Source: a bacterium | GTDB taxonomy: Bacteria; Patescibacteriota; Minisyncoccia; Portnoybacterales; GWB1-42-6 | DNA length: 64,000 nucleotides | Direction of reading: 5' to 3' | Assembly (NCBI GenBank): GCA_043800535.1 | Contig: JAZDMV010000023.1 | Span: 27,264-91,263 of the forward strand | Shown: one piece after another, positions 1-64,000 of the stretch | Numbering within the stretch: the stretch's first letter is position 1 | Layout of the letters: the number at the start of each line of letters is the position of its first letter | Position numbers and translations under genes: made by a program | The notes under the pieces: model-generated | What the model was told of the DNA's origin: nothing | What the model saw: the letters and a program-made list of their open reading frames with translations, nothing else | Database searches by the model: none

Positions 1-2167
1 CGACCCTAAAACTCATAATGGAGCCAACGTTGCCAAACACCGCGTTTTTTATTTTATCGGTCAGCTGGCCGATGAACTGATGCGCAATAGTCAGATCCAA
101 ACGATATTTTCTTGCTTCGGACAAAATTGTCGCTATGCTTTCTGTGGCAAAGTTTTGAAATTCATCAACATAGAGATAAAAATCGCTACGCGCTTCTTCG
201 GCCAAGTCAATGCGCGAAAAAGCGGCCATCAGAAGTTTGCCCACGTTTATCAAACCTAGCAAACTGCTGTTTATATCGCCAAGCCGTCCTTTGCTTAAAT
301 TTACCAATAAGATTTTTTTGCTGTCCATCAGCTGGCGGTAATTTATCGTGCTTTTTGCCTGCCCGATTATCGGCCGCATGTAGTCGTTGGCGATAAAAAC
401 ATTAAATTTGGAAGTGATATAAGGCACGATATTCTGCAAAGCGGCATCCCCGCCCGCCTTCTCCGCTTCTTTTTCCCAAAAATCCCTGACAACCGGATTT
501 TTGCATTTGGAAAGAAGACGCATCCGGAATTCCTTATCCGCTAACACCTTTGGCACTTCCATTAAAGTGGCCTGTGTTGAAGGATCGTCCATCAGAAGCA
601 GGAGCGCGTTTCTTGCGTATTGCTCAAAAATCGGGCCGCCGGTCGTTTTTAAATCATACAGCTTGTCAAAAATATTCATCAACTCATTAATTATGAAAGT
701 TTTTTGTTCAGGATACGCAGGGTCATATTCAAGCATATTGAGCCCAAAAGGCCGTTCAAGGTCCGAAGGATCAAGCAAAACAACATCTTCAGCGCGCTGA
801 GGCGGAATGATTGCCAAAATTTTTTCTATCAGGTCGCCGTGAGGATCAAGCATGGCCACACCTTTCCCAGCCAAAATATCCTGGGCCACAAGATTGTAAA
901 TCAACGTTGATTTACCCGTACCGGTCTGGCCAACGATGTATAGATGCCTGCGCCGATCGTCCTCCTGCAAACGGGCTTCAGTTTCCTGGCCGCGATAGAT
1001 ATTTTTCCCCAGCACCAGTCCTTGCTTTGGAAGATTTATCGGCGCGGCTGCCTGTTTTGCTTTCAAAAATTTAAGCTCGGGAATCGCCAGCGCCACGACA
1101 GGCAAGTGATATATGCTTGTCAGCTCTTCTGTATTCAAAATCATTTTCTGGCCAGGGTCATAGGTTCGGAAAGAAAAATTATAGACAAGACTTTTGAACG
1201 CACGACCTGATGCTCTTACTATTTTTAGGGTGTTAAAATTGGGGTTGTTGAATTGCGCGAAAGCTCCTTCAAGCTGCGCCAAAATCTCTTCTGCTCTAAC
1301 TTGCGTTGCGCCGGAAGCAAGCAGACGGATATTTGTTTCAAATCCTATTTTGCTTGCTTTTTCTTCAAGCGATTTTACCTGTTCCTGCTGAAGCGGAGTC
1401 AAACCAGACACCAGCGCCTGCGGCTGGGACGGATTTTTATTTTCCCCGCCAAAATTCTTCGTAAAGCCTTTCAATGCTGAAGTTTCTTTTAACGCCTGTT
1501 CAAAAGTCCTGTTTTTCTGCATTTCCTGGGCGATTTTTAGCGCCCTCTTCTGCCAATTGCCTGACGCAGGACGAAAAACTATCTGAAGCGCCGCGCCTTC
1601 ATCCTCTTCTTTCAGTTTGCTGAAAGCGTTTACGATTTCGCCGAGCGGATCTGTTTCCAGATTTTTATACGTTTTAAACGGCCAAAAATCGCTCCTCTCC
1701 AAAGTTATGAACGAGCCGGCGGCGGCGCCCTGCGGATTGAAAATATTATAGTCCTTAACCTTTTCAACCTGCGCCTCCGGGAAAAAACCGTGAATCTGTT
1801 TTTCTACGATGCCCTCTATTTGCTTTGAGGCCGCCATATAAAAACAGACTTCTTGACCGATGTGTGGCACCGCCATCTCAAAAACTACGACCGGCTGGCC
1901 GTAGACAAATTTATCCTTATCTTTGCTCTTGAAGCTGGCCAGCGCCGAATAAAGCTGCTCCATAACCGCTATCAACTCCTTATCGCTTTTCCCCTGGCCT
2001 TCCTGTTTTTTGGCGCGCGGCAGAGTAATTAAAAAAAGGCTCATGGAAAGAGCCCGAAAAATGCTGCCTTTGCTTTTAATGGCCGCTATCAGCAACCACA
2101 TTCCCAAAAGCCCTGCGCACAAACCCAGGCCAATGGTCAGAGGGACGAGAATTAGATTGAGATCCAT
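1..2167 (-). CDS. Membrane-anchored P-loop ATPase of the FtsK/HerA/VirB4/VirD4 (AAA_10/TrwB-like) superfamily. The N-terminal TM domain is fused to the ATPase. The gene is partial, and its 3' end lies beyond the window start.
   Basis: Hand translation of the reverse strand gives MDLNLILVPLTIGLGLCAGLLGMWLLIAAIKSKGSIFRALSM, which is an N-terminal TM helix. A Walker A segment RLQEDDRRRHLYIVGQTGTGKS was verified by reverse-complementing 900-962. The protein is a paralog of 44254..46068 (ATPase) plus 46139..47314 (membrane domain). No long ORF is present on the plus strand. Confidence 0.7.
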   Translation of the reverse strand, partial: MDLNLILVPLTIGLGLCAGLLGMWLLIAAIKSKGSIFRALSMSLFLITLPRAKKQEGQGKSDKELIAVMEQLYSALASFKSKDKDKFVYGQPVVVFEMAVPHIGQEVCFYMAASKQIEGIVEKQIHGFFPEAQVEKVKDYNIFNPQGAAAGSFITLERSDFWPFKTYKNLETDPLGEIVNAFSKLKEEDEGAALQIVFRPASGNWQKRALKIAQEMQKNRTFEQALKETSALKGFTKNFGGENKNPSQPQALVSGLTPLQQEQVKSLEEKASKIGFETNIRLLASGATQVRAEEILAQLEGAFAQFNNPNFNTLKIVRASGRAFKSLVYNFSFRTYDPGQKMILNTEELTSIYHLPVVALAIPELKFLKAKQAAAPINLPKQGLVLGKNIYRGQETEARLQEDDRRRHLYIVGQTGTGKSTLIYNLVAQDILAGKGVAMLDPHGDLIEKILAIIPPQRAEDVVLLDPSDLERPFGLNMLEYDPAYPEQKTFIINELMNIFDKLYDLKTTGGPIFEQYARNALLLLMDDPSTQATLMEVPKVLADKEFRMRLLSKCKNPVVRDFWEKEAEKAGGDAALQNIVPYITSKFNVFIANDYMRPIIGQAKSTINYRQLMDSKKILLVNLSKGRLGDINSSLLGLINVGKLLMAAFSRIDLAEEARSDFYLYVDEFQNFATESIATILSEARKYRLDLTIAHQFIGQLTDKIKNAVFGNVGSIMSFRV

Positions 2168-2440
2168 AAATTAAAAAATCCAAATGTCAAAATCCCCGCC
2201 CGCCAAAGCCGATTGGGCAGACAATGGGATATTGATGATAAGTGGCAGACACGGGTATAATTTATTAAAACCGCTCGCTCGCTTTGGCAATCGGCGGGCA
2301 GACAAATTGCTCCAAATCAATGACTAAAGCCCAAAATCCAAAACAAATTTAATTTAGTCATTTGAGCTTTGTCTGGTTATGCCAGATCTCGCGCAGCGAG
2401 AGATCTGATTTGACATTTGAACTTTGGATTTTGGATTTTT

Positions 2441-2833
2441 CTACACTTCTTTTAGTTTCCCCTTTTCCACTAATTGCTGTCTCAATTCGTCAATCAAAGT
2501 ATCATGAAATTTATCTATCAAGTACGCGTCGCTCGTCGCATTAACCGCCTCAACCGCTTTATCTATGCCTTGAGAAAAAGCCAAATCCACCAGCATTTTA
2601 AGCTGGCGGTCTTTTTCGGTCTGTAAAACCTGACTGGCTGGCGCAGCGGCCTGCGCCGGCACTGCGGGTATCGCGGAGGGCGACGGTGTCGGCTTTAGAG
2701 CTTCTTCGGCAGGAGCTGTCTTTGGCATTTCGGCCATCTTCTCCGTTTTTTCCGTCATCTCCGGCTCGGATGGTTTCTCAATCCGCGGCTCAGCCGTTCC
2801 TCCTTCAGTTGGTTCACGATACGGATCTGCCAT
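2441..2833 (-). CDS. Hypothetical small protein of 130 aa with a Pro/Ala/Glu-rich N-terminus.
   Basis: ORF on the same strand as the ATPase, in a run of tightly spaced genes. No recognisable domain. Confidence 0.4.
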   Translation of the reverse strand: MADPYREPTEGGTAEPRIEKPSEPEMTEKTEKMAEMPKTAPAEEALKPTPSPSAIPAVPAQAAAPASQVLQTEKDRQLKMLVDLAFSQGIDKAVEAVNATSDAYLIDKFHDTLIDELRQQLVEKGKLKEV

Positions 2834-2849
2834 ATTTGATATCGATATT

Positions 2850-3164
2850 TTACAAGTTTAAATCTTTTATCCGGTCAAGAACCTCTTTTTTGAATTTAAT
2901 CACCTCTTCCTCTGTTATTTGCTCGATCTCAGGAACTTTAGAAATCAAAAAACGATATATCTCCTGGTCGTTTTCCTTGCCCAAAAGCTTATTAAATTGT
3001 TCTTTGTCTGCCACTGACAAACTTTTAATCACCTGCAGAAGCACCCGCGTCTGTATAAGGTTGCTCATTTTATTTAAAAGCTCAAATTTTCGTTCGTCAG
3101 CCAGGTCCTGCAATCCTAATTCCGTGATTATGTTTTTATTCATCAGATCACTATTTTGTGCCAT
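2850..3164 (-). CDS. Hypothetical small protein of 104 aa.
   Basis: Same strand as the ATPase and separated from its neighbours by 6-16 nt, which is an operon-like arrangement. Confidence 0.4.
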   Translation of the reverse strand: MAQNSDLMNKNIITELGLQDLADERKFELLNKMSNLIQTRVLLQVIKSLSVADKEQFNKLLGKENDQEIYRFLISKVPEIEQITEEEVIKFKKEVLDRIKDLNL

Positions 3165-3170
3165 AGATTT

Positions 3171-3398
3171 TTAGAAATACTTCTCCGGATTAAATATATG
3201 CCTGCTCCTCGATTGCTGGACTATCGTCCGCAAGTCCTCCGGAAGTTCGCTTATTGCCCTATTCTGCTCTGCACCTTTTTCGTCAAGAAATCGTTTAAAG
3301 CGCTCAAATTTATTTTCCGCTGGTTTTTCTTTTTCAACAGATACGTCCCCGCCTAAATCCTGACCCTCCGCCTTCCCAAAAAAACTAAAAAGTCCCAT
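3171..3398 (-). CDS. Hypothetical small protein of 75 aa.
   Basis: First gene of the minus-strand run that ends in the ATPase. Confidence 0.35.
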   Translation of the reverse strand: MGLFSFFGKAEGQDLGGDVSVEKEKPAENKFERFKRFLDEKGAEQNRAISELPEDLRTIVQQSRSRHIFNPEKYF

Positions 3399-3555
3399 AG
3401 TTAGTTCTCCTTTTTTAATAATAAAAAACTATACCTAAAAATTAGCATCCTTACGGCCTTTCCTCTATTCTAGCACAAAAAAATTAAGCAAGTAAGGCGG
3501 CGCTTTCCAGTTATCCACACGACATGCGTTTTTATCCTGTGATATAATATGCTAT

Positions 3556-5226
3556 ATGGATCAACCAACAAAAAAACTCGGATTGACCCTGCTTTTGCTC
3601 ATTTTAGCAATTGCAGTTTTTTTTAGATTCTATAAGCTGGACCAGATCCCGCCCGCCCTTTATCCAGATGTGGCGATTAACGGAACCGACGCGTTAAATG
3701 CCCTGCAAAATGATGATTTCAGAATTTTTTACCCGGCTAACAACGGCCGCGAGGGATTATTTATGAATCTTATAGCGCTCAGCTTTTCTGTTTTTGGCGC
3801 GAGCGTCTGGGCGATAAAGGTCGTAGCGGCGATGTTTGGTACGCTGACGGTGCTAGGCCTTTATTTAATGATCAAAGAAATGTTTAAAAACGGCTCAAAG
3901 AACGGCGAGTATATTGCGTTGCTTTCCGCTTTTTTTATTGCTGTTTCTTTCTGGCACGTCAATTTTTCACGGATCGGCTTCCGCGCTGTTATGGTGCCGT
4001 TTTTCCTCGTCTGGAGTTTATATTTTTTGTTTAAAGCTAGTAACTCGACACCAATACAAGAAATTTCCACGAATGACACGAAAAAAAATCCTCTTATTCC
4101 TTATTTCCTATTTCTTGTTTCTGGTTTATTATTTGGCCTCGGCTTCCATACATACATCGCTTTCCGCGTCGCGCCTCTGGTTTTAGTGCCGATCTTTATT
4201 TTTGACATGATAAAAAACTGGCCGCGGGTTAAGCTGGGCCGCTGGTTTATTTTTGCGTTCGGCATAATTTTGGCCGTCTCGCCACTTGCTTATTATTACT
4301 TAAATAACCCGGCTGACTTTATGGGCCGGGCGGGACAGGTTTCAATTTTTGCCTCTGCCAGCCCCATAAAGGCACTCTTTGACGCGACGCTCAAAACTTT
4401 AGGCCAGTTCGTTTTCCGCGGCGACTATAACTGGCGGCACAATCTTTCGGGCGCGCCGCAGGTGTTCTGGCCGCTCATTCCTTTCTTTTTGCTCGGCCTT
4501 GCTTATTCACTTATTCAAATATTCAAAAAACAAAATTATATTCAAAGATCCTGGGCTTTGCTTTCCTGCCACTGGTCACTCGTTTTTCTCTGGGGAACGA
4601 TGCTTTTACCCTCAATTCTGACCAACGAAGGCCTGCCTCATGCCCTGCGTTCTATCGGCGCAATTCCCGCCACCTTTATTTTTGTGGGTGTGGGCGTTTA
4701 TTTGGCCATTGATTATCTAAATTCAAAACTATTAAAATACGAACATCTTCTTTTTGCTTATAAATACGCGGCCGCCGGGCTGTTTGTCTTGCTTTTGATT
4801 AGCATTGCCGGCTTTTCTTATTACCAGTATTTTATCTACTGGGGCGAGCATCCAGAAACCGAAGGCGCTTTCACTAAAAAATTTGTTGACGAGGCCTTAT
4901 ATCTTAAATCCCTGCCTTCCGCTGTAAAAAAATATGTGGTGGTCAATGAAAACGGCACGGCTGTGCCATATCCTGACGGCATTCCCATGCCTGCCCAGAC
5001 CATAATGTTCCTTACACAAACAAGCCAACCGCCTGTCCAGGTACAGTATATTAAACACAATCAACTGGCGGATTTGGCGCAAATATCTGATCTTAGCTCG
5101 CCCGTCGTTATATTGCCCATGAAATACGACCAAGAAATCTTCCGGCAGCTCTGGAATATGTTTCCGTATTCGCAAACAGAAATAATGGAAGCCAGCGGCT
5201 TCGCTGTTCTAAAAATCAATTTCTAA
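3556..5226 (+). CDS. Polytopic membrane glycosyltransferase of the ArnT/PMT family (GT83/GT39-like).
   Basis: There are 12 or more hydrophobic segments. The N-terminal region YPDVAINGTDALN...NGREGLFMNLIA is typical of ArnT-like undecaprenyl/dolichyl-phosphate-sugar transferases. Confidence 0.65.
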   Translation: MDQPTKKLGLTLLLLILAIAVFFRFYKLDQIPPALYPDVAINGTDALNALQNDDFRIFYPANNGREGLFMNLIALSFSVFGASVWAIKVVAAMFGTLTVLGLYLMIKEMFKNGSKNGEYIALLSAFFIAVSFWHVNFSRIGFRAVMVPFFLVWSLYFLFKASNSTPIQEISTNDTKKNPLIPYFLFLVSGLLFGLGFHTYIAFRVAPLVLVPIFIFDMIKNWPRVKLGRWFIFAFGIILAVSPLAYYYLNNPADFMGRAGQVSIFASASPIKALFDATLKTLGQFVFRGDYNWRHNLSGAPQVFWPLIPFFLLGLAYSLIQIFKKQNYIQRSWALLSCHWSLVFLWGTMLLPSILTNEGLPHALRSIGAIPATFIFVGVGVYLAIDYLNSKLLKYEHLLFAYKYAAAGLFVLLLISIAGFSYYQYFIYWGEHPETEGAFTKKFVDEALYLKSLPSAVKKYVVVNENGTAVPYPDGIPMPAQTIMFLTQTSQPPVQVQYIKHNQLADLAQISDLSSPVVILPMKYDQEIFRQLWNMFPYSQTEIMEASGFAVLKINF

Positions 5227-5344
5227 TTTTTTATTTCTTGCATCTGAAAATTTTGTAAGAAAATTTTCTTTAAAAATCGCGCATGGCGAAAAATTTATAA
5301 GAAAATCGAGACAAGCGAGGCGTGTAGAAAATTGGCGACGGAGC

Positions 5345-5367
5345 CGCGCCGCCGCAACGGCGGCGCG
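5345..5367 (+). other. Perfect GC hairpin in the intergenic region (10-bp stem CGCGCCGCCG / CGGCGGCGCG, loop CAA).
   Basis: Read directly. It is flanked by the repeated TCTTGCATCTGAAAATTTTGYAAGAAAAT motif (5237..5265). Confidence 0.5.
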
Positions 5368-5481
5368 AGTGCGACTTTACGAGCCAATTTTTAGCCGAAC
5401 GAATCCGATTTTCTAAAATTTTTGCGCCCTGCGCGTGGTCTTTTGTTACTTTTCTGCCATCAGAAAAGTAACAATAAAACT

Positions 5482-7602
5482 ATGTCTGAAACCTTAACCA
5501 AATCTATCGCCGCCTTGCTTTTAATTTTCATGATCTCCGTGGCCTATTACTCCATGCTTGATGATTCTGCCATCATGGACGAAGTTTCGCATCTGCCGGC
5601 CGGATATTCATATGTCAGCCAGGGCGATATGCGCATTAACCCCGAACATCCGCCGCTTGTCAAAGACCTTGCCGGCGGCGCTGTATGGCTCGCTTCAAAA
5701 ATTTATAATATCCAAATTGCTTTCCCTTCAAGCAGCCCTGCCTGGCTCGCCGAAACACGAGGCGCTATAAACAGCCAGTGGAATTTTGGCTTTGATTTTA
5801 TGTATGGCCAGGGCAATCCGGCTGATTTTATGCTTTTTGTCGGCCGCCTGCCTATGCTTTTTATCCTGCTGGTTCTGGGCATTTATATTTTCCGCTGGAC
5901 AAAAGAAATTTTTGGCAAACAGGCGGCGCTTCTGGCTTTATTTCTTTTCGCTTTTTCGCCGACCTTTCTTGCGCACGGCCGGCTCGTTACCACTGATGTG
6001 GCCGCCTCTGCCGCAGTTTTTATCGCTACCTACTATTTTATCCACTGGCTGAAAAAACCAACTGTCTGGACTCTGTTTTTTGCCGGTCTTTGGTTTGGCA
6101 TCGCGCAGCTCGCAAAATTTTCGATGTTTCTGCTCGTATTGCTATTTGGATTTATGGTTATTGCCTGGATAATACATAAATTAATCAGCAATAGAGTCCA
6201 AGCGCCCGAACCTCTTTCTGACGCTTTATACAAAACGCCCGGCAAAGATAATAAAAAAGCGACATCATTCAAGATCGCATGGCGGCATCTTGGTGGCCTT
6301 GTCTTTATCTTTCTTTTTGGCTATGGTTTTGTCGTCACGCCTGTATACTATTTTCACATAAAGAATCTTCCCGCGGAAAAACAACGCCAGGAAGCTGTCT
6401 GCGTTCTTGCGTCCTACGCGGGCGGACCGCTGGATGTAAAAACTCTGGAACAAAAGTCAAGCGAGTGGTGCATGCAAAAGCCGGAGATTGAATTAGCCGC
6501 CTGCAAAACCCCAAGCCGTATCACGCGCTGTCCTGCCGACATTGCCGTTTGGATGTCTGATAAAGCCACACCCTTGCGTGCCTTTGGCCATTATCTTTTG
6601 GGTCTTGTCATGGTTGTCCAGCGGGCAAGCGGAGGCAACACAACTTTCTTCTTAGGCCAGATTTCTGCTGCGGGCTGGAAATCATATTTCCCGATTATTT
6701 ATCTGATCAAAGAACCTCTGACATTGCATATTTTTACACTCATTGCTCTTATCACCCTTGCATATTACTTTGTCCAAAAGAAAACAAAAAAGACAGAGAT
6801 TCCTTTACCGCCGAGCCAAGCCAGCATGCTTAGTAAAATTTCTGGCTGGCTTGAAAAAAATATCGATGCCTTTGCCATGCTCGTTTTTATCGCGCTTTAC
6901 TGGATAACCAGCTTAAGCTCTAACTTAAACATCGGAGTCCGCCACATCCTGCCGACTTTTCCGCTCATCTACACGCTTGTTTCCGGCCAAATAATTTATT
7001 GGGCGAGGAATAAAAAACATGAACCGCTGTCTACATTCCAGCCAAATAGCGCCTTGTCAGCGCAACCACACGTATTATATGATACACGGATTAGTAAACA
7101 AACCAATTTCACGCCTCTAGTGAAGAAACAAAAAACTTACCTTTACGCAAAATACGGAGCAATTTCCGCTTTGGTCGGCTGGCAGGCGGTTTCCGTTATG
7201 GCCGTTTTCCCGTCATTTTTGGCATATTTCAACGAAAGCGTCGGTGGGCCGGGACAGGGATATAAATATGTGGCTGATTCAAATCTTGACTGGGGACAAG
7301 ATTTAGTACGCCTCAAAAGCTGGGCCAGTCAGCAAGGTATCCAGAGACTTTATGTTGACTATTTTGGCGGCGGAGATGCCAAATATTATTTGGGCGATAA
7401 GTTCCAGCCCTGGTGGGGAGACCGAAATCCGTCTGACCTGAAAAGCGGCGACTGGCTTGCTGTTTCAGCCACGTTTCTGCAGGGCGGCCGCGGAAAACCC
7501 GCGCCTGGTTATAAAGACAAAACGGGCTACTACGACTGGCTTAACAACTTGCAGCCAAAAGCGGTTATCGGATATTCCATCTTTGTTTATCAGATACCCT
7601 GA
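5482..7602 (+). CDS. Phospholipid-carrier-dependent glycosyltransferase of the PMT/GT39 family.
   Basis: A DEVSH...PEHPPLVK first-loop motif is present, with many TM helices. The likely start is the ATG at 5482 (MSETLTK) rather than the ORF-track start at 5422. Confidence 0.65.
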   Translation: MSETLTKSIAALLLIFMISVAYYSMLDDSAIMDEVSHLPAGYSYVSQGDMRINPEHPPLVKDLAGGAVWLASKIYNIQIAFPSSSPAWLAETRGAINSQWNFGFDFMYGQGNPADFMLFVGRLPMLFILLVLGIYIFRWTKEIFGKQAALLALFLFAFSPTFLAHGRLVTTDVAASAAVFIATYYFIHWLKKPTVWTLFFAGLWFGIAQLAKFSMFLLVLLFGFMVIAWIIHKLISNRVQAPEPLSDALYKTPGKDNKKATSFKIAWRHLGGLVFIFLFGYGFVVTPVYYFHIKNLPAEKQRQEAVCVLASYAGGPLDVKTLEQKSSEWCMQKPEIELAACKTPSRITRCPADIAVWMSDKATPLRAFGHYLLGLVMVVQRASGGNTTFFLGQISAAGWKSYFPIIYLIKEPLTLHIFTLIALITLAYYFVQKKTKKTEIPLPPSQASMLSKISGWLEKNIDAFAMLVFIALYWITSLSSNLNIGVRHILPTFPLIYTLVSGQIIYWARNKKHEPLSTFQPNSALSAQPHVLYDTRISKQTNFTPLVKKQKTYLYAKYGAISALVGWQAVSVMAVFPSFLAYFNESVGGPGQGYKYVADSNLDWGQDLVRLKSWASQQGIQRLYVDYFGGGDAKYYLGDKFQPWWGDRNPSDLKSGDWLAVSATFLQGGRGKPAPGYKDKTGYYDWLNNLQPKAVIGYSIFVYQIP

Positions 7603-7641
7603 TAAGATCTGAAATTTCTTATCGCCTTGTCTTATAAGCTA

Positions 7642-7664
7642 ATGCCCCGCACGGTGCGGGGCAT
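7642..7664 (+). terminator. Intrinsic terminator after the PMT-family gene. It is built on the recurrent CCCCGCACGGTGCGGGG palindrome.
   Basis: ATGCCCCGCAC-g-GTGCGGGGCAT followed by TTTATAATTATTT. Confidence 0.6.
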
Positions 7665-7710
7665 TTTATAATTATTTCCTTTAAACTATCAGCTGTTTTT
7701 TATTAACTGT

Positions 7711-8565
7711 TTACTGCCAATATTTATAATACACCCTATCCTCAACCCTTAAATCCACATACTCCAACAGGGCGCGTTTTTCCTTTATTTTTTCCTCCAA
7801 TACTCTTTTTAAAGCGTTGATCTGCGATGACGGCGATTTAGTTGTATCCAGCAGAATTCGCCAGCCCTCCGGCGTCAAAATCTCCAAATCGCCAAGCGTC
7901 TGCGAAGCGATTATAAAATCAGTCAAAATCATGTTCACGCCAGCCAGCTCTTTTTTTACCGCCAGGATAAATTTTAAGCGTTCCGGATTTGCGACCGTGC
8001 GGCGCAAATCAAGATCCTGGGAAGTTTTATCATAGACAGTCGGCACTGCCCCGCCACTTAAAATTGGAGCGTTTTTAAAGATAAACCCTTCTGAGTCGAC
8101 AAAAAAACAACTTTCAGCCGATGGTAAACTCGCCTGAACTGCTTGCGTGACCGATGAGGTGGAAATTTCTTCGTTCTCGGGCGCAGGTACACGACACCAG
8201 ATGGCAGATGCCTGCCGTTCCTCAATTTTAATTATGGCCGAGTGCTCAAAGGGCTTTTCTGTCAAAACAACGCTTTTAATCTCTGGAAACGCTCGAATGA
8301 TTGCGCCGATTATTTTTTTCTGGGGAAAAAGAATTAAATTATCTTTGGGAATTTTGTTAAAAAATTTTTCTCCGATTATCGAACGGCTTATTTCTTCGAT
8401 GCTCTTTGCGTCAACCTCTTTTGTTCCTTCTACCTTTATGTTGCTGATTTTGGCAAAAGACGTGAAAACTATCAGGTAAAAAATGCTGGCAATTAAAAAC
8501 AAAAGGAAACCGCCCGCAACGGCTATTTTCCAAACCCATTTTTTACTTCCTCCTTTAGATTTCAT
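7711..8565 (-). CDS. ftsQ: Cell division protein FtsQ/DivIB (POTRA domain).
   Basis: There is an N-terminal TM followed by a POTRA-like region, and the gene sits directly upstream of ddl in a division and cell-wall context. Confidence 0.6.
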   Translation of the reverse strand: MKSKGGSKKWVWKIAVAGGFLLFLIASIFYLIVFTSFAKISNIKVEGTKEVDAKSIEEISRSIIGEKFFNKIPKDNLILFPQKKIIGAIIRAFPEIKSVVLTEKPFEHSAIIKIEERQASAIWCRVPAPENEEISTSSVTQAVQASLPSAESCFFVDSEGFIFKNAPILSGGAVPTVYDKTSQDLDLRRTVANPERLKFILAVKKELAGVNMILTDFIIASQTLGDLEILTPEGWRILLDTTKSPSSQINALKRVLEEKIKEKRALLEYVDLRVEDRVYYKYWQ

Positions 8566-8591
8566 TTTCCATGTTTCTTATTTATAGACTT

Positions 8592-9512
8592 TCATTTTTC
8601 CATCGCTAATTCGATCAACCTGTCCAGCAGTTCCGGAAAGCTAATTCCTGCTGCCGCGGCTGCCTGCGGCACAAGCGATGTTTCGGTCATGCCCGGAATC
8701 GTGTTTATTTCAAGCACAAACGGTTTTGAGCCGTGTAAGATCATATCTGTCCTCGTCACGCCGCGACACCCGAGGCTCATGTGCGTTTTCACTGCCAGTG
8801 CCTGTATTTTTTTTGTCAAAACCGAGTCAATGCGAGCGGGACAAATTTCTTCCGAGCCGCCCTTGTCATACTTTGCTTTGTAATCAAAAAAACAGGAGAC
8901 TTTGGGCTTTATCTCAATAACCGGCAAGGCGCGGGGCTTGCTGTTGCCAAGAACCGCAACGGTCATCTCGCGACCTTCAATAAAATCCTCAACCAAAACT
9001 TTTTGCCCGAAAACCATCGCTTTTTTTATCGCACCCTTGAATTGTCCCGGCCCTTGCACAATTGTCACGCCGACAGACGAACCCTGCGCCAGCGGTTTGA
9101 CAACGCAGGGAAACTTTACTTTTTTCAGCGAAATGTGATTGTTTTTTGCAAAAATAAAATATTTTGGGCTGGCGATTTTTTCCTTCTTGAAAATCTTTTT
9201 TGCCATCTCTTTGTCCATCGCTAAAGCCGAAGCCAAAACGCCGGAAAAGACATAAGGTATCCCAAACAATTCAAACATCCCTTGAATCGTGCCGTCCTCG
9301 CCAAAAGAGCCGTGCAAAGCCGGGAAAACTACATCAACTTTTTTTCTTCTCAAAAGATCAACCAGCTTGAGCAGGTGTTTTGCCGGATCAAACAAAAAAA
9401 CCTCGTACTTATCTTTGGCGAGATTCTTCTTTATCATCTGCCCGGTCTTAATTGAAATATCCCGCTCGGCTGATTTCCCTCCGCTCAGCAAAGCGACTCT
9501 AATTTTTTTCAT
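8592..9512 (-). CDS. ddl: D-alanine--D-alanine ligase.
   Basis: The sequence MKKIRVALLSGGKSAERDISIKTG...HGSFGEDGTIQG shows an ATP-grasp ligase pattern. Confidence 0.85.
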   Translation of the reverse strand: MKKIRVALLSGGKSAERDISIKTGQMIKKNLAKDKYEVFLFDPAKHLLKLVDLLRRKKVDVVFPALHGSFGEDGTIQGMFELFGIPYVFSGVLASALAMDKEMAKKIFKKEKIASPKYFIFAKNNHISLKKVKFPCVVKPLAQGSSVGVTIVQGPGQFKGAIKKAMVFGQKVLVEDFIEGREMTVAVLGNSKPRALPVIEIKPKVSCFFDYKAKYDKGGSEEICPARIDSVLTKKIQALAVKTHMSLGCRGVTRTDMILHGSKPFVLEINTIPGMTETSLVPQAAAAAGISFPELLDRLIELAMEK

Positions 9513-9518
9513 GTCTCG

Positions 9519-10811
9519 CTATTTTTTCTCAATTTTCTTAAACCCGCATAAATCGCGCAAAACTTTAGGAATTTCCACGCTTCCGTCTTTTTGCTGACAA
9601 TTTTCCAAAATCGCGATTAAGATCCTGGGCGAAGCAATAACCGTATTGTTTAACGTATGGACGTATTTTGCGACACCTTCGGCATCTTTATATTTTATAT
9701 TCAGACGCCGCGCCTGCCAATCCGTTAAATTGGAATCCGAATGCGTCTCTCCGTATTTGCCGCGCGAAGGCATCCAAGTTTCAATATCGTACATCTTATA
9801 TTTGCCCGCCCCCATATCGCCGGTACTGCTCAAAATAACATGATACGGCAGCTTCAAATCCCGCAGAACACCCTCTGAAATTTCTCGCATTTTTTCAAGC
9901 CAACCGCTTGATTCGTTAATATCATTCTTGCAAAGCACAACTTGTTCCACTTTCATAAATTCATGCACTCGATAGAGACCTTTTGTGTCCTTGCCATAAC
10001 TGCCGATCTCGGAACGATAGCTCTGCGAAAATCCGCAAACTTTTATCGGCAGATCTTTTTCGTTCAAAGTTTTATCGGAAAAATATGCCAAAAGCGTCGG
10101 CTCTGATGTTCCAGCAAGATAAAGCGGATCTTCTATCACCTCGCCGCTTACCAGTTTGCCCGGGTTGCCAATTTGATATATTTCGTCTTTTCCAAACGGG
10201 AAATGTCCGCTGCCAAACAAAACAAAATCTTTAATAAGTGTTGGGCCAAGCAGCGGTGAAAAACCGCTTTTAATCATTCTCTGCCAGCAGTACCAAATAA
10301 CCGCAAGATGCAGCCGCGCCCCTTCATTTTTTAGATAATAGCCGCGGAACCCGGAAACTTTAACCCCTGCCTCCGTGTCAATAATATCCAGATCGCGGCC
10401 CAGATCCATATGGTCTTTTATTTCAAAATCAAACTCCGGCAAATCGCCCCATTTAGCCACTTCCTTATTTGCTGATTCATCTTCGCCAACAGGCGCGTCT
10501 TGCGCGGGAATATTTGGCACAAGCATCATTAAATAACTATATTCTTTTTCAACGACGGCCAGTTTTCTTTCAAACTCCTTAAATCTTTCTTTCAATTCTT
10601 TTGATTTTTCCAGAAGAGATTCGTTTTTTTCCTTTGCCAGCTCTTTGGAAAACTTATTCTGCTCCGCCTTCAGGGCTTCTGACTTCTGAATTAGATTACG
10701 CCGATTTTGGTCCAATTCCAAAAGCCGGTCTATATCAACCTTCAAAAACTTCTTCTTAACCGCGTCTTTTACCAGATCAGCGTTTTGGCGGATGAATTTA
10801 ATGTCCAGCAT
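9519..10811 (-). CDS. serS: Seryl-tRNA synthetase.
   Basis: An N-terminal coiled coil (MLDIKFIRQN...) is followed by a class II catalytic core. Confidence 0.85.
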   Translation of the reverse strand: MLDIKFIRQNADLVKDAVKKKFLKVDIDRLLELDQNRRNLIQKSEALKAEQNKFSKELAKEKNESLLEKSKELKERFKEFERKLAVVEKEYSYLMMLVPNIPAQDAPVGEDESANKEVAKWGDLPEFDFEIKDHMDLGRDLDIIDTEAGVKVSGFRGYYLKNEGARLHLAVIWYCWQRMIKSGFSPLLGPTLIKDFVLFGSGHFPFGKDEIYQIGNPGKLVSGEVIEDPLYLAGTSEPTLLAYFSDKTLNEKDLPIKVCGFSQSYRSEIGSYGKDTKGLYRVHEFMKVEQVVLCKNDINESSGWLEKMREISEGVLRDLKLPYHVILSSTGDMGAGKYKMYDIETWMPSRGKYGETHSDSNLTDWQARRLNIKYKDAEGVAKYVHTLNNTVIASPRILIAILENCQQKDGSVEIPKVLRDLCGFKKIEKK

Positions 10812-10931
10812 ACATTAACAGATTAAACACGGATTTATTACGGATTTTACACAAATTACACGGATTCCGCTAACTGACAGATTTATATATGTAATCTGCG
10901 CCCATCAGTAAACAATCTGTGTGGCATCTAT

Positions 10932-12371
10932 TTATTTTGGCTTCATCGTCGGAAACAAAATTACTTCTCGGATATTAAAACTGTTTGTCAAAAGTTGAAC
11001 GAGCCGGTCAACCCCCAAGCCAAGGCCGGCGGCGGGCGGCATGCCGTATTCCAGCGCGTCTATAAAGTCCTGGTCAAAACGTTGCACGTCTTCGTCTCCA
11101 CGATGCGCTTCCTGCTCTTTCATTCTTTTTGCCTGCTCAATCGGGTCATTAAGTTCAGAATACGCGTTCATCAATTCAAGCCCTCCCGCAATAAACTGGA
11201 ATCTGGCCGCCTCCTTTGGATTTTTTTCGGACTCTTTTGCCAGAGGCGACATTTCAAGCGGATGATTTGTGACAAAGGTCGGCTGGATGATTTTTGGCCT
11301 GATAGTTTTGAATAGCTCGTCTGTCAGCTTGCAATCATGCATATCATTTTCGGCTTTGCCTCCCGCTTTGGCCAACGCCGCTTCCAGTTCCCCCCGGCCT
11401 GCTCTTCCGATATCCAGGCCGTAATGTTCCATTATTAAATCACACATAGAAACTCTTTTAAACGGCGGCGAAAAATTTATTTTTTGTCCCTGAAATTCAA
11501 TTTCTTTATGTGGTATCAAAAATTCAAATAATTTTTCAACCAGTGCAATTAAATCTTCGTAGTCGGCGTACGCCCAGTAAAATTCCAGCATCGTAAAATC
11601 AGGATTGTGAAGCTTATCCATCCCTTCATTGCGAAAACAGCGACCGATTTCATAAACTTTTTCAAACCCACCCACTAGTAGTCTTTTAAGGTATAGTTCC
11701 GGCGCCACTCGCATGAAAAGTTGCATATCAAGCGCATTTAAATGAGTGACAAAAGGATTTGCCAGCGCGCCGCCCGGCAGGGGCTGCAGGATCGGCGTCT
11801 CTACTTCAACAAAATCTTCCGAATCAAAAAAGGTGCGCAAACCTCGGATTATCTTGCTCCGCAGCAGAAAACGGCGCAAAACATCCTTATTCATCAGCAA
11901 ATCAAGATACCGCTTACGGAATCTTTCTTCAACGTCTTTCAGGCCGTGCCATTTTTCCGGCAGCTGATTCATGGATTTTGCAAGAAGCTGGAATTTTTTA
12001 ACCAAAAGTGTACGCTCGCCTTTCTGGGTCTTAAAAGGCTCGCCCGAAACCCAAATAAAATCACCGACATCAATATTGTCGGCAAAAAAATCATAATCTT
12101 TTTCTCCTATTTCATCTTTTTTAAAAAAAAGCTGGATTTGGCCAGAAGAATCCTCGATGTTGGCAAAGGTTGAGCCGCCGTGGCCACGAAGCGAGCGCAG
12201 GCGGCCAGCCAGGCTAACATGCATCTTTTCTTTTTCCAAAATATCAAATTCATCAAGAACTTCCGCAACAGACATTTTTGTGCCGGTTTTGCCCGGATAC
12301 GGATTTACGCCGGCGGCTTTGATTTGCTCCAGTTTTTTCAGCCGGTCAGATTTTATTTTATCTAAAGACAT
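10932..12371 (-). CDS. lysS: Lysyl-tRNA synthetase (class II).
   Basis: An OB-fold anticodon-binding domain is followed by class II motifs. The length of 479 aa is appropriate. Confidence 0.85.
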   Translation of the reverse strand: MSLDKIKSDRLKKLEQIKAAGVNPYPGKTGTKMSVAEVLDEFDILEKEKMHVSLAGRLRSLRGHGGSTFANIEDSSGQIQLFFKKDEIGEKDYDFFADNIDVGDFIWVSGEPFKTQKGERTLLVKKFQLLAKSMNQLPEKWHGLKDVEERFRKRYLDLLMNKDVLRRFLLRSKIIRGLRTFFDSEDFVEVETPILQPLPGGALANPFVTHLNALDMQLFMRVAPELYLKRLLVGGFEKVYEIGRCFRNEGMDKLHNPDFTMLEFYWAYADYEDLIALVEKLFEFLIPHKEIEFQGQKINFSPPFKRVSMCDLIMEHYGLDIGRAGRGELEAALAKAGGKAENDMHDCKLTDELFKTIRPKIIQPTFVTNHPLEMSPLAKESEKNPKEAARFQFIAGGLELMNAYSELNDPIEQAKRMKEQEAHRGDEDVQRFDQDFIDALEYGMPPAAGLGLGVDRLVQLLTNSFNIREVILFPTMKPK

Positions 12372-12657
12372 AAATATTATGTAAAAAATACTAACTGCGA
12401 ATAAATTAATCTACTCTTGCATCTGAAAATTTTGCAAGAAAATCGCGGCAAGACGAGCGTAGCGAGAAGTTTACGAAGTAATTTTTAGTGAGACAAGCTA
12501 TGATTTTATCAAAATTTTCAGCTGCAAGCAGTCTTTTGGCTACCCCGGCACCAGAACGCCTATGGCGTTCGGTGCGGGGCATGCTTTTCTACTTTACCCC
12601 GTACCGAGCTTGCTCTGGTACTGGGGCTGCCAGAAAAGTAGCTCCTACGGAAAAAAA

Positions 12658-13107
12658 TTACTTAATAGATATTATTTTATATGTCGCCTTGCCTCTAGGT
12701 GTTTCCACTTCCACCATCTCCCCCACCTTGCGCCCCAGAAATGCTTTTCCGAGCGGCGATTCATTTGATATTTTGCCATCAGATGGCTTTGCTTCTTCAG
12801 AACCAACAATGGTAAAATTGTATTTTTCGCCCTGCGAACTCACTTCAATAGTGCCTCCGATCTGCACAGCTGAACTTCCGCCGTTTTTGCTGATGACAAC
12901 GGCATTTTTAAGCAATTCTTCCAGCTCTAAAATTTTGCCCTCGTTAAACGACTGGGCTTCTTTGGCCTGCAAATATTCCGTATTTTCAGATAGATCACCC
13001 AAAGATTTAGCGTCTTCAAGGCGCTGTGCTATTTCCTGCCGTTTGAGCTTTAGCTCCTCCAGCTCTTTTTTTATCTGCTCCAATCCTTCTTTGCTGAGAT
13101 ATTTCAT
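12658..13107 (-). CDS. greA: Transcription elongation factor GreA.
   Basis: A coiled-coil N-terminus (LEDAKSLGDLSENTEY) is followed by a GreA C-terminal domain. Confidence 0.85.
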   Translation of the reverse strand: MKYLSKEGLEQIKKELEELKLKRQEIAQRLEDAKSLGDLSENTEYLQAKEAQSFNEGKILELEELLKNAVVISKNGGSSAVQIGGTIEVSSQGEKYNFTIVGSEEAKPSDGKISNESPLGKAFLGRKVGEMVEVETPRGKATYKIISIK

Positions 13108-13209
13108 ATTATTGACGGATTATGCGAATGGCTTCGCCTGCAAATCTTGCGAATAATTATTCGCATAATTAGCAACCGTAGCAACGACATTCGCGCTATT
13201 CGTTAACCT

Positions 13210-15147
13210 CTACCTTGTAAAATAATATTTAAATACTTGATTGGCCACGGGCACCGCATAGGAAGATCCCTCGCCTGCGTTTTCAAGCATGATCACCAAA
13301 GCAACCTTCGGATCATCATACGGCGCAAATCCGACAAACCAGGCGTTTTCCCGCGCCTGGCCTGCAACCTGAGCGGTCCCTGTTTTGCCTGCCACTTTAA
13401 CTGGCAAGTCATTGAGCGCCGCCGCTGAACCGCTTGTCACTGCTTCGCGCATGCCCTTTCTCACCGCTATCAGATTGTCACTGTTCACAAGATTTTCGCG
13501 CCTCACCTGCGGTTCAAACACTTTAATACTATTTTTATCTGAATCTACGATTTTGTCAACCAGGCGCGGCACAAACAGTTTCCCTCCGTTGGCAACTGCG
13601 GAAATTGCAGACGCCATCTGAAGCGGCGTAACCAGCAAGTCGCCCTGGCCTATTGATACATGATATGTATCGCCGATAAACCAGCTTTCATTTTTTGCTT
13701 TTTGCTTCCATTCACCATCCGGAACAAGACCGGTTTTCTCACCAGGCAAATCAATGCCCGTCAGCTCTCCTAAGCCAAACAGGTTTAAATATTTTTTGAT
13801 CCGGTCAATTCCGAGCCCGTCTATGTTTCCCCAGCCGCCGCCGACTGTGTAAAAATAAACATCGCATGACTGGGCAATGGCCGAATATAGATTGACCGAA
13901 CCGTGCGCCTTCCAGTCCGGAAAATTATAAACGATGCTCGGATTAAATTGACTGACAATAGTTATCTGGCCCGCGTCATAAATCACGGTTGATGGCGTCA
14001 CCACTTTTTCCTGCAGGGCCGCCGCCGCCATCATCGGTTTTATCGTTGAGCCCGAGGCATACTGGCCGGCGATCGCCCGATCAAACAATGGCCCCGATGG
14101 GTCTTCATACAATTTATTCAGATCTCCTGGGTCGGTATTTTTTTCAAAAAGATTATTATCAAAGCTCGGCAAACTGACCAGCCCGAGAATTTCGCCGCTT
14201 TGAACATCCATTGCCACGGCCGAAGCGCGGCTGATATTTAAGTTTTTTGCCATCCCCCTGAGCTCTGAAAAAATCTTTTGCTGCAAGCCCAAATCAATGC
14301 TCGTCACTATGTTTTGACCTGCTATCGGTTCTTTTACTCCCATCTCTTTAATTTGACGCCCAAAAGCGTCAATCTCCGCCAATTGCTCTCCTGCTTGCCC
14401 CTTGAGAATATCCTCATATTGCGCCTCCAGCCCGCTTTTGCCTAATCGATCGCTAAATTCGTAATTATCAGGCAGGCTCTCAATTTCTTCTTTCGTGACG
14501 CGGCCTGTATAGCCAAGGATGTGACTTAATGTTTCTGCAAATGGGTATTGGCGGACTACTCCTTTTTCCAGGCGCAGGGCAGGAAAATCCTGCAGCCGCG
14601 ACTCCAGGTCCAGAATTTTTTCCTGCTCAAGGTCGGAGACCAAAAGTATCCGCTGATTTTTTTCAAAATTAAATTCAACAAGTTCTTGATTTATATCCCG
14701 GGGGTTCAAGCCCAATAAAAAACTTATCTGCTCAATCATTGTGTCACGCTCTACTTTATCCTTGGGCAGATCCTGAGGCAAAAGAAAAATATCAAAACTG
14801 GGCATATTATTCACCAACACCTCCAAATCCCGGCTATAAATTAGCCCTCTTGGCGCCATCACAGGATAAGCCCGTAAGCTATTACGTTCTGCCAATTTTC
14901 CATAAAGCTCGTCTTTTAAAATCTGCAGATACCCCGCTCTTCCTGCCAACATAAGAAGCGCCAAAACAATTAGCCCAAAAAACAACAAAAAAATCCTCGG
15001 CCGCAAAGGGGTTTCTATTCTTTGCTCGGCAAAATCAGCCGATTTTTCAGCATCCAACAAAACTTCTTCTGCTTCAATATCTTCCCCAAACGAACGTTTT
15101 ATCTTCAGGCCTTTCAACTCTTTTTTAAATTCGGATAAGTAGTCCAT
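13210..15147 (-). CDS. mrdA: Penicillin-binding protein 2 / peptidoglycan D,D-transpeptidase (MrdA-like).
   Basis: An SGSTIKP (SxxK) motif is present within a transpeptidase domain. The gene lies downstream of mreBCD. Confidence 0.8.
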   Translation of the reverse strand: MDYLSEFKKELKGLKIKRSFGEDIEAEEVLLDAEKSADFAEQRIETPLRPRIFLLFFGLIVLALLMLAGRAGYLQILKDELYGKLAERNSLRAYPVMAPRGLIYSRDLEVLVNNMPSFDIFLLPQDLPKDKVERDTMIEQISFLLGLNPRDINQELVEFNFEKNQRILLVSDLEQEKILDLESRLQDFPALRLEKGVVRQYPFAETLSHILGYTGRVTKEEIESLPDNYEFSDRLGKSGLEAQYEDILKGQAGEQLAEIDAFGRQIKEMGVKEPIAGQNIVTSIDLGLQQKIFSELRGMAKNLNISRASAVAMDVQSGEILGLVSLPSFDNNLFEKNTDPGDLNKLYEDPSGPLFDRAIAGQYASGSTIKPMMAAAALQEKVVTPSTVIYDAGQITIVSQFNPSIVYNFPDWKAHGSVNLYSAIAQSCDVYFYTVGGGWGNIDGLGIDRIKKYLNLFGLGELTGIDLPGEKTGLVPDGEWKQKAKNESWFIGDTYHVSIGQGDLLVTPLQMASAISAVANGGKLFVPRLVDKIVDSDKNSIKVFEPQVRRENLVNSDNLIAVRKGMREAVTSGSAAALNDLPVKVAGKTGTAQVAGQARENAWFVGFAPYDDPKVALVIMLENAGEGSSYAVPVANQVFKYYFTR

Positions 15148-15631
15148 TTATTTTTTTATAAATTAAAAGCATCGCGAACGAAAACAAAATATTCAACGCC
15201 ACCTCTAAGGGAACAATCCGCCAAAGCGCGAACCAGAAATAGACCTGACTACCAGAGGAAACCCAATAAAAAAATTTTATCAAAAATATATTTAATATGC
15301 TAAATGTCGTGCATGCCAAAACAATCAGCGTGGCCTGACCGAAAAGATCCGTCATTTTCAGAATATTTTTGCCCAAAACCGAGGCGAGCCAGCCGACGAA
15401 CACAAAACTCAGTGAATAAACGCCAAACGCTTCGCTTGAAAATAAATCAAGCGCTAACCCGACTGCAAGCGCCCATACAAGAACTGATGGCGTGTCTTTT
15501 TTTATAACCAATATCAAAGCGGCCGCGAACAAAAAATTCGGGGACACGCCAAAAATATTCAGACGAGGCGCAAAAGCCAGCTGAAAAATTAAAAGCAAAA
15601 AAAATATTAAAAAAATAAAAAATGATTTCAT
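15125..15631 (-). CDS. mreD: Rod shape-determining protein MreD.
   Basis: A small polytopic membrane protein located between mreC and pbp2. It overlaps the pbp2 start by 23 nt. Confidence 0.65.
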   Translation of the reverse strand: MKSFFIFLIFFLLLIFQLAFAPRLNIFGVSPNFLFAAALILVIKKDTPSVLVWALAVGLALDLFSSEAFGVYSLSFVFVGWLASVLGKNILKMTDLFGQATLIVLACTTFSILNIFLIKFFYWVSSGSQVYFWFALWRIVPLEVALNILFSFAMLLIYKKINGLLIRI

Positions 15632-15644
15632 ACGCTTACTCCCG

Positions 15645-16454
15645 CTATTCGGCCCCCAAAATCACTAATACCGACTCTATCTCCTTATAATTTATCAAGG
15701 GCTTAACTATAAATCTTTGGAATACTTCGCTTTCGCCAGAAATTTTCTTTTCTACCTTGCCGATGACGAGACCCCTCACTATTTTGCTGTCCAGGCCCGA
15801 AGACACAATTAATTCGCCCAGTTTTATCTCTTTTTCTGGCGGCACCATATCAAGAATAAGCCCGACCCCGTGGTCACCTTTTATTACGCCACCCTCTCTT
15901 GAATCCTGGCCCAGCACAAAAACAGTACTGTCAGAATCGGTCAAGGCAAGCACCTTGCTGGAATTTACGCTGACCTCCGCAACCTTTCCCACCAGAAACC
16001 CACCGGCAAAAATAACTGCCCGGCCTGTTTCAATGCCGTCATTTGAACCTCGGTCTATTAAAAAATACCTGCCCAAATTGCCCGGGTCAAAACCTATCAG
16101 ATGAGCCAACACGAGTTTCGATTTAAGCGCCGGCCTCATATCCAGTTGCTTGCGCAAAAAATCATTTTCCTGTTTGATTTCGGATAGATTTACAAGTTTT
16201 AAAATTAGTTCACGATTTTCCTGCTCCAGCTGCGAACTTTCCCGGATTATACTTTTTAGGTTAAAAGTTGCTCCAAAAACATCAGAAATCTTTATGCCCG
16301 CTGCCACAAACGGCCTGGCTATTGGAGCGGCGACTGAATAAAAAATCTTTTTTGGCCAGCCCAGCCACCCGATTGAATTAAAAAAAATCAGCAACGCAAT
16401 TGCTGCTAACAGGCCCCCAAGAATATAAAATTTTGAAAAATCATTTTTCCGCAT
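15645..16454 (-). CDS. mreC: Rod shape-determining protein MreC.
   Basis: An N-terminal TM, a coiled coil and MreC beta-domains are present, and the gene is downstream of mreB. Confidence 0.75.
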   Translation of the reverse strand: MRKNDFSKFYILGGLLAAIALLIFFNSIGWLGWPKKIFYSVAAPIARPFVAAGIKISDVFGATFNLKSIIRESSQLEQENRELILKLVNLSEIKQENDFLRKQLDMRPALKSKLVLAHLIGFDPGNLGRYFLIDRGSNDGIETGRAVIFAGGFLVGKVAEVSVNSSKVLALTDSDSTVFVLGQDSREGGVIKGDHGVGLILDMVPPEKEIKLGELIVSSGLDSKIVRGLVIGKVEKKISGESEVFQRFIVKPLINYKEIESVLVILGAE

Positions 16455-16489
16455 TTAAATTAACTGACTATTTTGCTATCTTGATTTTA

Positions 16490-17542
16490 CTATCTTGGCG
16501 GCTCCTGATATTGCGTTGTCACCAGAACATTTTTAACAGCGTCTATGTCTTCCAGAACCACTCCACAACCCCGCACAACTGCCGTTAACGGATCTTCCGT
16601 TATCTTAACCGGCATTTGCGTTTCCTGCGCCACAAGCTTATCCAGGCCACGCAATAAACTCCCGCCTCCAGCAAGAATAATTCCTCGCTCCATGATGTCG
16701 GCCACCACCTCCGGCGGCGCTTCTTCTATGGTTGAGCGGACAGCATTAACTATTGTTTTCACGGAACGCTTCATTGCTTCGCGAATATCATCAGAATCAG
16801 CGATTACTTCTTTGGGCAGGCCGGAGACAAGATCGCGGCCGCGAAGTGATGCTTCCATTTTATCTTCCAGAGGGAAAGCCGAACCAATAGCGATCTTAAC
16901 ATCTTCGGCGGTTTTCTCTCCAAGAAGCAATTTAAATTCGTCACGCGCATATTGTATGATATCTTCGTTTAGCTTGTCGCCCGCAATGCGCAAGCTTTTG
17001 CAGACCACTATCCCGCCAAGCGAAATGATCGCAACCTCGGTTGTCCCGCCGCCAATATCAACTATCATATTGCCGGCTGCTTCCTGCACGGGCAGGCGCG
17101 AGCCGATTGCCGCGGCCATCGGCTCTTCTATCAAATAAACTTCGCTTGCGCCGGCATTGCGTGTCGCGTCTTCAACCGCCCTTTTTTCAACCTCTGTAAC
17201 TCCCGAAGGCACGCCGATAACGACTCTTGGCCGTGAAAAAAATCTAAAGCCGGGCTTGCAAACCTGGCCTATAAAATATCTCAGCATTTGCTCCGTTATC
17301 TCAAAATCGGAAATTACGCCTTCAACCAGCGGCCGTGAAGCAACGATATGCCCGGGCGTTCTGCCGACCATTCTTTTGGCTTCTTGGCCTATTGCCAAAA
17401 TCTGGCCAGTCTTATTATTGACCGCCACCACCGACGGTTCATTAATAACAATACCCCGGCCTTTGACGTAAACCAGAGTATTGGCGGTTCCCAAATCAAT
17501 CCCGATGTCTTTTGAGAATTGACCGAGCAGTTTCGCAAACAT
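16490..17542 (-). CDS. mreB: Rod shape-determining protein MreB (actin homolog).
   Basis: DIGIDLGTANTLVYV...GGGTTEVAIISLGG are canonical MreB motifs. Confidence 0.9.
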   Translation of the reverse strand: MFAKLLGQFSKDIGIDLGTANTLVYVKGRGIVINEPSVVAVNNKTGQILAIGQEAKRMVGRTPGHIVASRPLVEGVISDFEITEQMLRYFIGQVCKPGFRFFSRPRVVIGVPSGVTEVEKRAVEDATRNAGASEVYLIEEPMAAAIGSRLPVQEAAGNMIVDIGGGTTEVAIISLGGIVVCKSLRIAGDKLNEDIIQYARDEFKLLLGEKTAEDVKIAIGSAFPLEDKMEASLRGRDLVSGLPKEVIADSDDIREAMKRSVKTIVNAVRSTIEEAPPEVVADIMERGIILAGGGSLLRGLDKLVAQETQMPVKITEDPLTAVVRGCGVVLEDIDAVKNVLVTTQYQEPPR

Positions 17543-17639
17543 AATACGACACCGTATCTAAAAATTAATACTTATTAAGTATAACACTTGAGCTTTTAGG
17601 GTCAATGACCTGCCGAATGAAATTTTTAAGAAAAGAAAA

Positions 17640-17670
17640 GGGCGGAATGAGAATTCTTCTCGTTCCGCCC
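17640..17670 (-). terminator. Rho-independent terminator downstream of rseP.
   Basis: Hairpin GGGCGGAAYGAGAA / TTCTCGTTCCGCCC, followed on the minus strand by TTTTCTTTTCTT. A second short GC hairpin with a T-run lies at 17725..17738. Confidence 0.55.
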
Positions 17671-17766
17671 ACATGATTTATAGCTTGTCGACTATATAAA
17701 GGTATGTCAATAGCTAACAAAAAAGCCCCTTTTGGGGCCTTTACGCCATGTTTCTAAAAATTTCTC

Positions 17767-18855
17767 TTAAAATATTTTCGTAATATCCCTGAAAGTAATG
17801 AAAACCATCAGCGCGATGAGCAGAGCAAAGCCGATAGAATTTACAAGATTAGCTGTCTTGGCTTTCATGGGCGAGCCTTTTATTTTTTCGATCAGCAGGA
17901 ACAGTCCCCTTCCGCCGTCAAGCGCCGGAAAAGGAAACGCGTTTATCACTGCCAAATTTATGGAAAGCATGGCAGTCAGTTGTAATAAATAAATAAATCC
18001 CATGGTCACCGCCTGACCAGTAATATTAAATATGCCGACCGGCCCGACAACATCAACTCCCGCCCTTCCGGTCTTAAACACATTTGCAATAATGAAAAAT
18101 AAAGTTGAAATTAAAAGCCAGGCAAGGGAGACAGTCGTCAAAAATCCCTGCCAGATGGCCTGATACCAGGACAGACGAATGTTAGCAACGCTAGCCATTT
18201 CAACGCCCAGTGGCCCCTCGTCCGAAGGCGGATTAGCCCTTGGAGCCATAACAAGTTCTATTTTTGAGCCACCACGCTCAATAACAACTTTCACCTCTTT
18301 CCCTTTTTCGCCTGCAATAAACTGCTGAAATTCGCTCGTCGTTTTGATACCGGCCAAAATCCGGCCTTCGGAATTCTTTACAGAAACAATAAAATCACCA
18401 GCCAGTATTCCGGCGTTAAAAGCCGGTGAATCCGCCGCCAGCCCCACTATCTGGAGTTTTGTATTCGGATATTGGCCGACCTGGCTTTCGTCAATGGCTG
18501 TGGGCAGACCGATAAAGTGGCCCAAAGAAAACAAAAAAACCGCCAGAAAAAAATTCATTAAAACACCGGCGAACAATATCCGTGCTTTCTGCCAGGCGCC
18601 TTTTGACATGAACGAACGCGGTTGGCTTGCACCTTCTCCTTCTTCGCCGTAAATTTTGACAAAGCCGCCAAGCGGTATCGCATTTATGGAATAGAGGGTT
18701 TCTCCTTTTTTTATTCCAAAGATCCTCGGCGGAAATCCAAAACCAAATTCATCCACCCTCACCCCGTTTCGCTTGGCAATCCAAAAATGCCCTAGCTCGT
18801 GGACAAAAACTAAAAGGCCAAGAATTAAAATGAATGTAATAATAGTTAAAACCAT
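17767..18855 (-). CDS. rseP: RIP metalloprotease RseP (site-2 protease, PDZ domain).
   Basis: A HELGH zinc motif sits in the first TM region, and a PDZ domain is present. Length is 362 aa. Confidence 0.8.
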   Translation of the reverse strand: MVLTIITFILILGLLVFVHELGHFWIAKRNGVRVDEFGFGFPPRIFGIKKGETLYSINAIPLGGFVKIYGEEGEGASQPRSFMSKGAWQKARILFAGVLMNFFLAVFLFSLGHFIGLPTAIDESQVGQYPNTKLQIVGLAADSPAFNAGILAGDFIVSVKNSEGRILAGIKTTSEFQQFIAGEKGKEVKVVIERGGSKIELVMAPRANPPSDEGPLGVEMASVANIRLSWYQAIWQGFLTTVSLAWLLISTLFFIIANVFKTGRAGVDVVGPVGIFNITGQAVTMGFIYLLQLTAMLSINLAVINAFPFPALDGGRGLFLLIEKIKGSPMKAKTANLVNSIGFALLIALMVFITFRDITKIF

Positions 18856-18892
18856 GAATTTCTATACTCAATCATTAATCCTTTTTAGACAC

Positions 18893-18972
18893 CCTACTAA
18901 TTTACTAATCTTTTACAAATATTACCAATAATACTAATAAATCCATATTTGCAGTATTTGTAAATTAGTAGA
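18893..18972. repeat. AT-rich palindromic intergenic element, family CCTACnAATTTACTAA...TTAGTAGG (copy 3, diverged).
   Basis: Shares the ACCCTACTAATTTACTAAT...TTTACAAATATTAC...ATTTGTAAATTAGTAG architecture with the elements at 30521..30600 and 32786..32880. Confidence 0.5.
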
Positions 18973-18976
18973 TAAA

Positions 18977-19534
18977 CTATACCGTCATTATCTCTTTCTC
19001 TTTCTTTTCGCCTATCTCTTTTATTTTCCCGTTGTATTCATCGATCAATTTCTGCAGTTCTTCCTTGCCGCGGAATTTATCGTCTTCACGGATTTTTCCC
19101 GCATCCGCCAGATCCTGCATCTGCCTCCAGGCGCCTTCTCTTGCCTGCCTGATTGATATACGGCCTTCTTCCAGTTTCTGATGCAGGGTTTTAACCAGTT
19201 CTTTTCGCGTTTCCTCGCTCGGCACGGACAAATTAATTCTTATGGAATCGCCGTCAACAGCCGAGCTTAGCCCCGGCGCAGAACTAATAATTGCTTTTTC
19301 TATGTTTTTGACGATTGTTTTATCCCACGGCTGGATGATTAAAGTCCGTGAATCCCTCAAATTAATCGCGGCAAGCTGTTTCAACTGCATTTTGCTGTTA
19401 TAACAGTCAACCATAACGTTTTCTATGAGCGCGGGGCTTGCGTGGCCCGTACGCAGAACTGAAATTTCTTGCTTCGCTTTTTCAATAATCTTCTCTAAAT
19501 TCGGCTTGAGATTTTTAATAATTTCTCCGTACAT
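18977..19534 (-). CDS. frr: Ribosome recycling factor.
   Basis: ISVLRTGHASPALIENVMVDCYN is an RRF signature. Confidence 0.9.
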   Translation of the reverse strand: MYGEIIKNLKPNLEKIIEKAKQEISVLRTGHASPALIENVMVDCYNSKMQLKQLAAINLRDSRTLIIQPWDKTIVKNIEKAIISSAPGLSSAVDGDSIRINLSVPSEETRKELVKTLHQKLEEGRISIRQAREGAWRQMQDLADAGKIREDDKFRGKEELQKLIDEYNGKIKEIGEKKEKEIMTV

Positions 19535-19565
19535 ATTTTATTTTTATATTTTATTTTTTATATTT

Positions 19566-20633
19566 TTACTCACTCGTCCCCAAATAAATAAGATTCGGAG
19601 ACATCGGGTCAATCTTAATCAGCTCAATCTTACGCGAAGTAGAAATCTGTTGAGTGGTCCAGGTCTGGCCGCTATTGGCTGACCGGTAAAAAACAGAGCC
19701 AGCGGCATAATATATCGTCTCCGGATTTAACTGGTCTTGAATAATTGCCGAAATCGCAGTTGAGCTTTCAGGCATCAAAATTTTAAGGTCCTGCCAGGTC
19801 TGGCCAGCGTCCCCCGACTTCATTATAGCGTCCGCCAATGCTGCGTATAAAATCCCAGAGTCGCGCGGGTCAATAACAAATCCAATCGCCTTTTTCGTCC
19901 CTAAAAAATCTTTGGCACCCAAGGGAAGTTCCTGCCAGGTTTGGCCAAAATCAGAGCTTTTTTGCAGGCCGTTATTTTCCGTATTTACATAAATTATCTG
20001 GCTGCTTTTTGGATCAATTTTAATATCAGAAATTCCGCTCGAGAACCATTTGAGCGACTGCCAACTGGTACCGTAATCCATGCTTTTCAGCAGGCCTCCT
20101 TCCGAAGTGCCAATATATAAGAATCCTTCATTACGCCGGTCTGCCTCAACGGCCGTCACCGCTGCTCCTTCTTTTGAAATAACATACCCCTCCTGCCAGC
20201 TGACGCCTCCGTCTTGGCTCCGCAAAAGCTTGCCAAAACTATTTTGCAAAACCGCCGCGAAAATGTAATTAGGATTTTTATTGTCAATTTCAACATCATA
20301 AACATCCGCCCTTTTATATAATACGTTGTTGTTATCAGAAAGTTGCTGCCACGTCTCTCCTTCGTTTTCGCTTTTATAAATACCGTTTCCCTGCGTGCCC
20401 ATAAAAAGAATGCTGGGCCTTGCATTGTCTATTGCTAATGACAAGACACCCATACGCCCGATATCCTGTTTTGCACTAATTTTAACTTTCTGCTGCCAGG
20501 TTGAGCCAAAGTCATCCGAACGGAAAATCCCTCCGTCCTTTGACAAGTTGCAGCTAAATGGCAAAACAGCGGCTGTAAAAACAAAAACTGGCGCAATAAA
20601 TATAAAATTTGCTTTTTCAAAAAATTTTGGCAT
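19566..20633 (-). CDS. Secreted BNR/Asp-box repeat protein (sialidase/Ycf48-like beta-propeller).
   Basis: Seven SxDxGxTW-type Asp-box repeats are present (SDDFGSTWQ, SENEGETWQ, SQDGGVSWQ, ...), with an N-terminal signal or anchor sequence. Confidence 0.7.
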   Translation of the reverse strand: MPKFFEKANFIFIAPVFVFTAAVLPFSCNLSKDGGIFRSDDFGSTWQQKVKISAKQDIGRMGVLSLAIDNARPSILFMGTQGNGIYKSENEGETWQQLSDNNNVLYKRADVYDVEIDNKNPNYIFAAVLQNSFGKLLRSQDGGVSWQEGYVISKEGAAVTAVEADRRNEGFLYIGTSEGGLLKSMDYGTSWQSLKWFSSGISDIKIDPKSSQIIYVNTENNGLQKSSDFGQTWQELPLGAKDFLGTKKAIGFVIDPRDSGILYAALADAIMKSGDAGQTWQDLKILMPESSTAISAIIQDQLNPETIYYAAGSVFYRSANSGQTWTTQQISTSRKIELIKIDPMSPNLIYLGTSE

Positions 20634-20635
20634 AT

Positions 20636-21673
20636 TTAAAATTTTAACAATAAATTTTCTAAAATTAGCCTGGCGTTGAAGCTGCTTTCACCAAGTAACC
20701 TTTGCGTCTCCTGAATATTTTTTATCAGGACACAAATTTTGCTAAACGGATATAAGCCGCTTTTTTCTTCCAGAATAGTCAGATTTTTTGCACCAACGCC
20801 CGCCAGCATCTGATCCCGAAACCAAACCAACCACTGCCCCAAAGCTTCTTGGGCTTCGGGCGTATTTTGCGCCATTTTCTGGGCATATCTGAACCTCTCG
20901 GAAAAATCTTTTTTTATCAGGTATTTCAGGTCGTCAACTAGTTTTTCCTGCCTCTGCCACGCCTCGTCTTCATTTAAAAGCGATACTGCCGCGCCCGGCC
21001 TGCCGGCTGATAATCTAGCCGCTTGTTTTATTTTTTTGTCATTTCCTGCACCAAGTTTTTTTAATCCTTCGGCGATCAAATTTTCTTTTACTGGCAGAAA
21101 TTTTATCAATTGGCAGCGCGAAACAATTGTTGCAAGAAGCGCCTGCGGCCGGCTCGTTATCAAAATCAACAAACTTTTTTGCGGTGGTTCTTCAAGCGTT
21201 TTTAAAAGGCAATTAGCCGCTTCCTGCGTCATTTTATCTGCTTCGTCAATAATTATCACTTTTTTTGTCGCAGAAAAAGGCGTTAAGTTCAGCTGATGCT
21301 GCAATTCGCGGATCTGGCCGATTTTTATTTCCTTATTTTTTACTTGTTCTTCCTCTTTCTCACCATTAATTGCTGCTTTGCTGCTTTCGCCGCCTGGTAC
21401 AACAAATAAAACATCGGGGTGCCTCCCTTGTTCAATCAGCAAACAGTTACGACACTTGCCGCCACGCTCAGCGTGGCTAGAGACGCGCTCAGCGCGCTCG
21501 CAAGCGCCGGAACCATCCGCCGCGTTTTGACATAAAAGCGCCTTTATAAATTCAAATGCGACTATTTTTTTTCCAACCTTCGGCGGACCGGCAAAAAGAT
21601 AAGCATGCGCCATGCGCCCGGTCTTTATGCTTCGCGACAAAAAATCAATAATTTTTTGATGGCCGATAATCAT
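20636..21673 (-). CDS. holB: DNA polymerase III subunit delta' (HolB).
   Basis: HAYLFAGPPKVGKK...LLCQ...GKCRNC...HPD. It carries a 15-aa palindrome-encoded insertion in the zinc-module loop (see findings). Confidence 0.75.
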   Translation of the reverse strand: MIIGHQKIIDFLSRSIKTGRMAHAYLFAGPPKVGKKIVAFEFIKALLCQNAADGSGACERAERVSSHAERGGKCRNCLLIEQGRHPDVLFVVPGGESSKAAINGEKEEEQVKNKEIKIGQIRELQHQLNLTPFSATKKVIIIDEADKMTQEAANCLLKTLEEPPQKSLLILITSRPQALLATIVSRCQLIKFLPVKENLIAEGLKKLGAGNDKKIKQAARLSAGRPGAAVSLLNEDEAWQRQEKLVDDLKYLIKKDFSERFRYAQKMAQNTPEAQEALGQWLVWFRDQMLAGVGAKNLTILEEKSGLYPFSKICVLIKNIQETQRLLGESSFNARLILENLLLKF

Positions 21674-21725
21674 ACAAACTCAAAACCATAGCCATAAAAA
21701 TCAAAACTTCAAGCTGTTCTGCGAT

Positions 21726-21756
21726 CTTGACATTTGAGTTTTGACATTTGAACTTT
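21726..21756. promoter_or_regulatory. Tandem TTGACATTTGA(G/A) motif in the holB upstream region.
   Basis: cTTGACATTTGAGTTTTGACATTTGAACTTT. The 16-mer TTGACATTTGAACTTT recurs at 2409..2424. Confidence 0.4.
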
Positions 21757-22863
21757 TTATATATTATACCCCACTTTCTTCAAAAAATCTATCAGCTCCC
21801 GCCTGAATCTTTCTTCTGAAAACTTCTCCGCCCGTTTATGGATAACAAGAGGGCTATAATTGGTGAGATTCTCGCGCAGGCGGCGGACTCCGTCCGCCAA
21901 AATCTCCGGCACCGCGTCGTAAAAAAATTCACCCGTTACGCCCGGAATTATTGTTTCAAGCGCGCCACCTCTGCCAAAAGCCAGAACCGGCTTGCCCCAA
22001 CCCATTGCCTCAACGGGCGCTATGCCAAAATCATCTTCGCCCGCAAAAACGAAAGCGGTGCAATTCTTCAGGTATTTATTTTTTTCCTCCTCGTTTCTTT
22101 CGCCTAAGAATTTAATTGTCGGGCCAGCCAGCTCCTCTAATTTTTCTCTTTCCGGCCCGTCACCGATTATTAAAAGCAGCAATTTCAAACGATTAAACGC
22201 CTCAATTGCCAGGTCAATGCGTTTATAGGGTGTCAGCTGCGATACAATCAGAAAATAATTTTCATCTTTTGCTGTCCTGAATTGTCCAAACGTCGGCAGA
22301 CAAACAGGCGGGTAAATAATAAAAGCGTTTCGGCGATAATACTTTTGTATTTTTTCTCTTGTCGCTCTGGAATTAGCGATAAAATAATCGGGCCGCCGCG
22401 ATGAGGATTTATCCCATATCCTCAAATAATGTACTACTAAAGTTGCCAAGGCCCGGCGAACTGGCCCAAAGTCTTGCTCGCGGATATATTGCTTGTTCCA
22501 GTCCCACAGAAACCTTGAAGGCGCGTGACAGTAGCAAATGTGCGTGGTGCCGGGCCGGGTGATTATGGATTTGGCGAAAGCCGAAGACGAAGAAATAACC
22601 AGATCGAATTCCCGCAGATCAAATGTTTCGGCCGCTACTGGTAAAAATGGCAGAAGGTGTTTCTGCCGGCGCCTGATAAATTTGGGCAGCTTTTGCAAAA
22701 AAGATGGCCGTATGTCTGCCCCTGCCAAAACTCCGCCCATTTTTTCTTCGTCGTATAAAAGAGTGTAAATCGGAGCTTCAGGAAAAATTTCATGCAATTT
22801 TAAAAGAACCCTCTCCGCCCCTCCTAATCTAATTAAATAATCGTGGACTAAAGCGACCTTCAT
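21757..22863 (-). CDS. Glycosyltransferase family 4 (GT-B).
   Basis: The C-terminal EX7E-like region is FVFAGEDDFGIAPVEAMGWGKPVLA. The start was chosen at the ATG that abuts the upstream stop, whereas the ORF track extends to 22908. Confidence 0.7.
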   Translation of the reverse strand: MKVALVHDYLIRLGGAERVLLKLHEIFPEAPIYTLLYDEEKMGGVLAGADIRPSFLQKLPKFIRRRQKHLLPFLPVAAETFDLREFDLVISSSSAFAKSIITRPGTTHICYCHAPSRFLWDWNKQYIREQDFGPVRRALATLVVHYLRIWDKSSSRRPDYFIANSRATREKIQKYYRRNAFIIYPPVCLPTFGQFRTAKDENYFLIVSQLTPYKRIDLAIEAFNRLKLLLLIIGDGPEREKLEELAGPTIKFLGERNEEEKNKYLKNCTAFVFAGEDDFGIAPVEAMGWGKPVLAFGRGGALETIIPGVTGEFFYDAVPEILADGVRRLRENLTNYSPLVIHKRAEKFSEERFRRELIDFLKKVGYNI

Positions 22864-23993
22864 TTTTCCGTCAAAAATTGCAGCGTCTCCTTCGCGCATT
22901 TTTTCCAACTAAACCGTTTTAAATTTTCGTATCCCAATTCTATCAGCTTATCACGCGCCTGCTTGTCGTCAATCAATTTGTAAATAGTTTCCGCGATCTC
23001 TTCAGAGTTTTTTGGACTAACAAGCAATGCCGAATTGTTTACCACTTCCGGCATGCTTGATATATTCGAAGTGACTACGGGAATACCAGCGGCCTGCGCC
23101 TCCAAAATCGGCATGCCAAAACCCTCATAGAGCGAAGGGAAAAGAAATACGTCTGCACCGGACAACAATTTTTGCTTTTCATCTTCGCTGACATAGCCAA
23201 GTTCGTGGACTTGAAACTTGAAACTTGAGACTTGAGACCTTATTTTATCATAGCCGAATCCCGGCGAGCCGACCAAAACCAATTCATGCGGGATTTTGTA
23301 CTTCTCTTTTAATGTATTATACGCCTCAAGAATCCCCAAAACATTCTTTTTCAATTCAATTCGTCCTATATACAACAAATATGGTCTGTCTACATCTGTC
23401 ATCCCGGGCTTGACCCGGGATCCAGGCTGTGGACTCTGACTTTTGTCAGATTTGCAAAATGACACTCCGTGATGTACTACGGTAATTTTTGATTCATCTG
23501 CCTCATATAGCTTCATCAAATCATTTTTCGTACTTTGGGACACCGCAATAATTTTTCTTGCATGCTTGACCGCATATTTTGTGCTCCATCGCAAATATTG
23601 CCGGTGACGCCACGGATACATTTCGGGAAAATACTCGTATTCCAGGCCATGAATCGTAACGACTGAATTTTTCGGATGCACCAACGGCAAAACATGCACT
23701 GGAATAAAAAGCGCATCGGGCTTATTAAAAACCATCTCCGACGCCAATCTCAACTGCGTCCACATCGGCAAAGGCCATTTTAATTTTTTGACCTGAAAAT
23801 TCTCGGGCAATTCAAAGTCAAATCTGGGTAAACCCGCCTCCGCTCTTCGAGCTACGGCGGGCAAGTATAACAAAAATCGATGCTCCCCAGCTTCTGGCAG
23901 CATCGTTAAATGTTTTATCAACTGGTATACATACTCTTCAACGCCCGTTCGCGGCTGTTTTATCGCCGCCGCAGCGTTAATTCCGATAGTCAT
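22860..23993 (-). CDS. Glycosyltransferase family 4 (GT-B) with an in-frame palindromic insertion in the interdomain linker.
   Basis: FLFPSLYEGFGMPILEAQAAGIPVV. The 66-bp GC-rich element at 23398..23463 lies inside the ORF. Confidence 0.7.
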   Translation of the reverse strand: MTIGINAAAAIKQPRTGVEEYVYQLIKHLTMLPEAGEHRFLLYLPAVARRAEAGLPRFDFELPENFQVKKLKWPLPMWTQLRLASEMVFNKPDALFIPVHVLPLVHPKNSVVTIHGLEYEYFPEMYPWRHRQYLRWSTKYAVKHARKIIAVSQSTKNDLMKLYEADESKITVVHHGVSFCKSDKSQSPQPGSRVKPGMTDVDRPYLLYIGRIELKKNVLGILEAYNTLKEKYKIPHELVLVGSPGFGYDKIRSQVSSFKFQVHELGYVSEDEKQKLLSGADVFLFPSLYEGFGMPILEAQAAGIPVVTSNISSMPEVVNNSALLVSPKNSEEIAETIYKLIDDKQARDKLIELGYENLKRFSWKKCAKETLQFLTEK

Positions 23994-24047
23994 ATGCTTA
24001 TATTTTACAAAAAAAGGGGGGATTGGAATATCCCACTTTTGCGGGTT

Positions 24048-24491
24048 TTAATCTTTCCATCCATATTCACCATATGCAATTCCCTTCAAATAGAGCCTAA
24101 ATACTTCTTTGATATAATCAACTGTATTCTTTGGCGGTTTTTTTATTGGGAAAAATCTCATATCATCACATTTATGTGGCTCCATAATTTTTGGCTCACC
24201 CTTCCAGTTCTTTACTGTAAAGAAAATATCTATTCTTTCTCCATCGTCTGCCCTTCTGCTCAAAACATGCACAAGACGAACATCTTTTAATCTAATTGAA
24301 ATCCCAATTTCTTCTTTTATTTCACGTATTAATGCTTGACCTATTGATTCCTTCCCTTCCAGATGGCCGGAAGGTAGCCCATATTGACCATCACAAAAAC
24401 CTGTTTGAAATCTTCGTATCAAAAGAACTTCATCTTTTTTTGTTAAAATAAGGTACACTGCGGGTATTATCTTGAATCTTTGTTTTTTCAT
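24048..24491 (-). CDS. Nudix hydrolase.
   Basis: Nudix box GHLEGKESIGQALIREIKEEIGI. Confidence 0.8.
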   Translation of the reverse strand: MKKQRFKIIPAVYLILTKKDEVLLIRRFQTGFCDGQYGLPSGHLEGKESIGQALIREIKEEIGISIRLKDVRLVHVLSRRADDGERIDIFFTVKNWKGEPKIMEPHKCDDMRFFPIKKPPKNTVDYIKEVFRLYLKGIAYGEYGWKD

Positions 24492-24501
24492 TTTACCTCC
24501 G

Positions 24502-24915
24502 TTATTTTATTTTTTCCAAATCGCCATTTATTATAACGGGCTTCATCGCTTCAGTTTCAGTCCTATAAAATTCAAACTCCGGCAAAGGATTTAATATAAA
24601 TATTTTTTGGTTCAATACATGCGCAAAACCAATTTCCAAGAAAGTGTTTGCACCGATATAATTTTTCACGCCGTTTTTATCATAATTTAAAACCAAAACC
24701 GCATCCGCACCTTGCATTTGCCGCCAAAATTCACGAATCGCGTCCATATTGTATTTTTGGTGCAACTTAATCTTTTCCTTCTCTTCGTCGCTTTTTCCTA
24801 TTAAATTATAATGCAACGGGGTCAAAAAACCTTCATGCCCATACGTTTTCAGCGCATCACATACCTCCAGCATTTTCTCCGTAAATTGCATACTGCCGAT
24901 AATCCCAATTTTCAT
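24502..24915 (-). CDS. Hypothetical Rossmann-like protein, possibly related to nucleoside 2-deoxyribosyltransferase or LOG.
   Basis: MKIGIIGS...YIGANTFLEIGFA. The similarity to a named family is weak. Confidence 0.3.
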   Translation of the reverse strand: MKIGIIGSMQFTEKMLEVCDALKTYGHEGFLTPLHYNLIGKSDEEKEKIKLHQKYNMDAIREFWRQMQGADAVLVLNYDKNGVKNYIGANTFLEIGFAHVLNQKIFILNPLPEFEFYRTETEAMKPVIINGDLEKIK

Positions 24916-24926
24916 ATGTTAAAAAA

Positions 24927-25940
24927 TTATTTTTTACTCATCACACTTCTCTTATACACATCAAGATGGTCTAGCGCAATGCCTGCGCCTTTGGCCACGC
25001 ACAGAAGCGGGTCTTCGGCCACAAAACAGGGCACGCCCGTCGCCTGCGTGATAAGCTCGTCAAGGTTGCGCAGGAGCGCCCCGCCGCCCGATAAAATCAT
25101 ACCTTTGTCCATCACGTCAGCCGAAAGTTCTGGCGGCGTATCGTGCAAAACAATTTTTACCGTCTGCACTATCTCCCGCAGACTGTCCGCAATCGCATCG
25201 GTAATTTCGTTGGTCTTGACCGTTATATTCTTTGGCAGACCGCTTATTAGATCACGGCCTCTTGTTTCAAAACTCAGCTCGTTTTTCTGCGGCAAGGCGC
25301 TGCCCACCGCAATTTTTATTTCTTCGGCTGTCCGTTCGCCCACTGCCAGATTATATTTTTTACGCAAAAATTCGGCAATCGCCTGGTCAAGCTTATTTCC
25401 GCCTATTCTGACCGAAGCCCAGGCAACGATTCCGCCAAGCGAAATCACGGCTACTTCAGAAGTGCCTCCGCCAACATCAATTATCATATGGCCAACCGGC
25501 TCGTTAATGGGAATGCCTGCACCAATTGCGGCCAGCACCGGCTCTTTAACGATATAGGCGGCCTTGGCTCCTGCATTTAAAGTCGCGTCAACCACGGCAC
25601 GCCTCTCTGTTGAAGTAATGCCGGCCGGCACAGCTACCATCACATCCGGCCTAAAAATTCTTACAGAACCCGTGGTCTTGTTGATAAAATAACGCAGCAT
25701 TGCCTCGGTCACCCGATAGTCGGCAATTACTCCGTCTCTCATGGGCCTGGAAGCCACAATCGTGTCGGGCGTCCGGCCAAGCATCTCCCGCGCTTCGTTG
25801 CCAACAGCCAAAATCCGGTTATCGTCCAACGATACCGCCACGACCGTCGGCTCGTTTATGACAAGCCCCTTGCCCGGTACATAAACCAGGGTGTTGGCCG
25901 TGCCAAGGTCAATGCCGATTTTTTTGATGAAAAACGCCAT
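24927..25940 (-). CDS. MreB-like actin homolog (second paralog).
   Basis: IGIDLGTANTLVYV...DVGGGTSEVAVISLGG. It is distinct from the mreB at 16490..17542. Confidence 0.85.
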   Translation of the reverse strand: MAFFIKKIGIDLGTANTLVYVPGKGLVINEPTVVAVSLDDNRILAVGNEAREMLGRTPDTIVASRPMRDGVIADYRVTEAMLRYFINKTTGSVRIFRPDVMVAVPAGITSTERRAVVDATLNAGAKAAYIVKEPVLAAIGAGIPINEPVGHMIIDVGGGTSEVAVISLGGIVAWASVRIGGNKLDQAIAEFLRKKYNLAVGERTAEEIKIAVGSALPQKNELSFETRGRDLISGLPKNITVKTNEITDAIADSLREIVQTVKIVLHDTPPELSADVMDKGMILSGGGALLRNLDELITQATGVPCFVAEDPLLCVAKGAGIALDHLDVYKRSVMSKK

Positions 25941-25945
25941 ATTTT

Positions 25946-27217
25946 TTATGCACTAACTTTTTTTATATCCGCCCCCAACCCCGACAACCTTTCTACTAAC
26001 GCCTCATACCCCCGTTCGATCTGATAAATATTATCTATCTCTGTTTTCCCTTCGGCGATCAATCCTGCCATAACCAGCGCCATCCCGGCTCTTAAGTCAG
26101 GACTGACCAATTTGCGGCCATGCAATTTTGTCGGTCCGTTAACAACAATGCGATGAGGGTCGGCCAGGATAATATTTGCACCCATTTGTGTCAGCAGGTC
26201 CGCAAAGAGCAGGCGACGATCGTAAAGCGTTTCATGAATTAAGCAGGAATCACGCGCCTGCGTCATTAGGACAGTATAGGCTGATTGCAAATCTGTGGCA
26301 AATCCCGGGTATTCGTGAGTTTTCAGATCAAAGGCTAATATATTTTTGCTCGGGGAAACTTTTATGCTGTCTCTGCCTAATTTGTAATTTACACCTGTTT
26401 TATTAAACTGCGCCCACAGTGCCTCAAGATGCATCGGCTCACATTTCTTTATTAAAATACTGCCAGAATTTGAAGCGGCCGCCAGCATCGCAAAAGTACC
26501 TGCCTCTATCCTGTCAGGAATAATTTTATACTCGCCGCCGCCCAATTTTTTGACTCCTTTAATTTTTATCGTTGAAGTTCCAGCACCATCAATTTTTGCC
26601 CCTATTTTATTTAAAAAACCAGCCAACGCGGGAATTTCCGGCTCCATGGCACAGTTTTTTAAAATTGTCACGCCTTCGGCGAGACAAGCCGTTGTCATCA
26701 AACTTTCCGTGCCCGTCACTGTCATTTTTCTGAAAAATATTTCCGCTCCTTTTAATTTTTTTGCGGTTAGCCGGTAGTGATTATCAAATATCTTAACTTT
26801 CGCGCCCATTTTTTCAAAACCATCCAAAAATTCATCGATCGGCCTAGTTCCCGCGCCGATGACACAACCGCCCGGATGCGGAAAATAAACCTCCTGGCAG
26901 GTTGCTAAAAGCGGGCCCACAAACATGATTGAGGCCCGAAACTTGTTAATAAGCGCTGATGACAAATTAACGCAAACTTTGCTTTTGAACTGGATCTCAT
27001 CTACTCCTTTTTTTATTTTTTTTACGTTGTGCCCTAAAGCCACAAGCATCTCCTCTGCCCGCCTGCAGTCCTCAATTTCGGGCAGATTTGTCACTAAAAT
27101 CGGCTCCTGTGTCAAAAGAGCCACGGGAAAAATTTTAAGCGCCGCGTTTTTTGCGCCTCTGACCTCAATTTCCCCTTCGAGCGCCTTGCCGCCATTGATG
27201 ATAAATTTATCCATCAC
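25946..27217 (-). CDS. murA: UDP-N-acetylglucosamine 1-carboxyvinyltransferase.
   Basis: MMDKFIINGGKALEGEIEVRGAKNAAL is an MurA/EPSP-synthase-fold N-terminus. Length is 423 aa. Confidence 0.85.
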   Translation of the reverse strand: MMDKFIINGGKALEGEIEVRGAKNAALKIFPVALLTQEPILVTNLPEIEDCRRAEEMLVALGHNVKKIKKGVDEIQFKSKVCVNLSSALINKFRASIMFVGPLLATCQEVYFPHPGGCVIGAGTRPIDEFLDGFEKMGAKVKIFDNHYRLTAKKLKGAEIFFRKMTVTGTESLMTTACLAEGVTILKNCAMEPEIPALAGFLNKIGAKIDGAGTSTIKIKGVKKLGGGEYKIIPDRIEAGTFAMLAAASNSGSILIKKCEPMHLEALWAQFNKTGVNYKLGRDSIKVSPSKNILAFDLKTHEYPGFATDLQSAYTVLMTQARDSCLIHETLYDRRLLFADLLTQMGANIILADPHRIVVNGPTKLHGRKLVSPDLRAGMALVMAGLIAEGKTEIDNIYQIERGYEALVERLSGLGADIKKVSA

Positions 27218-27307
27218 AAAAACAATAATTTATGATTTTATCTTATACCAAATGCCGCCTTTTGACAATCTTGAAAAATATTCAAAAGTGCGCTATATTT
27301 GTAATTA

Positions 27308-28384
27308 ATGACTCTGCGCACAAGACGCTTGCTTTTTTGCTTTTTTGTTCTCGTATTCCTAGTCGCCACCCCGGGCGTTTTGTTTTATGCTGCTGGCTAT
27401 TCGTTTGACTGGCAGAATGCCCGCCTTATTAAGACCGGCGCTTTTTATTTTGACAGCCTGCCCAAAAACGCACAAATTTTTGTTGATAATGAACTATCGG
27501 GCGTAACTCCCAATTTTATCAGCCGCCTTTCACCAGAACAATATCTGGTTAGAATAAGTAAAAACGGCTACACCACCTGGCAAAAAAGTCTTCCGGTAGA
27601 AGAACAAATAACAACCGAAGCCAGAAATATTTTATTAATCCCGAAAAGTCCAAATATAACATGGGTAGCCGATACCGCCAGCTCGACAGAAAAATATTTT
27701 TTGACGCAGGCACAAAAATCTGCAAAACAACTAACTGATAAAATAGCCACCTCGACAAAGTTAAATTTTGCAAATCAGGCCATCTATCAGAATAATCTTT
27801 ATGTTCTGCAAAAACCCAATCTGATTCTTTATCGCGCAGACCTTTCAGGCGCAGTAAAACAACAGCTTTCGCGCGAACCATTGGCCACTTCCACTATTCC
27901 TTACCAGATAAAAATGTCACCGGAACAGACAGCCGTGTTTGAACCGGACGGCAAACTTTATCTTCTTAATAAAGACACCGGTACCTTTAAATTTTTGGCC
28001 GACGGCGTCCAGGGCGCTGATTTTTCTCCAGACAACGAAAAGATGTTTTGGTGGACCGCTCATGAGATCTGGGTCTACTGGCTGAAGGATGTTTATGGCC
28101 AGCCATACCGCAAGGCGGGCGACAGAGAACTCATCACCAGATATTCGGATAAAATAACCCAGGCCGTCTGGTTTGCCAAAACCAGCGAGAACATAATCTA
28201 TGGTGCGGCCGACAGCAACGGCCAAACCCAAATTAAAATCACGGAGCTTGACGGCCGCGACCAAAGAAACACTTTTGACATTTGGACAGCCAAAGACCCT
28301 GATATCTACTGGAACCAAAACAACGATTTGCTCTATGTTTTAACGGAAGGTAAACTGTATTCGGCTGACCTGCTTTCCAGCTAA
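27308..28384 (+). CDS. Membrane-anchored PEGA-domain protein.
   Basis: An N-terminal TM is followed by a PEGA-like motif AQIFVDNELSGVTPNFISRLSPEQYLVRISKNGYTTWQK. Confidence 0.55.
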   Translation: MTLRTRRLLFCFFVLVFLVATPGVLFYAAGYSFDWQNARLIKTGAFYFDSLPKNAQIFVDNELSGVTPNFISRLSPEQYLVRISKNGYTTWQKSLPVEEQITTEARNILLIPKSPNITWVADTASSTEKYFLTQAQKSAKQLTDKIATSTKLNFANQAIYQNNLYVLQKPNLILYRADLSGAVKQQLSREPLATSTIPYQIKMSPEQTAVFEPDGKLYLLNKDTGTFKFLADGVQGADFSPDNEKMFWWTAHEIWVYWLKDVYGQPYRKAGDRELITRYSDKITQAVWFAKTSENIIYGAADSNGQTQIKITELDGRDQRNTFDIWTAKDPDIYWNQNNDLLYVLTEGKLYSADLLSS

Positions 28385-28414
28385 TCCGTGAGCTTTTTGA
28401 CTTTGCAAATTTAA

Positions 28415-28441
28415 AGACCCCGCAGAAATTCTACGGGGTCT
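28415..28441. terminator. Bidirectional intrinsic terminator between convergent genes.
   Basis: AGACCCCG-cagaaattcta-CGGGGTCT with T-runs on both strands. Confidence 0.6.
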
Positions 28442-28443
28442 TT

Positions 28444-29085
28444 CTATTTCTCAAAAACAAAGTGGCCAATTATGCCGATGACCTTAGGCAACTGGGGTTT
28501 CGATATGGATGTGGAAATCCGTAACACTGAAAATCCATCTTCCAGCTGGTGCATAGGCCATGACGACCCGATAACATGCCTTTCCCGGCAATCGCGCATA
28601 AAGCTTACCCACTCGTCCGCCGTCATAACATTAATTCCGTAATAATGATATGATCGGCCTGATTCCAGCAAAAATCCTTTTCGCTGCCCAAGCCAGTCAA
28701 GCGCTCTTATCGCTTCGGTTAGCCCCTCCTCACAGCAAGGACACTGGAAATCGATCATTGGAATATGCCTGATTTTTTCGTCATCCATCCTTACAAGAGA
28801 AACCAATCCCATATTTTCGCGTTTCCTTTTTCGGCACAGCTTTGCCGTCGCCTCAAATGATTCTCCCAGTTCATCCTCCCCGATCCTGAACATCCGCACT
28901 CTTCTGTCGTAATTCCGCTCTGGATCATCATACGCTTCCATTCGCGGCAGTCGCCTGCCTGTTCGGTAAAAGATCAGCTCAAACTTTGCCACGCCATTAA
29001 AGCGAAGGATGAAACCGATAACCTGCTCCAGCGAAACATCATCAATTCTTTTGAAGCTTATTGCCCTTGGATCCAACGCCACCAC
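28444..29085 (-). CDS. Hypothetical protein of 213 aa with a CPCC motif.
   Basis: ORF with a GTG/TTG start region preceded by AAGGAGG. No recognised domain. Confidence 0.4.
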   Translation of the reverse strand: MVALDPRAISFKRIDDVSLEQVIGFILRFNGVAKFELIFYRTGRRLPRMEAYDDPERNYDRRVRMFRIGEDELGESFEATAKLCRKRKRENMGLVSLVRMDDEKIRHIPMIDFQCPCCEEGLTEAIRALDWLGQRKGFLLESGRSYHYYGINVMTADEWVSFMRDCRERHVIGSSWPMHQLEDGFSVLRISTSISKPQLPKVIGIIGHFVFEK

Positions 29086-29102
29086 CTCCTTTTTTAAAAA
29101 AG

Positions 29103-29232
29103 AACAAAAAAAGTGCTCTAAAAGTTACTGCCAGGGACACCATTTCATACACCGGGTTCTCCCTACAGGCCGTTCGCGCCTGACGCGCCCCAGCTTCACC
29201 TCGCCTACGCCACCTGACACAATAACTAAAAG
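29103..29232 (-). ncRNA. Candidate small structured RNA or palindromic element (~130 nt) closed by an 8-bp terminal stem (AGTGCTCT/AGAGCACT). Its identity is unknown.
   Basis: GC-rich interior with nested hairpins (GCGC-ctgac-GCGC and others) in an AT-rich context, located between rpsI and the next gene. There are weak SRP-RNA-like words (GTCAGGT, GAAGC, CUGGCAG) on the minus strand. Confidence 0.3.
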
Positions 29233-29262
29233 AGCACTTATTTTTATTTACCGACTGCTGGA

Positions 29263-29790
29263 TTACCTCTTCGCCCACTGCGGAGATTTGCGCGCGGCCT
29301 TCAAGCCATATTTCTTCCTTTCTTTCATTCTCGGGTCGCGTTTAAGGTAGCCGGCCCGTTTCAGTTTTTTGCGGAAGTCAGCATTAAACTTAACCAGTGT
29401 CCTTGCAATGCCGTGCCGCAATGCTTCTGCCTGGGCGTGAATACCGCCACCAGAAACCTTCGCGACAACTTCAAATCTGTTAAGGGATTTTAACTTTCTC
29501 AAAGACGCCTCGGCTGTCTGCTGGAGTTCTTCCAGCGGGAAATATTCTTTGTATGTTTTCCCGTTGACGGTAATTTTCCCTTCGTCTTCCTCTAAGGGTT
29601 TTATGGTAAAAAGGCGGACTCTGGCAATCGCAGTTTTCCGGCGGCCAACAGCTTCATAATACTTTCTGAGCTTGCCGTTTTTTTCTTCCACTTCCTCTTC
29701 CTGCTTTTCAATCTCAATTTTCTCCTCAACAACGGCAGGAGCCGGCTTAGCCGTTTTTTTCGGTTTTGCGGTTTTCTTTTTAGTAGGCAT
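29263..29790 (-). CDS. rpsI: 30S ribosomal protein S9 with a Lys/Glu-rich N-terminal extension.
   Basis: The C-terminus is ...KKYGLKAARKSPQWAKR. Confidence 0.9.
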   Translation of the reverse strand: MPTKKKTAKPKKTAKPAPAVVEEKIEIEKQEEEVEEKNGKLRKYYEAVGRRKTAIARVRLFTIKPLEEDEGKITVNGKTYKEYFPLEELQQTAEASLRKLKSLNRFEVVAKVSGGGIHAQAEALRHGIARTLVKFNADFRKKLKRAGYLKRDPRMKERKKYGLKAARKSPQWAKR

Positions 29791-29792
29791 TT

Positions 29793-30143
29793 TTATAAGT
29801 TGATTTTTAGGCGCTTGATGACTTTGGCTCTAGTTTTATTCTTCGGCAGCATCCCGAGCACCGCCAGGCGCAGGACTTCGGCCGGATTTTTCGCAAATTT
29901 TTTTTCCAGCGTTTCTTTTCGCAAACCGCCCGGGTAACCTGAATGTTTATAGTAAATTTTCTGGCGCAATTTCTTGCCGCTGAATTTTAATTTTTCCACG
30001 CCAGAAACCTCAACGATATCGCCCGCGTCAACATGTTTTAAAAAAGATGGCTTCCCTTTTCCGCGCAAAAGCACAGACACATCGGCTGCCAAGCGTCCCA
30101 AAATTTTTCCCGTTGCGTCTATTTTATGTATTTTTGTTTCCAT
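29793..30143 (-). CDS. rplM: 50S ribosomal protein L13.
   Basis: Located immediately upstream of rpsI, with the expected L13 length and sequence pattern. Confidence 0.85.
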   Translation of the reverse strand: METKIHKIDATGKILGRLAADVSVLLRGKGKPSFLKHVDAGDIVEVSGVEKLKFSGKKLRQKIYYKHSGYPGGLRKETLEKKFAKNPAEVLRLAVLGMLPKNKTRAKVIKRLKINL

Positions 30144-30168
30144 AATGATTTTATCAATCGTCTCACGC

Positions 30169-30516
30169 TTATACTAGCTCAATTATCACCACCGCCGCGG
30201 CATCAGTTGTCCTTTGCCCCAGTTTTATGATTCTTGTATATCCACCAGCTCTTTCTTTGTATTTTGGCGCGACCTCTTTAATTAATTTTGCCACCGCCGG
30301 CTTTGGCAGAAACTTTTCTGCATTTCTTGCGCCTTCAATACCTCCTTTTTTTGCTTTCGTAATCAAACGTTCAACAAACCCGCGCATTTCTTTGGCCCGC
30401 GCTTCGGTCGTTTTTATTTTTCCGTTCATTATTAAATTCGCCGCCAGGCCTTTTAAGAATGCCTTGCGCTTGTCTCTCGTCCTGCCAAATTTTCTGCCTT
30501 TGTTTGCGTGTCTCAC
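30169..30516 (-). CDS. rplQ: 50S ribosomal protein L17 (GTG start).
   Basis: MRHANKGRKFGRTRDKRKA... The first codon is GTG. Confidence 0.85.
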   Translation of the reverse strand: MRHANKGRKFGRTRDKRKAFLKGLAANLIMNGKIKTTEARAKEMRGFVERLITKAKKGGIEGARNAEKFLPKPAVAKLIKEVAPKYKERAGGYTRIIKLGQRTTDAAAVVIIELV

Positions 30517-30520
30517 GTCA

Positions 30521-30600
30521 CCCTACGAATTTACTAATTTCTACAAATATTACGGATATAATATTTGTAAGATTGGTAATGATTCGTAATTTAGTAGGGT
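30521..30600. repeat. AT-rich palindromic intergenic element, family CCCTACGAATTTACTAA...TTAGTAGGG (copy 1).
   Basis: About 85% identical to 32786..32880. It has an internal perfect inverted repeat TACAAATATTA / TAATATTTGTA. Confidence 0.6.
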
Positions 30601-31541
30601 TATTTTAATTCAAAACCGTGCTTCTTCAACGCTTTTTTGATCTCTTTTATACCCTTATCTCCCATGCCCTCGATCTCTTTCAAAGACCCTTCGCTTTTTT
30701 TTGCCAAGCCGCCGAGCGTCTTTATTCCTGTCTCGACCAACGCATTAACTGTCCTGGTTGAAAGCTTTAATTCTTCAATTTTTATTTTAGTTGCTTCATC
30801 GCCCGCTTTTTCATCTTTGACCACGGCTTCTTTTTTTTCTTCTTCCTCCTCGCCTTTTTCCATCTCTAAAAATAGACCGAACTGGTCAACTAAAATTTTC
30901 GCTGCCTGAATAAACGCTCCTTCAGGCGAAATGCTGCCATCTGTTTCTATCTCGATTTTCAGCCGGTTAAAATCCGTTTGCTCGCCCACGCGCATATTCT
31001 CAACCTGAAAATTTGCTTTTGTCACCGGCGTGAAAAATGAGTCAATCGCAATCATTCCTATTTCCAGCTTCTCTTTTCTCCGTTTCTCCACCGGCACAAA
31101 TCCAAGCCCTTTTTCAACTTTTATTTCTATTTCCAGTTCCGCTTTTTTGTCGGATAGGCTTACGATGTGCGCATCTTTGTTTATAACTTCTATTTCAGAA
31201 CTTATTTTAATGTCGCCTGCTTTTACATCTTTCTGCCCCTTAGCCGAAAGAAAAACAGTTATCGGTTCTTCGCCATAATATCTGAATCTTATTTTCTTTA
31301 AATTTAAAATAATCTCAATCGCATCCTCGATCACGCCTGGAATTGTGGAAAATTCGTGCTGGACACCCTTGATTTTAAAACCGGTGGCCGCTGCACCAAC
31401 TAGAGAAGACAAAAGAACACGACGCAACGCATTACCCAACGTTATCCCATAACCAGGGTAACATCCCTCAATTTCAAAAACGGCGCGGTTTCCCTGCTTC
31501 TCAATGACCTTTGGTTTTTGAGGGAGAGGTATGTTTTGCAT
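30600..31541 (-). CDS. rpoA: DNA-directed RNA polymerase subunit alpha.
   Basis: N-terminal domain sequence YGITLGNALRRVLLSS plus a C-terminal alphaCTD. Confidence 0.9.
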   Translation of the reverse strand: MQNIPLPQKPKVIEKQGNRAVFEIEGCYPGYGITLGNALRRVLLSSLVGAAATGFKIKGVQHEFSTIPGVIEDAIEIILNLKKIRFRYYGEEPITVFLSAKGQKDVKAGDIKISSEIEVINKDAHIVSLSDKKAELEIEIKVEKGLGFVPVEKRRKEKLEIGMIAIDSFFTPVTKANFQVENMRVGEQTDFNRLKIEIETDGSISPEGAFIQAAKILVDQFGLFLEMEKGEEEEEKKEAVVKDEKAGDEATKIKIEELKLSTRTVNALVETGIKTLGGLAKKSEGSLKEIEGMGDKGIKEIKKALKKHGFELK

Positions 31542-31637
31542 AAACTCGCCACTAATCCACGAATTGTCACGAATATCACGAATAAAGATTTAATTTATTA
31601 GCGTCATTCGTGTGTCATTTGTGTATTGGTGTCGCTA

Positions 31638-32267
31638 TTATCTTGAGTAAAACTCAACCACGAGAGACGCCGGATTTAAATCACCCAGGTCCTCGGCAGT
31701 TGGAACATTTAAAATTTTACCTTCTAATTTTTCTTTATCCAAAGAGATCCAGGCGGGAGTTTCGTATTTTTTCAATGTAGCCACCAAATCTTTCATCAAG
31801 TTTGATTCTTTTATTCTCGGCCTTAATTTAATTATCTGCCCTTTTTTTGTCTGATAAGAAGGGATGTCTACTCTTTTATCGTCAACTAAAATATGGCCGT
31901 GGTTGACCAGCTGTCGCGCCATTGCCCGCGATTTTGCCCAACCCAGACGGAATACCACGTTATCAAGCCTTGTTTCAAGCCGCCTCATGAAAATTTCGCG
32001 GGTATCTTTCTTTTCGGCTATCGCGTCTCTTACGTATTTGGCGAATTGGCGTTCAAGCACTCCGTAAGTTCTTTTCACCCGCTGTTTTTCCGCCAATTGT
32101 TTTCCGTATTCCGAGCCGCCGCCCCGGCGCTTTCTGCCACCTTTTCCGTGGATTCCCGGCGGATCAGGTCGTTTTACCATGGCGCATTTTTGCCCAAAAC
32201 AACGGTCTCCCTTCAAAAAGAGCTTTCCTCCTGCCCGTCTGCATTTTTTGCATGTTGCGTCTGCCAT
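31638..32267 (-). CDS. rpsD: 30S ribosomal protein S4.
   Basis: An N-terminal zinc-ribbon-like region CKKCRRAG...C is followed by an S4 domain (RLDNVVFRLGWAKSRAMARQLVNHGHI). Confidence 0.9.
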   Translation of the reverse strand: MADATCKKCRRAGGKLFLKGDRCFGQKCAMVKRPDPPGIHGKGGRKRRGGGSEYGKQLAEKQRVKRTYGVLERQFAKYVRDAIAEKKDTREIFMRRLETRLDNVVFRLGWAKSRAMARQLVNHGHILVDDKRVDIPSYQTKKGQIIKLRPRIKESNLMKDLVATLKKYETPAWISLDKEKLEGKILNVPTAEDLGDLNPASLVVEFYSR

Positions 32268-32318
32268 TGTTGTCTGACTTTATTAGAATAAACACTTCCG
32301 TCAAAATGTAACAAGACT

Positions 32319-32780
32319 TTAGACACGCCTAACTTTCGGCGGCCGGCATCCGTTATGCGGAATAGGCGTTACGTCCTTAATCGCTGCAATTTCAAGGCCG
32401 TGCGAGGCAAGCGCCCGGATAGCCGCTTCCCGGCCACTGCCAATTCCTCTCACATAAACCACCACTTCCCTCACTCCCATCTTTTTTACTTTTTCAATCA
32501 CCGCCTCAACAACTTTTGAAGCAGCAAAAGGCGTTGCCTTTTTCGGCCCCTTAAAACCCAAACCGCCTGAGCTTGCCCATCCCAAAACATCGCCAGCCAT
32601 ATCAGTCATGGTCAGCATAGTATTGTTATAACTTGATTTAATATATGCTTTTGCTTTCTCAACCCTTCTGCCCTTCACTTTTTCCACACCCGATACCGCC
32701 TTTTTCTGCGCGGCTGATACTTCCTGTTCTTCCTTTAGGGCTTCTTCTTCGGATTGAGCAATAATTTTTTTCTTTCCCAT
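32319..32780 (-). CDS. rpsK: 30S ribosomal protein S11.
   Basis: C-terminal GCRPPKVRRV. Confidence 0.9.
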   Translation of the reverse strand: MGKKKIIAQSEEEALKEEQEVSAAQKKAVSGVEKVKGRRVEKAKAYIKSSYNNTMLTMTDMAGDVLGWASSGGLGFKGPKKATPFAASKVVEAVIEKVKKMGVREVVVYVRGIGSGREAAIRALASHGLEIAAIKDVTPIPHNGCRPPKVRRV

Positions 32781-32785
32781 GGCGT

Positions 32786-32880
32786 CCTACGAATTCACTA
32801 ATTTTTACATATATTACCTGCCGGCAGACAAACGAATATAATATTTGTAAAATTGGTAATGATTCGTAATTTAGTAGGGT
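32786..32880. repeat. AT-rich palindromic intergenic element, family CCTACGAATTCACTAA...TTAGTAGGG (copy 2).
   Basis: The 3' 45 nt (ATATAATATTTGTAAAATTGGTAATGATTCGTAATTTAGTAGGGT) are nearly identical to the copy at 30521..30600. Confidence 0.6.
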
Positions 32881-32881
32881 T

Positions 32882-33292
32882 TTAAGTTTTTTCCGCCCCT
32901 GCCTTTCTTCCGCTGCCCATCGTCTTTCTTACATTCCCCCGGACGGTTCTGGTATTGGTCCGCGTGCGCTGGCCTCTGACCGGCAGACCTTTTATATGAC
33001 GGATTCCGCGGTATGAACCGATGTCTTTTAGTCGTTTAATATTCATCATTCTTTCCCTTCGCAGCTCACCTTCAATTTTATAGCTTTTTTCAACAATTTC
33101 TTTAAGAACGTTCAGCTGTTCGGCCGTCAGTTTATTGGCACGTAAATTCGGGTCAATTTTAGCCTGCGCCAAAATTTTGTTGCTCAAAGTCCGCCCTATG
33201 CCATAGATATAGGTAAGCGCGATTTCAATACGTTTATTGTCTGGTATGTTTATACCTGCAATACGTGGCATTGTTTTAAATTCAATATCCAA
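32882..33292 (-). CDS. rpsM: 30S ribosomal protein S13.
   Basis: MPRIAGINIPDNKRIEIALTYIYGIGRT. Confidence 0.9.
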   Translation of the reverse strand: MDIEFKTMPRIAGINIPDNKRIEIALTYIYGIGRTLSNKILAQAKIDPNLRANKLTAEQLNVLKEIVEKSYKIEGELRRERMMNIKRLKDIGSYRGIRHIKGLPVRGQRTRTNTRTVRGNVRKTMGSGRKAGAEKT

Positions 33293-33366
33293 ATTTCCTA
33301 ATTTCTAAATTTTCGGCCTATCGGCGGAAAAAACAAGAAATTGGAAAATAAATAAGCTATAGAAAA

Positions 33367-33480
33367 TCATCCTTGCCTTTGTTTGTGTTTCTTGTTCACA
33401 CAGATAACATAAATTTTCCGCTTGCGGCGAACAATTTTGCATTTTGCACAAATCTTTTTAACTGATGCTCGAACTTTCAT
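33367..33480 (-). CDS. rpmJ: 50S ribosomal protein L36.
   Basis: Not in the ORF track. Hand translation gives [37 protein letters not shown] (37 aa, with the C-x2-C-x12-C-x4-H pattern). Confidence 0.85.
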
Positions 33481-33617
33481 GACAATAAAAATACGGATAC
33501 TTTAGGCGCAAAGCGCTTTATCCGTCTTTTGAGGATTCTGAACTGCAGATCTAGTGAACGCCTTTTCCTTCCAATAACCGGAAGGGTTAAGGCCTGATCT
33601 GCGTTCCGAAAGCCCTT

Positions 33618-33839
33618 TTAAGATAATCGAAGGATAATTCTACCTCTGTTTAAATCGTATTGGCTTATTTCTACCTTAACCCTGTCACCCGGCAAAATTC
33701 TTATGTGATTCATCCGCATCCGGCCCGATAAATGAGCCAGAATCTCTTCGCCGCCCTCCAACCGAACCTTGAAAACCGTGCTTGGCAAAGCCTCAATCAC
33801 TTCCCCTAATTTTGTTGTTTTATCGTTTTTATTAGCCAA
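33618..33839 (-). CDS. infA: Translation initiation factor IF-1.
   Basis: S1-like OB fold: [46 protein letters not shown]. Confidence 0.9.
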
Positions 33840-33940
33840 TTTCGCTTATATTTAAATATATAACGGAATCTTTAATTAGTCAACCCCTCACATGGATGTT
33901 ACGTCGAATGGGCGTATTTGTATAAATTTTACACTGATTT

Positions 33941-35818
33941 TTAGTTTTCGCCATGTGAGGGGTCAACAGTAACCCTTATTTTATCCAGTTGTTTGGGAAT
34001 TTTGCTGCTCCAGAATGGCCAGAGAGAAAAACGTGCTTCTTTTATCTCGGGCCGGCCAAACAGTACATCTTTTATTTCCTGCTCCTTCTTGCCAGCCGTA
34101 ATTTTTTTGATCTCTTCCGTGTCAACCTTCCAGACAACCTCTTGGCTCCCCTGCACTTTAAAGCTTAATTGCCCCTTTTCCATGTCAACTTTGATATCCT
34201 TATATTCAACCTGCGTCCGTTTTTGTATTTCTTTTGTGTCTGACAGAATATCCGCTAAATCGTTCTGAATCAGCCGCCAGATGTCTTCTTCCAAAAATAT
34301 AAGGGCTCGCGCCGTCGCTTTGATGGTCAGAGTAAATTTTTCTGCCTTGCCACCCACCTCAACCGACGGCTTAACTTCGCCCATCTGCGTGGCAAGCGCG
34401 CCCGAAACAAGCTTATACCCATTGGGAATTTGATCGGTTAATTCCTTCTCTGCCTTTTGCTTCAATAAGCCCCAAACTTTTTCTTTCGCCTTGTCAAAAT
34501 CCTCCTGCGTCATTACCCTGACGTTTTCAGTAGACCCGCCAGTCATTGCGTTCTGCGACTTGCCGTAAAAACCAGTATATTTTGGCGAGCCCTTGAATCC
34601 CGGAATGGTGAAATCAGCCGACCCTATATTATAGTCAACTCCTGGCTGATCTGCTTCAACATTTACGTCAAGCGAGCTTGCGATAATTTTTGCATCCTGT
34701 ACCTTTGCGCCCGGAATAGTGACTGTTTTTGTTAGACGATAGATTTTTCCCTGCGGGGAGAGGAATCGCGTTGTCTCAACCAATGTCTGCGGCTCGGAAC
34801 TATACGCGTTAAAAACTGTTATTACGCCTTTGGCTTTATCGTTCAGCTGCCGCTGGCCAGAAGCCGAAAATTCCGCAGTTTCCTTTTCCTCAAGTTTTAC
34901 AATCTGGCCGGGAATTTTATTGGCCGCGACATCCGCCTGGCCAACGTTTTTATCAGCAGTAATCTTAAGATCAATAGTAGCGTTGTCTCTCTTCGCGGCA
35001 ATTGTAATTTCCGCACTTGGCAGCATAAGTAAAAATACGAGACCTGCGATAACAATTGCCGCACCAATAAAAATTCCGAATATTTTAAGAGGCAATGCCT
35101 CCATAAGTCTGCCTGGCAGCAAACGACCTATGCCGCGTCCTTCTTGCATGTCTTCGCTTTTTGCGCGGCCTTTGTGCCGCCACATATAATTGCTGTAATC
35201 TTCCCGTGCCATCTCTGCTTTTTTTACACGCGGCTGTTCTTCTGATGTTTCTTCTGATTCTCTTTGCTTATGCAAAAATTTGGCTGCTCTTCCAAAAATA
35301 CTATTTTTGCCTGCCACAAATTTGCCGCTAGCAGGCCTGACGCCTCTGACAATGTCGCTCATCCGCGCCGGTATGCGTTTCCTTTCTTCTTTCAGCAAAC
35401 CAGCAAATTCATTTTCCGTAAGCTGTTCTTCCATAACTGTCTCGTTATCTTCTTCCTCCTCACTTTCCTCGTCCTGGCCTTCTTCGTTAGTTTCTGACGC
35501 ATATTCTTCATCTTTTTTTTCTTTTTCTTCCTCCTCCGTTTCGTCCTCCACCCCTGCCAGTTCATCAAGCGATTCACTCGCCTGAAAATCCGCTTTTTTA
35601 GCGAGACGAATCGCCGTCGGGTCTTGAGAAATAATAGTTACCTGTTTTCTTAAATTATCCGCTTCCCGTTTAAGCAATTTCAGATTTACCAAGCTCTGCG
35701 TGATTACGGCAGATATCGGAATAACCAAAAATACATCTCGTTTTTTTGCTTTTACGAGCCTGTCAATTACAGACGTAATTTCCTCGTCCGGCCTGATATA
35801 AATTATCTTTTCGTTCAT
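33941..35818 (-). CDS. Hypothetical large membrane-anchored protein. A cytoplasmic acidic low-complexity region is followed by a single TM and a ~380-aa extracytoplasmic domain.
   Basis: EDETEEEEKEKKDEE...EESEEEEDNET acidic tract. TM helix ALPLKIFGIFIGAAIVIAGLVFLLMLP. No recognised domain. Confidence 0.5.
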   Translation of the reverse strand: MNEKIIYIRPDEEITSVIDRLVKAKKRDVFLVIPISAVITQSLVNLKLLKREADNLRKQVTIISQDPTAIRLAKKADFQASESLDELAGVEDETEEEEKEKKDEEYASETNEEGQDEESEEEEDNETVMEEQLTENEFAGLLKEERKRIPARMSDIVRGVRPASGKFVAGKNSIFGRAAKFLHKQRESEETSEEQPRVKKAEMAREDYSNYMWRHKGRAKSEDMQEGRGIGRLLPGRLMEALPLKIFGIFIGAAIVIAGLVFLLMLPSAEITIAAKRDNATIDLKITADKNVGQADVAANKIPGQIVKLEEKETAEFSASGQRQLNDKAKGVITVFNAYSSEPQTLVETTRFLSPQGKIYRLTKTVTIPGAKVQDAKIIASSLDVNVEADQPGVDYNIGSADFTIPGFKGSPKYTGFYGKSQNAMTGGSTENVRVMTQEDFDKAKEKVWGLLKQKAEKELTDQIPNGYKLVSGALATQMGEVKPSVEVGGKAEKFTLTIKATARALIFLEEDIWRLIQNDLADILSDTKEIQKRTQVEYKDIKVDMEKGQLSFKVQGSQEVVWKVDTEEIKKITAGKKEQEIKDVLFGRPEIKEARFSLWPFWSSKIPKQLDKIRVTVDPSHGEN

Positions 35819-35868
35819 TTTCAGACTATATTTTTAAAATTTATCTTGCCGCAAAGTAGTTTTTTAAG

Positions 35869-37128
35869 TTATGTCTGCATGAGCCGGATCGCCCTTTTCA
35901 ACATCGGCGCAAAAATGCCTTCATCGCCCAAAAGCTGGACCGATAAGCTGGCCAGCGCCAGAGGCGTCACGTCTTTTGGCTCCTTCAACTTTCCTGTTTT
36001 ATCTTCTATGCCTACAACCTGAGCCGGATCAATAAAATTAACTTCCGGCACCTGTAAAAGCGGCAAATCTTTTGCCCAGTCACCCGATTCCAGAGCTTTT
36101 TTTATTCCCGGCAAACTGCTGCCGCCGCCGCAAAGCAGAATTTTTGAAGGCAACGGGCTTAATTTGGAAAATTCGCTTAAGGCCAGACCCACCCCGCCGA
36201 GCCACACCTTTATGTCCTGTTTAAAAATATCAGAAATTTTTTTCTTAACGCCGCTCGAAATTTCTCCACGGCTATATTTTAGCTTTATCTGCTCGCCTTC
36301 TGTAAAATTAACCGCCAGATTATCACAAAGACGCTTGGTAAAAGCACGGCCGCCCAGAGCAAATGATTTTATTCCTTCAAGTCCGCCCTGGCGCAGAAGT
36401 GCGATATCCGTTGTGCCACCGCCGATATCAATAAAAATCACGTCGTTTTGATTTTCAATATCAATGCCTCTGGCAATCGCATATGGTTCGGCAGCTACAA
36501 AAAGCAGATCGAGATTCAAGGTCTTAGCAATAGAATTTATCGCGCCAAGATGGAGAAGCGGGGCGTAGGCATTAAAAATGCTGAGCGTTATCTCCTTGCC
36601 CTGAAAACCCAAAGGATTTGTCACCTGATATCCGTCAATTTTTACTTCAACGATTGTCGCGTTTATCATTTTTACCTCAATTTCGGAAATTCCGCTTTCC
36701 TCGGCCAGTTCCTGACGAATTTTATTGAACGCCTTCCATTGTATTTTCTGGATAATATTTTTGAGCTCCGGCATTTCTATCTTTTCCTTCGGCTCTTCCC
36801 GTTCGCAGGCAAAACTAAAAGTCGCTCCTTTGACAAATTCTCCGGCAATACCAATTATCGCCTGGCTGACTTTGGTTTTGGCCTCGGCCTCAACCGCCAA
36901 AATCGCTTTTTTACATGTGTCGGCCACGCCTTCTATGTCAGTCACCGCACCAGCTATCATATGCGCGATTTTTTGCGGCTCCAAAACCGCCCCCACGATC
37001 TGGCCGGCTCTTTTTTTCTCGTCTACTTTAACAATGAGTGCTTTTACAAATTCGGTGCCGATATCCAAAACCAAAACGCAATCGCCTTTTATTTTCCTTT
37101 TTCCGAAAATCTTATCAAAAATGCTCAT
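35869..37128 (-). CDS. Actin-like ATPase of the FtsA/PilM family (ASKHA fold).
   Basis: VLVLDIGTEFVKALIV...VIFIDIGGGTTDIALL phosphate-binding motifs. Length is 419 aa. Confidence 0.6.
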   Translation of the reverse strand: MSIFDKIFGKRKIKGDCVLVLDIGTEFVKALIVKVDEKKRAGQIVGAVLEPQKIAHMIAGAVTDIEGVADTCKKAILAVEAEAKTKVSQAIIGIAGEFVKGATFSFACEREEPKEKIEMPELKNIIQKIQWKAFNKIRQELAEESGISEIEVKMINATIVEVKIDGYQVTNPLGFQGKEITLSIFNAYAPLLHLGAINSIAKTLNLDLLFVAAEPYAIARGIDIENQNDVIFIDIGGGTTDIALLRQGGLEGIKSFALGGRAFTKRLCDNLAVNFTEGEQIKLKYSRGEISSGVKKKISDIFKQDIKVWLGGVGLALSEFSKLSPLPSKILLCGGGSSLPGIKKALESGDWAKDLPLLQVPEVNFIDPAQVVGIEDKTGKLKEPKDVTPLALASLSVQLLGDEGIFAPMLKRAIRLMQT

Positions 37129-37195
37129 TGAATTTTTCTCTCTTTCATTATACTAAAAACCGCCCCGCCAAACAATCATAAATATCCACCGCTCG

Positions 37196-39028
37196 TTATT
37201 CCAAAACGGCCTTGATGCGCCTAACCCCAGCCGAACTTGCCTCTTCCTTAACTATTTTGAATCTTCCTAATGCACTAGTCCGCTCAACGTGAGGACCGCC
37301 GCAAATTTCGCGACTGAAATTTCCGATACTATAAACCTTGACCCTCTCCCCGTATTTTGATTCAAACACGCCCATCGCGCCTTTGGCTTTTGCTTCGTCC
37401 AGCCCCATTTCTTTCATTGCCACCGGTAAGTCAGCCATAATTTGTTCATTGACAATCTCTTCAACTTTTTTAATTTCTTCTGGCGTCACTTTTTGTGGAT
37501 GCGAAAAGTCAAAACGCAATCTTTCGGCCGTGATATTTGAACCTTTCTGCGTGACATGATTGCCAAAGACTTGCCGCAACGCCTCAAGCATAAGGTGCGC
37601 GGTTGTATGATATTTGACCACTTGCTCGGAATGGTCCGCCAGCCCGCCTTTGAATTTCTGCTCTGCTCCGGCGCGAGAAAGTTCCTGATGCCTGATCAGC
37701 TCTAAATTGAATTCCTCCCTTAACTTCTTATCATTCGACCAATATCCATGATGCTCAAAGTATTCTTTCGTCATTTCGTAAGGGAAACCGTACGTTTGGT
37801 AAAAATCAAAAATTAATTTACCTGTTAAATCACCCTCTTTGATTTTCTCAATAAATTTTAGAGCCTTGTCTAGAGTAACAACAAACTTTTCTTCTTCCCT
37901 TACGAGCCGCTCTTCAATGAACGCACGATTATTATGCAACTCTGGATAAACGTTTCGGTACATTTCTATAACAACATCCGCGACCTTAAATGTAAAAATC
38001 TCACTAATGCCAAGCTGTTTGCCGTATCGCACAGCGCGGCGGATAAGACGTCGAAGCACATAGCCGCGTTCAACGTTTGACGGCTCAAGCCCTTCGGCCA
38101 AAATAAACGTCGCCGCTTTTATATGATCCGCTACAATGCGCACGGCGCGTGTTATTTCCAGCGTTTCGCCGTGTTTTTTCCCCGAAAGCTCCTCAGTCTT
38201 TTCAAAGATCGGATAAAATAATTCATTATCAAAAGTATCTGTTTTGCCGTTTAGAACAGAAATTGTCCTTTCGAGCCCCATGCCTGTGTCCACGTTCTGC
38301 TGTGACAATTTTTCATAAGTTCCGCCTTCGGTCTTATTGAATTCCATAAATACGTCGTTCCAAACTTCCATGATCCTGCCCGCATCCGCTTCTTCGCCAA
38401 AAGTTTTTTGAAGTGCGCCCAAATCCGGCGAAACGTCGTAAAACATTTCCGTGTCCGGCCCGCAGGGCCCGGTTTGGCCAGCCGGCCCCCACCAGTTATC
38501 TTTTGCGGGCAGGGGAAAAATCCGAAAATTTTCATTGCCGGCGATCGTTGTGCCAAACGCACAGACCTCGGCATTAATGCCCGCTTTGGCGAACTGCGTT
38601 TTCCAGGCATCAATTGATTCCTGGTCAATCGGCGAATTTTCGTCACCCATAAAAACACTTATGTATAACCTTTGCGGTTCAAGCCCCAGCCATTTTTTGT
38701 CAGTTAAAAATTCCCAGCTCCACTCAATCGCCTCTTTTTTAAAATAATCACCGAGCGACCAATTGCCCAACATCTCAAAAAAAGTTAAATGACGGTTGTC
38801 GCCAACGTCGTCAATATCGGTTGTGCGGATGCACTTTTGCGCGTCAGCCAGCCGCTTGCCGGCCGGATGGCTCTGTCCCAAAAGATACGGCACGAGCGGA
38901 TGCATTCCGGCAGTCGTAAAAAGTACGGTTGGGTCGTGTTCGGGAATCAAAGGAGCCGAGGGAATTACTGCATGCCCCTTTTCTTTCATAAAATCCAGGA
39001 ATTTTTTACGTAGTTCGTTTGCGGACAT
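37196..39028 (-). CDS. alaS: Alanyl-tRNA synthetase, short form. The catalytic, tRNA-recognition and editing domains are present, but the C-terminal C-Ala domain is absent.
   Basis: N-terminus FTTAGMHP...NWSLGDYFK, and editing-site sequence HTTAHLMLEALRQV...GGPHVERTS. At 610 aa it is shorter than the ~870 aa typical of bacteria. Confidence 0.8.
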   Translation of the reverse strand: MSANELRKKFLDFMKEKGHAVIPSAPLIPEHDPTVLFTTAGMHPLVPYLLGQSHPAGKRLADAQKCIRTTDIDDVGDNRHLTFFEMLGNWSLGDYFKKEAIEWSWEFLTDKKWLGLEPQRLYISVFMGDENSPIDQESIDAWKTQFAKAGINAEVCAFGTTIAGNENFRIFPLPAKDNWWGPAGQTGPCGPDTEMFYDVSPDLGALQKTFGEEADAGRIMEVWNDVFMEFNKTEGGTYEKLSQQNVDTGMGLERTISVLNGKTDTFDNELFYPIFEKTEELSGKKHGETLEITRAVRIVADHIKAATFILAEGLEPSNVERGYVLRRLIRRAVRYGKQLGISEIFTFKVADVVIEMYRNVYPELHNNRAFIEERLVREEEKFVVTLDKALKFIEKIKEGDLTGKLIFDFYQTYGFPYEMTKEYFEHHGYWSNDKKLREEFNLELIRHQELSRAGAEQKFKGGLADHSEQVVKYHTTAHLMLEALRQVFGNHVTQKGSNITAERLRFDFSHPQKVTPEEIKKVEEIVNEQIMADLPVAMKEMGLDEAKAKGAMGVFESKYGERVKVYSIGNFSREICGGPHVERTSALGRFKIVKEEASSAGVRRIKAVLE

Positions 39029-40449
39029 ACAAAAATAGACAGAAAATTTTTACTTTATTAATAAATCTTAAAACCAAATCTCGCCCGCCATGGCTTTAGC
39101 GGCGGCGGGGCGGAGTTCGTTTGCCGTCATGCCTGTAATTTATCACAAAATCGCAATTTCGACAACCACGGCATCACATAATGGCGTCTCGCGCCGCAAA
39201 CTAGACAACCCTATGCCAAAAGTCAAAGGTTGTCTTGTGGATGCGCCATCTTTACAACAAAACCGCCATATGTTATATATTAATTGTACCTTTCAAATAC
39301 TCATTTCTTAGGCTATTTTATTCCGATATTCTATTAGGACACTCTATTTTTCCTATTTCACAGGAAAGGAGGTGTACATGAGACATTCCGAGCGTTTCTT
39401 TTCACATTATCTGGCCTTTTTCGACTCCAGAGCAGGTCCTACGATAGTGCCTACATTCCGCAAGAATGAAAGGGGGTGATAAAAATATGCGGGGCCGTGT
39501 TATCGGTCCTGAATGTTCATTTTTTACTTCGCCTTTTTGGAGGCATGATGCGTAATAGATTCCTCTGACAATTGAATGTATTTTCTTGCCGACTTCTTCT
39601 GAAGCCGGGGCCAAAATGAGCGACTAGCGTCGCACAGGCCGGTCCGACAAGCTCGGACACGAAAAACGGCCAAAAAGAAAAGAACGGGAAAAGAGGGGTG
39701 CAAGGACGTATAGCAAGGCGTAACAGCAAGAAACACACAAGCAAAGGCCATCAAGGTCATCAGGCGGAGCGGCCTTGAGCCAACAGACCGCCTCCGGACA
39801 GTGGGCATGTTAAAATCCGGGATTTTAGGACCGAGGTCTGGCTGTGCACGTGCACGCGCCAAAGAAATGCTTCGGTCGCGCAGAAGAAAGCGCTGCCAGA
39901 CGCCTGCTGCCGATTTCGAGCGAAGCGCAGAGACATCCGGCCCAGTGCCTGTTCTCTCAAAGGCTTTGCCGTCGTCATGCGCTCTCATTTTGTTCCCTCG
40001 TCTCATACTACAGTTCTTGCCCCCTCAATTCCCAACAAAAAAGACCTTCATCGTAAGGTCTTTTCTTTTACCCCCACACCAAGTTTTGGTGTGGGGGTTT
40101 ACAAAAAATTTTCCTGCCTGTGGATAATATTCTTTACAAAAACCCGTCAAAATGATATAAAGGAAATAGGTAATAGTTCTCTAACAAGAAAGGGAGAGGC
40201 GGGGCGCGAATACCAATAAATCTTCATTGCAACACTGAACTTATTTTAATACTCCCTCCTCACCACGGGGGCCACCTCCTCCCCCATCACCCATATCCGG
40301 CACCTCCTTTCTAGCCGCCTCGCCTCTTCCCTTTCTTTCTATATAAAAGCTCCCACCATCGGGAGCTTTTTCTTTTTTATTTAGACACCAAAACAAGCCA
40401 CATTCTGACAGAAATACCCGCGCTCTGGAGCGCGGGTATTTCTGTCACG
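39029..40449. other. Roughly 1.4 kb apparently non-coding, GC-enriched region with multiple hairpins and terminators and two tiny SD-preceded ORFs.
   Basis: No ORF with a plausible protein in any frame. Plus-strand terminator-like hairpins lie at 40042..40060, 40071..40097 and 40348..40380. Mini-ORFs at 39378 (26 aa) and 39476 (21 aa) each follow an AAGGAGG/AAGGGGG box. Confidence 0.5.
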
Positions 40450-41802
40450 TTACTGAATTACTCCTCCACCCAATAGTTCACCTTTTTTGCTATAGAACAC
40501 CGCGCTCTGTCCCGGCGTCACCGCCCGCTGGGGCTTGCCGAAAATTACACGCACAGTGTCATTGCGAGCCCCGACGTGAAATCGGGGCGTGGCAATCCTG
40601 TAAATAACAGCCGGACTAGCTTCGCTCTTATATCTTATTTTTATCAAAACTTCCTGCGGCAATTTTGCCTGCCCTCCGTAGCCTTGCCTGCCCGCAGTAG
40701 CTTTAGCGAAGGAGGGGCGGAGGCGGGGCGCTTGCCTGCTTGTCCAATTTATATTGCCCGCCGCCAGTTCTTTGCTATACAGATCTTTTTCATCGTTGCT
40801 GACATATAAAATATTTTTGCGCGTGTCTTTTTTAACCACCCACCACGGCCCCTGGTTCAATGGAATATTTTTACGCTGCCCGATGGTATAAAACGCTAGA
40901 CCCTGATGTTCACCCAAAATTTTACCATCTTTCAATTTGTCATTCCCGCGAAAGCGGGAATCCAGACTGGATACCGGATCAAGTCCGGCATGACACGAAT
41001 TATAATCTACTATTTTTCCTAGCTTCATTTTTATATATTTTTTCAAAAAGCTTTCAATATCGCGCGCCACAAAACAAAGATCAAAGCTCTCGCCCCGCCT
41101 GAAAGACAGTCTCCATTTTTTTGCTAATTTATACACTTCCTCTTTCGTATAGTCGGCCAAAGGAAATAATACGCGACTCAATTGCCTCTGTGTCAACGCA
41201 TACAAAAAATATGACTGATCCTTATCTTTATCCTTGGCCTTAAAAATTGTATACGTGTCATTGCGAGGAGCCCCGCACCGTGCGGGGCGACACGGCAATC
41301 CCAAAATGATATCGCCAACGGCTGTTTGCCTCGGGATTGCTTCGCCCCGACTTACATCGGGGCTCGCAATGACGCTACTTTGTATTTTCGCATAATGCCC
41401 GGTGGCAATATAATCAGCCCCCATGCCGAGCGCTTTTTTGAATAAAAGCCCAAACTTAATTTTTTTATTGCACACAACGCACGGATTTGGCGTTCGCCCG
41501 GCGTCGCTCTCGCGCAAAAAATGATCAACTACTTCTTTTTTAAATTCTTTCCCCAGGCGCAGGATATAAAAAGGGATGTCTAGTTTTGAAGCCACGTCTC
41601 TAGCCGCCTGCTCTGCACCCGCGCTACAGCAAGTATTTGTAGCCGCAAAGCGTGCATTCGGCTCTGCCCAGAAACGCATAAAAACGCCAACGACATCATA
41701 TCCTTGCTTTTTTAATAACGCCGCTGCCACAGAAGAATCAACCCCACCAGACATTGCAACTATTACTTTTCCCTTTGATTTGCGCATATTCTCTTCTATC
41801 AT
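40450..41802 (-). CDS. mnmA: tRNA-specific 2-thiouridylase MnmA carrying four in-frame palindromic-element insertions.
   Basis: VIVAMSGGVDSSVAA PP-loop...GADYIATGHYA...KDQSYFLY...AVTPGQSAVFY. It is about 83 aa longer than E. coli MnmA. The ORF-track start at 41970 is probably too far upstream, and the ATG at 41802 (MIEENMRKSKGKV) follows a terminator. Confidence 0.75.
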   Translation of the reverse strand: MIEENMRKSKGKVIVAMSGGVDSSVAAALLKKQGYDVVGVFMRFWAEPNARFAATNTCCSAGAEQAARDVASKLDIPFYILRLGKEFKKEVVDHFLRESDAGRTPNPCVVCNKKIKFGLLFKKALGMGADYIATGHYAKIQSSVIASPDVSRGEAIPRQTAVGDIILGLPCRPARCGAPRNDTYTIFKAKDKDKDQSYFLYALTQRQLSRVLFPLADYTKEEVYKLAKKWRLSFRRGESFDLCFVARDIESFLKKYIKMKLGKIVDYNSCHAGLDPVSSLDSRFRGNDKLKDGKILGEHQGLAFYTIGQRKNIPLNQGPWWVVKKDTRKNILYVSNDEKDLYSKELAAGNINWTSRQAPRLRPSFAKATAGRQGYGGQAKLPQEVLIKIRYKSEASPAVIYRIATPRFHVGARNDTVRVIFGKPQRAVTPGQSAVFYSKKGELLGGGVIQ

Positions 41803-41843
41803 TTTATTTTTTAGAATAACATCATTTTTGCCAAAAAGAAAAG

Positions 41844-41870
41844 CCCCGGATGAACATTGTTCATCCGGGG
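41844..41870 (-). terminator. Intrinsic terminator after the MYG1-like gene.
   Basis: Perfect 13-bp inverted repeat CCCCGGATGAACA-t-TGTTCATCCGGGG, followed on the minus strand by CTTTTCTTTTTGG. Confidence 0.6.
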
Positions 41871-41884
41871 CCACAAAAAGGGTA

Positions 41885-42979
41885 CTAAGCGGCTTTCTTA
41901 TGATAAAGATTGAACCGCTTATCCCTGCACTTTCTGAGCCCCCAGACATACTTTTCGCACCACCGCCCATTGCACTTTACCTCCTTGCATGGATCAACTA
42001 AGGGTGCACAAGCCAAAGCAATTGCCCCAGCCACTTCCATAAAAGAGAGGGCTGTTGGTTCCTTATCGGGCGCCGAGAAGCTCCCATTAAGAAGCTGACT
42101 CTTGTCCTTTTTGGAATAATACCAAAAATGGCATTTATCGCAATCCTCGGCCACCTCCATCTCCTGCCAGTCTGGCAGAATAATCTTACGTTTTACCAGC
42201 TCCTGCATCCGTACAATCCTTACCACATCAATAAAATTAATTTTCCGCTGAAAATCTGGCGTGGTGAAGATTGCCGTATTGCCAGTGGTGCGCCGCTGAA
42301 TTATAATATCAACCATGTCGCCAAATCTCCAACGGATCCATTTGTTCATCTTACGGCTATCTGATTCAACAACCGCGATTCCAACCGGACCTTTGATAAT
42401 CCGGCCTTTTTCACGAAATTCGTCTTCGCATTTAAAAAAGCGAATTTGGCCGCGCAGATGACGACGAATCCCATCCACCGCCCAATCAAACGCTGCTGGT
42501 AATTCCTTGTCACTCTCGCAATCATCCCAACCATCATTTAAAAGCGAGTGGATATCAAATGGCATACTTCGGCCTTCATCATCCACCCTTTTGCAAAATT
42601 GCAGGATCTTCTGCAGCTCTGGTTTGTGAGAAATCTGTAAAATTTCCGCCGCCAGATGCGCGCAGGAGGAAATACCTTTTCCGTGCTCGTCTAAAATTCC
42701 TCCCCCGATACCGATCGGGAGAATTTTGTCCTTTAATAAGATCTCGTCACCGCTCTTGCCTTTTGCATCCTCTGGCACGCGGCCTTCCGTCCAAAATTCC
42801 ATCCTTGCCTTTTCAACGCCAGGGAAGATTCCTCTGCCCCACGTCACACATTCTACGTATGCCAGAACCTCATCAAAATGCGGCATATTGTGAGTTGCAA
42901 TTTTCTTGACTGGCCACGGGCCAACACCTCCTAACCGCTTCTGCCACCATTTCAACTCTGTGCTCGCCATTGTCGCCAT
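41885..42979 (-). CDS. MYG1/UPF0160-family metal-dependent hydrolase with a Cys-rich C-terminal tail.
   Basis: IATHNMPHFDEVLAYV resembles the MYG1 N-terminal HxxxHxDE motif. The C-terminus is CDKCHFW...CAPLVDPCKEVKCNGRWCEKY. Confidence 0.5.
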   Translation of the reverse strand: MATMASTELKWWQKRLGGVGPWPVKKIATHNMPHFDEVLAYVECVTWGRGIFPGVEKARMEFWTEGRVPEDAKGKSGDEILLKDKILPIGIGGGILDEHGKGISSCAHLAAEILQISHKPELQKILQFCKRVDDEGRSMPFDIHSLLNDGWDDCESDKELPAAFDWAVDGIRRHLRGQIRFFKCEDEFREKGRIIKGPVGIAVVESDSRKMNKWIRWRFGDMVDIIIQRRTTGNTAIFTTPDFQRKINFIDVVRIVRMQELVKRKIILPDWQEMEVAEDCDKCHFWYYSKKDKSQLLNGSFSAPDKEPTALSFMEVAGAIALACAPLVDPCKEVKCNGRWCEKYVWGLRKCRDKRFNLYHKKAA

Positions 42980-43162
42980 TTTCGCACCCTCCTTAAATGA
43001 TATTTTAAGGTTAAATTTTAAAGAACCCTATCACCTGTTCACCAAGAACTCCCATTTTTCCCTCCTTTTGGTTGAATTTTGAATACACATATTATAATAG
43101 ATAGCTAACCATATGTCAAGAAAAGTTGCCTCCCTCAAAAAATCATGCTATAAATATAATAC

Positions 43163-43735
43163 ATGTTAAATTACAACGACCTGCGCCCCGGCACTTTTTT
43201 TATTTTGGACGGCCAGCCCTATGAGGTGCTGGAGTTCAGTTTCCTGCGTATGCAGCAAAGAAAACCGGTTGCCCAGACAAAAATAAAGAATCTTATTTCC
43301 GGCAAGATCATCAGCCGTAATTTTCAGCCCAACGAAACTTTTGAAGCCGCCGACATCAACTATAAAGATGTCAAATTTTTATATGCCCATCGCGGCAAAT
43401 TTGTGTTTTCCGAAACCAAAGACCCGTCAAAAAGATTTGAATTGGAAGAACAGCAAATTGGCCAGCTGCACAAGTTTTTAAAACAAAACAGTGAAGTAGA
43501 AATGATAGAATTTGAAGGAAAAATCATTAATACAGCACTCCCGATAAAAATGGAATTTAAGGTGATTGAGGCGCCACCGGGCATAAAAGGCGACACCGCG
43601 CAGGGAGGCGTCAAAGCCGTTAAAATAGAAACGGGCGCTATGATTAACACTCCTTTCTTCATTGAAGAAGGCGACGTCATCCGGATCAACACACAGACCG
43701 GAGATTATACAGAACGGGTAGAAAAGTCAAAATAG
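43163..43735 (+). CDS. efp: Elongation factor P.
   Basis: Three-domain EF-P, 190 aa (…FILDGQPYEVLEF…PGIKGDTAQGGVK…). The loop at the E. coli K34 position reads RMQQRKP rather than KPGKG. Confidence 0.85.
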   Translation: MLNYNDLRPGTFFILDGQPYEVLEFSFLRMQQRKPVAQTKIKNLISGKIISRNFQPNETFEAADINYKDVKFLYAHRGKFVFSETKDPSKRFELEEQQIGQLHKFLKQNSEVEMIEFEGKIINTALPIKMEFKVIEAPPGIKGDTAQGGVKAVKIETGAMINTPFFIEEGDVIRINTQTGDYTERVEKSK

Positions 43736-43752
43736 CCTCATAAAATTTAAAA

Positions 43753-43782
43753 AGAGGGCACCGGATATTTCTGATGCCCTCT
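43753..43782. terminator. Bidirectional intrinsic terminator (efp and the convergent 133-aa gene).
   Basis: AGAGGGCA-ccggatatttctga-TGCCCTCT with T-runs on both strands. Confidence 0.6.
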
Positions 43783-43789
43783 TTTGTTA

Positions 43790-44191
43790 TCAATCTATTT
43801 TCTCTTGTTTTAAAATCTTTAAGAATCTTTCCTCCAGTATCCAAACGGCGCCCAGCGCCGCCTTGCCGTGATGTTCTTCAAATTTTTCCAATATGATCTG
43901 ACCCATTCTCTCGTTCATGGTGAATGATGACATTTGAGGTCCGGTTCGTAACAGACAGCCAGCACCCCTAAAAAGAACGTCTTCAAACTCGCCACAATAC
44001 GGAAATCTGCTTGATGGCAAAATCCCGAAAGTCCACTCTCCAAAATCATCAGAAAATTCTTTTGCCAAACGACTAAAGATAGTGTAGACAGATCTTTCCG
44101 TAATTATTCTTGAACCTCCCTGAAAAAATAGAGCCATAACCGCAAGCATTATCTCGGCACCGGGAATTTTATTACCATCTTTGCCTCTCAT
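43790..44191 (-). CDS. Hypothetical protein of 133 aa, the last gene of the ATPase operon.
   Basis: ORF 62 nt downstream of the ATPase gene on the same strand. Confidence 0.4.
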   Translation of the reverse strand: MRGKDGNKIPGAEIMLAVMALFFQGGSRIITERSVYTIFSRLAKEFSDDFGEWTFGILPSSRFPYCGEFEDVLFRGAGCLLRTGPQMSSFTMNERMGQIILEKFEEHHGKAALGAVWILEERFLKILKQEKID

Positions 44192-44253
44192 ATTTACCCT
44201 CCTTCCACCAAATTTTCAAGAACAACTTTTTATATATTTTTTCCTGGCATATC

Positions 44254-46068
44254 TTATAATTTTACCGCTTCTCCTTCATTCAAAGCGCCTCCATTCCCAT
44301 TTTCTTCTTTCTTTATCTCTGGCTCTTTCTCTTTCTCCTCCTCGGTTCTATCTCCCAAAACCTCGCTTAACGTTTCGCGAAGTTCGCTTAAATTGACCTC
44401 TTTCTTTTTCCGCCTCATATCAGAAAACTTTGACGGCTCTTTTTTTGCCGCCTCGGCTAAAGAAACCGGCGCGCCCGTGTCTTTTATTAAAACTTCGCCC
44501 GAAGCGCTTGGATTTGACGGCCGCCTCGGCGGGTTAGAATTTTGCGCAAAATTATCCCGTCTTGGAAAATCGCCATGCGGCTGCGGCGTCCCTTTTTGCT
44601 CCTGCGAACGCACCTGAGCCAAACAATCCTGACAATAGACGGGCCTGACGCCGTCGGGCTTAAATTTCAAGCGGATTTTTTTGCCACAGCTACTGCAAAC
44701 CGCATCAAACGAGGGCTCTTCTGGATGAAATTCTGCCTTGTGCGCCGGCGAAATTTCGTGGCTCAAGACCATTTTTCCTTCTTTCTCACTTTCTATCACT
44801 CCGCTCCACTTGGCAATTTTTTCTTCAACTTCCTGGCGGCTCGTGCTGTAGCGTTCCCTAGAGACACGAATTATTGTTTCGCGGTGTGAAATTTCCGGCG
44901 GTGCGATCGGCGGCAGAGTCGTGGCGGAAAAGGGCCGCGAAGCAATGCCGTCTATCATTAATTTCAGATATATCTGGGCAAATCCTAAATTAACAAGGTC
45001 ATTAGCCGAAAACTCGGGCATAAATTCTTTTTCAAGAAATTCAGCATCAGTCGCGCCGACCCGAAAAGTAAGCATGCTCCCCACGTTCCCAAAAACCGCA
45101 TCAGCCACCGGTTCAACCATCTGCGTTATATACTGATGCGCCAAAACCAGATCAAGACGGTATTTCCTGGCTTCTGACAAGATCGCGGCAAAAGATTCTG
45201 TGGCAAAATTCTGAAATTCGTCAACGTAAAGATAAAAATCCTTGCGCTCTTCCTCGGGAACATCAATACGCGACATGGCGGCTAATTGCAGCCGAGTAAT
45301 CAGCATTGCGCCCAGCAGCGCCGAATTATCCTCGCCAATGCGGCCTTTGGACAAATTCATTATAAGAATTTTTTGCGAATCCATCGCCTCTCTGATATTG
45401 ATGGATGACGTTGTCTGGCCGACGATATTACGAATTAATGGACTTGTCAAAAACTGACCTACTTTATTTTGAATAGGCGCCACTGCTTCGGCCATGAATC
45501 TGTCCGGATATTTTGCAAATTCATCAACCCAAAATGCCTTAACAACCGGGTCAGCAATTTTTTCCACCACTTTTTTCCGGTATTCTTTATCGACTAAAAT
45601 TCGCATCGTTCCAAGAAGGGTTGAGCCGGGGTATTCAAGAAGCGCTAAAATCGCGTTGCGCAAAACGTATTCCAGCCGCGGCCCCCAGGATTCGGCCCAC
45701 AACTTTTTAAAAACGCCGACCAGGCCAGAGGCGACAAGGTGCCTGTGTCCAGGGTCAACTTTTTCAATGACATTAAAAGCTATCGGAAAATCGAGGTCCG
45801 CCGGATTAAAATATATGACATCATTCAATCTGTTTGACGGAATAAAATCAAGCATCTTCTCGGCAAATTCGCCGTGCGGGTCCACTATCCCGATCCCTTT
45901 GCCCGACTGGATATCCTGAATTGCCATATTTTCCAAAAGCGTAGTTTTGCCCATGCCAGTTTTACCAATAACATAAAAATGGCGGCGGCGATCGGCCGTT
46001 TTTATTCCGAATTTTACCCGCTGGTCGCGGAAATTCGTTTCAGCAAAAAATGTGATATCGTCAGCCAT
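44254..46068 (-). CDS. P-loop ATPase of the FtsK/HerA/VirB4/VirD4 (AAA_10/TrwB-like) family with a C-terminal CxxC-x17-CxxC zinc ribbon and a disordered acidic tail.
   Basis: KTADRRRHFYVIGKTGMGKTTL Walker A, and IVDPHGEF. It is a clear paralog of the ATPase half of 1..2167. Zinc ribbon: CSSCGKKIRLKFKPDGVRPVYCQDC. Confidence 0.75.
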   Translation of the reverse strand: MADDITFFAETNFRDQRVKFGIKTADRRRHFYVIGKTGMGKTTLLENMAIQDIQSGKGIGIVDPHGEFAEKMLDFIPSNRLNDVIYFNPADLDFPIAFNVIEKVDPGHRHLVASGLVGVFKKLWAESWGPRLEYVLRNAILALLEYPGSTLLGTMRILVDKEYRKKVVEKIADPVVKAFWVDEFAKYPDRFMAEAVAPIQNKVGQFLTSPLIRNIVGQTTSSINIREAMDSQKILIMNLSKGRIGEDNSALLGAMLITRLQLAAMSRIDVPEEERKDFYLYVDEFQNFATESFAAILSEARKYRLDLVLAHQYITQMVEPVADAVFGNVGSMLTFRVGATDAEFLEKEFMPEFSANDLVNLGFAQIYLKLMIDGIASRPFSATTLPPIAPPEISHRETIIRVSRERYSTSRQEVEEKIAKWSGVIESEKEGKMVLSHEISPAHKAEFHPEEPSFDAVCSSCGKKIRLKFKPDGVRPVYCQDCLAQVRSQEQKGTPQPHGDFPRRDNFAQNSNPPRRPSNPSASGEVLIKDTGAPVSLAEAAKKEPSKFSDMRRKKKEVNLSELRETLSEVLGDRTEEEKEKEPEIKKEENGNGGALNEGEAVKL

Positions 46069-46080
46069 AATCAGAATAAA

Positions 46081-46130
46081 GATTTAAGATCTATGATTTA
46101 AGAATAAATTCAAAATTCTTAAATCTATAT
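46081..46130. promoter_or_regulatory. Palindromic element in the 70-nt gap between the membrane-domain gene and the ATPase gene.
   Basis: ATTTAAGAA-taaattcaaaa-TTCTTAAAT (9-bp perfect inverted repeat) plus a GATTTAAGA direct repeat. Confidence 0.35.
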
Positions 46131-46138
46131 TCCCAAAT

Positions 46139-47314
46139 CTACACCGTCGGCAAACTTATCGGCGGCTCGCCTTTTTTGGTCGCCAGCCACGGCGTCATCG
46201 GCGCCTTAATAGATGAGGAAGGAAAGTGATACAAGCTAGCCAACTCTTCAATGTTTAAAGTGAACCCCTTATCCCAGAATGTCCTTTGGCGCAAGAATCT
46301 TATCAGCTTTCTCTGTTTATAAATTTTTCTCTGTTTGGCAAAAAGATAATTAGCTTTGGTCATATTTTTCGCGTCCGGCAAAATGGTGTTTCCATTCAAA
46401 GCCGCAAACTGGTTAAAAAATCCCATGCTAGCGCTAACATTTGCCATTGACATAATTTCGCGCCTTGCCACATAAGCGAACTGGACTTTTGTTTCGTAGG
46501 CCTTTTTTGTGGCTTTCATTTCAACCAGCCCAATACTCTCTCTCTGTCCGGGAGAAAGCATCGGAAAAGGAACAGTGACACCTTCCGGCGCGGCAGGCGC
46601 AGGTCTTGCCTGTTCCATCAATTTTACAGCAAATTTTTTTGCTTCTTCGGCCCATTTGTCCGGTTGCGGCCTGATGAAAAACTGAATCCATATTTGTTCG
46701 CCTTGCCTAAGTTTGCTCATTACTTCCATAAGCCCGCCCAAAGGGTCTATAAATTGCGAGATGCCCTTGGAAGAAATGACATCAAGCTGCATCATGTAGG
46801 TTCGCAAAGGATAAGCATCCGGCTGGGCCAGTTTCATTTTTGTCGCCCAAAAATCCCAATTTTTATTAGGGATATCGGCCGGAATATTTTTTACATAATC
46901 TTCAACTTCCTTAACTTCTGTCTGTGGGTAATGACTCCAAATATGCGATTCTATCAGATTCCTGAACTTTGCGGGCGCCCTGACAAAAAAATGAATGCCC
47001 CCGTCAATCCCGACAATTTCAAACACAAAGTAATCCTGGATGAATCCTTTTACATATTTTTGATATTTTGTCGCGATAGTGCCAAAAATCCCCCAAAATC
47101 CCGCAAAAACCTGCTCCATAATTTTTGGACTCTGCTCCATGTCGCGGGGTGGCTTAATTTCAAGCAGAACCCACTGGATTCCCTGCCAGTAAACACGCCT
47201 GATATAATACATCCAGGTATCAAAAAAGGCTATGGCCAAAACAACCGGCAGCCATAGCCACCAAACATCCAAAAGGTAATTAAATATCACTTTTGAAAGC
47301 TCGAAAGGTGTCAT
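46139..47314 (-). CDS. Membrane-anchored protein, homologous to the N-terminal domain of the fused ATPase at 1..2167.
   Basis: A single N-terminal TM (LLDVWWLWLPVVLAIAFF) is followed by EIKPPRDMEQSPKIMEQVFAGFWGIF. The fused gene has the matching segment ITLPRAKK...IAVMEQLYSALASF. Confidence 0.6.
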   Translation of the reverse strand: MTPFELSKVIFNYLLDVWWLWLPVVLAIAFFDTWMYYIRRVYWQGIQWVLLEIKPPRDMEQSPKIMEQVFAGFWGIFGTIATKYQKYVKGFIQDYFVFEIVGIDGGIHFFVRAPAKFRNLIESHIWSHYPQTEVKEVEDYVKNIPADIPNKNWDFWATKMKLAQPDAYPLRTYMMQLDVISSKGISQFIDPLGGLMEVMSKLRQGEQIWIQFFIRPQPDKWAEEAKKFAVKLMEQARPAPAAPEGVTVPFPMLSPGQRESIGLVEMKATKKAYETKVQFAYVARREIMSMANVSASMGFFNQFAALNGNTILPDAKNMTKANYLFAKQRKIYKQRKLIRFLRQRTFWDKGFTLNIEELASLYHFPSSSIKAPMTPWLATKKGEPPISLPTV

Positions 47315-47359
47315 TCCTTGTAATAGACACTGTTAAAGATCCTGATTGGATTTAAAATT

Positions 47360-48424
47360 TTATACTAGCGCGTAACGGCCGTCCTCCAATTTTTTGAAGG
47401 CCTTTTTGTTCTGCAAATTTATAAGGATGGTATTTTCTTTTATCTGGCGCTTGGCCAAAACATTCTTTACAACCTCTCCTTTGGCCATCGGCCCTTTCTC
47501 TTTGATTATATCACGGATAACATCAACAACGGTACCGGGCGCATATCCCCATTCGGCCAAAGCATAAATCCCGCGGCCGATAAGAACAAACCGCGGGTCT
47601 TTTATGAGCTCGTTGTGAACCGTCTGCACATAAGCCGGCTTATTCTGCGGCAATTGTTCATTGATCTGATTGGTAACTTCTGAAAAATGAAACGGCTGGC
47701 CGGCTTTTTTGAATACTAAATAGGCCTTGTCGCGCACGCCACGCGGAGAAATTTCCGGCCAGACAACCAATCCGAATTCGCCAAAACGATTTTGGTCTAT
47801 GATCTTGGAAGCATCAATATAAGAAAAAGTCGCCTTGTCAGAAATATTCGGCAACTTGCTTTTAACAACTCTATAAAGCTCCTCGTCTTTTAAAACCTTG
47901 GGATTCTTATCAAAATATCTGACAGCCGAGTCCACTGCCCGTTCCGCCTTTTGAATGGCACTGCTGTTAACCGCCCAGAATGTATGAAATTCATCAGTTT
48001 CAGGATAACGGCTAAACCGCTCTCCCAGGGTCAAAACAAGATTAAGTGCCGCTTTGCACAAGCTAAGTTCTGCTTCGGCTTTTTTCTGTAATTCAGCTAT
48101 CTGACTCGCAGGAAAACAATAACAGACCAAGTCGTCAAACGCCCTGTCTTCACGCCGCAACTCGCCGTACTGCTTAAAATAATCGTGAATTTCATCTTCA
48201 AGAGGCCGTACCTTTTCGCGCACGCCCGGCTGCAATAAATAATCAAGGCCGTTCTTCTCGATCTGCCGCACTCTCTCTCTTGTTATGTTATACTGGTCCC
48301 CGATTTCCTGAAGCGTTTGCGGAGTTCCGTTTTCAAGACCAAAACGCCGCCTGACCACATCCTGTGTCCGGCGGTTGTCTATTCCGCTAATAAGTTCTGA
48401 TATCAAATAATAAGGATTTTCCAT
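47360..48424 (-). CDS. Sigma-70 region-4-like HTH domain fused to a ~280-aa domain of unknown function. It is the first gene of the ATPase operon.
   Basis: RRTQDVVRRRFGLENGTPQTLQEIGDQYNITRERVRQIEKNGLDYL matches the sigma-70 r4 / LuxR-like HTH pattern. The upstream sequence has TTGACA-17-TATCTT. Confidence 0.55.
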   Translation of the reverse strand: MENPYYLISELISGIDNRRTQDVVRRRFGLENGTPQTLQEIGDQYNITRERVRQIEKNGLDYLLQPGVREKVRPLEDEIHDYFKQYGELRREDRAFDDLVCYCFPASQIAELQKKAEAELSLCKAALNLVLTLGERFSRYPETDEFHTFWAVNSSAIQKAERAVDSAVRYFDKNPKVLKDEELYRVVKSKLPNISDKATFSYIDASKIIDQNRFGEFGLVVWPEISPRGVRDKAYLVFKKAGQPFHFSEVTNQINEQLPQNKPAYVQTVHNELIKDPRFVLIGRGIYALAEWGYAPGTVVDVIRDIIKEKGPMAKGEVVKNVLAKRQIKENTILINLQNKKAFKKLEDGRYALV

Positions 48425-48596
48425 ATCTTTCTCTTTCTAATAAGATATCATAATAAGGCAATATTGTCAACCCAGTTAGAGATTTCCCCACAAATCCTAT
48501 GTTTTTATAAAAGGAAGCCGTAGGCGGTTCGCCAAAAAAACTTTCACATATTTCGATTACTCGTTGAAATTCTAACAGGGTCAACGGGCCATGCTT

Positions 48597-49502
48597 TTAC
48601 CTTACCGAGACCAGCCGTTTTCGCCTAAAACGCTCCCAACTGACCAAAAGGGTACTGGCAATAAAAATTGAAGAATACGTCCCGAAAAACAGCCCTATGA
48701 TCAGCACCAAAGAAAAATATCTTGTACTTTCCCCGCCAAAAAGAAATACTGCCAGCATCGTCAGGAGCACCACAAGGGATGTATTTATTGAACGGCCCAG
48801 TGTCTGGTTGACGCTGACCTCAACCGTGTTTTCAAAATCAGAACCAACGCCCTTGCGCAGATTTTCGCGGATACGGTCAAACACAACTATTGTGTCGTGG
48901 ACAGAAAAACCAAGAATAGTGAGCAAAGCAGTCACAAAAAGCAGGCCAACTTCAACGTCCATAAAATGCCCGAGCACCGCAAAAAAACCGGTCGGAATGA
49001 CAACGTCATGCAAAAGAGCAATGATTGCCGCCACTCCATATCGCCAAGAAGCAACGGGTTTGGAAACCTTGCGAAATGCATATGCTATATATATGACAAT
49101 CATAAGAAGTACGAAAACGATTGCGTAAACAGCCCGCCGCTGCAATTCCTGGCCTATGACCGGGCCGACTGATTCAAAGCTTTTTTCTTCAACAACGGAA
49201 GAACCGCCCAGATCAGTAATTATTTTTTGATGGGTTTCTTCGTTGATATCACGAAACTTTAAAATGGCACCTTTATCTCCTACCGGCTGAATGCTGATAT
49301 TGCCCAAATCTATCTCAGCCAGCTTCTGCTCAATTGCGGAATTGGCCGGCCGCTCCCCCTTAAACTCAACCTGCAAAAGCGAACCACCGGTAAAATCAAT
49401 GCCTAGTTTCAAACCCCACAAAATCAACGCCAAAATACTGGCGCATAAAAGAATGCCCGAAATTGAGTAGAATATTCGACGATGACTAATGATTGGTATC
49501 AT
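48597..49502 (-). CDS. secF: Protein translocase subunit SecF.
   Basis: Six-TM SecDF fold, with FTGGSLLQVEF in the periplasmic loop. Confidence 0.85.
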   Translation of the reverse strand: MIPIISHRRIFYSISGILLCASILALILWGLKLGIDFTGGSLLQVEFKGERPANSAIEQKLAEIDLGNISIQPVGDKGAILKFRDINEETHQKIITDLGGSSVVEEKSFESVGPVIGQELQRRAVYAIVFVLLMIVIYIAYAFRKVSKPVASWRYGVAAIIALLHDVVIPTGFFAVLGHFMDVEVGLLFVTALLTILGFSVHDTIVVFDRIRENLRKGVGSDFENTVEVSVNQTLGRSINTSLVVLLTMLAVFLFGGESTRYFSLVLIIGLFFGTYSSIFIASTLLVSWERFRRKRLVSVR

Positions 49503-49518
49503 AAAAATTTCTAATTTC

Positions 49519-51039
49519 CTAATTCCCTGACTTCTTCACGCCAAACAGCCAAAGCGAATTTTCAAGCCCCGGCCTCATAATAAGTTTCAAAAATATCCTC
49601 GTGACAGTTATGGCTGAAAACATACTTACAAAAATGCCCAGCGCCAAAGTTAAAGCAAACCCTTTGATGATGCTTGTGCCGAGCCAGAATAAAATCGCGC
49701 ATGTTATAAGCGAAGAAACATTAGAATCACGAATGGAAGTCCATGCTCGCTTAAACCCCTCATCAACTGCAGTGGCCAGGCCTCTGCCCCAGCGCAATTC
49801 TTCTTTGACGCGCGCAAATATCAATATATTAGCGTCAACCGCCATTCCAATTGATAAAATAACGCCCGCAATGCCTGCTAGAGTCAAGGTGACAGAAAAT
49901 AATTTAAAAAGTGTAAGCACGATTGCCGTATATATCAAAAGCGCAGCAACGGCCACGAGGCCAGGCAGACGATACCAGAAAATCATAAAAAGTATAACCG
50001 CTGCCAGGCCGATAATTCCGGCAAGCAAGCTGGCACGAAGCGATATCTCGCCCAAAGACGGGCCGATTGTCTCTTGGTTTATCAAATTTATCGGCACGGG
50101 CAGAGCGCCGGCATTAAGCCGCTGCGCAAGAGTCTTTACCTCTGCGTCAGTGAAATTGCCGGTTATCTGCGCCTTGCCTCCTGTTATTGCATCCTGGACG
50201 CGCGGAATGCTTATCGGTTCGTCATCAAGATAGATTGCCACGGGTTTTCCGACGTTGCGTTTCGTGATTTCTTCAAAAAGCTTAGCACCTTCGTCATTGA
50301 ACTGAAGCGAAACCATCGACCGGTATGTCGTGTTATCAAAATTGACCTGGGCGTTTGCCAGATACTTGCCATTCAGCCCTGTTGACATAAAACATGGGTC
50401 ATTAGCCGAACCATATAAACGCAAGAAAGTAATAAACTCCGTCGGGTTGTCACAAATTGCATCTTTGATCTGCGCCGCGGTCGTTGTGCCAACCGTTTTA
50501 TCCAAAATCTGGTCGCGCTGGTCTGCCGGCCGCTCTTCCTTAAATTCCAGGAAAGGCGTCTCGCCTATCATTTTTATCGCCTGATTAATATCCTTGACGC
50601 CAGCCAGTTCAACTATTAAACGATGGTGCTCGCCAACAGTGTCTATCTGCACTACCGGCTCGGCGATGCCAAAAGCATTTACCCTTCGCTCGATGACGTC
50701 ACGCACGCCCTGCATTGCGTCGTTTATGCTAGCGGAGCCGATTTGACTTAAATCCGCCTCATATACCAGGTGTGTTCCGCCCAAAAGGTCAAGGCCAAGA
50801 CGGAATGGTTTATTGAAAAAATGCGGGATGTTGGGCAGACTTTTTAAAAAACTGACGTTATTTTTGCCGGCGTTCAGCCAGTCAGCCCCTTTGTCCCAGG
50901 CCCTCGGGTAATCCAAAAATGCGCAAAAAAGCGCGACCGCCACAACCAAGATCGCGATCCAGGCGTTGCGTGATATTTTGCCTTGGCTAAAAAATAAAAA
51001 CCTGAAAGGTTTTAAAATTATTTCGGTTATTTTTGCCAT
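49519..51039 (-). CDS. secD: Protein translocase subunit SecD.
   Basis: A large periplasmic domain plus a C-terminal 6-TM region. It is adjacent to secF. Confidence 0.85.
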   Translation of the reverse strand: MAKITEIILKPFRFLFFSQGKISRNAWIAILVVAVALFCAFLDYPRAWDKGADWLNAGKNNVSFLKSLPNIPHFFNKPFRLGLDLLGGTHLVYEADLSQIGSASINDAMQGVRDVIERRVNAFGIAEPVVQIDTVGEHHRLIVELAGVKDINQAIKMIGETPFLEFKEERPADQRDQILDKTVGTTTAAQIKDAICDNPTEFITFLRLYGSANDPCFMSTGLNGKYLANAQVNFDNTTYRSMVSLQFNDEGAKLFEEITKRNVGKPVAIYLDDEPISIPRVQDAITGGKAQITGNFTDAEVKTLAQRLNAGALPVPINLINQETIGPSLGEISLRASLLAGIIGLAAVILFMIFWYRLPGLVAVAALLIYTAIVLTLFKLFSVTLTLAGIAGVILSIGMAVDANILIFARVKEELRWGRGLATAVDEGFKRAWTSIRDSNVSSLITCAILFWLGTSIIKGFALTLALGIFVSMFSAITVTRIFLKLIMRPGLENSLWLFGVKKSGN

Positions 51040-51084
51040 ACAATATTATATTGGCAATATACTACATAAATGCTTTTTTGTCCA

Positions 51085-51210
51085 CCCCGCCTAGAAGTTA
51101 CTCAAAAAATTGCCGACATTTACAAGAGCAAGCCGCAGGCGATTCGCTGGAAAACATTCACCAACCAAACACGTTGTCGAACTTCTGGCGGGGTCAAAAC
51201 TTTTTTTGTT
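51085..51210 (+). ncRNA. Candidate ~125-nt structured RNA closed by a 14-bp terminal stem and followed by a U-run. Its identity is unknown.
   Basis: CCCCGCCtAGAAGTT...(90 nt)...AACTTCTGGCGGGG, then TCAAAACTTTTTTTGTTG. It lies in the secD upstream intergenic region and has internal GCGATTCGC and GGAAAAC features. Confidence 0.3.
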
Positions 51211-51215
51211 GTTGA

Positions 51216-51244
51216 GCGGCGCCCCGCACGGTGCGGGGCGCCGC
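51216..51244. repeat. GC-rich palindrome GCGGCGCCCCGCAC-g-GTGCGGGGCGCCGC.
   Basis: The CCCCGCACGGTGCGGGG core recurs at 7645..7661 and, with the central GG replaced by CC, inside the mnmA insertion (41271..41287). Confidence 0.6.
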
Positions 51245-51319
51245 GGCTATCTTCCCTGTAATGATCAGACGCCTGAAAAAAATCAGGCCGGACAAAAATG
51301 TCCGACCTGCCTTTACAAC

Positions 51320-52048
51320 TTACCTGATTTTTTTCATCAGGGCTCTGATCTTTACAATCTGATCCCCTAGGTTTTCTCTCTTAGCAATTCCCATCGCCTC
51401 CAAACAAAAGGACATAGCCACTATTTTGTAATCCACGGGCCGGCTTTTTTTCCGGCGCAGCATATGCGCTCCTAACGCCCTAAGGACCCTGACGCGGGTG
51501 TCGCTTTTTACACTTACCATCCTCTGTGCCTCACCAAAATAAATTCCCCCGTCATCAGCTTTCTGCCTGTCTCTTATCTCGCCAAGTTTTATCTTAAGCA
51601 GAGCCAAGCTGTCAGTACAGATATCACTCCTTGACAGTGCTTCGTTGATGCATTTAAGCGCATCTTCGTAATGCCCGGGCCTGAAAAACGCGGCGGCCAG
51701 AATGCTTGCTCTGATATCAAGCTGGCCCACGGTCATGTTTTTAAGACCGACAACCTCGTCCGACAATCTTAACGCCTTGCACAGCGCCCAGATCGCCCTT
51801 GGCAGCCAAAAAATAGCCAGCAGCCAATTCTGCCTTGCCCGTGCCAAAGCATTGCCCCAGGCAGTATAATACGTGCTTGAAAGCGCCATCAAACCCTCAA
51901 GCTCCTTACCCTTCGCCTTCAGATATTTATAGCGCAGGCGACTCCAGGCAATCGCGCCACCCTTGCCCCAAAGTTTCCCCTGCCGGGTCAATGTATAGAC
52001 CTTCTGTCCTACATCATCTCCGTAATCATCTCTTGCTTTTTCGTCCAT
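51320..52048 (-). CDS. Hypothetical protein of 242 aa.
   Basis: ORF with no recognised domain. Confidence 0.4.
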   Translation of the reverse strand: MDEKARDDYGDDVGQKVYTLTRQGKLWGKGGAIAWSRLRYKYLKAKGKELEGLMALSSTYYTAWGNALARARQNWLLAIFWLPRAIWALCKALRLSDEVVGLKNMTVGQLDIRASILAAAFFRPGHYEDALKCINEALSRSDICTDSLALLKIKLGEIRDRQKADDGGIYFGEAQRMVSVKSDTRVRVLRALGAHMLRRKKSRPVDYKIVAMSFCLEAMGIAKRENLGDQIVKIRALMKKIR

Positions 52049-52150
52049 TTTATCCCTCCTTTATAAAAATAGTATGTACAAAATTCAGATATAATAATAT
52101 ACCATGTGCTGTATTTCTTGTCAAAAAAAGGCCCCTGACTTAGCGGGCCT

Positions 52151-52681
52151 TTAATTTAATGAATCAACCACCGTAACCTCCCATTTAAGAACTTCGCACC
52201 CCTCTGGACTGTTAAACAGCGCCTTGCCACGAAACTTATCGCGTCTCAGGAGTAACGGAAGCCAATACCTATCAACCTGCCACATGTCATCATAAGGAAT
52301 ATCTTCGATTCTGAATTTTTGTGGGCGCATCTCGTTTGTTTCTTCCGCCTTCCCTTCCCATTTATCCGCCAGATAAGCATGCATCTCCACGATCAGCGGC
52401 ACTTCTGTAAATTCAAATTCCATAATTCCCTGCTTCTCTAATCTTTGTACTGAAATCCCGGCGCCTTCGAGGCCTCCTGTTTCCTCCCACACCTCCCTCA
52501 CTGCAATTGTGTCAATCCACTCGTCCGCCTCCTGTTTGCCTCCAAAACCATTCCATTTTCCGGCACCGAACAATCCCTCTTTTTTCATCCCCAACCAGAT
52601 CTCTCCTGTTTCAGGAATTGTGACGAAACACACCGTCGCTACTATTCTTTTCTTCTCCATAAATCCCTCCTCTTTTTTCAA
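52151..52681 (-). CDS. Nudix hydrolase.
   Basis: Nudix box GGKQEADEWIDTIAVREVWEETGG. Confidence 0.7.
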   Translation of the reverse strand: MKKEEGFMEKKRIVATVCFVTIPETGEIWLGMKKEGLFGAGKWNGFGGKQEADEWIDTIAVREVWEETGGLEGAGISVQRLEKQGIMEFEFTEVPLIVEMHAYLADKWEGKAEETNEMRPQKFRIEDIPYDDMWQVDRYWLPLLLRRDKFRGKALFNSPEGCEVLKWEVTVVDSLN

Positions 52682-52701
52682 AAAACAAATTTATCAGCAA
52701 A

Positions 52702-53250
52702 TTATTTGCTCGTATTTTGACCAACCGCCGGAAGCTCTGACAACTGCGACTTGCCGATAGCGAAGATTAATTTGTCAGAAAACGGATTCCCTTCCTTGCC
52801 CATTAAGGCAAGCGCGCAGGTCCGGTGCATTCCCTCTACCACGAAAATCCGGCCATCGCTCAAATGAAGAGCGGATACAACTGATTCTTTCGGATAATTC
52901 TCCATCATTGCCCGAATGGTAACGTTATTGGCAATAGCGGCACGGGAAGCCAGGTCAGAAAATGACTTTGTTTTTTCTCCATCATACTGCCTTTCTATCC
53001 AGGTCCTGAAAGGCCCTCCAAACCAATCACAGACCACCAAAGAAGGATCTAAAACTTCATAGAAGCCCCAGCTGGCTTTGGCGCATTCAAAGCGTCTTGC
53101 ATATCCTTTTATACGCCATTCGGCCCAGGAAGCAAATCCTCTTTCCTTGGCAAGCTGATTCCAGTTTGCCTTTTCTCCCTCGCTCTTATACCAGCAAAGA
53201 AAAACTTCCTCCCATTCACATTCTCTTATTAATTTAATCTGCTCGTTCAT
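52702..53250 (-). CDS. Hypothetical protein with a ParB/Sulfiredoxin-like GxHR motif.
   Basis: RIFVVEGMHRTCALALMG resembles the ParB/Srx DGhHR core. The assignment is weak. Confidence 0.35.
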   Translation of the reverse strand: MNEQIKLIRECEWEEVFLCWYKSEGEKANWNQLAKERGFASWAEWRIKGYARRFECAKASWGFYEVLDPSLVVCDWFGGPFRTWIERQYDGEKTKSFSDLASRAAIANNVTIRAMMENYPKESVVSALHLSDGRIFVVEGMHRTCALALMGKEGNPFSDKLIFAIGKSQLSELPAVGQNTSK

Positions 53251-53298
53251 TTTTTCCTCCTTTCTATTTTATTATTTATTATTTTTATTAAAGCATCC

Positions 53299-53694
53299 CT
53301 ATTCCAGCCCAAACGCTATCAAACCGTATTTTTTGATTTTTTCACGGTAATTCGGAAAGCTATGATAAATTTTTTCCAGTTCTTCTTTCGTTTTTAACCT
53401 CGGATCAATGTCTTTAACCTTATATCTTTTCAGCATTGCAGCTATGGATCTGAAAGTTTGCACCCGCTTAACTTTTTTCTCAAAATTTTTCTTCCCGCAG
53501 ACCAAAACCAGCGTGTCTCCGGCTTTAATGTCCCTGTATTTTTCCGTCCCCGCCCGCGTTTCAATTTTTTTCCGGCCATCGCGGATCGCCTCAAAAATAT
53601 CTTTGTTGACTGCACGGAATTTTAATATCGCAATTTTATTTGCCATAGCGTTTCTTATATTTATTTCAGCGTCCGCAGGAATTACATCAGTCAA
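53299..53694 (-). CDS. ASCH (PUA-like) domain protein.
   Basis: 131 aa beta-barrel pattern ...DIFEAIRDGRKKIETRAG...GDTLVLVCGKK... Confidence 0.45.
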   Translation of the reverse strand: MTDVIPADAEINIRNAMANKIAILKFRAVNKDIFEAIRDGRKKIETRAGTEKYRDIKAGDTLVLVCGKKNFEKKVKRVQTFRSIAAMLKRYKVKDIDPRLKTKEELEKIYHSFPNYREKIKKYGLIAFGLE

Positions 53695-54217
53695 TACTTA
53701 TCTCGCTAAAAATCTGCTCTGATGATTTGTCTGTAGCATCTATAAATTTAATACCGAGTTCATTCGCCTTCCGTTCTATTTCTTCAGCATACCTTAAAGC
53801 ATTCTCAAGCTGATAATCAGTTCTGCCCATAGGGTTTTCCCTACTCGCGTGACGTAAATTTTTGGCAAGAATTTGCGAGTCAACTTTCAAAAAGTATACC
53901 CTATCAAACAAATCGATAACGCTGAAAATATTTCCCGATAATCCAAACAGATAAATTTCTTTCTGCTTGTCGAGGAATTCTTTTAAGAATTTCCTATCCC
54001 AGAGAAATTTGTGATTATCGAGAAATTCTTTACTGGCATCCTTTGGATATTCAACCTTATCTCCTTTCCCATCAAACCAGTCAGATAAACCATCAATTAA
54101 ATCTGCGTCAACAGCGTTAATACCACGCCTTCTTAATTCAGCCGAAACATGAGTCTTGCCCGAACCAGATGAACCAATAATTAATATTTTCTTGCGCATA
54201 TTCTTGTTATCTCCCAT
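53687..54217 (-). CDS. Small P-loop NTPase/kinase (adenylate- or shikimate-kinase-like).
   Basis: KKILIIGSSGSGKTHVS Walker A at the N-terminus. Length is 176 aa. It overlaps the ASCH gene by 8 nt. Confidence 0.55.
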   Translation of the reverse strand: MGDNKNMRKKILIIGSSGSGKTHVSAELRRRGINAVDADLIDGLSDWFDGKGDKVEYPKDASKEFLDNHKFLWDRKFLKEFLDKQKEIYLFGLSGNIFSVIDLFDRVYFLKVDSQILAKNLRHASRENPMGRTDYQLENALRYAEEIERKANELGIKFIDATDKSSEQIFSEISID

Positions 54218-54252
54218 GACATTTTTTGAATTTATTTCTGCGTCCGCAGGAA

Positions 54253-54672
54253 TTATTTGTTCTTCAAGGCATCTTTTACCTGATTTATGTGATGCTCGAA
54301 ATGTGGTTCATCTCCTTCGTCAAATACCCAACTCATATGCGGCCTCTGCCTAATTTTATTTTCGCCGAATTTTTGGATATTATCTTCCAGTATTACCTGC
54401 CATTTTTCCAATTCAGATATAAGTGCCACTGGAGAATAGTTTTCGAACTCACGATAAATTCTGTCATTGAATTTATCGTAATTGTCCGTCGACATAAACC
54501 ATGGTTCCTTTCCTGTTTCAAAAACCTTTTCCAACTCATTAGCACACTCTCTTTCCCATCCGACTAAATGAGATAAAACATCTTTTACCTGCCATTTTTT
54601 CGTTACAGAAACTTTCCAATCTGATTCTTTAAGGGTTTTAAAAAAGGTTATTGTGTCCATGCTATTTTCCAT
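54253..54672 (-). CDS. Hypothetical DinB/YfiT-like protein.
   Basis: Helical bundle with HLVGWE...H pattern. The start was chosen at MENSMD (54672), which abuts the secA stop. Confidence 0.35.
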
Positions 54673-57391
54673 GGCACTTCTTATATTTCTTTCCACTTCC
54701 GCACCAGCAAGGGTCGTTGCGGCCCAGCTTAGCTGGGCTTGAGCCCCGCTGAGCGGGGCGGCCAATGTTTTTGTTACCTGAGGCAGAAGCAGATGGGTCG
54801 GTGCCACGATTTTCGCGCGCTTGCGCCAAAGGCAATTCTTGTCGCGGAGCGTCTTTTGCCAGCACGACTTTATAGATTGATTTTACAATATTTGACTCAA
54901 TCGCCGCCAGCAGATCCCGAAATAATCTGTGGCCTTCGTTTTTGTATTCAACCAGCGGGTCTTTCTGGCCATAAGCTCTTAATCTGACGCTGTCGCGCAG
55001 ATGCTCCATATTATCCAAGTGATCCATCCAGAAAATATCGATCGTCCGCAGGGTTAAAAACTTTTCAATTTCGCGCATGCTTTGCGGCCCGACTTCTTTT
55101 TCTTTCAGTTCATAGGCATTTCTGGCGGCTTCCAGCAAATAATTTATTATCTCATCCCGCTCTTTTAATTCCCGAATTTTTTGCTGGGCGTTAATTGGCA
55201 AAGGAAATATGGAATTTGCCGCTTCATAAATTTCTTTCAGATTCCATTCGCTCGCGTCTCCGGCCGTATTAAATTCCACCAGCCCCCGAACTTCTTTTCC
55301 TATCCATTCGCTGACCTGTTCGCGCAGATCAGCCCGTTTGTCATCGCGAGGAGCCGAGTCATCGAGGTGACGCGGCGATCCCGTGTTATGATTTTCTGCG
55401 GGATTGCTTCGCTCGCCCCCTCCAAGCGGGGTCTCGCTCTCAATGACACGACTTTTGCTTTCCAATATTTCTTTTCTCCATCTATAGATCCTCTCTCTCT
55501 GCTTATTCATCACGTCATCGTAATCAAGGACGTGTTTCCTGACATCAAAATTATATCCCTCGATCTTGGCCTGCGCGCCTTCAATCGCTTTTGATATCAT
55601 TCCGTTTTCTATTGCTTCGTCTTCCGGCATTTTCAAAACTTCCATCATCCGCTTAATTCTGTCCGAGCCAAAAATACGCATTAGATCGTCCTCCAACGAA
55701 ACAAAAAATTGTGAAGAACCCGGGTCGCCTTGACGTCCCGCTCTGCCGCGCAACTGGTTATCAATTCTCCGCGCCTCATGGCGCTCCGTGCCCAAAATAT
55801 GTAGGCCACCTGCCTCCACAACGCCTTCGCCAAGTTTAATATCAACGCCGCGGCCCGCCATATTGGTTGCCACTGTCACCGCGCCTTTTTGCCCTGCCTG
55901 CGCGATGATCTGCGCTTCCTGTTCGTGGTTTTTAGCATTCAAAAGCTGATGCGGAATGCCTTCTTTTTTAAGATAAGCGGATAAAAGTTCGTTTTTTTCT
56001 ATGGAAACAGTGCCCACAAGCACTGGCTGGCCAATTTTGTGTTTCTCTTTTATTTCCCGAACCACGGCGATAAATTTGCCGTTTTCCGTGCGATAGATCC
56101 TGTCACGCAGATCCTGACGCACCATGGGCTTGTTTGTCGGCGCAACCACCACCTCAAGCTTATAAACTTTGAAGAATTCCTCCGCGTTTGTTGCCGCGGT
56201 TCCCGTCATGCCGGCCAATTTATCATACATACGAAAATAATTCTGGAACGTAATTGTGGCCAATGTGCGCGACTCCTGCTGAACTTTAACGCCTTCTTTT
56301 GCCTCGATCGCCTGATGAAGGCCTTCTGAATACCGGCGGCCAAACATCAAACGGCCCGTAAAATCGTCCACAATGATAGCTTCACCATCTTTCACCACAT
56401 AATCCTTATCAAGTTTGAAAAGCACTTCCGCCCGCAATGCCTGTTCTAAATGATGAACATATCTTATGCCGCCTTCATTATAAATATCCATGCCCAGAAT
56501 TTTTTCAACTTTCGCAATGCCTTCCTCGCTTAAGCTAACCGTCCGCATTTTTTCATCAATTGTGTAATCTTCTTCTGCTTTTAATTTGGGCACGATCCTG
56601 GAAAAAGTTTCATATAGTTTTCCGGAATCAGCATCCGGCGCTGAAATAATAAGCGGCGTCCGCGCCTCGTCGATCAAAATTGAATCCACCTCGTCCACTA
56701 TCGCGTAGTGATGGCCTCGCTGAGCCATTTGCGACAGATCCTGCACCATGTTGTCCCGCAGATAATCAAATCCAAATTCGTTATTTGTGCCGTAAGTAAT
56801 ATCTGCCTGATAAGCAAGCGGGCGCGGCACTTCTTTTAAATTTTGCATTTCAACTGTGACTTCGTTTCTGTCCGGGCCGGAATGCGGTTCAAAAAGATAT
56901 GCTTTATCATGCACGACACAGCCGACCGAAACACCGAGTGCCTGATAAATCGGCCCCATCCAGTTGGTGTCACGTTTGGAAAGATAGTCGTTGACAGTGA
57001 CAACGTGCACGCCTTTGCCTTCCAGAGAGTTTAAATAAATTGCCAGGGTTGAGGCCAAAGTTTTGCCTTCGCCTGTTTTCATTTCCGCGATACGCCCCTG
57101 ATGTAAGACAGTCCCACCAAGAAGCTGCACATCAAAATGCCGCTGACCAAGCGTTCGTTTTGAAGCCTCGCGCACCGCGGCAAATGCCTCGGGCAGAAGC
57201 TCGTCCAGCGCCTCACCTCCGCCAACTGGCGGATTCAGGCGCTTACGAAATTCTTCAGTTTTTCCCTTAAGCTGCGGATCAGAAAGCGCCTCAAATTCTT
57301 TTTCCAACCCGTTGATCTTTTCAACCAACGGCATAAGTCTTGAGGCCTGCCGCTCATCCGCACTGCCGAAAATTTTAGATAGAATAGACAT
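54662..57391 (-). CDS. secA: Preprotein translocase ATPase SecA. It carries an in-frame 36-codon palindromic-element insertion and a C-terminal zinc finger.
   Basis: 909 aa. DEAD-like motor, and the C-terminal [15 protein letters not shown]. The segment [38 protein letters not shown] is encoded by 55340..55447. Confidence 0.9.
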
Positions 57392-57569
57392 TGATCAAAA
57401 TTCAGAATTAAGAATTTAGAATAAACTATACTCTTAAATCTTCTTTATCATTCTACTCTCATTTGACAAAAAATCAATCCTTCGACATAGCTTGAAATTA
57501 TGCAAAAATAAAAGGCAGAAAGGCCTTTTTCTATAACAGGCCTCCCTGCCTTATCTCTATAAAAAATCC

Positions 57570-57779
57570 TTACAGCTGCATAGCCTTTGCCACGCGTGGT
57601 ATTATTACTCCCTGAAGATAGTTCCTCCTAAATATCAATTTCTCCTTCTTCCCCTCGGGCAGCGCCTTACGTTTCAATTTTGCCTCAATGGCAGTTACTT
57701 CTCGCTGGTGCCCTTCAAATCTTTGCCACGTCTTTCTTACTATGTTTTCTTCATCTACCATCATTTCACCCCCTAATTT
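57570..57779 (-). CDS. Possible small protein of about 70 aa, of uncertain validity.
   Basis: ORF MMVDEENIVRKTWQRFEGHQREVTAIEAKLKRK... lying between secA and the agmatinase terminator. No recognised domain. Confidence 0.2.
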   Translation of the reverse strand, partial: KLGGEMMVDEENIVRKTWQRFEGHQREVTAIEAKLKRKALPEGKKEKLIFRRNYLQGVIIPRVAKAMQL

Positions 57780-57911
57780 AATTTCCTCTACCAGTCTACC
57801 AGGTCTAGAAAAACTCATTATTCCGCAACCGAAATCATTAACCAAAACACCACCTCCTTCCTCTATTAAAATACACACTCAAACTATATGTGCTGTAAGT
57901 AAAAGAACCAA

Positions 57912-57933
57912 AAATCTGGCCTAAGCCAGATTT
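57912..57933 (-). terminator. Intrinsic terminator after the agmatinase gene.
   Basis: AAATCTGGC-cta-GCCAGATTT, followed on the minus strand by TTTTGGTTCTTTT. Confidence 0.6.
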
Positions 57934-58002
57934 ATTATTACTCGCCTGTTCAATTTTGTCAACAACATTATCAACAACCGCAAAAAGCACAGACGATTAT
58001 CT

Positions 58003-58932
58003 TTAGCTCTGCTTGGCCGCTTCTGCCAGAATGGCCCGCCCGAACTCTGCCACTTTTGAAACAAACACGTATCCGATGATCTTATAAACCAGCTTTGCCG
58101 CTACAAAATCAGGCGCGGCCAGGCCTTCTATCGGCGCCAGCTCCACTACGTCCGCACCAATGATATTTTTCTTGCTTGCCACGGCTTTCAGGATCTCCAT
58201 CGCCTGAATCCACTGCAGTCCACCTGGCTCCGGCGTCCCGGTTGACGGCATTAGGCTTGAATCAAAAACATCAACATCAAAAGTCAGGTAAACATTCTTA
58301 CCAAGAGACCTGACGATCTCCGCGATTTTCCATTTTTTCATGTCTTTGGCCCAGAATGTTTTTATTCTTTTCTGATTTTGCTTCCAGAAACCGAATTCAT
58401 TTGTGTCGGTGCCTATATTTCTTATGCCGACCTGGGTTAAGATAACATTATTTAATTTCAGGCACTGCCGCATAACACAGGCATGGCTAAAAATACTTCC
58501 TTCATATTCGTCGCGCAGGTCCGCGTGCGCGTCAAACTGCAGAATGGAAATTTCTTTATATTTTTTCAGCGCCGCGCGCAGAGCACCCAAAGTCAAAGAA
58601 TGTTCGCCGCCCAAAACAAGCGGGAATTTATCCAGTTTATAAATTTCGTCAGCAATCTGTTCAACCTGCCCAATCGCGGCTTCTTGCGTTTTTTCTATCA
58701 CCGGCTCAGCTAAGGTTGATATCTTAACTTTTTTATAGACATCCGCTTCCAGCTCCTCATCAAACGCTTCAAGGTTCGGGCTCACCTCAATAATTCTTTG
58801 CGGCCCTTTGGCCGTCCCTCTGCCAAAAGTCACGGTTTTTTCCAGCCCGAAAGGCACAATGACAACATCGCTTTTTTCAACCGGAATACTTTCTATATCT
58901 AAAAAGTTTCTTTTTGCCAACCTTAATTCCAT
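58003..58932 (-). CDS. speB: Agmatinase/arginase-family ureohydrolase.
   Basis: DAHADL...FDVDVFD...STGTPEPGG are the manganese-binding motifs. The start was chosen at ATGGAATTAAGG (MELRL), which is preceded by GGAGAA. Confidence 0.75.
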   Translation of the reverse strand: MELRLAKRNFLDIESIPVEKSDVVIVPFGLEKTVTFGRGTAKGPQRIIEVSPNLEAFDEELEADVYKKVKISTLAEPVIEKTQEAAIGQVEQIADEIYKLDKFPLVLGGEHSLTLGALRAALKKYKEISILQFDAHADLRDEYEGSIFSHACVMRQCLKLNNVILTQVGIRNIGTDTNEFGFWKQNQKRIKTFWAKDMKKWKIAEIVRSLGKNVYLTFDVDVFDSSLMPSTGTPEPGGLQWIQAMEILKAVASKKNIIGADVVELAPIEGLAAPDFVAAKLVYKIIGYVFVSKVAEFGRAILAEAAKQS

Positions 58933-58987
58933 GATTCTCCAAACGCACATAAACTTCCGTGCTCCCGAGCACGGAAGTTTATGTCTA

Positions 58988-60079
58988 TTAGTTTTTATAT
59001 TTAACACGGACAGGAAAAGTACTCCAGTCAAAAACCGGCTTCTTTCTCCTTTTAGCGTCCGTTAATGATTTTTCAAACAATGTCTGGGCCACAAACGGCA
59101 AAGCAAGAGTGATGTCAGCAAAACACTGCACTTTCTTTGCGCCTTGGCGAACCTTGCCCCACGATTGCGCCTCCTCAAACGTGCAGCCCGAAAGCCCGCC
59201 CCAGTGCGGCGCATCCGTTGTTATTTGAATGGCGTAGGAGTGCGGCTTGCGGAAACCTTCTTTTTCAGGGAACGGGGTATCACTTTTTATATATGAAGGG
59301 TCGGCCAAATCACCAGTCACCTCAGCTGTCTGCTGAATATAATTTTTAGGCACGCCGCCGCCAAGATACACAACTCCGGTTTTTTCAGAATTACGAGTCA
59401 AATAAGCGGACTCGGACAAATCCTTGATCGTATCAACAATAAATTTTTTATTATTTTTCATCGCGCTGTACCAGACAGCGATCCCAATGTAGCTGTCGCC
59501 AAAAGAAGGAATAAAAACCGGCACGCCTTGCTTGTAAGCGTTTATTAAAATAGAATCGGGGTCTTTGGAAATTTTTGACAATTCCCTGCCCATAAGTTCC
59601 GTGATTTCACGCGAAGAATAAACCTGTCCGTCTTTTAAATACTGCGATGCCATGCGTTTTATGAAAAATTCTCCGGTCAGAAGATCCATTTCTTCTGCCA
59701 GGATGTCATATATCCTGACAATGCCTTCTTTGAATAACCGCATATCGTCCATCACCGGCTCGCCGATAAAATGTTCCCTGCCCAACGTCTCAAAGGTTTC
59801 ATGAAACATCTGGGCGCCGGTTGAGACAATCGCATCAACAAATCTGTTCTTGACCAGAAACGCGATAATTTTGCGCATTCCGGCAGGAATAATCGCGCCG
59901 GAAATTCCAAGCCAAATAGTGATCTTTTTTTCCTTCATCATTTCCCGCCAAATTTTTGTTATCTCGCCAAGCTTTCTTCCCTGAAATCCAGCCGACGCCA
60001 AATTCTCCACCAGATCCGAGGTTAATTGTTCTTTTATTTCAACAGGTTTTGTTTTGTGTTGTAGAAAATCTTTTTTCAA
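58988..60079 (-). CDS. Deoxyhypusine synthase homolog (DHS-like, NAD-dependent aminobutyl transferase).
   Basis: VYLGGGVPKNY matches the eukaryotic and archaeal DHS ILGGGVVKHH region (catalytic Lys conserved). EAQSWGKVR matches EAVSWGKIR. Confidence 0.75.
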   Translation of the reverse strand: MKKDFLQHKTKPVEIKEQLTSDLVENLASAGFQGRKLGEITKIWREMMKEKKITIWLGISGAIIPAGMRKIIAFLVKNRFVDAIVSTGAQMFHETFETLGREHFIGEPVMDDMRLFKEGIVRIYDILAEEMDLLTGEFFIKRMASQYLKDGQVYSSREITELMGRELSKISKDPDSILINAYKQGVPVFIPSFGDSYIGIAVWYSAMKNNKKFIVDTIKDLSESAYLTRNSEKTGVVYLGGGVPKNYIQQTAEVTGDLADPSYIKSDTPFPEKEGFRKPHSYAIQITTDAPHWGGLSGCTFEEAQSWGKVRQGAKKVQCFADITLALPFVAQTLFEKSLTDAKRRKKPVFDWSTFPVRVKYKN

Positions 60080-60085
60080 AGTTGT

Positions 60086-60168
60086 CTACGGATTACGAAT
60101 TTATTACGGATATACGGATTTACATTATGCATTTTATCTGTATATCTGTACTCATCCGTATTCTGTAG
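60086..60168. repeat. AT-rich palindromic intergenic element, family CTACGGATTAC...GTATTCTGTAG (copy 1).
   Basis: It shares its 5' 11 nt and 3' ~40 nt (TTTTATCTGTATATCTGTA..CATCYGTATTCTGTAG) with 62144..62223. Confidence 0.6.
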
Positions 60169-60175
60169 TTAAATT

Positions 60176-61549
60176 TTACCACCCAAACAGCCGTCCCACA
60201 TCTTCAGATGTTTCGCGGCGTCTGGCTATGGTCAGAACTCCGTTTTGCGCTATTATTTTAGCCGGCGAAGAAAGAAGACAGTGGTGCGAAGCGAGAGGAT
60301 CCTGATAGGCACCTGAATCAAAAAGCGTAATATTAAAATATCCGTTGCCGTTCATATCTTCCAGGCGCGGCAATAAAATATAAGCGCCGCCGGCCGTATA
60401 TCGATCGTCAGAGTCACAGGAAGAACCGGCCAGCCAGACTTTTGTCATTTTTTCCGCATCAAGATTAGTCACCGGAACAATGTGCCATTTTTGGTGAACC
60501 GTCCAGGTATCGATCAGATCATTCATGAAACTGCCGTCAATAATGTACCACTTTGAGGCCGCGGCGTTTTGGATCGGCTTTTCGCACAAAACCTTAAAAA
60601 TGGTTATTTGCGTTGGTCCCATAATATACCTGCCCCACTCGGCGATAATATGAGGGTGCGCGATCTCGCGCTCATCGCAAACTTTTTTTATTACTGAGAT
60701 TATCCTTTTTACGATCGTGCTGGGATTATAAAGTTTTTTCTTTTCATAGGGGATTGCCATCCCGCCGCCAATGTCCAAAGTATCCAATGTGGGATTATAT
60801 TTTTTTATCCTGGCATATATCTCAATCGCTTTTCCCACGGCTTCGATTATGCCTTTTTGGTCAGTTGTCTGCGAGCCGACATGATAATGCAAAACTTTCA
60901 AATTCCTGATCCGTCCAAGCTCATAAATTTCTTCCGGCGCCAAGCCGTAACGGTCATTCTTTTTATTCCAGTGGGATTTCGCTTTAATTTCCATTTTCGT
61001 CCTGATACCCACCTCGCCGCGGTAATTTTTCAACGATTCGTATTCATTTTGATCCTCTATGATCGGAATGATGGAAAGCCCTTTTTCTTTCAGCTCCTGG
61101 ATCAGTCCAAGATATTTTTCTGTTTTTGGACCGTTGCAGATGACTCTTATTCTTGAATTAAACTGATCTTGCTCCCAAAGTTTACGCACCAGCCAAAGTT
61201 CATTATATGAGCTTGTTTCCAGGTTGGCGCCTTCGGAGATCAGCGGCAAAACAAATTCTTTGTTCTGATTCACTTTCATCGGATAATGATAGAAGAATCT
61301 CCCTTTATAATCCTGACCCTTGATGTGGAAATTAAAGGTTTGCATCAGGTCTAGATACCGTTTTTCGATCATGAACGGGAATGCGATCTCAAGAGGCGTA
61401 CCGAATTTTGCCACAATGTCGGCGATATTATACTGATAGTTCCCTTCTCTCACAACAAGTTCGTTGTCTTTCGAAATACCAAAAAACTGGGTATTGAATT
61501 CCTCTTTACCCAATTTCCAAAATTTTTCAAACTTTTTTTGTTTTTTCAT
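60176..61549 (-). CDS. speA: PLP-dependent fold-III decarboxylase, SpeA-like arginine decarboxylase.
   Basis: HYPMKVNQNKEFV resembles the SpeA YPIKVNQ motif, and the TIM-barrel-plus-beta-sandwich length is appropriate. A carboxy(nor)spermidine decarboxylase is not excluded. Confidence 0.6.
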   Translation of the reverse strand: MKKQKKFEKFWKLGKEEFNTQFFGISKDNELVVREGNYQYNIADIVAKFGTPLEIAFPFMIEKRYLDLMQTFNFHIKGQDYKGRFFYHYPMKVNQNKEFVLPLISEGANLETSSYNELWLVRKLWEQDQFNSRIRVICNGPKTEKYLGLIQELKEKGLSIIPIIEDQNEYESLKNYRGEVGIRTKMEIKAKSHWNKKNDRYGLAPEEIYELGRIRNLKVLHYHVGSQTTDQKGIIEAVGKAIEIYARIKKYNPTLDTLDIGGGMAIPYEKKKLYNPSTIVKRIISVIKKVCDEREIAHPHIIAEWGRYIMGPTQITIFKVLCEKPIQNAAASKWYIIDGSFMNDLIDTWTVHQKWHIVPVTNLDAEKMTKVWLAGSSCDSDDRYTAGGAYILLPRLEDMNGNGYFNITLFDSGAYQDPLASHHCLLSSPAKIIAQNGVLTIARRRETSEDVGRLFGW

Positions 61550-61637
61550 TTTTTAGCCGAATACCTCCTGTACGAATTTACCGTTGTTCTCTGAATTTTC
61601 AATCCCGCAAACGGGATAAAAGCTTAGAGAAAGTCTT

Positions 61638-62027
61638 TTATTCATTCTTTCTAAATCTCGCCAGCGGCGAAATGCTGTATAATTTTTTAACACTTCGGGC
61701 TCCCCGTTTAAACATTGTTTCTTTCTTTGTCTTAAATTTTCGGATCTCGTCCTCGAGCTCTTCTTTGGCGTCATCCATCATGGAATAAGGGTTGCCGCCA
61801 ATCACTTCGCTTCGGAAAAATTTTCCGGGAATCCGTAAATTTACGTCTGCCTGAAAAATATTTCCTTGCCTCTGACCGCCGACTGCTTTAAAAAATTCAA
61901 TTGTCGCTTCAACCAAATTGGGGTCTACGTTTTCCAAAAACTTTTCTAATTTGCCGATCCTTTTTTCTGCGTAGGAATACAGATCGTCTGAAATTTTTAT
62001 TTCTTTACTTTTTATAATAACACGCAT
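61638..62027 (-). CDS. hpf: Ribosome hibernation promoting factor (short HPF/RaiA).
   Basis: MRVIIKSKEIKISDDLYSYAEKRIGKLEKF... S30AE fold. Confidence 0.8.
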   Translation of the reverse strand: MRVIIKSKEIKISDDLYSYAEKRIGKLEKFLENVDPNLVEATIEFFKAVGGQRQGNIFQADVNLRIPGKFFRSEVIGGNPYSMMDDAKEELEDEIRKFKTKKETMFKRGARSVKKLYSISPLARFRKNE

Positions 62028-62143
62028 AATTTTTTTTACAATAGATTTTTTTATTTTTAAATATTTATTCCCTATTTATTATATTACGCTTGATTTTAAA
62101 AAATGCAACACTTTTTGCAAAAAAATCGCTGTGGATAAAAAAA

Positions 62144-62223
62144 CTACGGATTACAGAATTGTACTTACATACAGAATAAATTTATTTTTATCTGTATATC
62201 TGTAATTCATCTGTATTCTGTAG
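62144..62223. repeat. AT-rich palindromic intergenic element, family CTACGGATTAC...GTATTCTGTAG (copy 2).
   Basis: See 60086..60168. It lies between the murB stop and the hpf start. Confidence 0.6.
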
Positions 62224-62228
62224 CTAAT

Positions 62229-63170
62229 CTAAAATCCGACGTATCGCGTTTCTTCTTCTAAATCAACATCAAATTTTTCTTTTACTTTTTCTTTGCAGAT
62301 TTCTGCCAGTTCCAGAACCTCTTTCGCTTTTGCGCCGCCTGTATTAACTATAAAATTTGCGTGCTCATCGGCAATTTTTGCCCCGCCAACCATCCTGCCC
62401 TTAAGGCCGGCCTGTTCGATAAAATAAGCGGCCGCAATTTTTCCGCCTTTTATTTTGTCTGACAGTTCCGGAAATTTTTTGATCAAAGGATCGCCATTTT
62501 TGACCAAATAGTTTTTAAAAAAGCTCCCTGACGAAGCAAGCGGCGGAATTTTGGCGCTCCGCGTCGTCAAGATTTCTTTCATCCTTTCTTTTGCCTTTCC
62601 TCTTTCATCAACCGCCAATTGCAGCTCAACTTCAAAAATTATTAAATTATCCATTTTTTCTTTAAAAGCACTGCCCCGATAACAAAAACAACAGGCATTT
62701 TTATCAAAATTCACGATCTGGCCGTCTACCATCATTGCTTTTGCACCCTTAACACTTTCTGAAATGCTATGACCATAGGCGCCTGCGTTTCCACAGACAG
62801 CTCCGCCGATAGTGCCGGGAATCCCGATCGCCCATTCCAAACCAGCTAAATCATTGTTGACTGACTCAACCACCAATCTTGCCAGCGGTACACCAGCGTC
62901 GGCTTCTATAATACCAAACTCTTGCCCTGAGCGAAGTCGAAAGGTTGAACTTTGAACTTTTATGACCAGACCGTCAAAACCATCATCGCTGACTAGCAAA
63001 TTACTGCCGCCGCCCATAACAAAATAAGGCACGCCTTTTTCTTTCGCCCATAAAAGCGCCTCCTTAATTTCGCCCGTTGTTTTTGCTTCGTAAAAATATC
63101 TGGCCGGCCCGCCGATGCGAAAAGTCGTGTAATCTGCCAACGAAATATTTTCTTTAATTTGGATTTCCAT
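62229..63170 (-). CDS. murB: UDP-N-acetylenolpyruvoylglucosamine reductase.
   Basis: FAD-binding sequence FRIGGPARYF...GGGSNLL, and a MurB C-terminal domain. Confidence 0.85.
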   Translation of the reverse strand: MEIQIKENISLADYTTFRIGGPARYFYEAKTTGEIKEALLWAKEKGVPYFVMGGGSNLLVSDDGFDGLVIKVQSSTFRLRSGQEFGIIEADAGVPLARLVVESVNNDLAGLEWAIGIPGTIGGAVCGNAGAYGHSISESVKGAKAMMVDGQIVNFDKNACCFCYRGSAFKEKMDNLIIFEVELQLAVDERGKAKERMKEILTTRSAKIPPLASSGSFFKNYLVKNGDPLIKKFPELSDKIKGGKIAAAYFIEQAGLKGRMVGGAKIADEHANFIVNTGGAKAKEVLELAEICKEKVKEKFDVDLEEETRYVGF

Positions 63171-63205
63171 TTTAATTCATCTTACAATAAAATTCGCCAA
63201 ATAAA

Positions 63206-63239
63206 AAGGCCTGGAGAGAAGTTTATCTCCGAGGCCTTT
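63206..63239 (-). terminator. Intrinsic terminator after the saccharopine-dehydrogenase-like gene.
   Basis: AGGCCTGGAGA-gaagtttatc-TCTCCGAGGCCT, followed on the minus strand by TTTTTATTTGG. Confidence 0.55.
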
Positions 63240-63245
63240 GAAAAA

Positions 63246-64000
63246 TCAAAAAACATTTTTGAGCGGTTCCGGGACATCTTCCAGCTCTTTGACTGTCCAT
63301 GGCAATCCCATTACCGCCAATTCCTGCAAAAAAACTTTTGAGCTAAACACTTCATCTTCCGTATTCCTGACTCCCGTCACGCCTTTTCCCCATCTGCCTT
63401 CAAGCAGTAATTTTGCGGCAGTGACTGTGGGAATAGCCGTCGTGTACCCTATCGCGTTACCGCCTGTTTCCAGAAAAGCTTCGCGATGATCACACACCTG
63501 ATATATAAACACGACTTTTTTCTTGCTGCCCTTTATGCCGGATATGACACAGCCGATGCAGGTTTTACCGGTGTAGGTCTGATTGAACTCGTCGCCCTTA
63601 GGCAGGAGCGCCTTTAGAAACTTGATCGGAACGATCTGGTGGCCATCAAACTCAACTGGCTCAATCCCAATCATTCCAATGTTTTTGAGGACCCGCAGAT
63701 ACCAGAGATAGGAGTCACCAAAGGTCATAAAGAAACGGATGCGTTTCAGGTGCGGCAGATGCTTGACCAAACTTTCCATCTCCTCGTGATAGATCATGCA
63801 TGTTTGTTGCCGTCCTGCTTCGGGATAAAAAAAATCAAATTTGACAGGGTTTTCATCGATCAAACGGCCCCGTTCCTTCCATTCTCCGTTCTCCCAAAAA
63901 CGGATCGGCAGGATCAGTTCCCGCAAATTTATTTCCGGGTCAAAGTTAGGAGCAAATTTGAATTTTGCGTCTTTGGTGCCGGCATTACAATCCAAGATGT
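63246..64000 (-). CDS. Saccharopine-dehydrogenase-family protein (bacterial homospermidine synthase or carboxynorspermidine dehydrogenase-like). Only the C-terminal part is visible, and the gene continues beyond the window end.
   Basis: The C-terminal domain resembles the SDH / CANSDH / homospermidine-synthase fold, and the context is a polyamine cluster. This is a weak by-eye assignment. Confidence 0.35.
   Translation of the reverse strand, partial: ILDCNAGTKDAKFKFAPNFDPEINLRELILPIRFWENGEWKERGRLIDENPVKFDFFYPEAGRQQTCMIYHEEMESLVKHLPHLKRIRFFMTFGDSYLWYLRVLKNIGMIGIEPVEFDGHQIVPIKFLKALLPKGDEFNQTYTGKTCIGCVISGIKGSKKKVVFIYQVCDHREAFLETGGNAIGYTTAIPTVTAAKLLLEGRWGKGVTGVRNTEDEVFSSKVFLQELAVMGLPWTVKELEDVPEPLKNVF

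Follow-up and report, generated by a model that had tools for sequence, protein, structure and literature searches.

Canonical coupling proteins (T4CPs) carry about two TM helices right before the motor domain. A different arrangement has been described for pIP501, in which the T4CP TraJ is accompanied by TraI, a small, separately encoded membrane protein with two predicted TM domains that has been proposed as its anchor (PMC12857230). For Patescibacteria, the accessible text of a survey by Quinonero-Coronel et al. 2025 (PMC12102498) counts 5,713 T4CP homologues in 2,918 of 3,035 genomes, or about two per genome, of which only 148 lie near virB4; only 109 relaxases are counted, and the function of the homologues is suggested to be exapted. 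Here, we analyzed two genes of this kind, Locus A and Locus B, in a 64-kb stretch of DNA (the window) from a Patescibacteria genome most closely related to Portnoybacteria (Table 1). They are almost certainly the same genes as those counted in the survey, and the presence of two copies, neither near virB4, fits that account. In Pfam, the family is already catalogued as DUF8128 plus DUF87. Our main reading, to which we assign a probability of roughly 55%, is that Locus A belongs to the T4CP family (VirD4/TraG/TrwB) as a "domesticated" member that resides on the chromosome and is passed on vertically.

Table 1. Features of Locus A, its upstream region and Locus B (window positions)
Feature	Position	Strand	Assignment or basis
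Locus A gene, 5' 722 of 869 codons	2..2167	-	T4CP-family ATPase; 3' end past window
N-terminal TM helix, aa 3-32	2072..2161	-	Kyte-Doolittle; helix 3-32 in AF2 model
DUF8128 domain, aa 41-352	1112..2047	-	cytoplasmic alpha/beta, VirB4 N-terminal-domain fold
N-domain end and linker, aa 344-383	1019..1138	-	motif ILNTEELTSIYHLP...P...P..LP
Motor domain, aa 384-722 in window	2..1018	-	VirB4/VirD4-type P-loop
Walker A GQTGTGKS, aa 413-420	908-931	-	motif reading
Walker B FYLYVDE, aa 663-669	161-181	-	motif reading
Spacer, 273 bp, 130-aa ORF to ATPase start	2168..2440		coordinates
130-aa ORF	2441..2833	-	upstream partner of fused ATPase
104-aa ORF, DUF5663	2850..3164	-	Pfam PF18908, 8.1e-8
75-aa ORF	3171..3398	-	ORF listing
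Locus B gene 2, T4CP-type ATPase, 604 aa	44254..46068	-	Pfam, motifs
Locus B gene 1, TM + DUF8128, 391 aa	46139..47314	-	tblastn; TM segment ~aa 9-32
Locus B upstream partner, 354 aa, sigma-70 region 4 + HARE-HTH	47360..48424	-	Pfam; PDB sigma region 4 matches

The translated Locus A reading frame, which runs to the window edge, matches the 869-aa NCBI MAG protein P0001 at 100%, so that the full protein sequence could be recovered and the window misses its final 147 aa. From the N terminus onward, the protein consists of a single TM helix, the DUF8128 domain, a RecA-like motor of the VirB4/VirD4 type that carries a helical insert, and finally a disordered tail. The helix and the Walker A sequence noted in the preliminary description of this DNA are both real. 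Kyte–Doolittle means over 19-residue segments of the helix reach 2.29, and Lys31 and Lys33 come after it; because the ATPase has to be cytoplasmic, we infer an N-out/C-in topology. The "TM domain" that had been described as fused to the ATPase had to be redrawn: the fusion stands, but the membrane part is a single helix, and the region of about 350 aa behind it is soluble and cytoplasmic. This anchor, one helix with a large additional domain behind it, is atypical for a T4CP and sets Locus A apart from TrwB/VirD4/TraD (PDB 1e9r), as does its lack of a relaxase or T4SS context. An AF2 model gave the same succession of single TM helix, VirB4-N-fold domain, and motor with helical insert, with uncertain interdomain geometry (pTM 0.58).

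The initial assignment of the ATPase to the VirB4/VirD4/HerA superfamily of translocation motors is supported by Pfam, NCBIfam, and PDB comparisons. Two Pfam models pass their gathering cut-offs on Locus A, namely DUF87 (2.8e-8) and T4SS-DNA_transf (6.5e-5; 22.4 bits, cut-off 20.1), and two others fall just under theirs (TrwB_AAD_bind, 19.3 versus 20.5; TraG-D_C, 16.6 versus 22). The latter two are above cut-off in the Locus B ATPase, with scores of 44.0 and 25.0, respectively. NCBIfam returned partial matches of Locus A to TraD, CD1115 VirD4-like, and CedD proteins, and the best PDB sequence match was TrwB. The helical insert (aa 487–601 in the AF2 model) lies where T4CPs have their all-alpha domain and may correspond to it; 354 of the 420 TrwB residues align, and VirB4 C-domains carry a helical insert at the same site. 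The Walker motifs are intact in both paralogues. Judged by sequence, the motors of Locus A and Locus B belong to the T4CP branch.

The DUF8128 domain of Locus A, a cytoplasmic region of approximately 310 aa, has the fold of the VirB4 N-terminal domain by structure comparison. PF26449 (DUF8128) is assigned, as a precomputed annotation, to P0001 and to all fused homologues listed, and a profile made from split-type members aligns to Locus A aa 41–385. Searched against PDB sequences, a DUF8128 profile gave chance matches only (E > 0.7), so that the link to the VirB4 N-domain is a structural one. E347, E348, L349, H354, P356, P363, and P376, at the domain end and in the linker, are invariant in 42 sequences of the fused and split types. 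The ILNTEELTSIYHLP motif found here is shared with T4CPs from plasmids and phages. Past this motif, the Locus A model is disordered (pLDDT <50 at aa 361–375), and the break between the two genes of Locus B falls at this domain end and linker (aa 344–383). By analogy with the VirB4 N-domain, DUF8128 would probably act in membrane docking and protomer pairing. The name "DUF8128" was absent from the literature searched.

The Locus A protein is homologous over its full length to T4CPs encoded by plasmids of Bacillus and of actinomycetes and by Bacillus phages. These include an 885-aa "DUF87 domain-containing protein" of B. subtilis plasmid NZ_CP154917, an 812-aa T4CP of Embleya plasmid NZ_CP108778, and the phage proteins SPO1 gp27.4 and phage G gp156. 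The similarity covers the N-domain plus the motor (phmmer 2e-65 to 5e-24) at an identity of only 20–31%; phrog_5156 matches across Locus A aa 65–809 (1.4e-80), and the mobile-element relatives comprise 39 phage and 192 plasmid records. Locus A and the mobile T4CPs have in common the LNxEEL..HxP sequence at the N-domain end, Walker B, and an RKYR sequence. The Embleya T4CP has an N-terminal TM helix, as in Locus A, whereas the Bacillus plasmid and phage proteins have none. Every plasmid or phage relative examined has N-domain and motor fused in one protein. The setting differs: the mobile genes lie in T4SS- or plasmid-type modules (Replic_Relax, VirB4, VirB3, or ParM/Alp7A), with Replic_Relax adjoining the homologue in SPO1 and in the B. 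subtilis and Embleya plasmids, whereas Locus A has housekeeping neighbors and none of these genes.

The shared N-domain fold invites comparison with VirB4/TrwK (PDB 7o42, 4ag5), and Locus A could be read as a very divergent VirB4, that is, an assembly or pilus-biogenesis ATPase in which the TM helix replaces a fused VirB3. We consider this very unlikely. The VirB4 models CagE_TrbE_VirB and AAA_10 gave no match to Locus A (E ≤ 0.1) or to the Locus B ATPase (E ≤ 0.01), whereas T4CP models pass their cut-offs, and virB3, virB6, and virB8 are all absent from beside Locus A. In addition, a true VirB4 of the AAA_10 type is encoded alongside, and separately from, the homologue on the B. subtilis plasmid (AAA_10 match at 7.7e-116), on the Embleya plasmid, and in phage G, and the homologue occupies the T4CP position beside the nickase. 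A DUF8128 profile built from Patescibacteria sequences only matched the N-domains of the mobile T4CPs (5.8e-23 to 5.6e-9) but not the VirB4s of those same elements.

A second, split copy, already proposed from the sequence, is present at Locus B: Locus A aa 391–722 are 46.5% identical to the product of its ATPase gene, and aa 68–380 are 25.8% identical to that of its DUF8128 gene. The Locus B ATPase has no TM segment and ends in a CxxC-x17-CxxC zinc finger (Pfam: TrwB_AAD_bind, 1.9e-11; TraG-D_C; zf_Tbcl_2, 3.1e-11); the membrane helix that Locus A has at its own N terminus is here on the separate DUF8128 protein. Likened by description only, this pairing of a soluble ATPase with a separately encoded membrane protein has a precedent in TraJ and TraI, the Locus B partner being 391 aa long and TraI small. 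Split paralogues are a feature of the Patescibacteria family that sets it apart from the mobile T4CPs. Given the end-to-end homology of the fused protein to the latter, the fused form is probably ancestral and Locus B the product of a fission.

Among 80 Patescibacteria species, a stand-alone DUF8128 gene was followed by the ATPase gene in 58 of 71 loci (median gap, 24 bp), and a sigma-region-4 plus HARE-HTH gene lay directly upstream of the split DUF8128 gene in 68 of 76. We considered whether this upstream protein is a disguised Replic_Relax and rejected the idea, as a 77-sequence profile scored at most 1.8 bits against three Replic_Relax proteins. The surrounding synteny (SecDF / sigma4-HARE-HTH / DUF8128 / ATPase / EF-P / MnmA) is conserved; where genomes are small and stable, a shared gene order can be inherited history and not a sign of function. 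DUF8128 occurs in at least 592 species-level genomes from many Patescibacteria lineages, and stand-alone homologues include 718 with PF26449 and form 4030 clusters at 50% identity. Patescibacteria retain two old paralogues, one fused and accompanied by the 130-aa protein discussed later, the other split and set in an operon-like triad with the sigma4/HARE-HTH gene. The proposal that N-terminal part and ATPase belong together is borne out by their fusion in Locus A and the mobile relatives and by the adjacency of the split genes.

A membrane-tethered motor of the FtsK–HerA superfamily that is near-universal in the phylum might also be an FtsK-like segregation or division translocase, with the DNA-binding sigma4/HARE-HTH partner of the B type standing in for the FtsK gamma domain in trans. 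The genes for FtsQ, Ddl, PBP2, and MreBCD near Locus A would suit such a role. An FtsK_SpoIIIE match together with closest structural likeness to the FtsK motor was not found for the Locus A protein, and we regard this reading as scarcely probable.

Upstream of Locus A, three small ORFs had been described as forming one tight minus-strand run, and an operon, with the ATPase gene. The run is tight among the small ORFs themselves, with gaps of 6 and 16 bp, but the ATPase gene lies 273 bp away, and the three differ in how well they track the fused gene. The 130-aa ORF is the consistent partner, being the immediate upstream neighbor in every fused-type locus with sequence (the window, L001, L003, L088, L089, and L094). 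In its product, an N-terminal DPYREP motif is joined by a linker rich in Pro, Ala, and Glu to a conserved C-terminal helical module of about 55 aa; no Pfam domain was found in any of 33 homologues. The 104-aa ORF is patchy (present in L001, L087, and L094, absent from L003, L088, and L089) and, contrary to the view that the small ORFs have no recognizable domains, encodes a DUF5663 protein; that view holds for the other two. The 75-aa ORF shares 77% amino acid identity with an ORF in the corresponding place in L094, the closest relative, and had no match in the other loci examined or in any family library; it is probably a real gene of very narrow distribution. None of the three has a counterpart at Locus B. 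The spacer before the ATPase gene carries a 107-bp insertion (2196–2302) that is missing from L094 and has no further copy within the window. Promoter and terminator scans of positions 1900–3700 showed no excess over shuffled sequences, and an Rfam scan of positions 1–4000, spacer included, gave no match.

The observation that conjugation, T4SS, and pilus genes are absent nearby extends to the whole 64-kb window, and genes for a relaxase, Replic_Relax, VirB4, or VirB6 were found neither in the window nor in the listed flanks of the fused- and split-type loci. The neighbors of Locus A encode small soluble proteins and PMT_2 glycosyltransferases; downstream of the fused gene, its relatives have GtrA and DnaX. 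These housekeeping flanks, a G+C content that is uniform over the window, synteny kept over many lineages, and the intactness of both paralogues make it highly improbable that Locus A is left over from an integrated conjugative element or a prophage, even though the closest non-Patescibacteria relatives sit on plasmids and phages. The same estimate applies to a HerA-type anti-phage ATPase. PADLOC did return mad8 (3.7e-14) and HerA (5.6e-7), but both matches are partial and confined to the ATPase region, on which ground a defence role was rejected; PADLOC matched no partner effector gene, and the window holds no integrase or defence partner gene.

A more substantial alternative is that Locus A encodes the coupling protein, acting in trans, of the chromosomal Patescibacteria T4SS (VirB4, VirB3, VirB6, VirB8, and VirB2-like pilins), which such genomes encode outside this region. 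It would recruit protein effectors or DNA, pass them on to the T4SS channel, and dock through its N-domain on the same VirB3/VirB8 platform. A VirB4-like N-domain is plausible as a docking module, and a homologue lies beside a VirB4-type T4SS in every mobile-element relative examined. According to the accessible text of two studies (PMC12102498, PMC10633639), T4CP genes often lie at a distance from virB4, and no coupling protein is encoded within the T4SS cluster of Patescibacteria itself. Against this, the survey in its accessible text reports VirB4 in only 2,417 genomes, compared with the 2,918 that have T4CP homologues, and reports that in Southlakia the t4cp homologue is not essential whereas the T4SS genes are (PMC12102498). 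Moreover, there are two paralogues, each paired with its own non-T4SS partner, and T4SS genes are absent from the window. We therefore consider coupling to a T4SS, with docking on VirB3/VirB8, possible but unlikely.

As a domesticated T4CP, the Locus A protein would probably assemble, like its relatives, into a membrane-tethered hexamer that draws on ATP to drive a substrate to, or through, a channel in the membrane. Because housekeeping genes surround both loci and the window contains neither relaxase nor T4SS genes, the motor has probably been turned to a use other than plasmid conjugation. Family membership and the DNA-binding neighbors of the B type suggest DNA or nucleoprotein as the most likely substrate, the HTH partner and the zinc finger of that type being a hint of DNA. 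Counting against a DNA substrate, no DNA-binding partner accompanies Locus A, and proteins are also among the cargoes that T4CPs can deliver. More tentatively, and with considerable doubt, the two paralogues might constitute a translocation system that spans the phylum, works independently of a T4SS, and derives from conjugation T4CPs, and in which the VirB4-like N-domain mediates self-assembly and the sigma4/HARE-HTH and 130-aa proteins act as cargo adaptors.

A large part of bacterial diversity belongs to the Patescibacteria, which are host-dependent and are thought to exchange material with their hosts via envelope machines. Locus A and Locus B are a real, conserved variant of a known family. 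To the T4CP homologues of the survey, whose accessible text contains no account of the N-domain, of a fused/split pair, or of partner genes (PMC12102498), the present analysis adds an anatomy (TM helix, VirB4-type N-domain, and motor), an origin from T4CPs of Replic_Relax-type monoderm plasmids and phages, a fused/split pair showing that N-domain and motor act together, and two candidate partners, the DNA-binding sigma4/HARE-HTH protein and the 130-aa protein. The VirB4-like N-domain in a T4CP subfamily bears on the kinship of the two T4SS ATPases, and its retention by T4CPs would provide direct evidence, at the level of structure, that T4CPs descend from a VirB4-like ancestor. If the phylum-wide system exists, it could move DNA or nucleoprotein into or out of host-dependent Patescibacteria cells. 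With the features added here, the role of the T4CP homologues becomes testable in the few culturable, genetically tractable members of the phylum.

The preliminary description had reported a membrane-anchored ATPase gene at the edge of the window (Locus A) and a second copy in which the two parts are encoded separately (Locus B), and both hold (see the table). The Locus A translation is a 100% match to an 869-residue protein (P0001; NCBI title "MAG: DUF87 domain-containing protein [bacterium]") on a 191,907-bp contig, so that the final 147 residues of the Locus A protein lie beyond the window. The protein has a single membrane tether, its sole hydrophobic helix (residues 3-32), with Lys31 and Lys33 at the end of this helix. 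The Walker A (GQTGTGKS, residues 413-420), Walker B (FYLYVDE, residues 663-669), and AHQxxxQ motifs are all intact. The two Locus B genes encode paralogues of the ATPase half (46.5% identity) and of the N-terminal half (25.8% identity).

Features of the loci discussed and of neighboring genes in the window
Feature	Position	Strand	Remarks
Locus A ORF, fused	2-2167	-	ATG at 2167, in-frame stop one codon before; 722 codons to window edge
Small ORFs of 130, 104, and 75 aa	upstream of ATPase	-	gaps of 16 and 6 bp
Spacer	2168-2440		273 bp
Insertion in spacer	2196-2302		107 bp
Palindrome, 12 bp	2383-2407		past stop codon of 130-aa ORF
Locus B ATPase	44254-46068		604 aa
Locus B TM+DUF8128 protein	46139-47314		391 aa
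Sigma-70 region 4/HARE-HTH protein	47360-48424	-	~350 aa; homologues in loci L004-L086 of other genomes
MreB paralogues (two) and FtsA/PilM-like protein	16490-17542, 24927-25940, 35869-37128	-	within 21 kb
Primase-like protein	28444-29085	-	213 aa
MnmA as listed	40450-41970	-	506 aa
Cys-rich ORF	41885-42979	-	364 aa
EF-P	43163-43735	+
Polyamine-type row	58003-61549	-	first two ORFs overlap by 44 nt

In Pfam, DUF87 and T4SS-DNA_transf exceed their gathering cut-offs for Locus A, and Locus B matches TrwB_AAD_bind (1.9e-11) and TraG-D_C and carries a CxxC-x17-CxxC treble-clef zinc finger. The NCBIfam models TraD, a VirD4-like family, and CedD matched in part, and the top PDB match by sequence was TrwB. 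Sequence models thereby group the motor with the type IV coupling proteins (T4CPs; VirD4/TraG/TrwB), and fold alone puts it in the VirB4/VirD4 clade; in the full-length AF2 model (mean pLDDT 81.6), residues 487-601 form a helical insert and the tail is disordered. A divergent VirB4 is a lesser alternative, the VirB4 models CagE_TrbE_VirB and AAA_10 giving no match to the Locus A protein. An FtsK-like segregation motor is likewise a lesser candidate, and the FtsK_SpoIIIE score stayed under its cut-off. The Locus A gene is a member of a known superfamily branch and of a gene set that has been counted previously, and the core of the preliminary reading was right.

Residues ~40-385 of P0001 are assigned to PF26449 (DUF8128) in precomputed annotation, a name for which no mention was found in the literature searched. 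A confident AF2 model of this N-domain (mean pLDDT 80.5, pTM 0.76), computed from 42 sequences of the two types, shows repeated α/β units after the TM helix, and the modeled domain is of the VirB4 type. This likeness is limited to structure, the DUF8128 profile having matched none of the PDB sequences. The N-domains of VirB4 proteins are involved in protomer pairing, membrane embedding, and contacts with VirB3 and VirB8 (2025 review, PMC12857230).

Relatives outside the phylum were found in mobile elements. The PHROGs family phrog_5156, its function listed as unknown, aligns with residues 65-809 of P0001 (1.4e-80) and with the split N-domain protein (1.2e-13). Full-length relatives detected by tblastn comprise 39 phage records, including SPO1-like Bacillus phages and phage G, and 192 plasmid records (88 Bacillus, 26 Streptomyces, 9 Sulfolobus, haloarchaea, and others). 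A DUF8128 profile built from Patescibacteria sequences only matches the N-domains of the SPO1, phage G, Bacillus subtilis, and Embleya homologues (5.8e-23 to 5.6e-9) and none of the VirB4s adjoining the plasmid and phage homologues.

The SPO1 homologue, gp27.4 (906 aa, without a TM helix), lies downstream of an Alp7A-like actin (gp27.9) and a small hydrophobic protein (gp27.5), and overlaps the Replic_Relax gene gp27.3, annotated "replication initiation by nicking". Directly upstream of the phage G homologue lies the gene for an AAA_10/P-loop_TraG (VirB4-like) protein. A 27.5-kb B. subtilis plasmid has the order ParM, homologue, Replic_Relax, "conjugal transfer" proteins, and a clear VirB4 (AAA_10, 7.7e-116); an Embleya plasmid has PrgI (VirB3 family), a VirB4-like ATPase, the homologue, Replic_Relax, and an NlpC/P60 hydrolase. 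The Embleya homologue has its own TM helix and matches T4SS-DNA_transf, TrwB_AAD_bind, and TraG-D_C. Locus A shares N-domain and motor with these proteins; the Replic_Relax neighbor seen in SPO1 and both plasmids has no counterpart in the window. These homologues and their contexts indicate that the fused layout is the usual one in a T4CP subfamily carried by mobile elements of monoderms; most simply, Locus A retains this layout and Locus B arose by subsequent fission.

Separately, the large Bacillus phages carry a plasmid-like module (SPO1, 92636-97329; phage G, gp155-gp156) of Alp7A-type actin, small membrane proteins, a DUF8128-type T4CP-like ATPase, and a Replic_Relax nickase, to which phage G adds the VirB4-like ATPase adjoining the T4CP-like one. 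What the module does for the phages seems not to have been annotated.

Stand-alone TM+DUF8128 proteins (390-450 aa) are common, with 718 matches in a word-indexed search and 4030 clusters at 50% identity in an exhaustive one. A scan of one genome per species gave at least 592 DUF8128 loci, and record titles include Portnoy-, Morani-, Lipton-, Terry-, Niyogi-, Kerfeld-, Magasanik-, Uhr-, Nealson-, Kaiser-, Wolfe-, and Buchananbacteria, among others. Neighborhoods were counted in the best 80 loci. Of 71 with enough sequence, 58 have a T4CP-type ATPase directly after the split DUF8128 gene (median gap 24 bp), and a homologue of the 354-residue sigma-70-region-4/HARE-HTH protein directly precedes this gene in 68 of 76 loci, often with gaps of 1-50 bp. 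SecF lies upstream in 39/57 loci, and EF-P and MnmA are frequently found downstream. The sigma-70 region 4 is N-terminal in this protein and the HARE-HTH lies near the C-terminus; the motif TVHNELI.D..FVLVGRG.Y.L..WGY is strongly conserved, and no similarity to Replic_Relax was found.

The split point of the Locus B type is a disordered linker just past a conserved LNxEEL..HxP motif. A neighbor-joining tree places the N-domains of the fused type in one clade and those of the split type in another, which implies that the two types are old paralogues, each with a stable architecture. Whether fused or encoded by adjacent genes, the N-domain and the motor are linked. Both types occur within 8 kb of each other in Patescibacteria bacterium UBA2196. 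In this genome (locus L069, 1-2052 and 7896-11273), the fused-type gene is only ~6 kb from the split-type DUF8128 gene, with SecDF between them, and the ATPase of the triad ends ~9 kb from the fused-type gene.

The small ORFs upstream of Locus A had been described as forming a tight run with the ATPase and as lacking recognizable domains. Close spacing applies among the small ORFs themselves, but 273 bp precede the ATPase start, and the 104-residue product is a DUF5663 protein. The 130-residue protein belongs to a narrow family (33 detectable homologues); it begins with DPYREP and has a conserved helical module at the C-terminus, with a variable linker rich in Pro, Ala, and Glu in between. In each of the six fused-type loci with upstream sequence, its gene immediately precedes the fused one, and ATPase identity among these loci is as low as ~58%. 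The DUF5663 gene is found in only part of the fused-type loci, and the 75-aa ORF is conserved (77% amino acid identity) only in the closest relative, L094. No counterparts of the three ORFs were found at Locus B.

Searches of the spacer for terminator, promoter, and Rfam signals gave none above background. The L094 spacer is 148 bp (1606-1753); relative to it, the window carries the 107-bp insertion, and the sequences flanking the insertion are 84% and 94% identical at the nucleotide level. The insertion contains TGTCTGCC three times, its ends pair (CTGCCCGCCGATTGCC...GGCTTTGGCGGGCGG) in a long stem predicted at -34.4 kcal/mol, and it has no repeat elsewhere in the window. Motifs of the CCAAAATCC / GGATTTTGG type recur in the spacer in direct and inverted orientation and are retained in L094. 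These motifs and the palindrome may be regulatory sites.

Locus A is part of the core chromosome. The remaining genes examined in the 64-kb window are all housekeeping, including PMT_2 glycosyltransferases, FtsQ-like, Ddl, SerRS, a class II aminoacyl-tRNA synthetase, PBP2, MreB/C/D, ribosomal proteins, RpoA, AlaRS, SecA, SecD, SecF, EF-P, MnmA, MurA, and MurB. No relaxase, VirB4, VirB6, pilin, or integrase genes were found within the window, G+C is even (0.41-0.49), and the nearest P0001 homologues are in MAGs of Portnoybacteria, Parcubacteria, and other Patescibacteria. A mobile-element remnant or defense ATPase is a lesser explanation, and it is contradicted both by PADLOC matches that are weak and partial and by the conserved synteny with housekeeping genes.

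Several neighboring genes deserve mention in their own right. The gene for a protein with an archaeo-eukaryotic-primase-like domain (PF24387, 2.6e-22) has that of a PEGA-domain protein on one side and that of ribosomal protein S9 on the other. A row encoding an arginase-family protein, a deoxyhypusine synthase homologue, and an Orn/Arg decarboxylase looks like a bacterial polyamine and deoxyhypusine-type cluster, with EF-P encoded apart from it. The Cys-rich ORF, without family match, overlaps the listed MnmA start by 86 nt; given the 363-residue length of MnmA in a relative (L004) and a Pfam match from residue 68, the true MnmA start is probably further downstream. Both MreB paralogues are full length and are accompanied by a third actin-fold protein, in a genome that is small.

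According to the available text of a survey by Quinonero-Coronel et al. 2025 (PMC12102498), 2,918 of 3,035 Patescibacteria genomes contain VirD4-type T4CP homologues (5,713 in total), only 148 of them near virB4; VirB4 occurs in 2,417 genomes, and the relaxases number only 109. The window follows the same pattern of roughly two T4CP homologues in each genome, at a distance from virB4. The same text reports that the Southlakia t4cp homologue is non-essential and the T4SS genes essential, and it leaves exaptation of T4CP homologues as a possibility. The Southlakia T4SS has no recognizable coupling protein or relaxase (Wang et al. 2023, PMC10633639). The main rival explanation is that the Locus A protein still serves the chromosomal Patescibacteria T4SS in trans, which we consider less likely. 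We favor, at a probability of roughly 0.55, a membrane-tethered hexameric ATP-driven motor, whose N-domain would provide membrane docking and protomer pairing and whose function would have moved away from plasmid conjugation. Its substrate would be DNA or nucleoprotein, as suggested by the nickases with which its relatives work and by the zinc finger and HTH partner of the split type.

In the available text of PMC12102498 and PMC10633639, we came across no account of how the N-domain folds, of the pairing of fused and split types, of the sigma-70-region-4/HARE-HTH triad, or of the 130-residue partner. The Locus A gene represents an uncharacterized variant that occurs throughout the phylum; its N-domain is unusual, and its partners are newly defined.

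Follow-up and report, generated by a model that had tools for sequence, protein, structure and literature searches.

The systems closest to the hairpin described here are bacterial palindromic repeats and rho-independent terminators. REP/BIME sequences of the E. coli type, which are associated with RAYT, consist of short, GC-rich palindromes that are frequently located after genes and pair as inverted mosaics, and some of them act in termination and mRNA stabilisation. REPs of the CGTC-tagged type, such as dRS3 of Neisseria and RPE-4/RPE-6 of Rickettsia, carry a CGTC/TGTC tag, a stem starting A-T, A-T and a short CC(N) tail, are found mainly as inverted dimers and are inserted in frame in housekeeping genes; in the four described families the stem comprises 8-9 bp and the loop 4-5 nt (Di Nocera et al., 2013, PMC3733652). 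The NTS/Ssn-related motifs (SRM) combine an HGTC tag, AT, a hairpin and AATCC, and cleavage by SsnA, a GIY-YIG ssDNA nuclease, is independent of loop identity and compatible with loop extensions (Chenal et al., 2025, PMC11893778). The Rickettsia palindromic elements (RPE) are palindromic DNA inserted in frame; they are translated, and the host proteins tolerate them in surface loops.

The palindrome considered here was found three times in a window of 64 kb, the whole stretch of DNA that was analysed, which covers roughly a third of a 192-kb contig of an uncultivated, Parcubacteria-like bacterium of the candidate phyla radiation and to which all counts of copies refer. It is short and GC-rich like the E. 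coli-type REP/BIME sequences, but the GTAG tag is absent at all three copies, one copy is intragenic and another is located upstream of a promoter-like site, and there are three copies per 64 kb. The tag, stem and tail of CGTC-tagged REPs are likewise missing from the 17-nt core itself and from the two solo copies (copies 1 and 2). The hairpin in its three contexts is a real but modest observation private to this genome; it falls into well-known classes (terminators, REP/MITE-like repeats and RPE-like insertions) and does not constitute a new class of element.

One hairpin in three contexts

The 19-nt GC-rich perfect palindrome GCCCCGCACGGTGCGGGGC, which includes the 17-mer CCCCGCACGGTGCGGGG, occurs exactly three times in the window. 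It is organised as GCCCCGCAC-S-GTGCGGGGC, with a GCCCCG/CGGGGC stem and an inner 7-mer CACSGTG. Copy 1 occupies 7644..7662 on the plus strand, and exact matching placed its 17-mer at 7645-7661, as originally predicted. Copy 2, also an exact match on the plus strand, spans 51221-51239 (17-mer 51222-51238), two positions away from the 51224..51240 given before. Copy 3 is located at 41270..41288 (17-mer 41271-41287) on the minus strand, which is the coding strand of mnmA. This site had been regarded as a variant with a central GG replaced by CC, a reading that goes back to a mix-up of strands: the plus strand reads CCCCGCACCGTGCGGGG, in which a single central base (G to C) is the sole difference from the 17-mer, and because the reverse complement of an odd-length palindrome flips its centre base, copy 3 matches exactly as well, in inverted orientation.

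The expectation by chance is 0.02-0.03 matches in 64 kb, and none of 100 shuffles equalled the observed count, so the claimed excess over chance holds for the window. No further copy with up to 3 mismatches was found in the 64 kb. The identity between the copies ends exactly at the boundaries of the palindrome, and the flanks are unrelated across all three, the immediate ones being AATG/CATT (copy 1), GCGGCG/CGCCGC (copy 2) and GTGTCG/CTCCTC (copy 3). The contexts also differ, comprising a terminator-like site, a stand-alone palindrome and the tip of a palindromic repeat inside a gene, and one copy of the three is associated with the 3' end of a gene.

Copy 1 forms part of a terminator-like structure (7632..7680, plus strand), in which the stem AATGCCCCGCA/TGCGGGGCATT (7641-7665) is followed by the U-rich tail TTATAATTATTT, with an interrupted U tract (AUUUUAUAAUUAUUU). 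The palindromic hexamer TTATAA extends the stem on both sides (7632-7637 and 7666-7671). The structure is located 38 nt past the stop codon of the gene 5422..7602 (+), which the Pfam scan identified as a glycosyltransferase of the PMT_2 type, in agreement with the earlier annotation, and 46 nt past the stop codon of the convergent gene 7711..8565 (-). It was the best terminator-like site within 5000-14000 (11 pairs, 7 GC, plus TTATAATTAT), and the predicted RNA fold reached -21 kcal/mol on either strand (z -3.9/-4.1). A GC stem of 8-11 bp, a U-rich tail and a position at a convergent junction are features that copy 1 has in common with rho-independent terminators. On these sequence features, the combination of a GC stem-loop and a U-rich tract downstream of a stop codon makes copy 1 a credible intrinsic terminator, and the role proposed for it originally is plausible. 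Its most likely function would be that of an intrinsic terminator and 3'-end protector of the glycosyltransferase mRNA, and weakly so for the opposite gene.

The idea that the palindrome had been co-opted as a terminator was sustained for copy 1 but not for copy 2, where a terminator function was rejected. Copy 2 lies in the middle of a longer perfect palindrome of 29 nt, GCGGCGCCCCGCACGGTGCGGGGCGCCGC (51216..51244), which folds with -31.6/-33 kcal/mol; however, the U tail is absent on both strands, the minus-strand RNA continues with UCAACAACAAAAAAAG, and the site was not called terminator-like. Moreover, a separate canonical terminator is present nearby, since the 242-aa gene upstream (51320..52048, minus strand) ends with the intrinsic terminator CAGGTCGGACAtttttGTCCGGCCTG followed by ATTTTTTT (51284..51309, minus strand). 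On the other side of copy 2 there is a promoter-like site (51084-51056, minus strand), so copy 2 is bracketed between the two in a spacer upstream of secD. In a relative (L132), the position matching 51284..51309 is occupied by an equivalent terminator, and the orthologous secD-upstream regions gave no alignment beyond it. Unlike rho-independent terminators, copies 2 and 3 lack a T-rich tail in both orientations and do not mark the end of a transcript. Copy 2 probably plays no role at the RNA level and is a passenger at the level of DNA.

Three other GC hairpins had been described as related to the 17-mer, and all three exist, the one at 5345-5367 exactly where it was reported and the other two at 12543..12579 and 12597-12626, for which looser coordinates had been given. 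The relationship itself extends to one of them. The hairpin at 12543..12579, CCCCGGCACC-[AGAACGCCTATGGCGTTC]-GGTGCGGGG, located between greA (12658..13107, minus strand) and lysS (10932..12371, minus strand), is a probable relative, as the CCCCG(G)CAC arms and the 12-mer GGTGCGGGGCAT are common to it and copy 1. A second palindrome is nested at its centre, which points to hairpin centres as sites of sequence turnover in the window. A candidate homology between its flanks and those of copy 1 (GTCTT..GCTA) was rejected as not significant against shuffles. The hairpins at 12597-12626 (CCCCGTACC...GGTACTGGGG) and 5345-5367 (CGCGCCGCCG...CGGCGGCGCG) have no sequence in common with the 17-mer and are merely GC hairpins.

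The outer stem of the 19-mer is encountered more widely. The gene upstream of mnmA ends in a canonical intrinsic terminator (41842..41872, minus strand), GCCCCGGATGAACAATGTTCATCCGGGGC followed by TTTTCTTTTT, with the same GCCCCG/CGGGGC outer stem, and hairpins of the form GCCCCG-N(3-30)-CGGGGC number seven in the window against 0.13 expected. As these seven include the canonical terminator and three tips of repeat units, the outer stem is a shared feature of the hairpins of this genome, which strongly prefers such stems.

Repeat units inserted in mnmA and secA

Copy 3 is embedded, as predicted, in a 117-bp element of mnmA (41257..41373, minus strand), which comprises 39 codons in frame and consists of two tagged hairpin units arranged as an inverted dimer. 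Its outer inverted repeats are 11 bp long (GTCATTGCGAG / CTCGCAATGAC). The left unit (41373-41332) carries the tip CCCCGAtgtaagTCGGGG and is followed by a 31-nt spacer; in the right unit (41301-41257) the tip is the 17-mer. The units follow the TGTC/CGTC-tagged consensus GTCATTGCGAG-tip-CGnnGCAATCC, so copy 3 takes up the variable tip position in one of the two halves of the dimer. The profile of the unit family matched both halves (E 1e-7 and 3e-5), and the element folds with -68 kcal/mol (z -5.9). It is small, bears terminal inverted repeats and has no coding capacity of its own, as is characteristic of MITEs, and no direct repeat that could represent a target-site duplication flanks 41257-41373. 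The claim that the palindrome is mobilised as part of composite MITE-like units is borne out to the extent that copy 3 resides in this TIR-bearing REP/MITE-like element, but the profile search detected no remnant of a unit at the solo copies.

At the protein level, the insert corresponds to MnmA residues 144-182 and contains no stop codons, and copy 3 itself is translated as CRPARCGAP (residues 171-179). In the structural model, pLDDT is below 50 at residues 150-177, which are flanked by a confident core; the translated element is thus predicted to form a disordered loop at the surface of MnmA. Several homologs lack the insert (P0011, P0016, P0022 and P0026). Being in frame, in a tolerant loop and absent from these homologs, the mnmA insert is RPE-like; however, it belongs to another sequence family and another host, and mnmA differs from the RPE case in having four insertion hot spots in one gene, with different elements in different lineages. 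The same 117-bp composite occurs once in the window and was absent from metagenome contigs and from 1.84 billion representative proteins. With the 45-aa insert as a protein query, the word-index search was empty and the exhaustive search gave one unrelated protein of 2807 aa.

Further insertions of the same kind are present in mnmA and secA. Site D of mnmA (40556..40599, minus strand) holds a single unit, GGATTGCCACG-CCCCGAtttcacGTCGGGG-CTCGCAATGAC, which encodes IATPRFHVGARND and matched the profile with E 4e-7. Insertion B (40938..40993, minus strand) is dimeric, and its second half, GTCATTCCCGCGAAAGCGGGAATCCAG, forms a perfect hairpin of the NTS/dRS3 type (SRM). A second inverted dimer of the unit family, with other tips, is inserted in frame in secA (55339..55448, minus strand; profile E 0.004 and about 1). 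Two tandem GC hairpins (54722..54759, minus strand) are found in the linker of SecA, immediately ahead of the SEC-C motif, of which the second, GCCCCGCTCAGCGGGGC, has a 7-bp stem GCCCCGC/GCGGGGC in common with the 19-mer. In the relative L132, units are found at the equivalent mnmA sites, with entirely different tips. A scan of the window against Rfam gave nothing at the gathering score, and within 39000-40460 there was just sub-threshold noise.

The mnmA/secA units share with CGTC-tagged REPs the CGTC/TGTC tag, the stem starting A-T, A-T and the short CC(N) tail (cGTC-AT-TGCGAG...GCA-AT-CCC), as well as the predominance of inverted dimers and the in-frame insertion in housekeeping genes. They differ from the described families in their longer stems and loops (40-47 nt with an extra apical hairpin of 17-19 nt), in their core (ATTGCGAG...GCAAT versus ATTCCC...GGGAAT), in the apical slot, which accepts GC hairpins of very variable length, and in the host. 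The layout of tag, AT, hairpin and AATCC is also that of the SRM. The published search pattern, HGTCWYN(0-2)YYVSBRHN(0-5)WNVSBRGN(0-2)RNCYNB, matched three sites in the window against 0.13 expected, including element B of mnmA (40938-40965) and 23397-23425, with the NTS consensus likewise taken from PMC11893778. It did not match any unit of the GTCATTGCGAG type, including the unit with the 17-mer. The tolerance of SsnA to changes in the loop fits the free tip slot of the units.

Beyond this genome the unit family is abundant, and its relatives are dRS3, NTS and RPE-4/6, i.e. the Ssn-related hairpin repeats. A sample of 181 units, drawn from 120 contigs, had fixed basal parts and tips ranging from CGAAG to GC hairpins of 20 nt, and the 17-mer was the tip of none. 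In other contigs, 30 of 53 pairs of adjacent units showed the dimer architecture (66-154 bp). In one contig (L157), a single tip sequence is found both in a unit with ATTGC/GCAAT and in one with ATTCC/GGAAT; this compensatory change connects the two unit types. Among 241 million metagenome records, the pattern ATTGC-N(2-12)-17-mer returned two chance matches, both in high-GC contigs, and no genuine combination of a unit base with a 17-mer tip was present in these metagenome contigs. The repeat family truly present is defined by the basal part GTCATTGCGAG...GCAATCC and not by the 17-mer. A literature search found no paper naming the GTCATTGCGAG unit family; searches on Patescibacteria/Parcubacteria with REP, MITE or intragenic repeats found no relevant paper, and those on the candidate phyla radiation with palindromic repeats found just general papers on REPs and repeats.

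Origin of the identical copies

The explanation that we tentatively prefer, with slightly less than even confidence, is that a short hairpin has recently been copied between hairpin sites within one genome, each copy having a different role, and that the hairpin by itself is not a family of mobile elements. Short-tract copying, by template switching or by gene conversion after breakage at hairpin loops, would give identical copies. The shared GCCCCG/CGGGGC stems could act as microhomology, in which case only the inner CACSGTG would have to be transferred, and the transfer may have proceeded either from the terminator to the REP tip or from the REP tip to the solo sites. Gene conversion and template switching are processes of which the end product alone is visible. 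If the copying model is true, small genomes recycle one stable hairpin as a terminator, a passenger palindrome and a repeat-derived protein loop, and the model would show how the variable tips of the very common and essentially unnamed GTCATTGCGAG...GCAATCC family diversify.

The first alternative is the one put forward originally, namely a REP-like mobile palindrome that is moved in trans by an enzyme of the RAYT/Ssn type, co-opted as a terminator and carried in MITE-like units. Three exact copies in both orientations, bounded precisely by the palindrome, are consistent with it, and the TTATAA pair around copy 1 could be a target-site duplication, which would favour transposition. Moreover, the genome hosts REP-type units, including the SRM/NTS-type hairpins, and for REPs in general a location after genes, pairing as inverted dimers and intragenic occurrence are all documented (PMC3733652). 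However, the solo copies have neither a GTAG, CGTC or TGTC tag in the position expected of a REP nor a conserved flank, and they lack the upstream sequence that SsnA requires. With 19 nt, the palindrome is shorter than any described REP (20-40 bp including tag and tail), diverged members are absent from the window, one copy in three is at the 3' end of a gene, and the combination of the unit with the 17-mer has not been propagated among the 181 sampled units or in the metagenome records. Pfam scans of 36 window ORFs, a subset of the ORFs, revealed neither a RAYT (IS200/IS605-like Y1 transposase) nor a GIY-YIG gene, and six-frame translations of the window gave no ssn (cd10448) or GIY-YIG signature. 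A REP-like family defined by the 17-mer is not established: the solo copies have no conserved tag or flank, diverged copies are lacking in the window, and the 17-mer has a background character elsewhere. We regard this explanation as unlikely. Three copies, or four with the hairpin at 12543, were found in 64 kb of the 192-kb contig, so a larger family with conserved flanks could exist unseen.

Independent convergence, in which the genome selects very stable hairpins with a GCCCCG stem and the fully paired CAC-S-GTG is one of few optima, would also produce identical hairpins. Half of the strong GC hairpins of the window begin with GCCCCG, and isolated 17-mer hairpins occur in many unrelated genomes. 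A contig search for the 17-mer with N at its centre returned at least 118 stretches, mostly high-GC singletons, with each site reported on both strands because the pattern is palindromic; the result is a background sample and not a census. Among the matches listed, 31 of 119 sampled 17-mer sites (any centre base) were followed by a T-rich tail, including sites in candidate-phyla genomes (L060 and L070), and the 17-mer was found between an A-run and a T-run in unrelated bacteria. However, it is not globally favoured: viral contigs contained 11 matches, compared with 44 and 27 for two control palindromes of the same composition, and both controls led us to reject the idea that this hairpin sequence is unusually favoured. 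Outside this genome the 17-mer turns up as isolated background occurrences, at a frequency not above that of the control palindromes. By a back-of-envelope estimate, the chance that three of the seven GCCCCG hairpins share the inner 7-mer is about 5e-7 if the inner bases are free, and still about 2e-3 if, with the outer stem given, they are forced into a 3-bp palindromic extension. The other GCCCCG hairpins of the window have non-palindromic loops, and because copies 2 and 3 are outside terminator positions, the same selection would not apply to them. We consider convergence improbable.

A still less probable explanation is that the solo copies are decayed REP-type units (GTCATTGCGAG-tip-GCAATCC), whose bases have mutated away and left the stable tip. 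The secD-upstream region of L132 orthologous to that of copy 2 carries a full unit, TGTC is present 13 nt upstream of the tip at copy 1, which is roughly the geometry of the unit tag, and the flanks of copy 2 (GCG...CGCC) resemble the GAG...CGAC of the unit. However, these flanks make a perfect 29-nt palindrome of their own, and a profile built from 165 units remained silent at 7645, 51222 and 12543, even with the filters disabled and E values of up to 100 allowed. Decay of this kind would also require the complete erasure of the bases while the tips were perfectly kept.

Finally, it is very improbable that selection keeps the 19-bp palindrome as an operator or nucleoid site of a dimeric DNA-binding protein: its perfect dyad and length are operator-like and the promoter-like site of secD follows copy 2 at a distance of about 130-160 bp, but two of the three copies have no association with a promoter, copy 1 being located between convergent gene ends and copy 3 in a repeat element within a coding region, and a GC-hairpin composition typically belongs to structures of RNA or ssDNA and not to operators.

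A broader form of the copying model, which we consider doubtful, is that in streamlined candidate-phyla genomes the tips of units and free-standing hairpins such as terminators exchange sequence through breakage of loops and microhomology-templated repair. Among 74 long-tip units in other contigs no tip recurred as a solo hairpin, and the few same-locus matches were other units, so the proposed exchange is not demonstrated as a general process. If true, it would allow a terminator hairpin to turn into the tip of a mobile unit and subsequently to enter genes, or a unit tip to seed new terminators and palindromes, which amounts to a modular spread of RNA/DNA hairpins, and it would explain the hypervariable yet perfectly palindromic tips of a widespread unit family.

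The results also bear on annotation. The ORFs that extend over such hairpins (12488..13156 and 51110..51370, both on the plus strand) are spurious, an apparent variant of a palindrome may be simply its opposite strand, and the extra segments of MnmA and SecA are repeat insertions.

Three sites of a palindromic 17-mer

With up to two mismatches allowed, the 17-mer CCCCGCACGGTGCGGGG was detected at three sites in the window (7645-7661, 41271-41287 and 51222-51238), each on both strands, where 0.02 matches are expected and where the observed count was reached in none of 100 dinucleotide shuffles. The 19-mer GCCCCGCACGGTGCGGGGC is common to all three sites and the flanks outside it are unrelated; a search of the window tolerating up to three mismatches gave no fourth site. 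The repeat described in the original prediction was therefore borne out, with three exact sites. The copy in mnmA had been taken for a variant with the central GG replaced by CC; it is exact on the minus strand and differs on the plus strand at the central base only. Since an odd-length palindrome changes its central base when reverse-complemented, this is a third exact copy in the opposite orientation. The second copy had been placed at 51224..51240, two positions off. The GC content of the window is 44%, and the nearest relatives of its MnmA are of the Portnoybacteria/Nealsonbacteria type, a homology pointing to a Parcubacteria-like candidate-phyla bacterium.

Copy 1 is located between the stops of a PMT_2-type glycosyltransferase gene (5422..7602, +) and a convergent gene (7711..8565, -). 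Its extended stem AATGCCCCGCA/TGCGGGGCATT (7641-7665) has the palindromic hexamer TTATAA on both sides, followed by TTATAATTATTT. With a fold of -21 kcal/mol on either strand (z about -4), it is the highest-ranked terminator-like site in the stretch from 5 to 14 kb of the window. The natural reading of this arrangement is that copy 1 may act as the intrinsic terminator of the plus-strand glycosyltransferase gene, with an interrupted U tract. By sequence rules, the proposed terminator role would hold for copy 1 and fits this copy only.

Copy 2 is centred within a perfect palindrome of 29 nt (51216-51244; -32 to -33 kcal/mol) that separates two minus-strand genes. The palindrome lies between the canonical terminator of the upstream 242-aa gene (51309-51284, -; followed by ATTTTTTT) and a promoter-like site of secD (51084-51056, -; 10/12), and did not score as terminator-like. 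Because the upstream gene has its own terminator, the palindrome lacks a terminator-like score and the minus strand continues with UCAACAACAAAAAAAG, copy 2 is not a terminator; its location is probably a poorly transcribed spacer. In the corresponding intergenic region of L132, a contig of a syntenic relative, a terminator occupies the same place and a complete GTCATTGCGAG-type hairpin unit with a different hairpin lies near the secD start; apart from the shared terminator position, the two secD-upstream regions do not align. The mechanically called ORF at 51110-51370 (+), drawn over copy 2, is spurious.

Palindromic insertions in mnmA and their unit family

The coding (minus) strand of mnmA reads, from 41373 to 41257, GTCATTGCGAG-CCCCGAtgtaagTCGGGG-CGAAGCAATCCC, a 31-nt spacer and GGGATTGCCGTGTCG-CCCCGCACGGTGCGGGG-CTCCTCGCAATGAC, which confirms the earlier placement of the third palindrome in a 117-bp element inside this gene (41257-41373, -). 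The element (39 codons; fold of -68 kcal/mol) consists of two oppositely oriented hairpin units, an inverted dimer whose tags face outward. In total, the in-frame palindromic insertions of mnmA (40450-41802, -) occupy residues 144-182, 270-288, 361-379 and 403-415; insertion B holds a perfect NTS/dRS3-type hairpin, GTCATTCCCGCGAAAGCGGGAATCCAG, and insertion D is a single unit (40556-40599). Across 26 aligned homologs, the extra segments map to four hot spots, which in other lineages hold different inserts or are empty; other Parcubacteria homologs have 343-513 aa. In the AlphaFold model built from this alignment, the segments with pLDDT <50 (150-177, 274-290, 362-377 and 406-412) coincide with the four inserts, with confidently folded parts between them, and the hairpin of copy 3 is therefore translated as CRPARCGAP in a disordered loop. 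Protein searches with the 45-aa insert returned nothing relevant.

Scanning viral contigs for GTCATTGCGAG-N(8-38)-GCAATCC gave at least 120 matching contigs and at least 181 units, in which the bases are fixed and the tips highly variable. Among the matches listed, the commonest tip is CGAAGCGAA, containing the mini-hairpin GCGAAGC, others being CCGAAGG, CCCAAAGGG, GCCGCAAGGC, CCCGCCTAGGCGGG and longer ones, and the 17-mer is present in none of the 181 units; 30 of 53 pairs of adjacent units are inverted dimers (66-154 bp) whose tags face outward, the layout also seen in the mnmA element. A profile built from 165 units recovered all three mnmA units, at E values of 1e-7 to 3e-5, together with a second inverted dimer of GTCATTGCGAG-type units, in frame inside secA (55339-55448, -), and gave no match at 7645, 51222 or 12543. 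The basal part of the units, and not the 17-mer, is what defines the family. The SecA linker just ahead of the C-terminal SEC-C zinc motif also contains two tandem GC hairpins (54722-54759, -).

The units match the CGTC-tagged REP superfamily, which takes in Neisseria dRS3 and Rickettsia RPE-4/6 (Di Nocera et al., PMC3733652), in the tag, the A-T/A-T stem start, the CC tail, inverted dimers and intragenic copies. The same hairpin layout has been linked to the GIY-YIG ssDNA nuclease SsnA as 'Ssn-related motifs' (SRM), which require the upstream tag and tolerate loss or extension of the loop (PMC11893778). The published SRM pattern has three matches in the window against 0.13 expected, including mnmA insertion B and 23397-23425, and does not match ATTGCGAG-type units. 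The match at 23397-23425, TGTCATCCCGGGCTTGACCCGGGATCCAG, falls within a gene for a GT4 glycosyltransferase (22860..23993, -). On the comparison contig L157, one tip, CCAGTGCTCACACTGG, occurs in a GTCATTGCGAG...GCAATCC unit and a GTCATTCCGAG...GGAATCC unit (6131-6166 and 6362-6400), and this compensatory basal-stem change around a shared tip ties the ATTGC type to the NTS/dRS3 (ATTCC/GGAAT) type. The mnmA composite thus belongs to an already described class of repeats, the dimers of CGTC-tagged REP/Ssn-related hairpins, and its in-frame insertion resembles that of RPEs. Neither a GIY-YIG gene nor a Y1 transposase gene was detected among 36 ORFs of the window, nor a GIY-YIG signature in its six-frame translations, a scope that says little on the whole genome.

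Between alaS and mnmA, 1.4 kb of the window (39029-40449) has no convincing ORF or Rfam family and several terminator-like hairpins; L132 and L134, another syntenic contig, have an SLT_2 (transglycosylase) gene there. Their alaS genes carry, at the same place, two in-frame CCCTCTCC...GGAGAGGG hairpins (L132, 13430-13488; L134, 14100-14170) that are absent from alaS of the window, another palindromic repeat family within a housekeeping gene.

The 17-mer elsewhere and the origin of its copies

The viral collection contains the 17-mer 11 times, compared with 44 and 27 times for two composition-matched control palindromes. Sampling of species-representative genomes, with any centre base, gave at least 119 sites; among the matches listed, 95 of the 119 are in stretches with a GC content of 60% or more, 31 have a T-rich tail (Peregrinibacteria and Saccharibacteria included), and only one stretch holds two sites. 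In 241 million metagenome records, ATTGC-N(2-12)-17-mer had two chance matches, both on high-GC contigs. Outside this genome the 17-mer is not a family, and the tests made here lend no support to the predicted REP-like family defined by it, as diverged copies are absent from the window, occurrences elsewhere are background singletons and matches are fewer than for the controls. In Burkholderiales (L041, L081, L094, L095, L115, L119 and L033), a conserved repeat, ...gccacgagCCCCGCACAGTGCGGGGctttgcg..., holds the 17-mer with A/T at its centre; this repeat family is unrelated and shares the hairpin by coincidence.

The window contains seven GCCCCG-N(3-30)-CGGGGC hairpins against 0.13 expected, namely copies 1 to 3, a further two mnmA unit tips, one SecA-linker hairpin and a canonical terminator (41842-41872); L132 lacks this stem preference. 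Beyond the common outer stem, what the three copies specifically share is the inner CACSGTG. By our own estimates, chance identity of three of the seven inner parts has p about 5e-7, or about 2e-3 if the inner part is forced to be a 3-bp palindromic extension. This low probability favours a common origin of the three copies, which is much the most likely explanation. Four observations agree with this: sequence identity stops precisely where the stem does, the flanking sequences differ, diverged copies are absent, and the combination of unit and tip is confined to this genome. A 19-nt element moving by transposition ranks below the favoured account, in which a short tract would have been copied recently between hairpins of this genome. 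Such copying could proceed via template switching or gene conversion following breakage at hairpin loops, with the shared GCCCCG/CGGGGC stems serving as microhomology. At 12543-12579, a hairpin with these same arms, among them GGTGCGGGGCAT, encloses a second palindrome at its centre, an arrangement that shows hairpin centres to be sites of sequence turnover here; similarity of its flanks to those of copy 1 was not significant. No second example of a unit tip recurring as a solo hairpin was found among 74 long-tip units from other contigs.

Other repeats in the window

An intergenic repeat of about 100 nt occurs at 5228-5330 and 12405-12510; its first 40 nt, TCTTGCATCTGAAAATTTTG[T/C]AAGAAAA, are almost identical between the copies and in themselves nearly palindromic. 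Both copies have the same orientation though the downstream genes are on opposite strands, and the 5228 copy is extended by a hairpin of 55 nt, within which lies the palindrome listed in the original prediction at 5345-5367. The mechanical ORF at 12488-13156 (+) is spurious, overlapping greA (12658..13107, -) on the opposite strand and running through hairpins. A 151-nt direct repeat (75% identity) links 76-226 with 45132-45282, and as one copy lies inside a TraG/TrwB-like gene (44254..46068, -), the left edge of the window may hold part of a paralog. Moreover, a 50-nt repeat with the AT-rich hairpin ACGAAT...ATTCGT is present at 30552-30601 and 32832-32881 (96% identical), each copy immediately downstream of the stop codon of a minus-strand gene in the ribosomal-protein cluster, and it illustrates an association of repeats with gene 3' ends better than the 17-mer does.

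Follow-up and report, generated by a model that had tools for sequence, protein, structure and literature searches.

Two segments within housekeeping genes of a Portnoybacteria genome, one in a GT4-type glycosyltransferase and the other in HolB (delta-prime), are probably copies of short hairpin repeats that were inserted into coding DNA, in a model in which a GIY-YIG nuclease mobilizes such repeats in trans. Both lie in a 64-kb stretch of DNA, analyzed here as a whole and hereafter referred to as the window, whose genes appear to carry two distinct repeat families. The initial annotation had proposed that at least four unrelated housekeeping genes in this stretch tolerate palindromic inserts, and this proposal holds: one such segment is found in the GT4 gene, one in holB, three in mnmA, and two in secA. 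All seven keep the reading frame and contain no stop codon in the frame used. From this frame preservation, we infer that the intragenic copies are translated.

The GT4 element and its site in relatives

The GT4-type ORF encodes 377 aa and spans 22860-23993 on the minus strand. The segment at 23398-23463, GTCATCCCGGGCTTGACCCGGGATCCAGGCTGTGGACTCTGACTTTTGTCAGATTTGCAAAATGAC, lies directly ahead of RPYLLYIGR, and direct reading confirms both the sequence and the placement given initially. As DNA, the segment folds with an energy of -15.9 kcal/mol (z = -3.75 compared to shuffled sequence), and as sense-strand RNA with -31.1 kcal/mol (z = -3.81, likewise compared to shuffled sequence). We note that the RNA fold uses closure by the GTCAT...ATGAC termini, although one of these termini is host sequence.

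The segment had been described as a palindromic element of 66 bp closed by GTCAT and ATGAC. Comparison with orthologous DNA gives an extent of 60 bp, or 20 codons (23397-23456), and we ruled out a single terminus-closed 66-bp element. The element ends at 23456 because the orthologous DNA shows that the far GTCAT terminus consists of host codons. This stretch (23457-23463, minus strand, Val-Ser-Phe region) is outside the element, and its sense-strand GTCAT is coincidental: the Val-Ser codons at 23459-23463 read GGAGTGTCATTT in the window and GGAGTCTCATTT in L001, and the DNA at the position matching 23457-23463 is GTCTCATTT in L001, GTTTCTGTT in L002, and ATTTCTATC in L003. The true second terminus has degenerated to TTTGCA (23451-23456).

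Judging from these alignments, the GT4 element consists of two GTCAT-tagged hairpins in inverted orientation, a pair that has partly decayed. The intact arm (23397-23426, plus strand) is an NTS-like hairpin of the Ssn-related-motif (SRM) type, composed of TGTCAT, the stem strand ATCCCGGG, the loop CTTGA, the opposite strand CCCGGGAT, and CCAGG, with the perfect 8-bp stem and 5-nt loop occupying 23401-23421. The second arm is inverted (23427-23456, minus strand). Its sense strand, TGCAAATCTGACAAAAGTCAGAGTCCACAG, would derive from TGTCATTCTGGCGAAAGCCAGAATCCAG, based on alignment with L001-L004, in which the matching arm is still an intact SRM. In the window, this decayed arm does not match the SRM pattern, and no compensation is visible.

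A hairpin pair occupies the identical GT4 site in the window and in four other Portnoybacteria assemblies (L001, L002, L003, and L004). The stems at this site show compensatory changes (CCCGGG/CCCGGG versus CCCGGC/GCCGGG), and L001, L003, and L004 carry nested insertions. Linker length ranges over 13-45 aa across 37 orthologues, 11 of which contain arm-derived peptides there, in differing frames; one and the same repeat is read as CHSGGNRNPDWMPDQVRHD or as CHSGESQNP...PGMT. Among these orthologues, the segment is present only where the DNA hairpin pair is present, and no protein-level conservation without the DNA palindrome was found, in keeping with the insertion originally suspected.

The GT4 copy thus appears to be old and common to relatives, and because it is both decayed and common to five assemblies, it may long since have ceased to move. 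We do not retain a single ancient insertion as the only history of this site. The relative in L193 carries a different segment here and the orthologues use different frames, which makes a hot spot with repeated insertion or replacement just as possible.

A double-hairpin insertion in holB

The holB delta-prime ORF spans 20636-21673 on the minus strand and contains the hairpins GCCACGC-TCA-GCGTGGC and CGCGC-TCA-GCGCG at 21461-21499 (z = -2.84 for the DNA fold of the segment). The sense strand of the insert (21461-21499, minus strand; 39 bp, 13 codons) reads GAGCGCGC-TGA-GCGCGTCTC-TA-GCCACGC-TGA-GCGTGGC and encodes ERAERVSSHAERG. A double hairpin in the zinc module had been recognized from the outset, but with a length of 45 bp (21461-21505) and in a loop after LLCQ. 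The insert instead separates the second zinc-ligand cysteine from the third, within a C-x2-C zinc knuckle: AC/insert/GKCRNC in the window compared to SC/GHCRGC in E. coli.

That this segment is an insertion, as first proposed, is borne out by comparison with other HolB sequences. An orthologue with 79% identity (L193) preserves the intact empty site (TGC/GGT versus TGC/39 bp/GGC in the window), none of the 40 orthologues aligned (40/40) has a residue in the insert columns, making the insert unique among 41 sequences, and alignment to E. coli delta-prime opens a 13-residue gap exactly at the insert. The AlphaFold2 model of HolB has a mean pLDDT of 87.5, with insert residues 60-71 below 50. The initial annotation had also suggested looking for a target-site duplication. 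The filled and empty holB sites show no clear one, the nearest thing being an ambiguous repeat of GC or GGC, and no consistent duplication was seen for the elements. We regard the holB segment, on the strength of these alignments, as a clean insertion and as an apparently younger copy of the second repeat family described below.

Further copies in the window

The mnmA and secA cases invoked in the initial annotation are real. In mnmA, a compact inverted pair of NTS-type hairpins, TGTCATTCCCGCGAAAGCGGGAATCCAG-A-CTGGATACCGGATCAAGTCCGGCATGACA, lies at 40938-40995 and encodes CHAGLDPVSSLDSRFRGND; it falls in a segment (aa 322-346) that is extra compared to solved MnmA, and, beyond the first base, its left arm (40938-40965) agrees throughout with the NTS consensus of Neisseria (27 of 27 positions). 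A longer mnmA element of 117 bp, or 39 codons (41257-41373), has the form GTCATTGCGAG...CTCGCAATGAC with nested GC-rich hairpins in both arms. It fills another extra segment compared to solved MnmA (aa 199-238), and its termini are those that bracket GIY-YIG genes in other genomes. The third mnmA segment is a solo arm of the GTCATTGCGAG type (40558-40597, minus strand), which reads GATTGCCACGCCCCGATTTCACGTCGGGGCTCGCAATGAC on the sense strand and encodes IATPRFHVGARND.

The secA gene carries an element of 108 bp, or 36 codons, GTCATCGCGAGG...CTCTCAATGAC (55340-55447), inside a segment that is extra compared to B. subtilis SecA (aa 648-712). In its C-terminal tail, it also carries a double hairpin (54722-54760, minus strand) that encodes 13 aa immediately ahead of the zinc-binding stretch. 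This hairpin is a sibling of the holB insert, identical to it at 26 of 39 positions in the same register, and only 3 of the 127,922 39-mers in the window score so high. Two copies lie between genes: a degenerate arm of the GTCATTGCGAG type (51207-51251, plus strand) with the hairpin GCGGCGCCCCGCACGGTGCGGGGCGCCGC, and a stand-alone hairpin, GCCCCGCACGGTGCGGGGC, between convergent ORFs (7644-7662), whose module is also nested in the mnmA element at 41270-41288.

Two repeat families

We searched the window with the published SRM pattern, HGTCWYN(0-2)YYVSBRHN(0-5)WNVSBRGN(0-2)RNCYNB. It matches at 23397-23425, 40938-40965, and 52595-52625, three occurrences compared to 0.08 expected from 100 dinucleotide shuffles. 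The pattern fits neither the decayed GT4 arm, nor the GTCATTGCGAG type, nor the holB double hairpin. By its sequence features, the GT4 element belongs to the NTS/SRM/CGTC-REP type, alongside the Neisseria dRS3 and the Rickettsia RPE-4 and RPE-6 repeats.

The second family has the consensus GGGACGC-TGA-GCGTCCC-AAA-GCCACGC-TGA-GCGTGGC, in which two GC-rich stems of 7 bp, each closed by a T-N-A loop of 3 nt, stand 3-4 nt apart. Both holB 21461-21499 and secA 54722-54760 fit this consensus in register. A search with a pattern of 20 specified bases recovered copies in 105 metagenome contigs, and we defined the family from 95 distinct copies with covariation: the stems are 80-90% Watson-Crick, with three to four pair types at the seven positions left free by the pattern. 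More than half of the copies (60/112) are within long open frames, typically encoding G(D/N)AER(P/S)QSHAERGG. Their hosts, which we named by reading the sequences, look like LigA, TopA, several aminoacyl-tRNA synthetases, MurD/F, UvrD, PriA, and DnaJ, and in the apparent TopA and LigA of metagenome contigs copies sit in the zinc modules. Many family members adjoin the 3′ ends of tRNAs or separate convergent genes, as terminators do.

A literature search on repeat DNA strings, peptides, and MITEs in CPR returned nothing relevant beyond PMC11893778 and PMC3733652, and no name for the double-hairpin family was found. The initial annotation had missed that the palindromes fall into two recognizable repeat families, that the GT4 copy is old and shared, and that one of its GTCAT termini is coincidental.

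Small GIY-YIG nuclease genes near the repeats

No GIY-YIG gene was found in the 64-kb window by motif regular expression or tblastn, in six loci of full synteny (L001-L006; about 108 kb in all), or in the called-gene list of L193. A weak tblastn match at 24354-24458 falls within an ORF that reads, by eye, as a NUDIX-type hydrolase.

In other genomes, members of both repeat families flank GIY-YIG genes that are small and single-domain (about 90-100 aa), in a layout like that of an insertion sequence. In L007, from Parcubacteria, the repeats on either side of such a gene, GTCATTGCGAGCGTAGCGAAGCAATCTC and GAGATTGC...CTCGCAATGAC, are the termini of the 117-bp mnmA element. The strict SRM pattern has no match around this gene; the flanking repeats are a variant of the GTCATTGCGAG type, outside the reach of the pattern. 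The flanked layout occurs in four CPR genomes (L007, L026, L063, and L071), and across phyla 28 of 83 GIY-YIG genes have both termini in the correct orientation. The 10-mer termini occur 250 times in 679 kb, compared to about 5 expected. We used them in place of GTCAT/ATGAC words, which are unspecific (43 around GIY-YIG genes versus 24 in a reversed control). In a second GIY-YIG subfamily, 5 of 8 genes have a double hairpin no more than about 150 nt away. The query for GIY-YIG proteins was an approximate consensus, and its matches are recorded as Pfam PF01541. A scan against NCBIfam assigned them to no family; among solved structures, the UPF0213 protein 1zg2 comes nearest (E = 9e-4).

Origin and persistence of the inserts

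Given repeat-family membership, in-frame insertion, the filled and empty holB sites, the nested copies, and the GIY-YIG association in other genomes, we favor a model in which a nuclease probably drives the mobility of the elements and the copies are probably neutral. For the window copies, the best reading is that of MITE-like derivatives without a gene of their own. Their hairpins would extrude in single-stranded DNA, where a cognate GIY-YIG nuclease, supplied in trans, would cut beside them, as shown for SsnA of Neisseria, and cutting would lead to copying or re-insertion of the element. Selection would then purge each gene-breaking copy; the inserts that we see would have survived because they keep the frame, have no in-frame stop, and are placed in surface linkers or loops. 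The encoded peptides would be by-products, predicted to be disordered and without demonstrated function.

The repeats could alternatively be kept as nucleic-acid signals, acting in translation pausing at domain boundaries, in mRNA stability or processing, or as sites of ssDNA uptake or recombination like the NTS. We consider this unlikely, although several observations are consistent with it: compensatory changes preserve the stems, the GT4 copy persists across species at an inter-domain linker, many family members have the terminator-like placement described above, and NTS/SsnA modulates transformation (PMC11893778). However, these repeats turn up at unrelated positions in unrelated genes, and their presence varies among close orthologues. 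The decay of one GT4 arm has left no trace of compensation, and when the whole window was scanned against Rfam at gathering thresholds, no known RNA family emerged.

Selection on the amino-acid sequence itself, with the peptides as adaptive additions such as interaction surfaces, would account for their retention in frame and for the recurrence of similar peptides (..AERxQSHAERGG.., ..SRVKPGMT) in many proteins. This recurrence, however, tracks the DNA repeat and not the host protein, and the same repeat is read in different frames. As the HolB insert is moreover missing from 40 orthologues and predicted to be disordered, we think an adaptive role very unlikely.

Removal of the inserts ahead of protein maturation, whether by RNA-level excision or by protein splicing, seems to us highly improbable. 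Insertion between two zinc ligands of HolB does look disruptive, and the segments form strong local structures, but intact and stop-free frames in all seven window segments would be needless if they were excised, and neither intein or intron signatures nor any Rfam match was found.

Local origin by replication slippage or template switching, either of which can make palindromes, is hardly credible, even though holB shows no target-site duplication and its two hairpins are alike. The holB insert lines up base by base with a family present in 105 unrelated contigs and in secA, and the GT4 arm matches a motif common to several phyla. Local events would not yield the same consensus in unrelated genomes, and the double-hairpin consensus is one of sequence, which contradicts a resemblance in structure only. 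Although the window comes from a metagenome-assembled genome, the chance of an assembly or binning artifact is negligible, as reading frames are unbroken and independently assembled genomes, drawn from different samples and sources, have the GT4 element at the same position within a conserved gene order.

Insertion of mobile hairpin repeats, our preferred reading, offers a concrete explanation for many of the odd length differences and low-complexity loops in CPR/Patescibacteria proteins. Such loops are recognizable from the DNA repeat and not from the protein, and they should be anticipated in gene calling, orthology assignment, and structure prediction. This reading also links in-frame palindromic selfish DNA (RPEs and CGTC-REPs), for which no enzyme was previously known, with the Ssn ssDNA nucleases. 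The filled and empty holB sites, together with a second family that has its own GIY-YIG subfamily, provide substrate-enzyme pairs with which to ask about repeat mobilization.

More tentatively, and with some doubt on our part, Ssn-type nucleases and their repeats might be active mobile elements in CPR that routinely land in coding DNA and are a main source of lineage-specific peptide insertions in housekeeping proteins, even in zinc knuckles. If this is true, the holB pair would be direct evidence of movement of an Ssn-type repeat, which would be new for this enzyme family, and the double hairpin with its own GIY-YIG subfamily would be a new Ssn-like system.

Comparison with known systems

A close likeness is to the NTS/SRM repeats with their SsnA GIY-YIG ssDNA nucleases, the NTS being an extension of the Neisseria dRS3 repeat (Chenal et al. 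2025, PMC11893778). The cognate Ssn nuclease cuts ssDNA a few nucleotides upstream of the hairpin; the demonstrated activities of SsnA are ssDNA binding and cutting and the modulation of transformation, and do not include transposition of the repeat (PMC11893778). Window copies share the GTCAT tag, a 7-8-bp stem, a short loop, and an ATCC(A/G)G tail, and small GIY-YIG genes of other genomes likewise stand between inverted repeats. Unlike that system, the window has no nuclease gene, and the GTCATTGCGAG type and the double hairpin are outside the SRM pattern. According to its discoverers, the role of Ssn outside Neisseria is still to be elucidated (PMC11893778), and the terms Patescibacteria, candidate phyla, Parcubacteria, intragenic, and in-frame do not occur in their paper.

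CGTC-REPs are short tagged palindromes, mostly in inverted dimers, and include RPE-4 and RPE-6; dimers inside ORFs encode 20-30 aa, often in replication or repair genes, and the intragenic ones are thought to be in flexible linkers (Di Nocera et al. 2013, PMC3733652). That study found no dedicated enzyme, and the phyla it lists exclude CPR. The 8-bp stem and 5-nt loop of the GT4 arm fit its Table 1 (stem 8-9 bp, loop 4-5 nt), and the inverted pairs in GT4 and mnmA and the in-frame copies are further likenesses. However, all tags in the window (23397, 40938, 41256, and 55339) are TGTC and not CGTC.

REP/RAYT systems resemble the present elements in that hairpin repeats are recognized as ssDNA, flank an enzyme gene, and have scattered gene-less copies. 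REPs have a GTAG tag and a tyrosine (HUH) transposase of the IS200/IS605 type, whereas the window elements lack GTAG, their tag being GTCAT or absent, and the gene adjoining family members encodes a GIY-YIG nuclease. Classical MITEs (Correia/NEMIS, ERIC, RUP) are likewise gene-less relatives of a unit that carries a gene, end in inverted repeats, and are known to have occasional in-frame intragenic copies. The terminal inverted repeats of mnmA 41257-41373 are indeed shared with the GIY-YIG-carrying unit, but a DDE-type transposase has no part here, a consistent target-site duplication was not seen, and the arms are themselves hairpins.

RPE-1 is palindromic selfish DNA that interrupts unrelated housekeeping genes without shifting their frame and can be accommodated by the protein fold (Ogata et al. 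2000, summarized in PMC10969869). The window elements resemble it in behavior only, as in-frame palindromic inserts; RPE-1 is about 100-150 bp long and specific to Rickettsia. In-frame hairpin repeats are already known from Rickettsia and other bacteria, and the elements described here extend them to a new phylum.

Insertions in GT4 and holB

The 377-aa GT4 glycosyltransferase ORF (22860-23993, minus strand), whose protein has a 100% identical match in an NCBI MAG entry and relatives in Candidatus Portnoybacteria and Parcubacteria, which place the window in the candidate phyla radiation (CPR), carries the palindromic segment immediately upstream of its RPYLLYIGR motif. At 23398-23463 the 66 bases are just as given in the initial annotation, and the segment is more stable than shuffled sequences, both as DNA (z = -3.75) and as sense-strand RNA (z = -3.81). 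Searching the window with the degenerate Ssn-related motif (SRM) pattern published by Chenal et al. 2025 (PMC11893778) returned three matches versus 0.08 expected. One match (23397-23425) is the left arm of the GT4 element; another, in mnmA (40938-40965), is identical at all positions to the consensus of the Neisseria form of the motif, NTS (GTCATTCCCGCGMAVGCGGGAATCYRG). Of the GTCAT...ATGAC palindrome originally described, one terminus belongs to the element; the second "GTCAT" consists of host codons for Val-Ser (GGAGTGTCATTT in the window, GGAGTCTCATTT in the syntenic relative L001), and the element therefore spans 23397-23456 (60 bp, 20 codons). The sense-strand 5′ arm in the window has degraded to TGCAAATCTGACAAAAGTCAGAGTCCACAG.

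We compared the linker DNA with the orthologous syntenic locus of six relatives. The inverted pair TGTCATTCTGGCGAAAGCCAGAATCCAG ... CTGGATCCCGGGTCAAGCCCGGGATGACA is present at the same site in four of them (L001-L004), with compensatory changes distinguishing the stems of different copies. Additional nested material is found in L001, L003 and L004, and at the L004 site a perfect NTS is nested within the loop of another. The GT4 linkers of L005, L006 and L193 are unrelated. Across a 37-sequence alignment, linker length varies from 13 to 45 aa, and arm-derived peptides (e.g., CHSGESQNP...SRVKPGMT) occur in 11 orthologs, one of which translates the second arm in a different frame (...DWMPDQVRHD). 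This length range, these peptides and the differing frame fit equally well with an old insertion, diversified later, and with a hot spot.

Further hypervariable loops are visible in the GT4 and HolB orthologs (columns 66-120 and 345-385 of the GT4 alignment A1, about 75-110 of the HolB alignment A2). The peptides recurring there (PPLNLRGGEGEL, IPPSPPLEKGGEEG, PAVARRAEAGL and HPSQYPPLDKGREG) probably represent more repeat families carried as in-frame inserts across Portnoybacteria.

The holB hairpins (21461-21499) lie in the delta-prime clamp-loader ORF (20636-21673, minus strand). Among six syntenic orthologs, and then 41 HolB homologs, ERAERVSSHAERG was found only in the window HolB. The L193 ortholog (P0242) is 79% identical and exactly 13 residues shorter, providing an empty site (AGT GCA TGC/GGT AAA TGC, versus GGC GCT TGC/39 bp/GGC AAG TGT in the window). 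Alignment with E. coli delta-prime places a 13-residue gap at the same position, between cysteines 2 and 3 of the zinc module (SC/GHCRGC); the zinc ligands are assigned as in the E. coli protein. Because of the empty site and this alignment, the extent and placement first proposed (45 bp, between LLCQ and GKCRNC) prove slightly wrong, the insert being 39 bp between cysteines 2 and 3; the prediction that its removal restores canonical spacing is borne out. The insert lacks the GTCAT tag, and the filled/empty pair shows no clear target-site duplication. A confident AlphaFold2 model of HolB from a 41-sequence alignment (mean pLDDT 87.5, pTM 0.83) falls below pLDDT 50 only at residues 60-71, the insert, and 98-108.

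L193 (302-1519), the nearest relative by HolB, is not the nearest by the adjacent GT4 (about 67-71% identity versus 73-77% for L001), a hint that adjacent genes have recombined or evolved at unequal rates.

A double-hairpin family

A sibling of the holB insert in the secA tail (54722-54760) matches it at 26/39 positions in the same register, a score reached by only 3 of 127,922 window 39-mers. A pattern of 20 specified bases built from these two copies matched 105 metagenome contigs; roughly estimated from how large such collections are, chance alone would give about one or two. The consensus is GGGACGC-TGA-GCGTCCC-AAA-GCCACGC-TGA-GCGTGGC. Pairing at the seven stem positions left free in the pattern is Watson-Crick in 80-90% of the distinct copies (95 in all), and each position shows three or four types of pair. 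Long open frames contain 60 of 112 copies, usually read as G(D/N)AER(P/S)QSHAERGG. Apparent hosts, named by eye from sequence without a family scan, include DNA ligase, topoisomerase I (within a zinc ribbon), Arg-, Ala-, Tyr- and Thr-tRNA synthetases, MurD, MurF, UvrD, PriA, DnaJ and GatA, among others. The double hairpin behaves like the GT4 element, yet forms a separate sequence family, accompanied by a GIY-YIG subfamily of its own, and our literature search found no published description of it.

One pattern match (L090, 751-972) is a (GGSPAQR)n-encoding array of 21-bp tandem units; as a protein tandem repeat and not an interspersed copy, it was left out of the family statistics.

Double hairpins also occur in or near zinc-binding cysteine motifs (L141, L099 and the window holB and secA copies): the HolB C-x2-C, the TopA zinc ribbon (CPKCG/insert), the LigA zinc finger and, just downstream of the secA copy, the SecA C-terminal zinc motif. 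A target preference resembling TGCGG/GGC may underlie this recurrence.

Further elements in the window

Three segments lie in mnmA. A compact NTS pair occupies 40938-40995, a solo arm of the GTCATTGCGAG type 40558-40597, and a 117-bp GTCATTGCGAG...CTCGCAATGAC element 41257-41373. Besides its double hairpin, secA holds a 108-bp element (55340-55447) of the same type as the 117-bp element. Segments in excess of solved structures coincide exactly with elements (MnmA aa 199-238 and 322-346; SecA aa 648-712). Two more copies, both degenerate, lie between genes (51207-51251 and 7644-7662). The reading frame is preserved in all seven intragenic segments. Long open frames, 50/57 on the minus strand, make up about 90% of the window. 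An NTS pair is free of stops in four of six frames.

The solo arm encodes IATPRFHVGARND, which lines up residue for residue, with no length excess, with a strand region in the solved MnmA structure; native codons seem to have been replaced, not added to. Another MnmA segment (40663-40735, minus strand; aa 413-454, unmatched in the solved structure) encodes RLRPSFAKATAGRQGYGGQAKLP, contains the direct repeat GGGCAGGCAA twice and looks like a repeat-derived insert of a different, non-GTCAT type. In secA, a small hairpin, TCCGCCAACTGGCGGA (57218-57233), encodes PPVGG at a point where four residues are inserted compared with B. subtilis SecA, and the near-identical GTCCGCCAATTGGCGGAT is nested in the L001 GT4 element (about 10603-10622), suggesting a third mobile hairpin module. 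The hairpin GCCCCGCAC(C/G)GTGCGGGGC occurs three times: alone and terminator-like between convergent genes (7644-7662), nested in the mnmA element (41270-41288) and in a degenerate intergenic arm (51220-51240). Hairpin modules seem to be combined in modular fashion. A separate intergenic repeat family, ending in ...GTAGGG, consists of imperfect AT-rich palindromes about 80-90 bp long (ACCCTACGAATTTACTAATTT...AAATTAGTAGGGT); its three copies are at 30519-30601, 32785-32881 and 18889-18975, two of them 96% identical over 50 nt.

Association with GIY-YIG nucleases

A query with an approximate GIY-YIG consensus returned a very large family of ~95-aa nucleases, here called Ssn-type as putative members of the Ssn clade cd10448. 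The gene for one of these, P0198 from Parcubacteria, has GTCATTGCGAGCGTAGCGAAGCAATCTC upstream and GAGATTGC...CTCGCAATGAC downstream; the 117-bp element of mnmA has these same sequences as its termini. Across 81 loci from one-per-species genomes, both termini were correctly oriented at 28/83 GIY-YIG genes, compared to 10 for a reversed-word control, and the terminal 10-mer occurred 250 times in 679 kb (about 5 expected). The terminus-gene-terminus layout is clear in Patescibacteria loci; an IS-like NTS-ssnA-NTS layout was pointed out by Chenal et al. (PMC11893778). Eight double-hairpin contigs carry a gene of a second subfamily (...REKYLKGGNG...). In five of them the gene and a double hairpin are no more than about 150 nt apart, usually arranged as tRNA-double hairpin-gene-double hairpin. 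The window and the syntenic loci L001-L006 contain neither gene type.

Many double-hairpin copies adjoin tRNA 3′ ends, at L091, L095, L124-L126, L136, L154, L160, L164 and other loci, where the last stem extends into bases complementary to the ..GCCA acceptor end. Directly after such copies lie several second-subfamily genes, and tRNA-adjacent landing sites are suggested.

Discussion

On sequence evidence, the GT4, holB, mnmA and secA segments are members of repeat families, and the filled/empty pair at holB and the nested copies at GT4 identify them as insertions; they keep frame, and family members flank small GIY-YIG genes elsewhere. The initial observation is confirmed and its reading as insertion supported. 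SsnA binds its hairpin as ssDNA only and cleaves a few nucleotides upstream (PMC11893778). By analogy, the hairpins would form in ssDNA, where a cognate nuclease provided in trans would cut them, and this cutting would lead to copying. Selection would retain only in-frame, stop-free copies in loops. These GIY-YIG nucleases are not known to transpose any DNA.

We consider it less probable that the segments function in place as an RNA or DNA signal, or that they encode adaptive peptides. Excision before translation, also a lesser candidate, is hard to square with 7/7 inserts preserving frame. Local slippage is contradicted by a consensus common to unrelated contigs, and an assembly artefact by the same element in independent assemblies. 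On whether Ssn-type nucleases mobilize their repeats, the best leads are the filled/empty pair at holB and the enzyme-repeat pairs.

CGTC-tagged REPs have 8-9-bp stems and 4-5-nt loops, are mostly inverted dimers and were equated with Neisseria dRS3 and Rickettsia RPE-4 and RPE-6 by Di Nocera et al. 2013 (PMC3733652), who described intragenic dimers encoding 20-30 aa, often in replication/repair genes, and knew of no dedicated enzyme. The GIY-YIG connection for NTS-type repeats came from Chenal et al. 2025 (PMC11893778); the words intragenic, in-frame, Patescibacteria, candidate phyla and Parcubacteria are absent from that paper. PMC10969869 summarizes the RPE precedent for selfish DNA inserted in frame. 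The GT4 element is a known kind of repeat in a new phylum, differing from the CGTC-REPs in its tag, which is TGTC and not CGTC.
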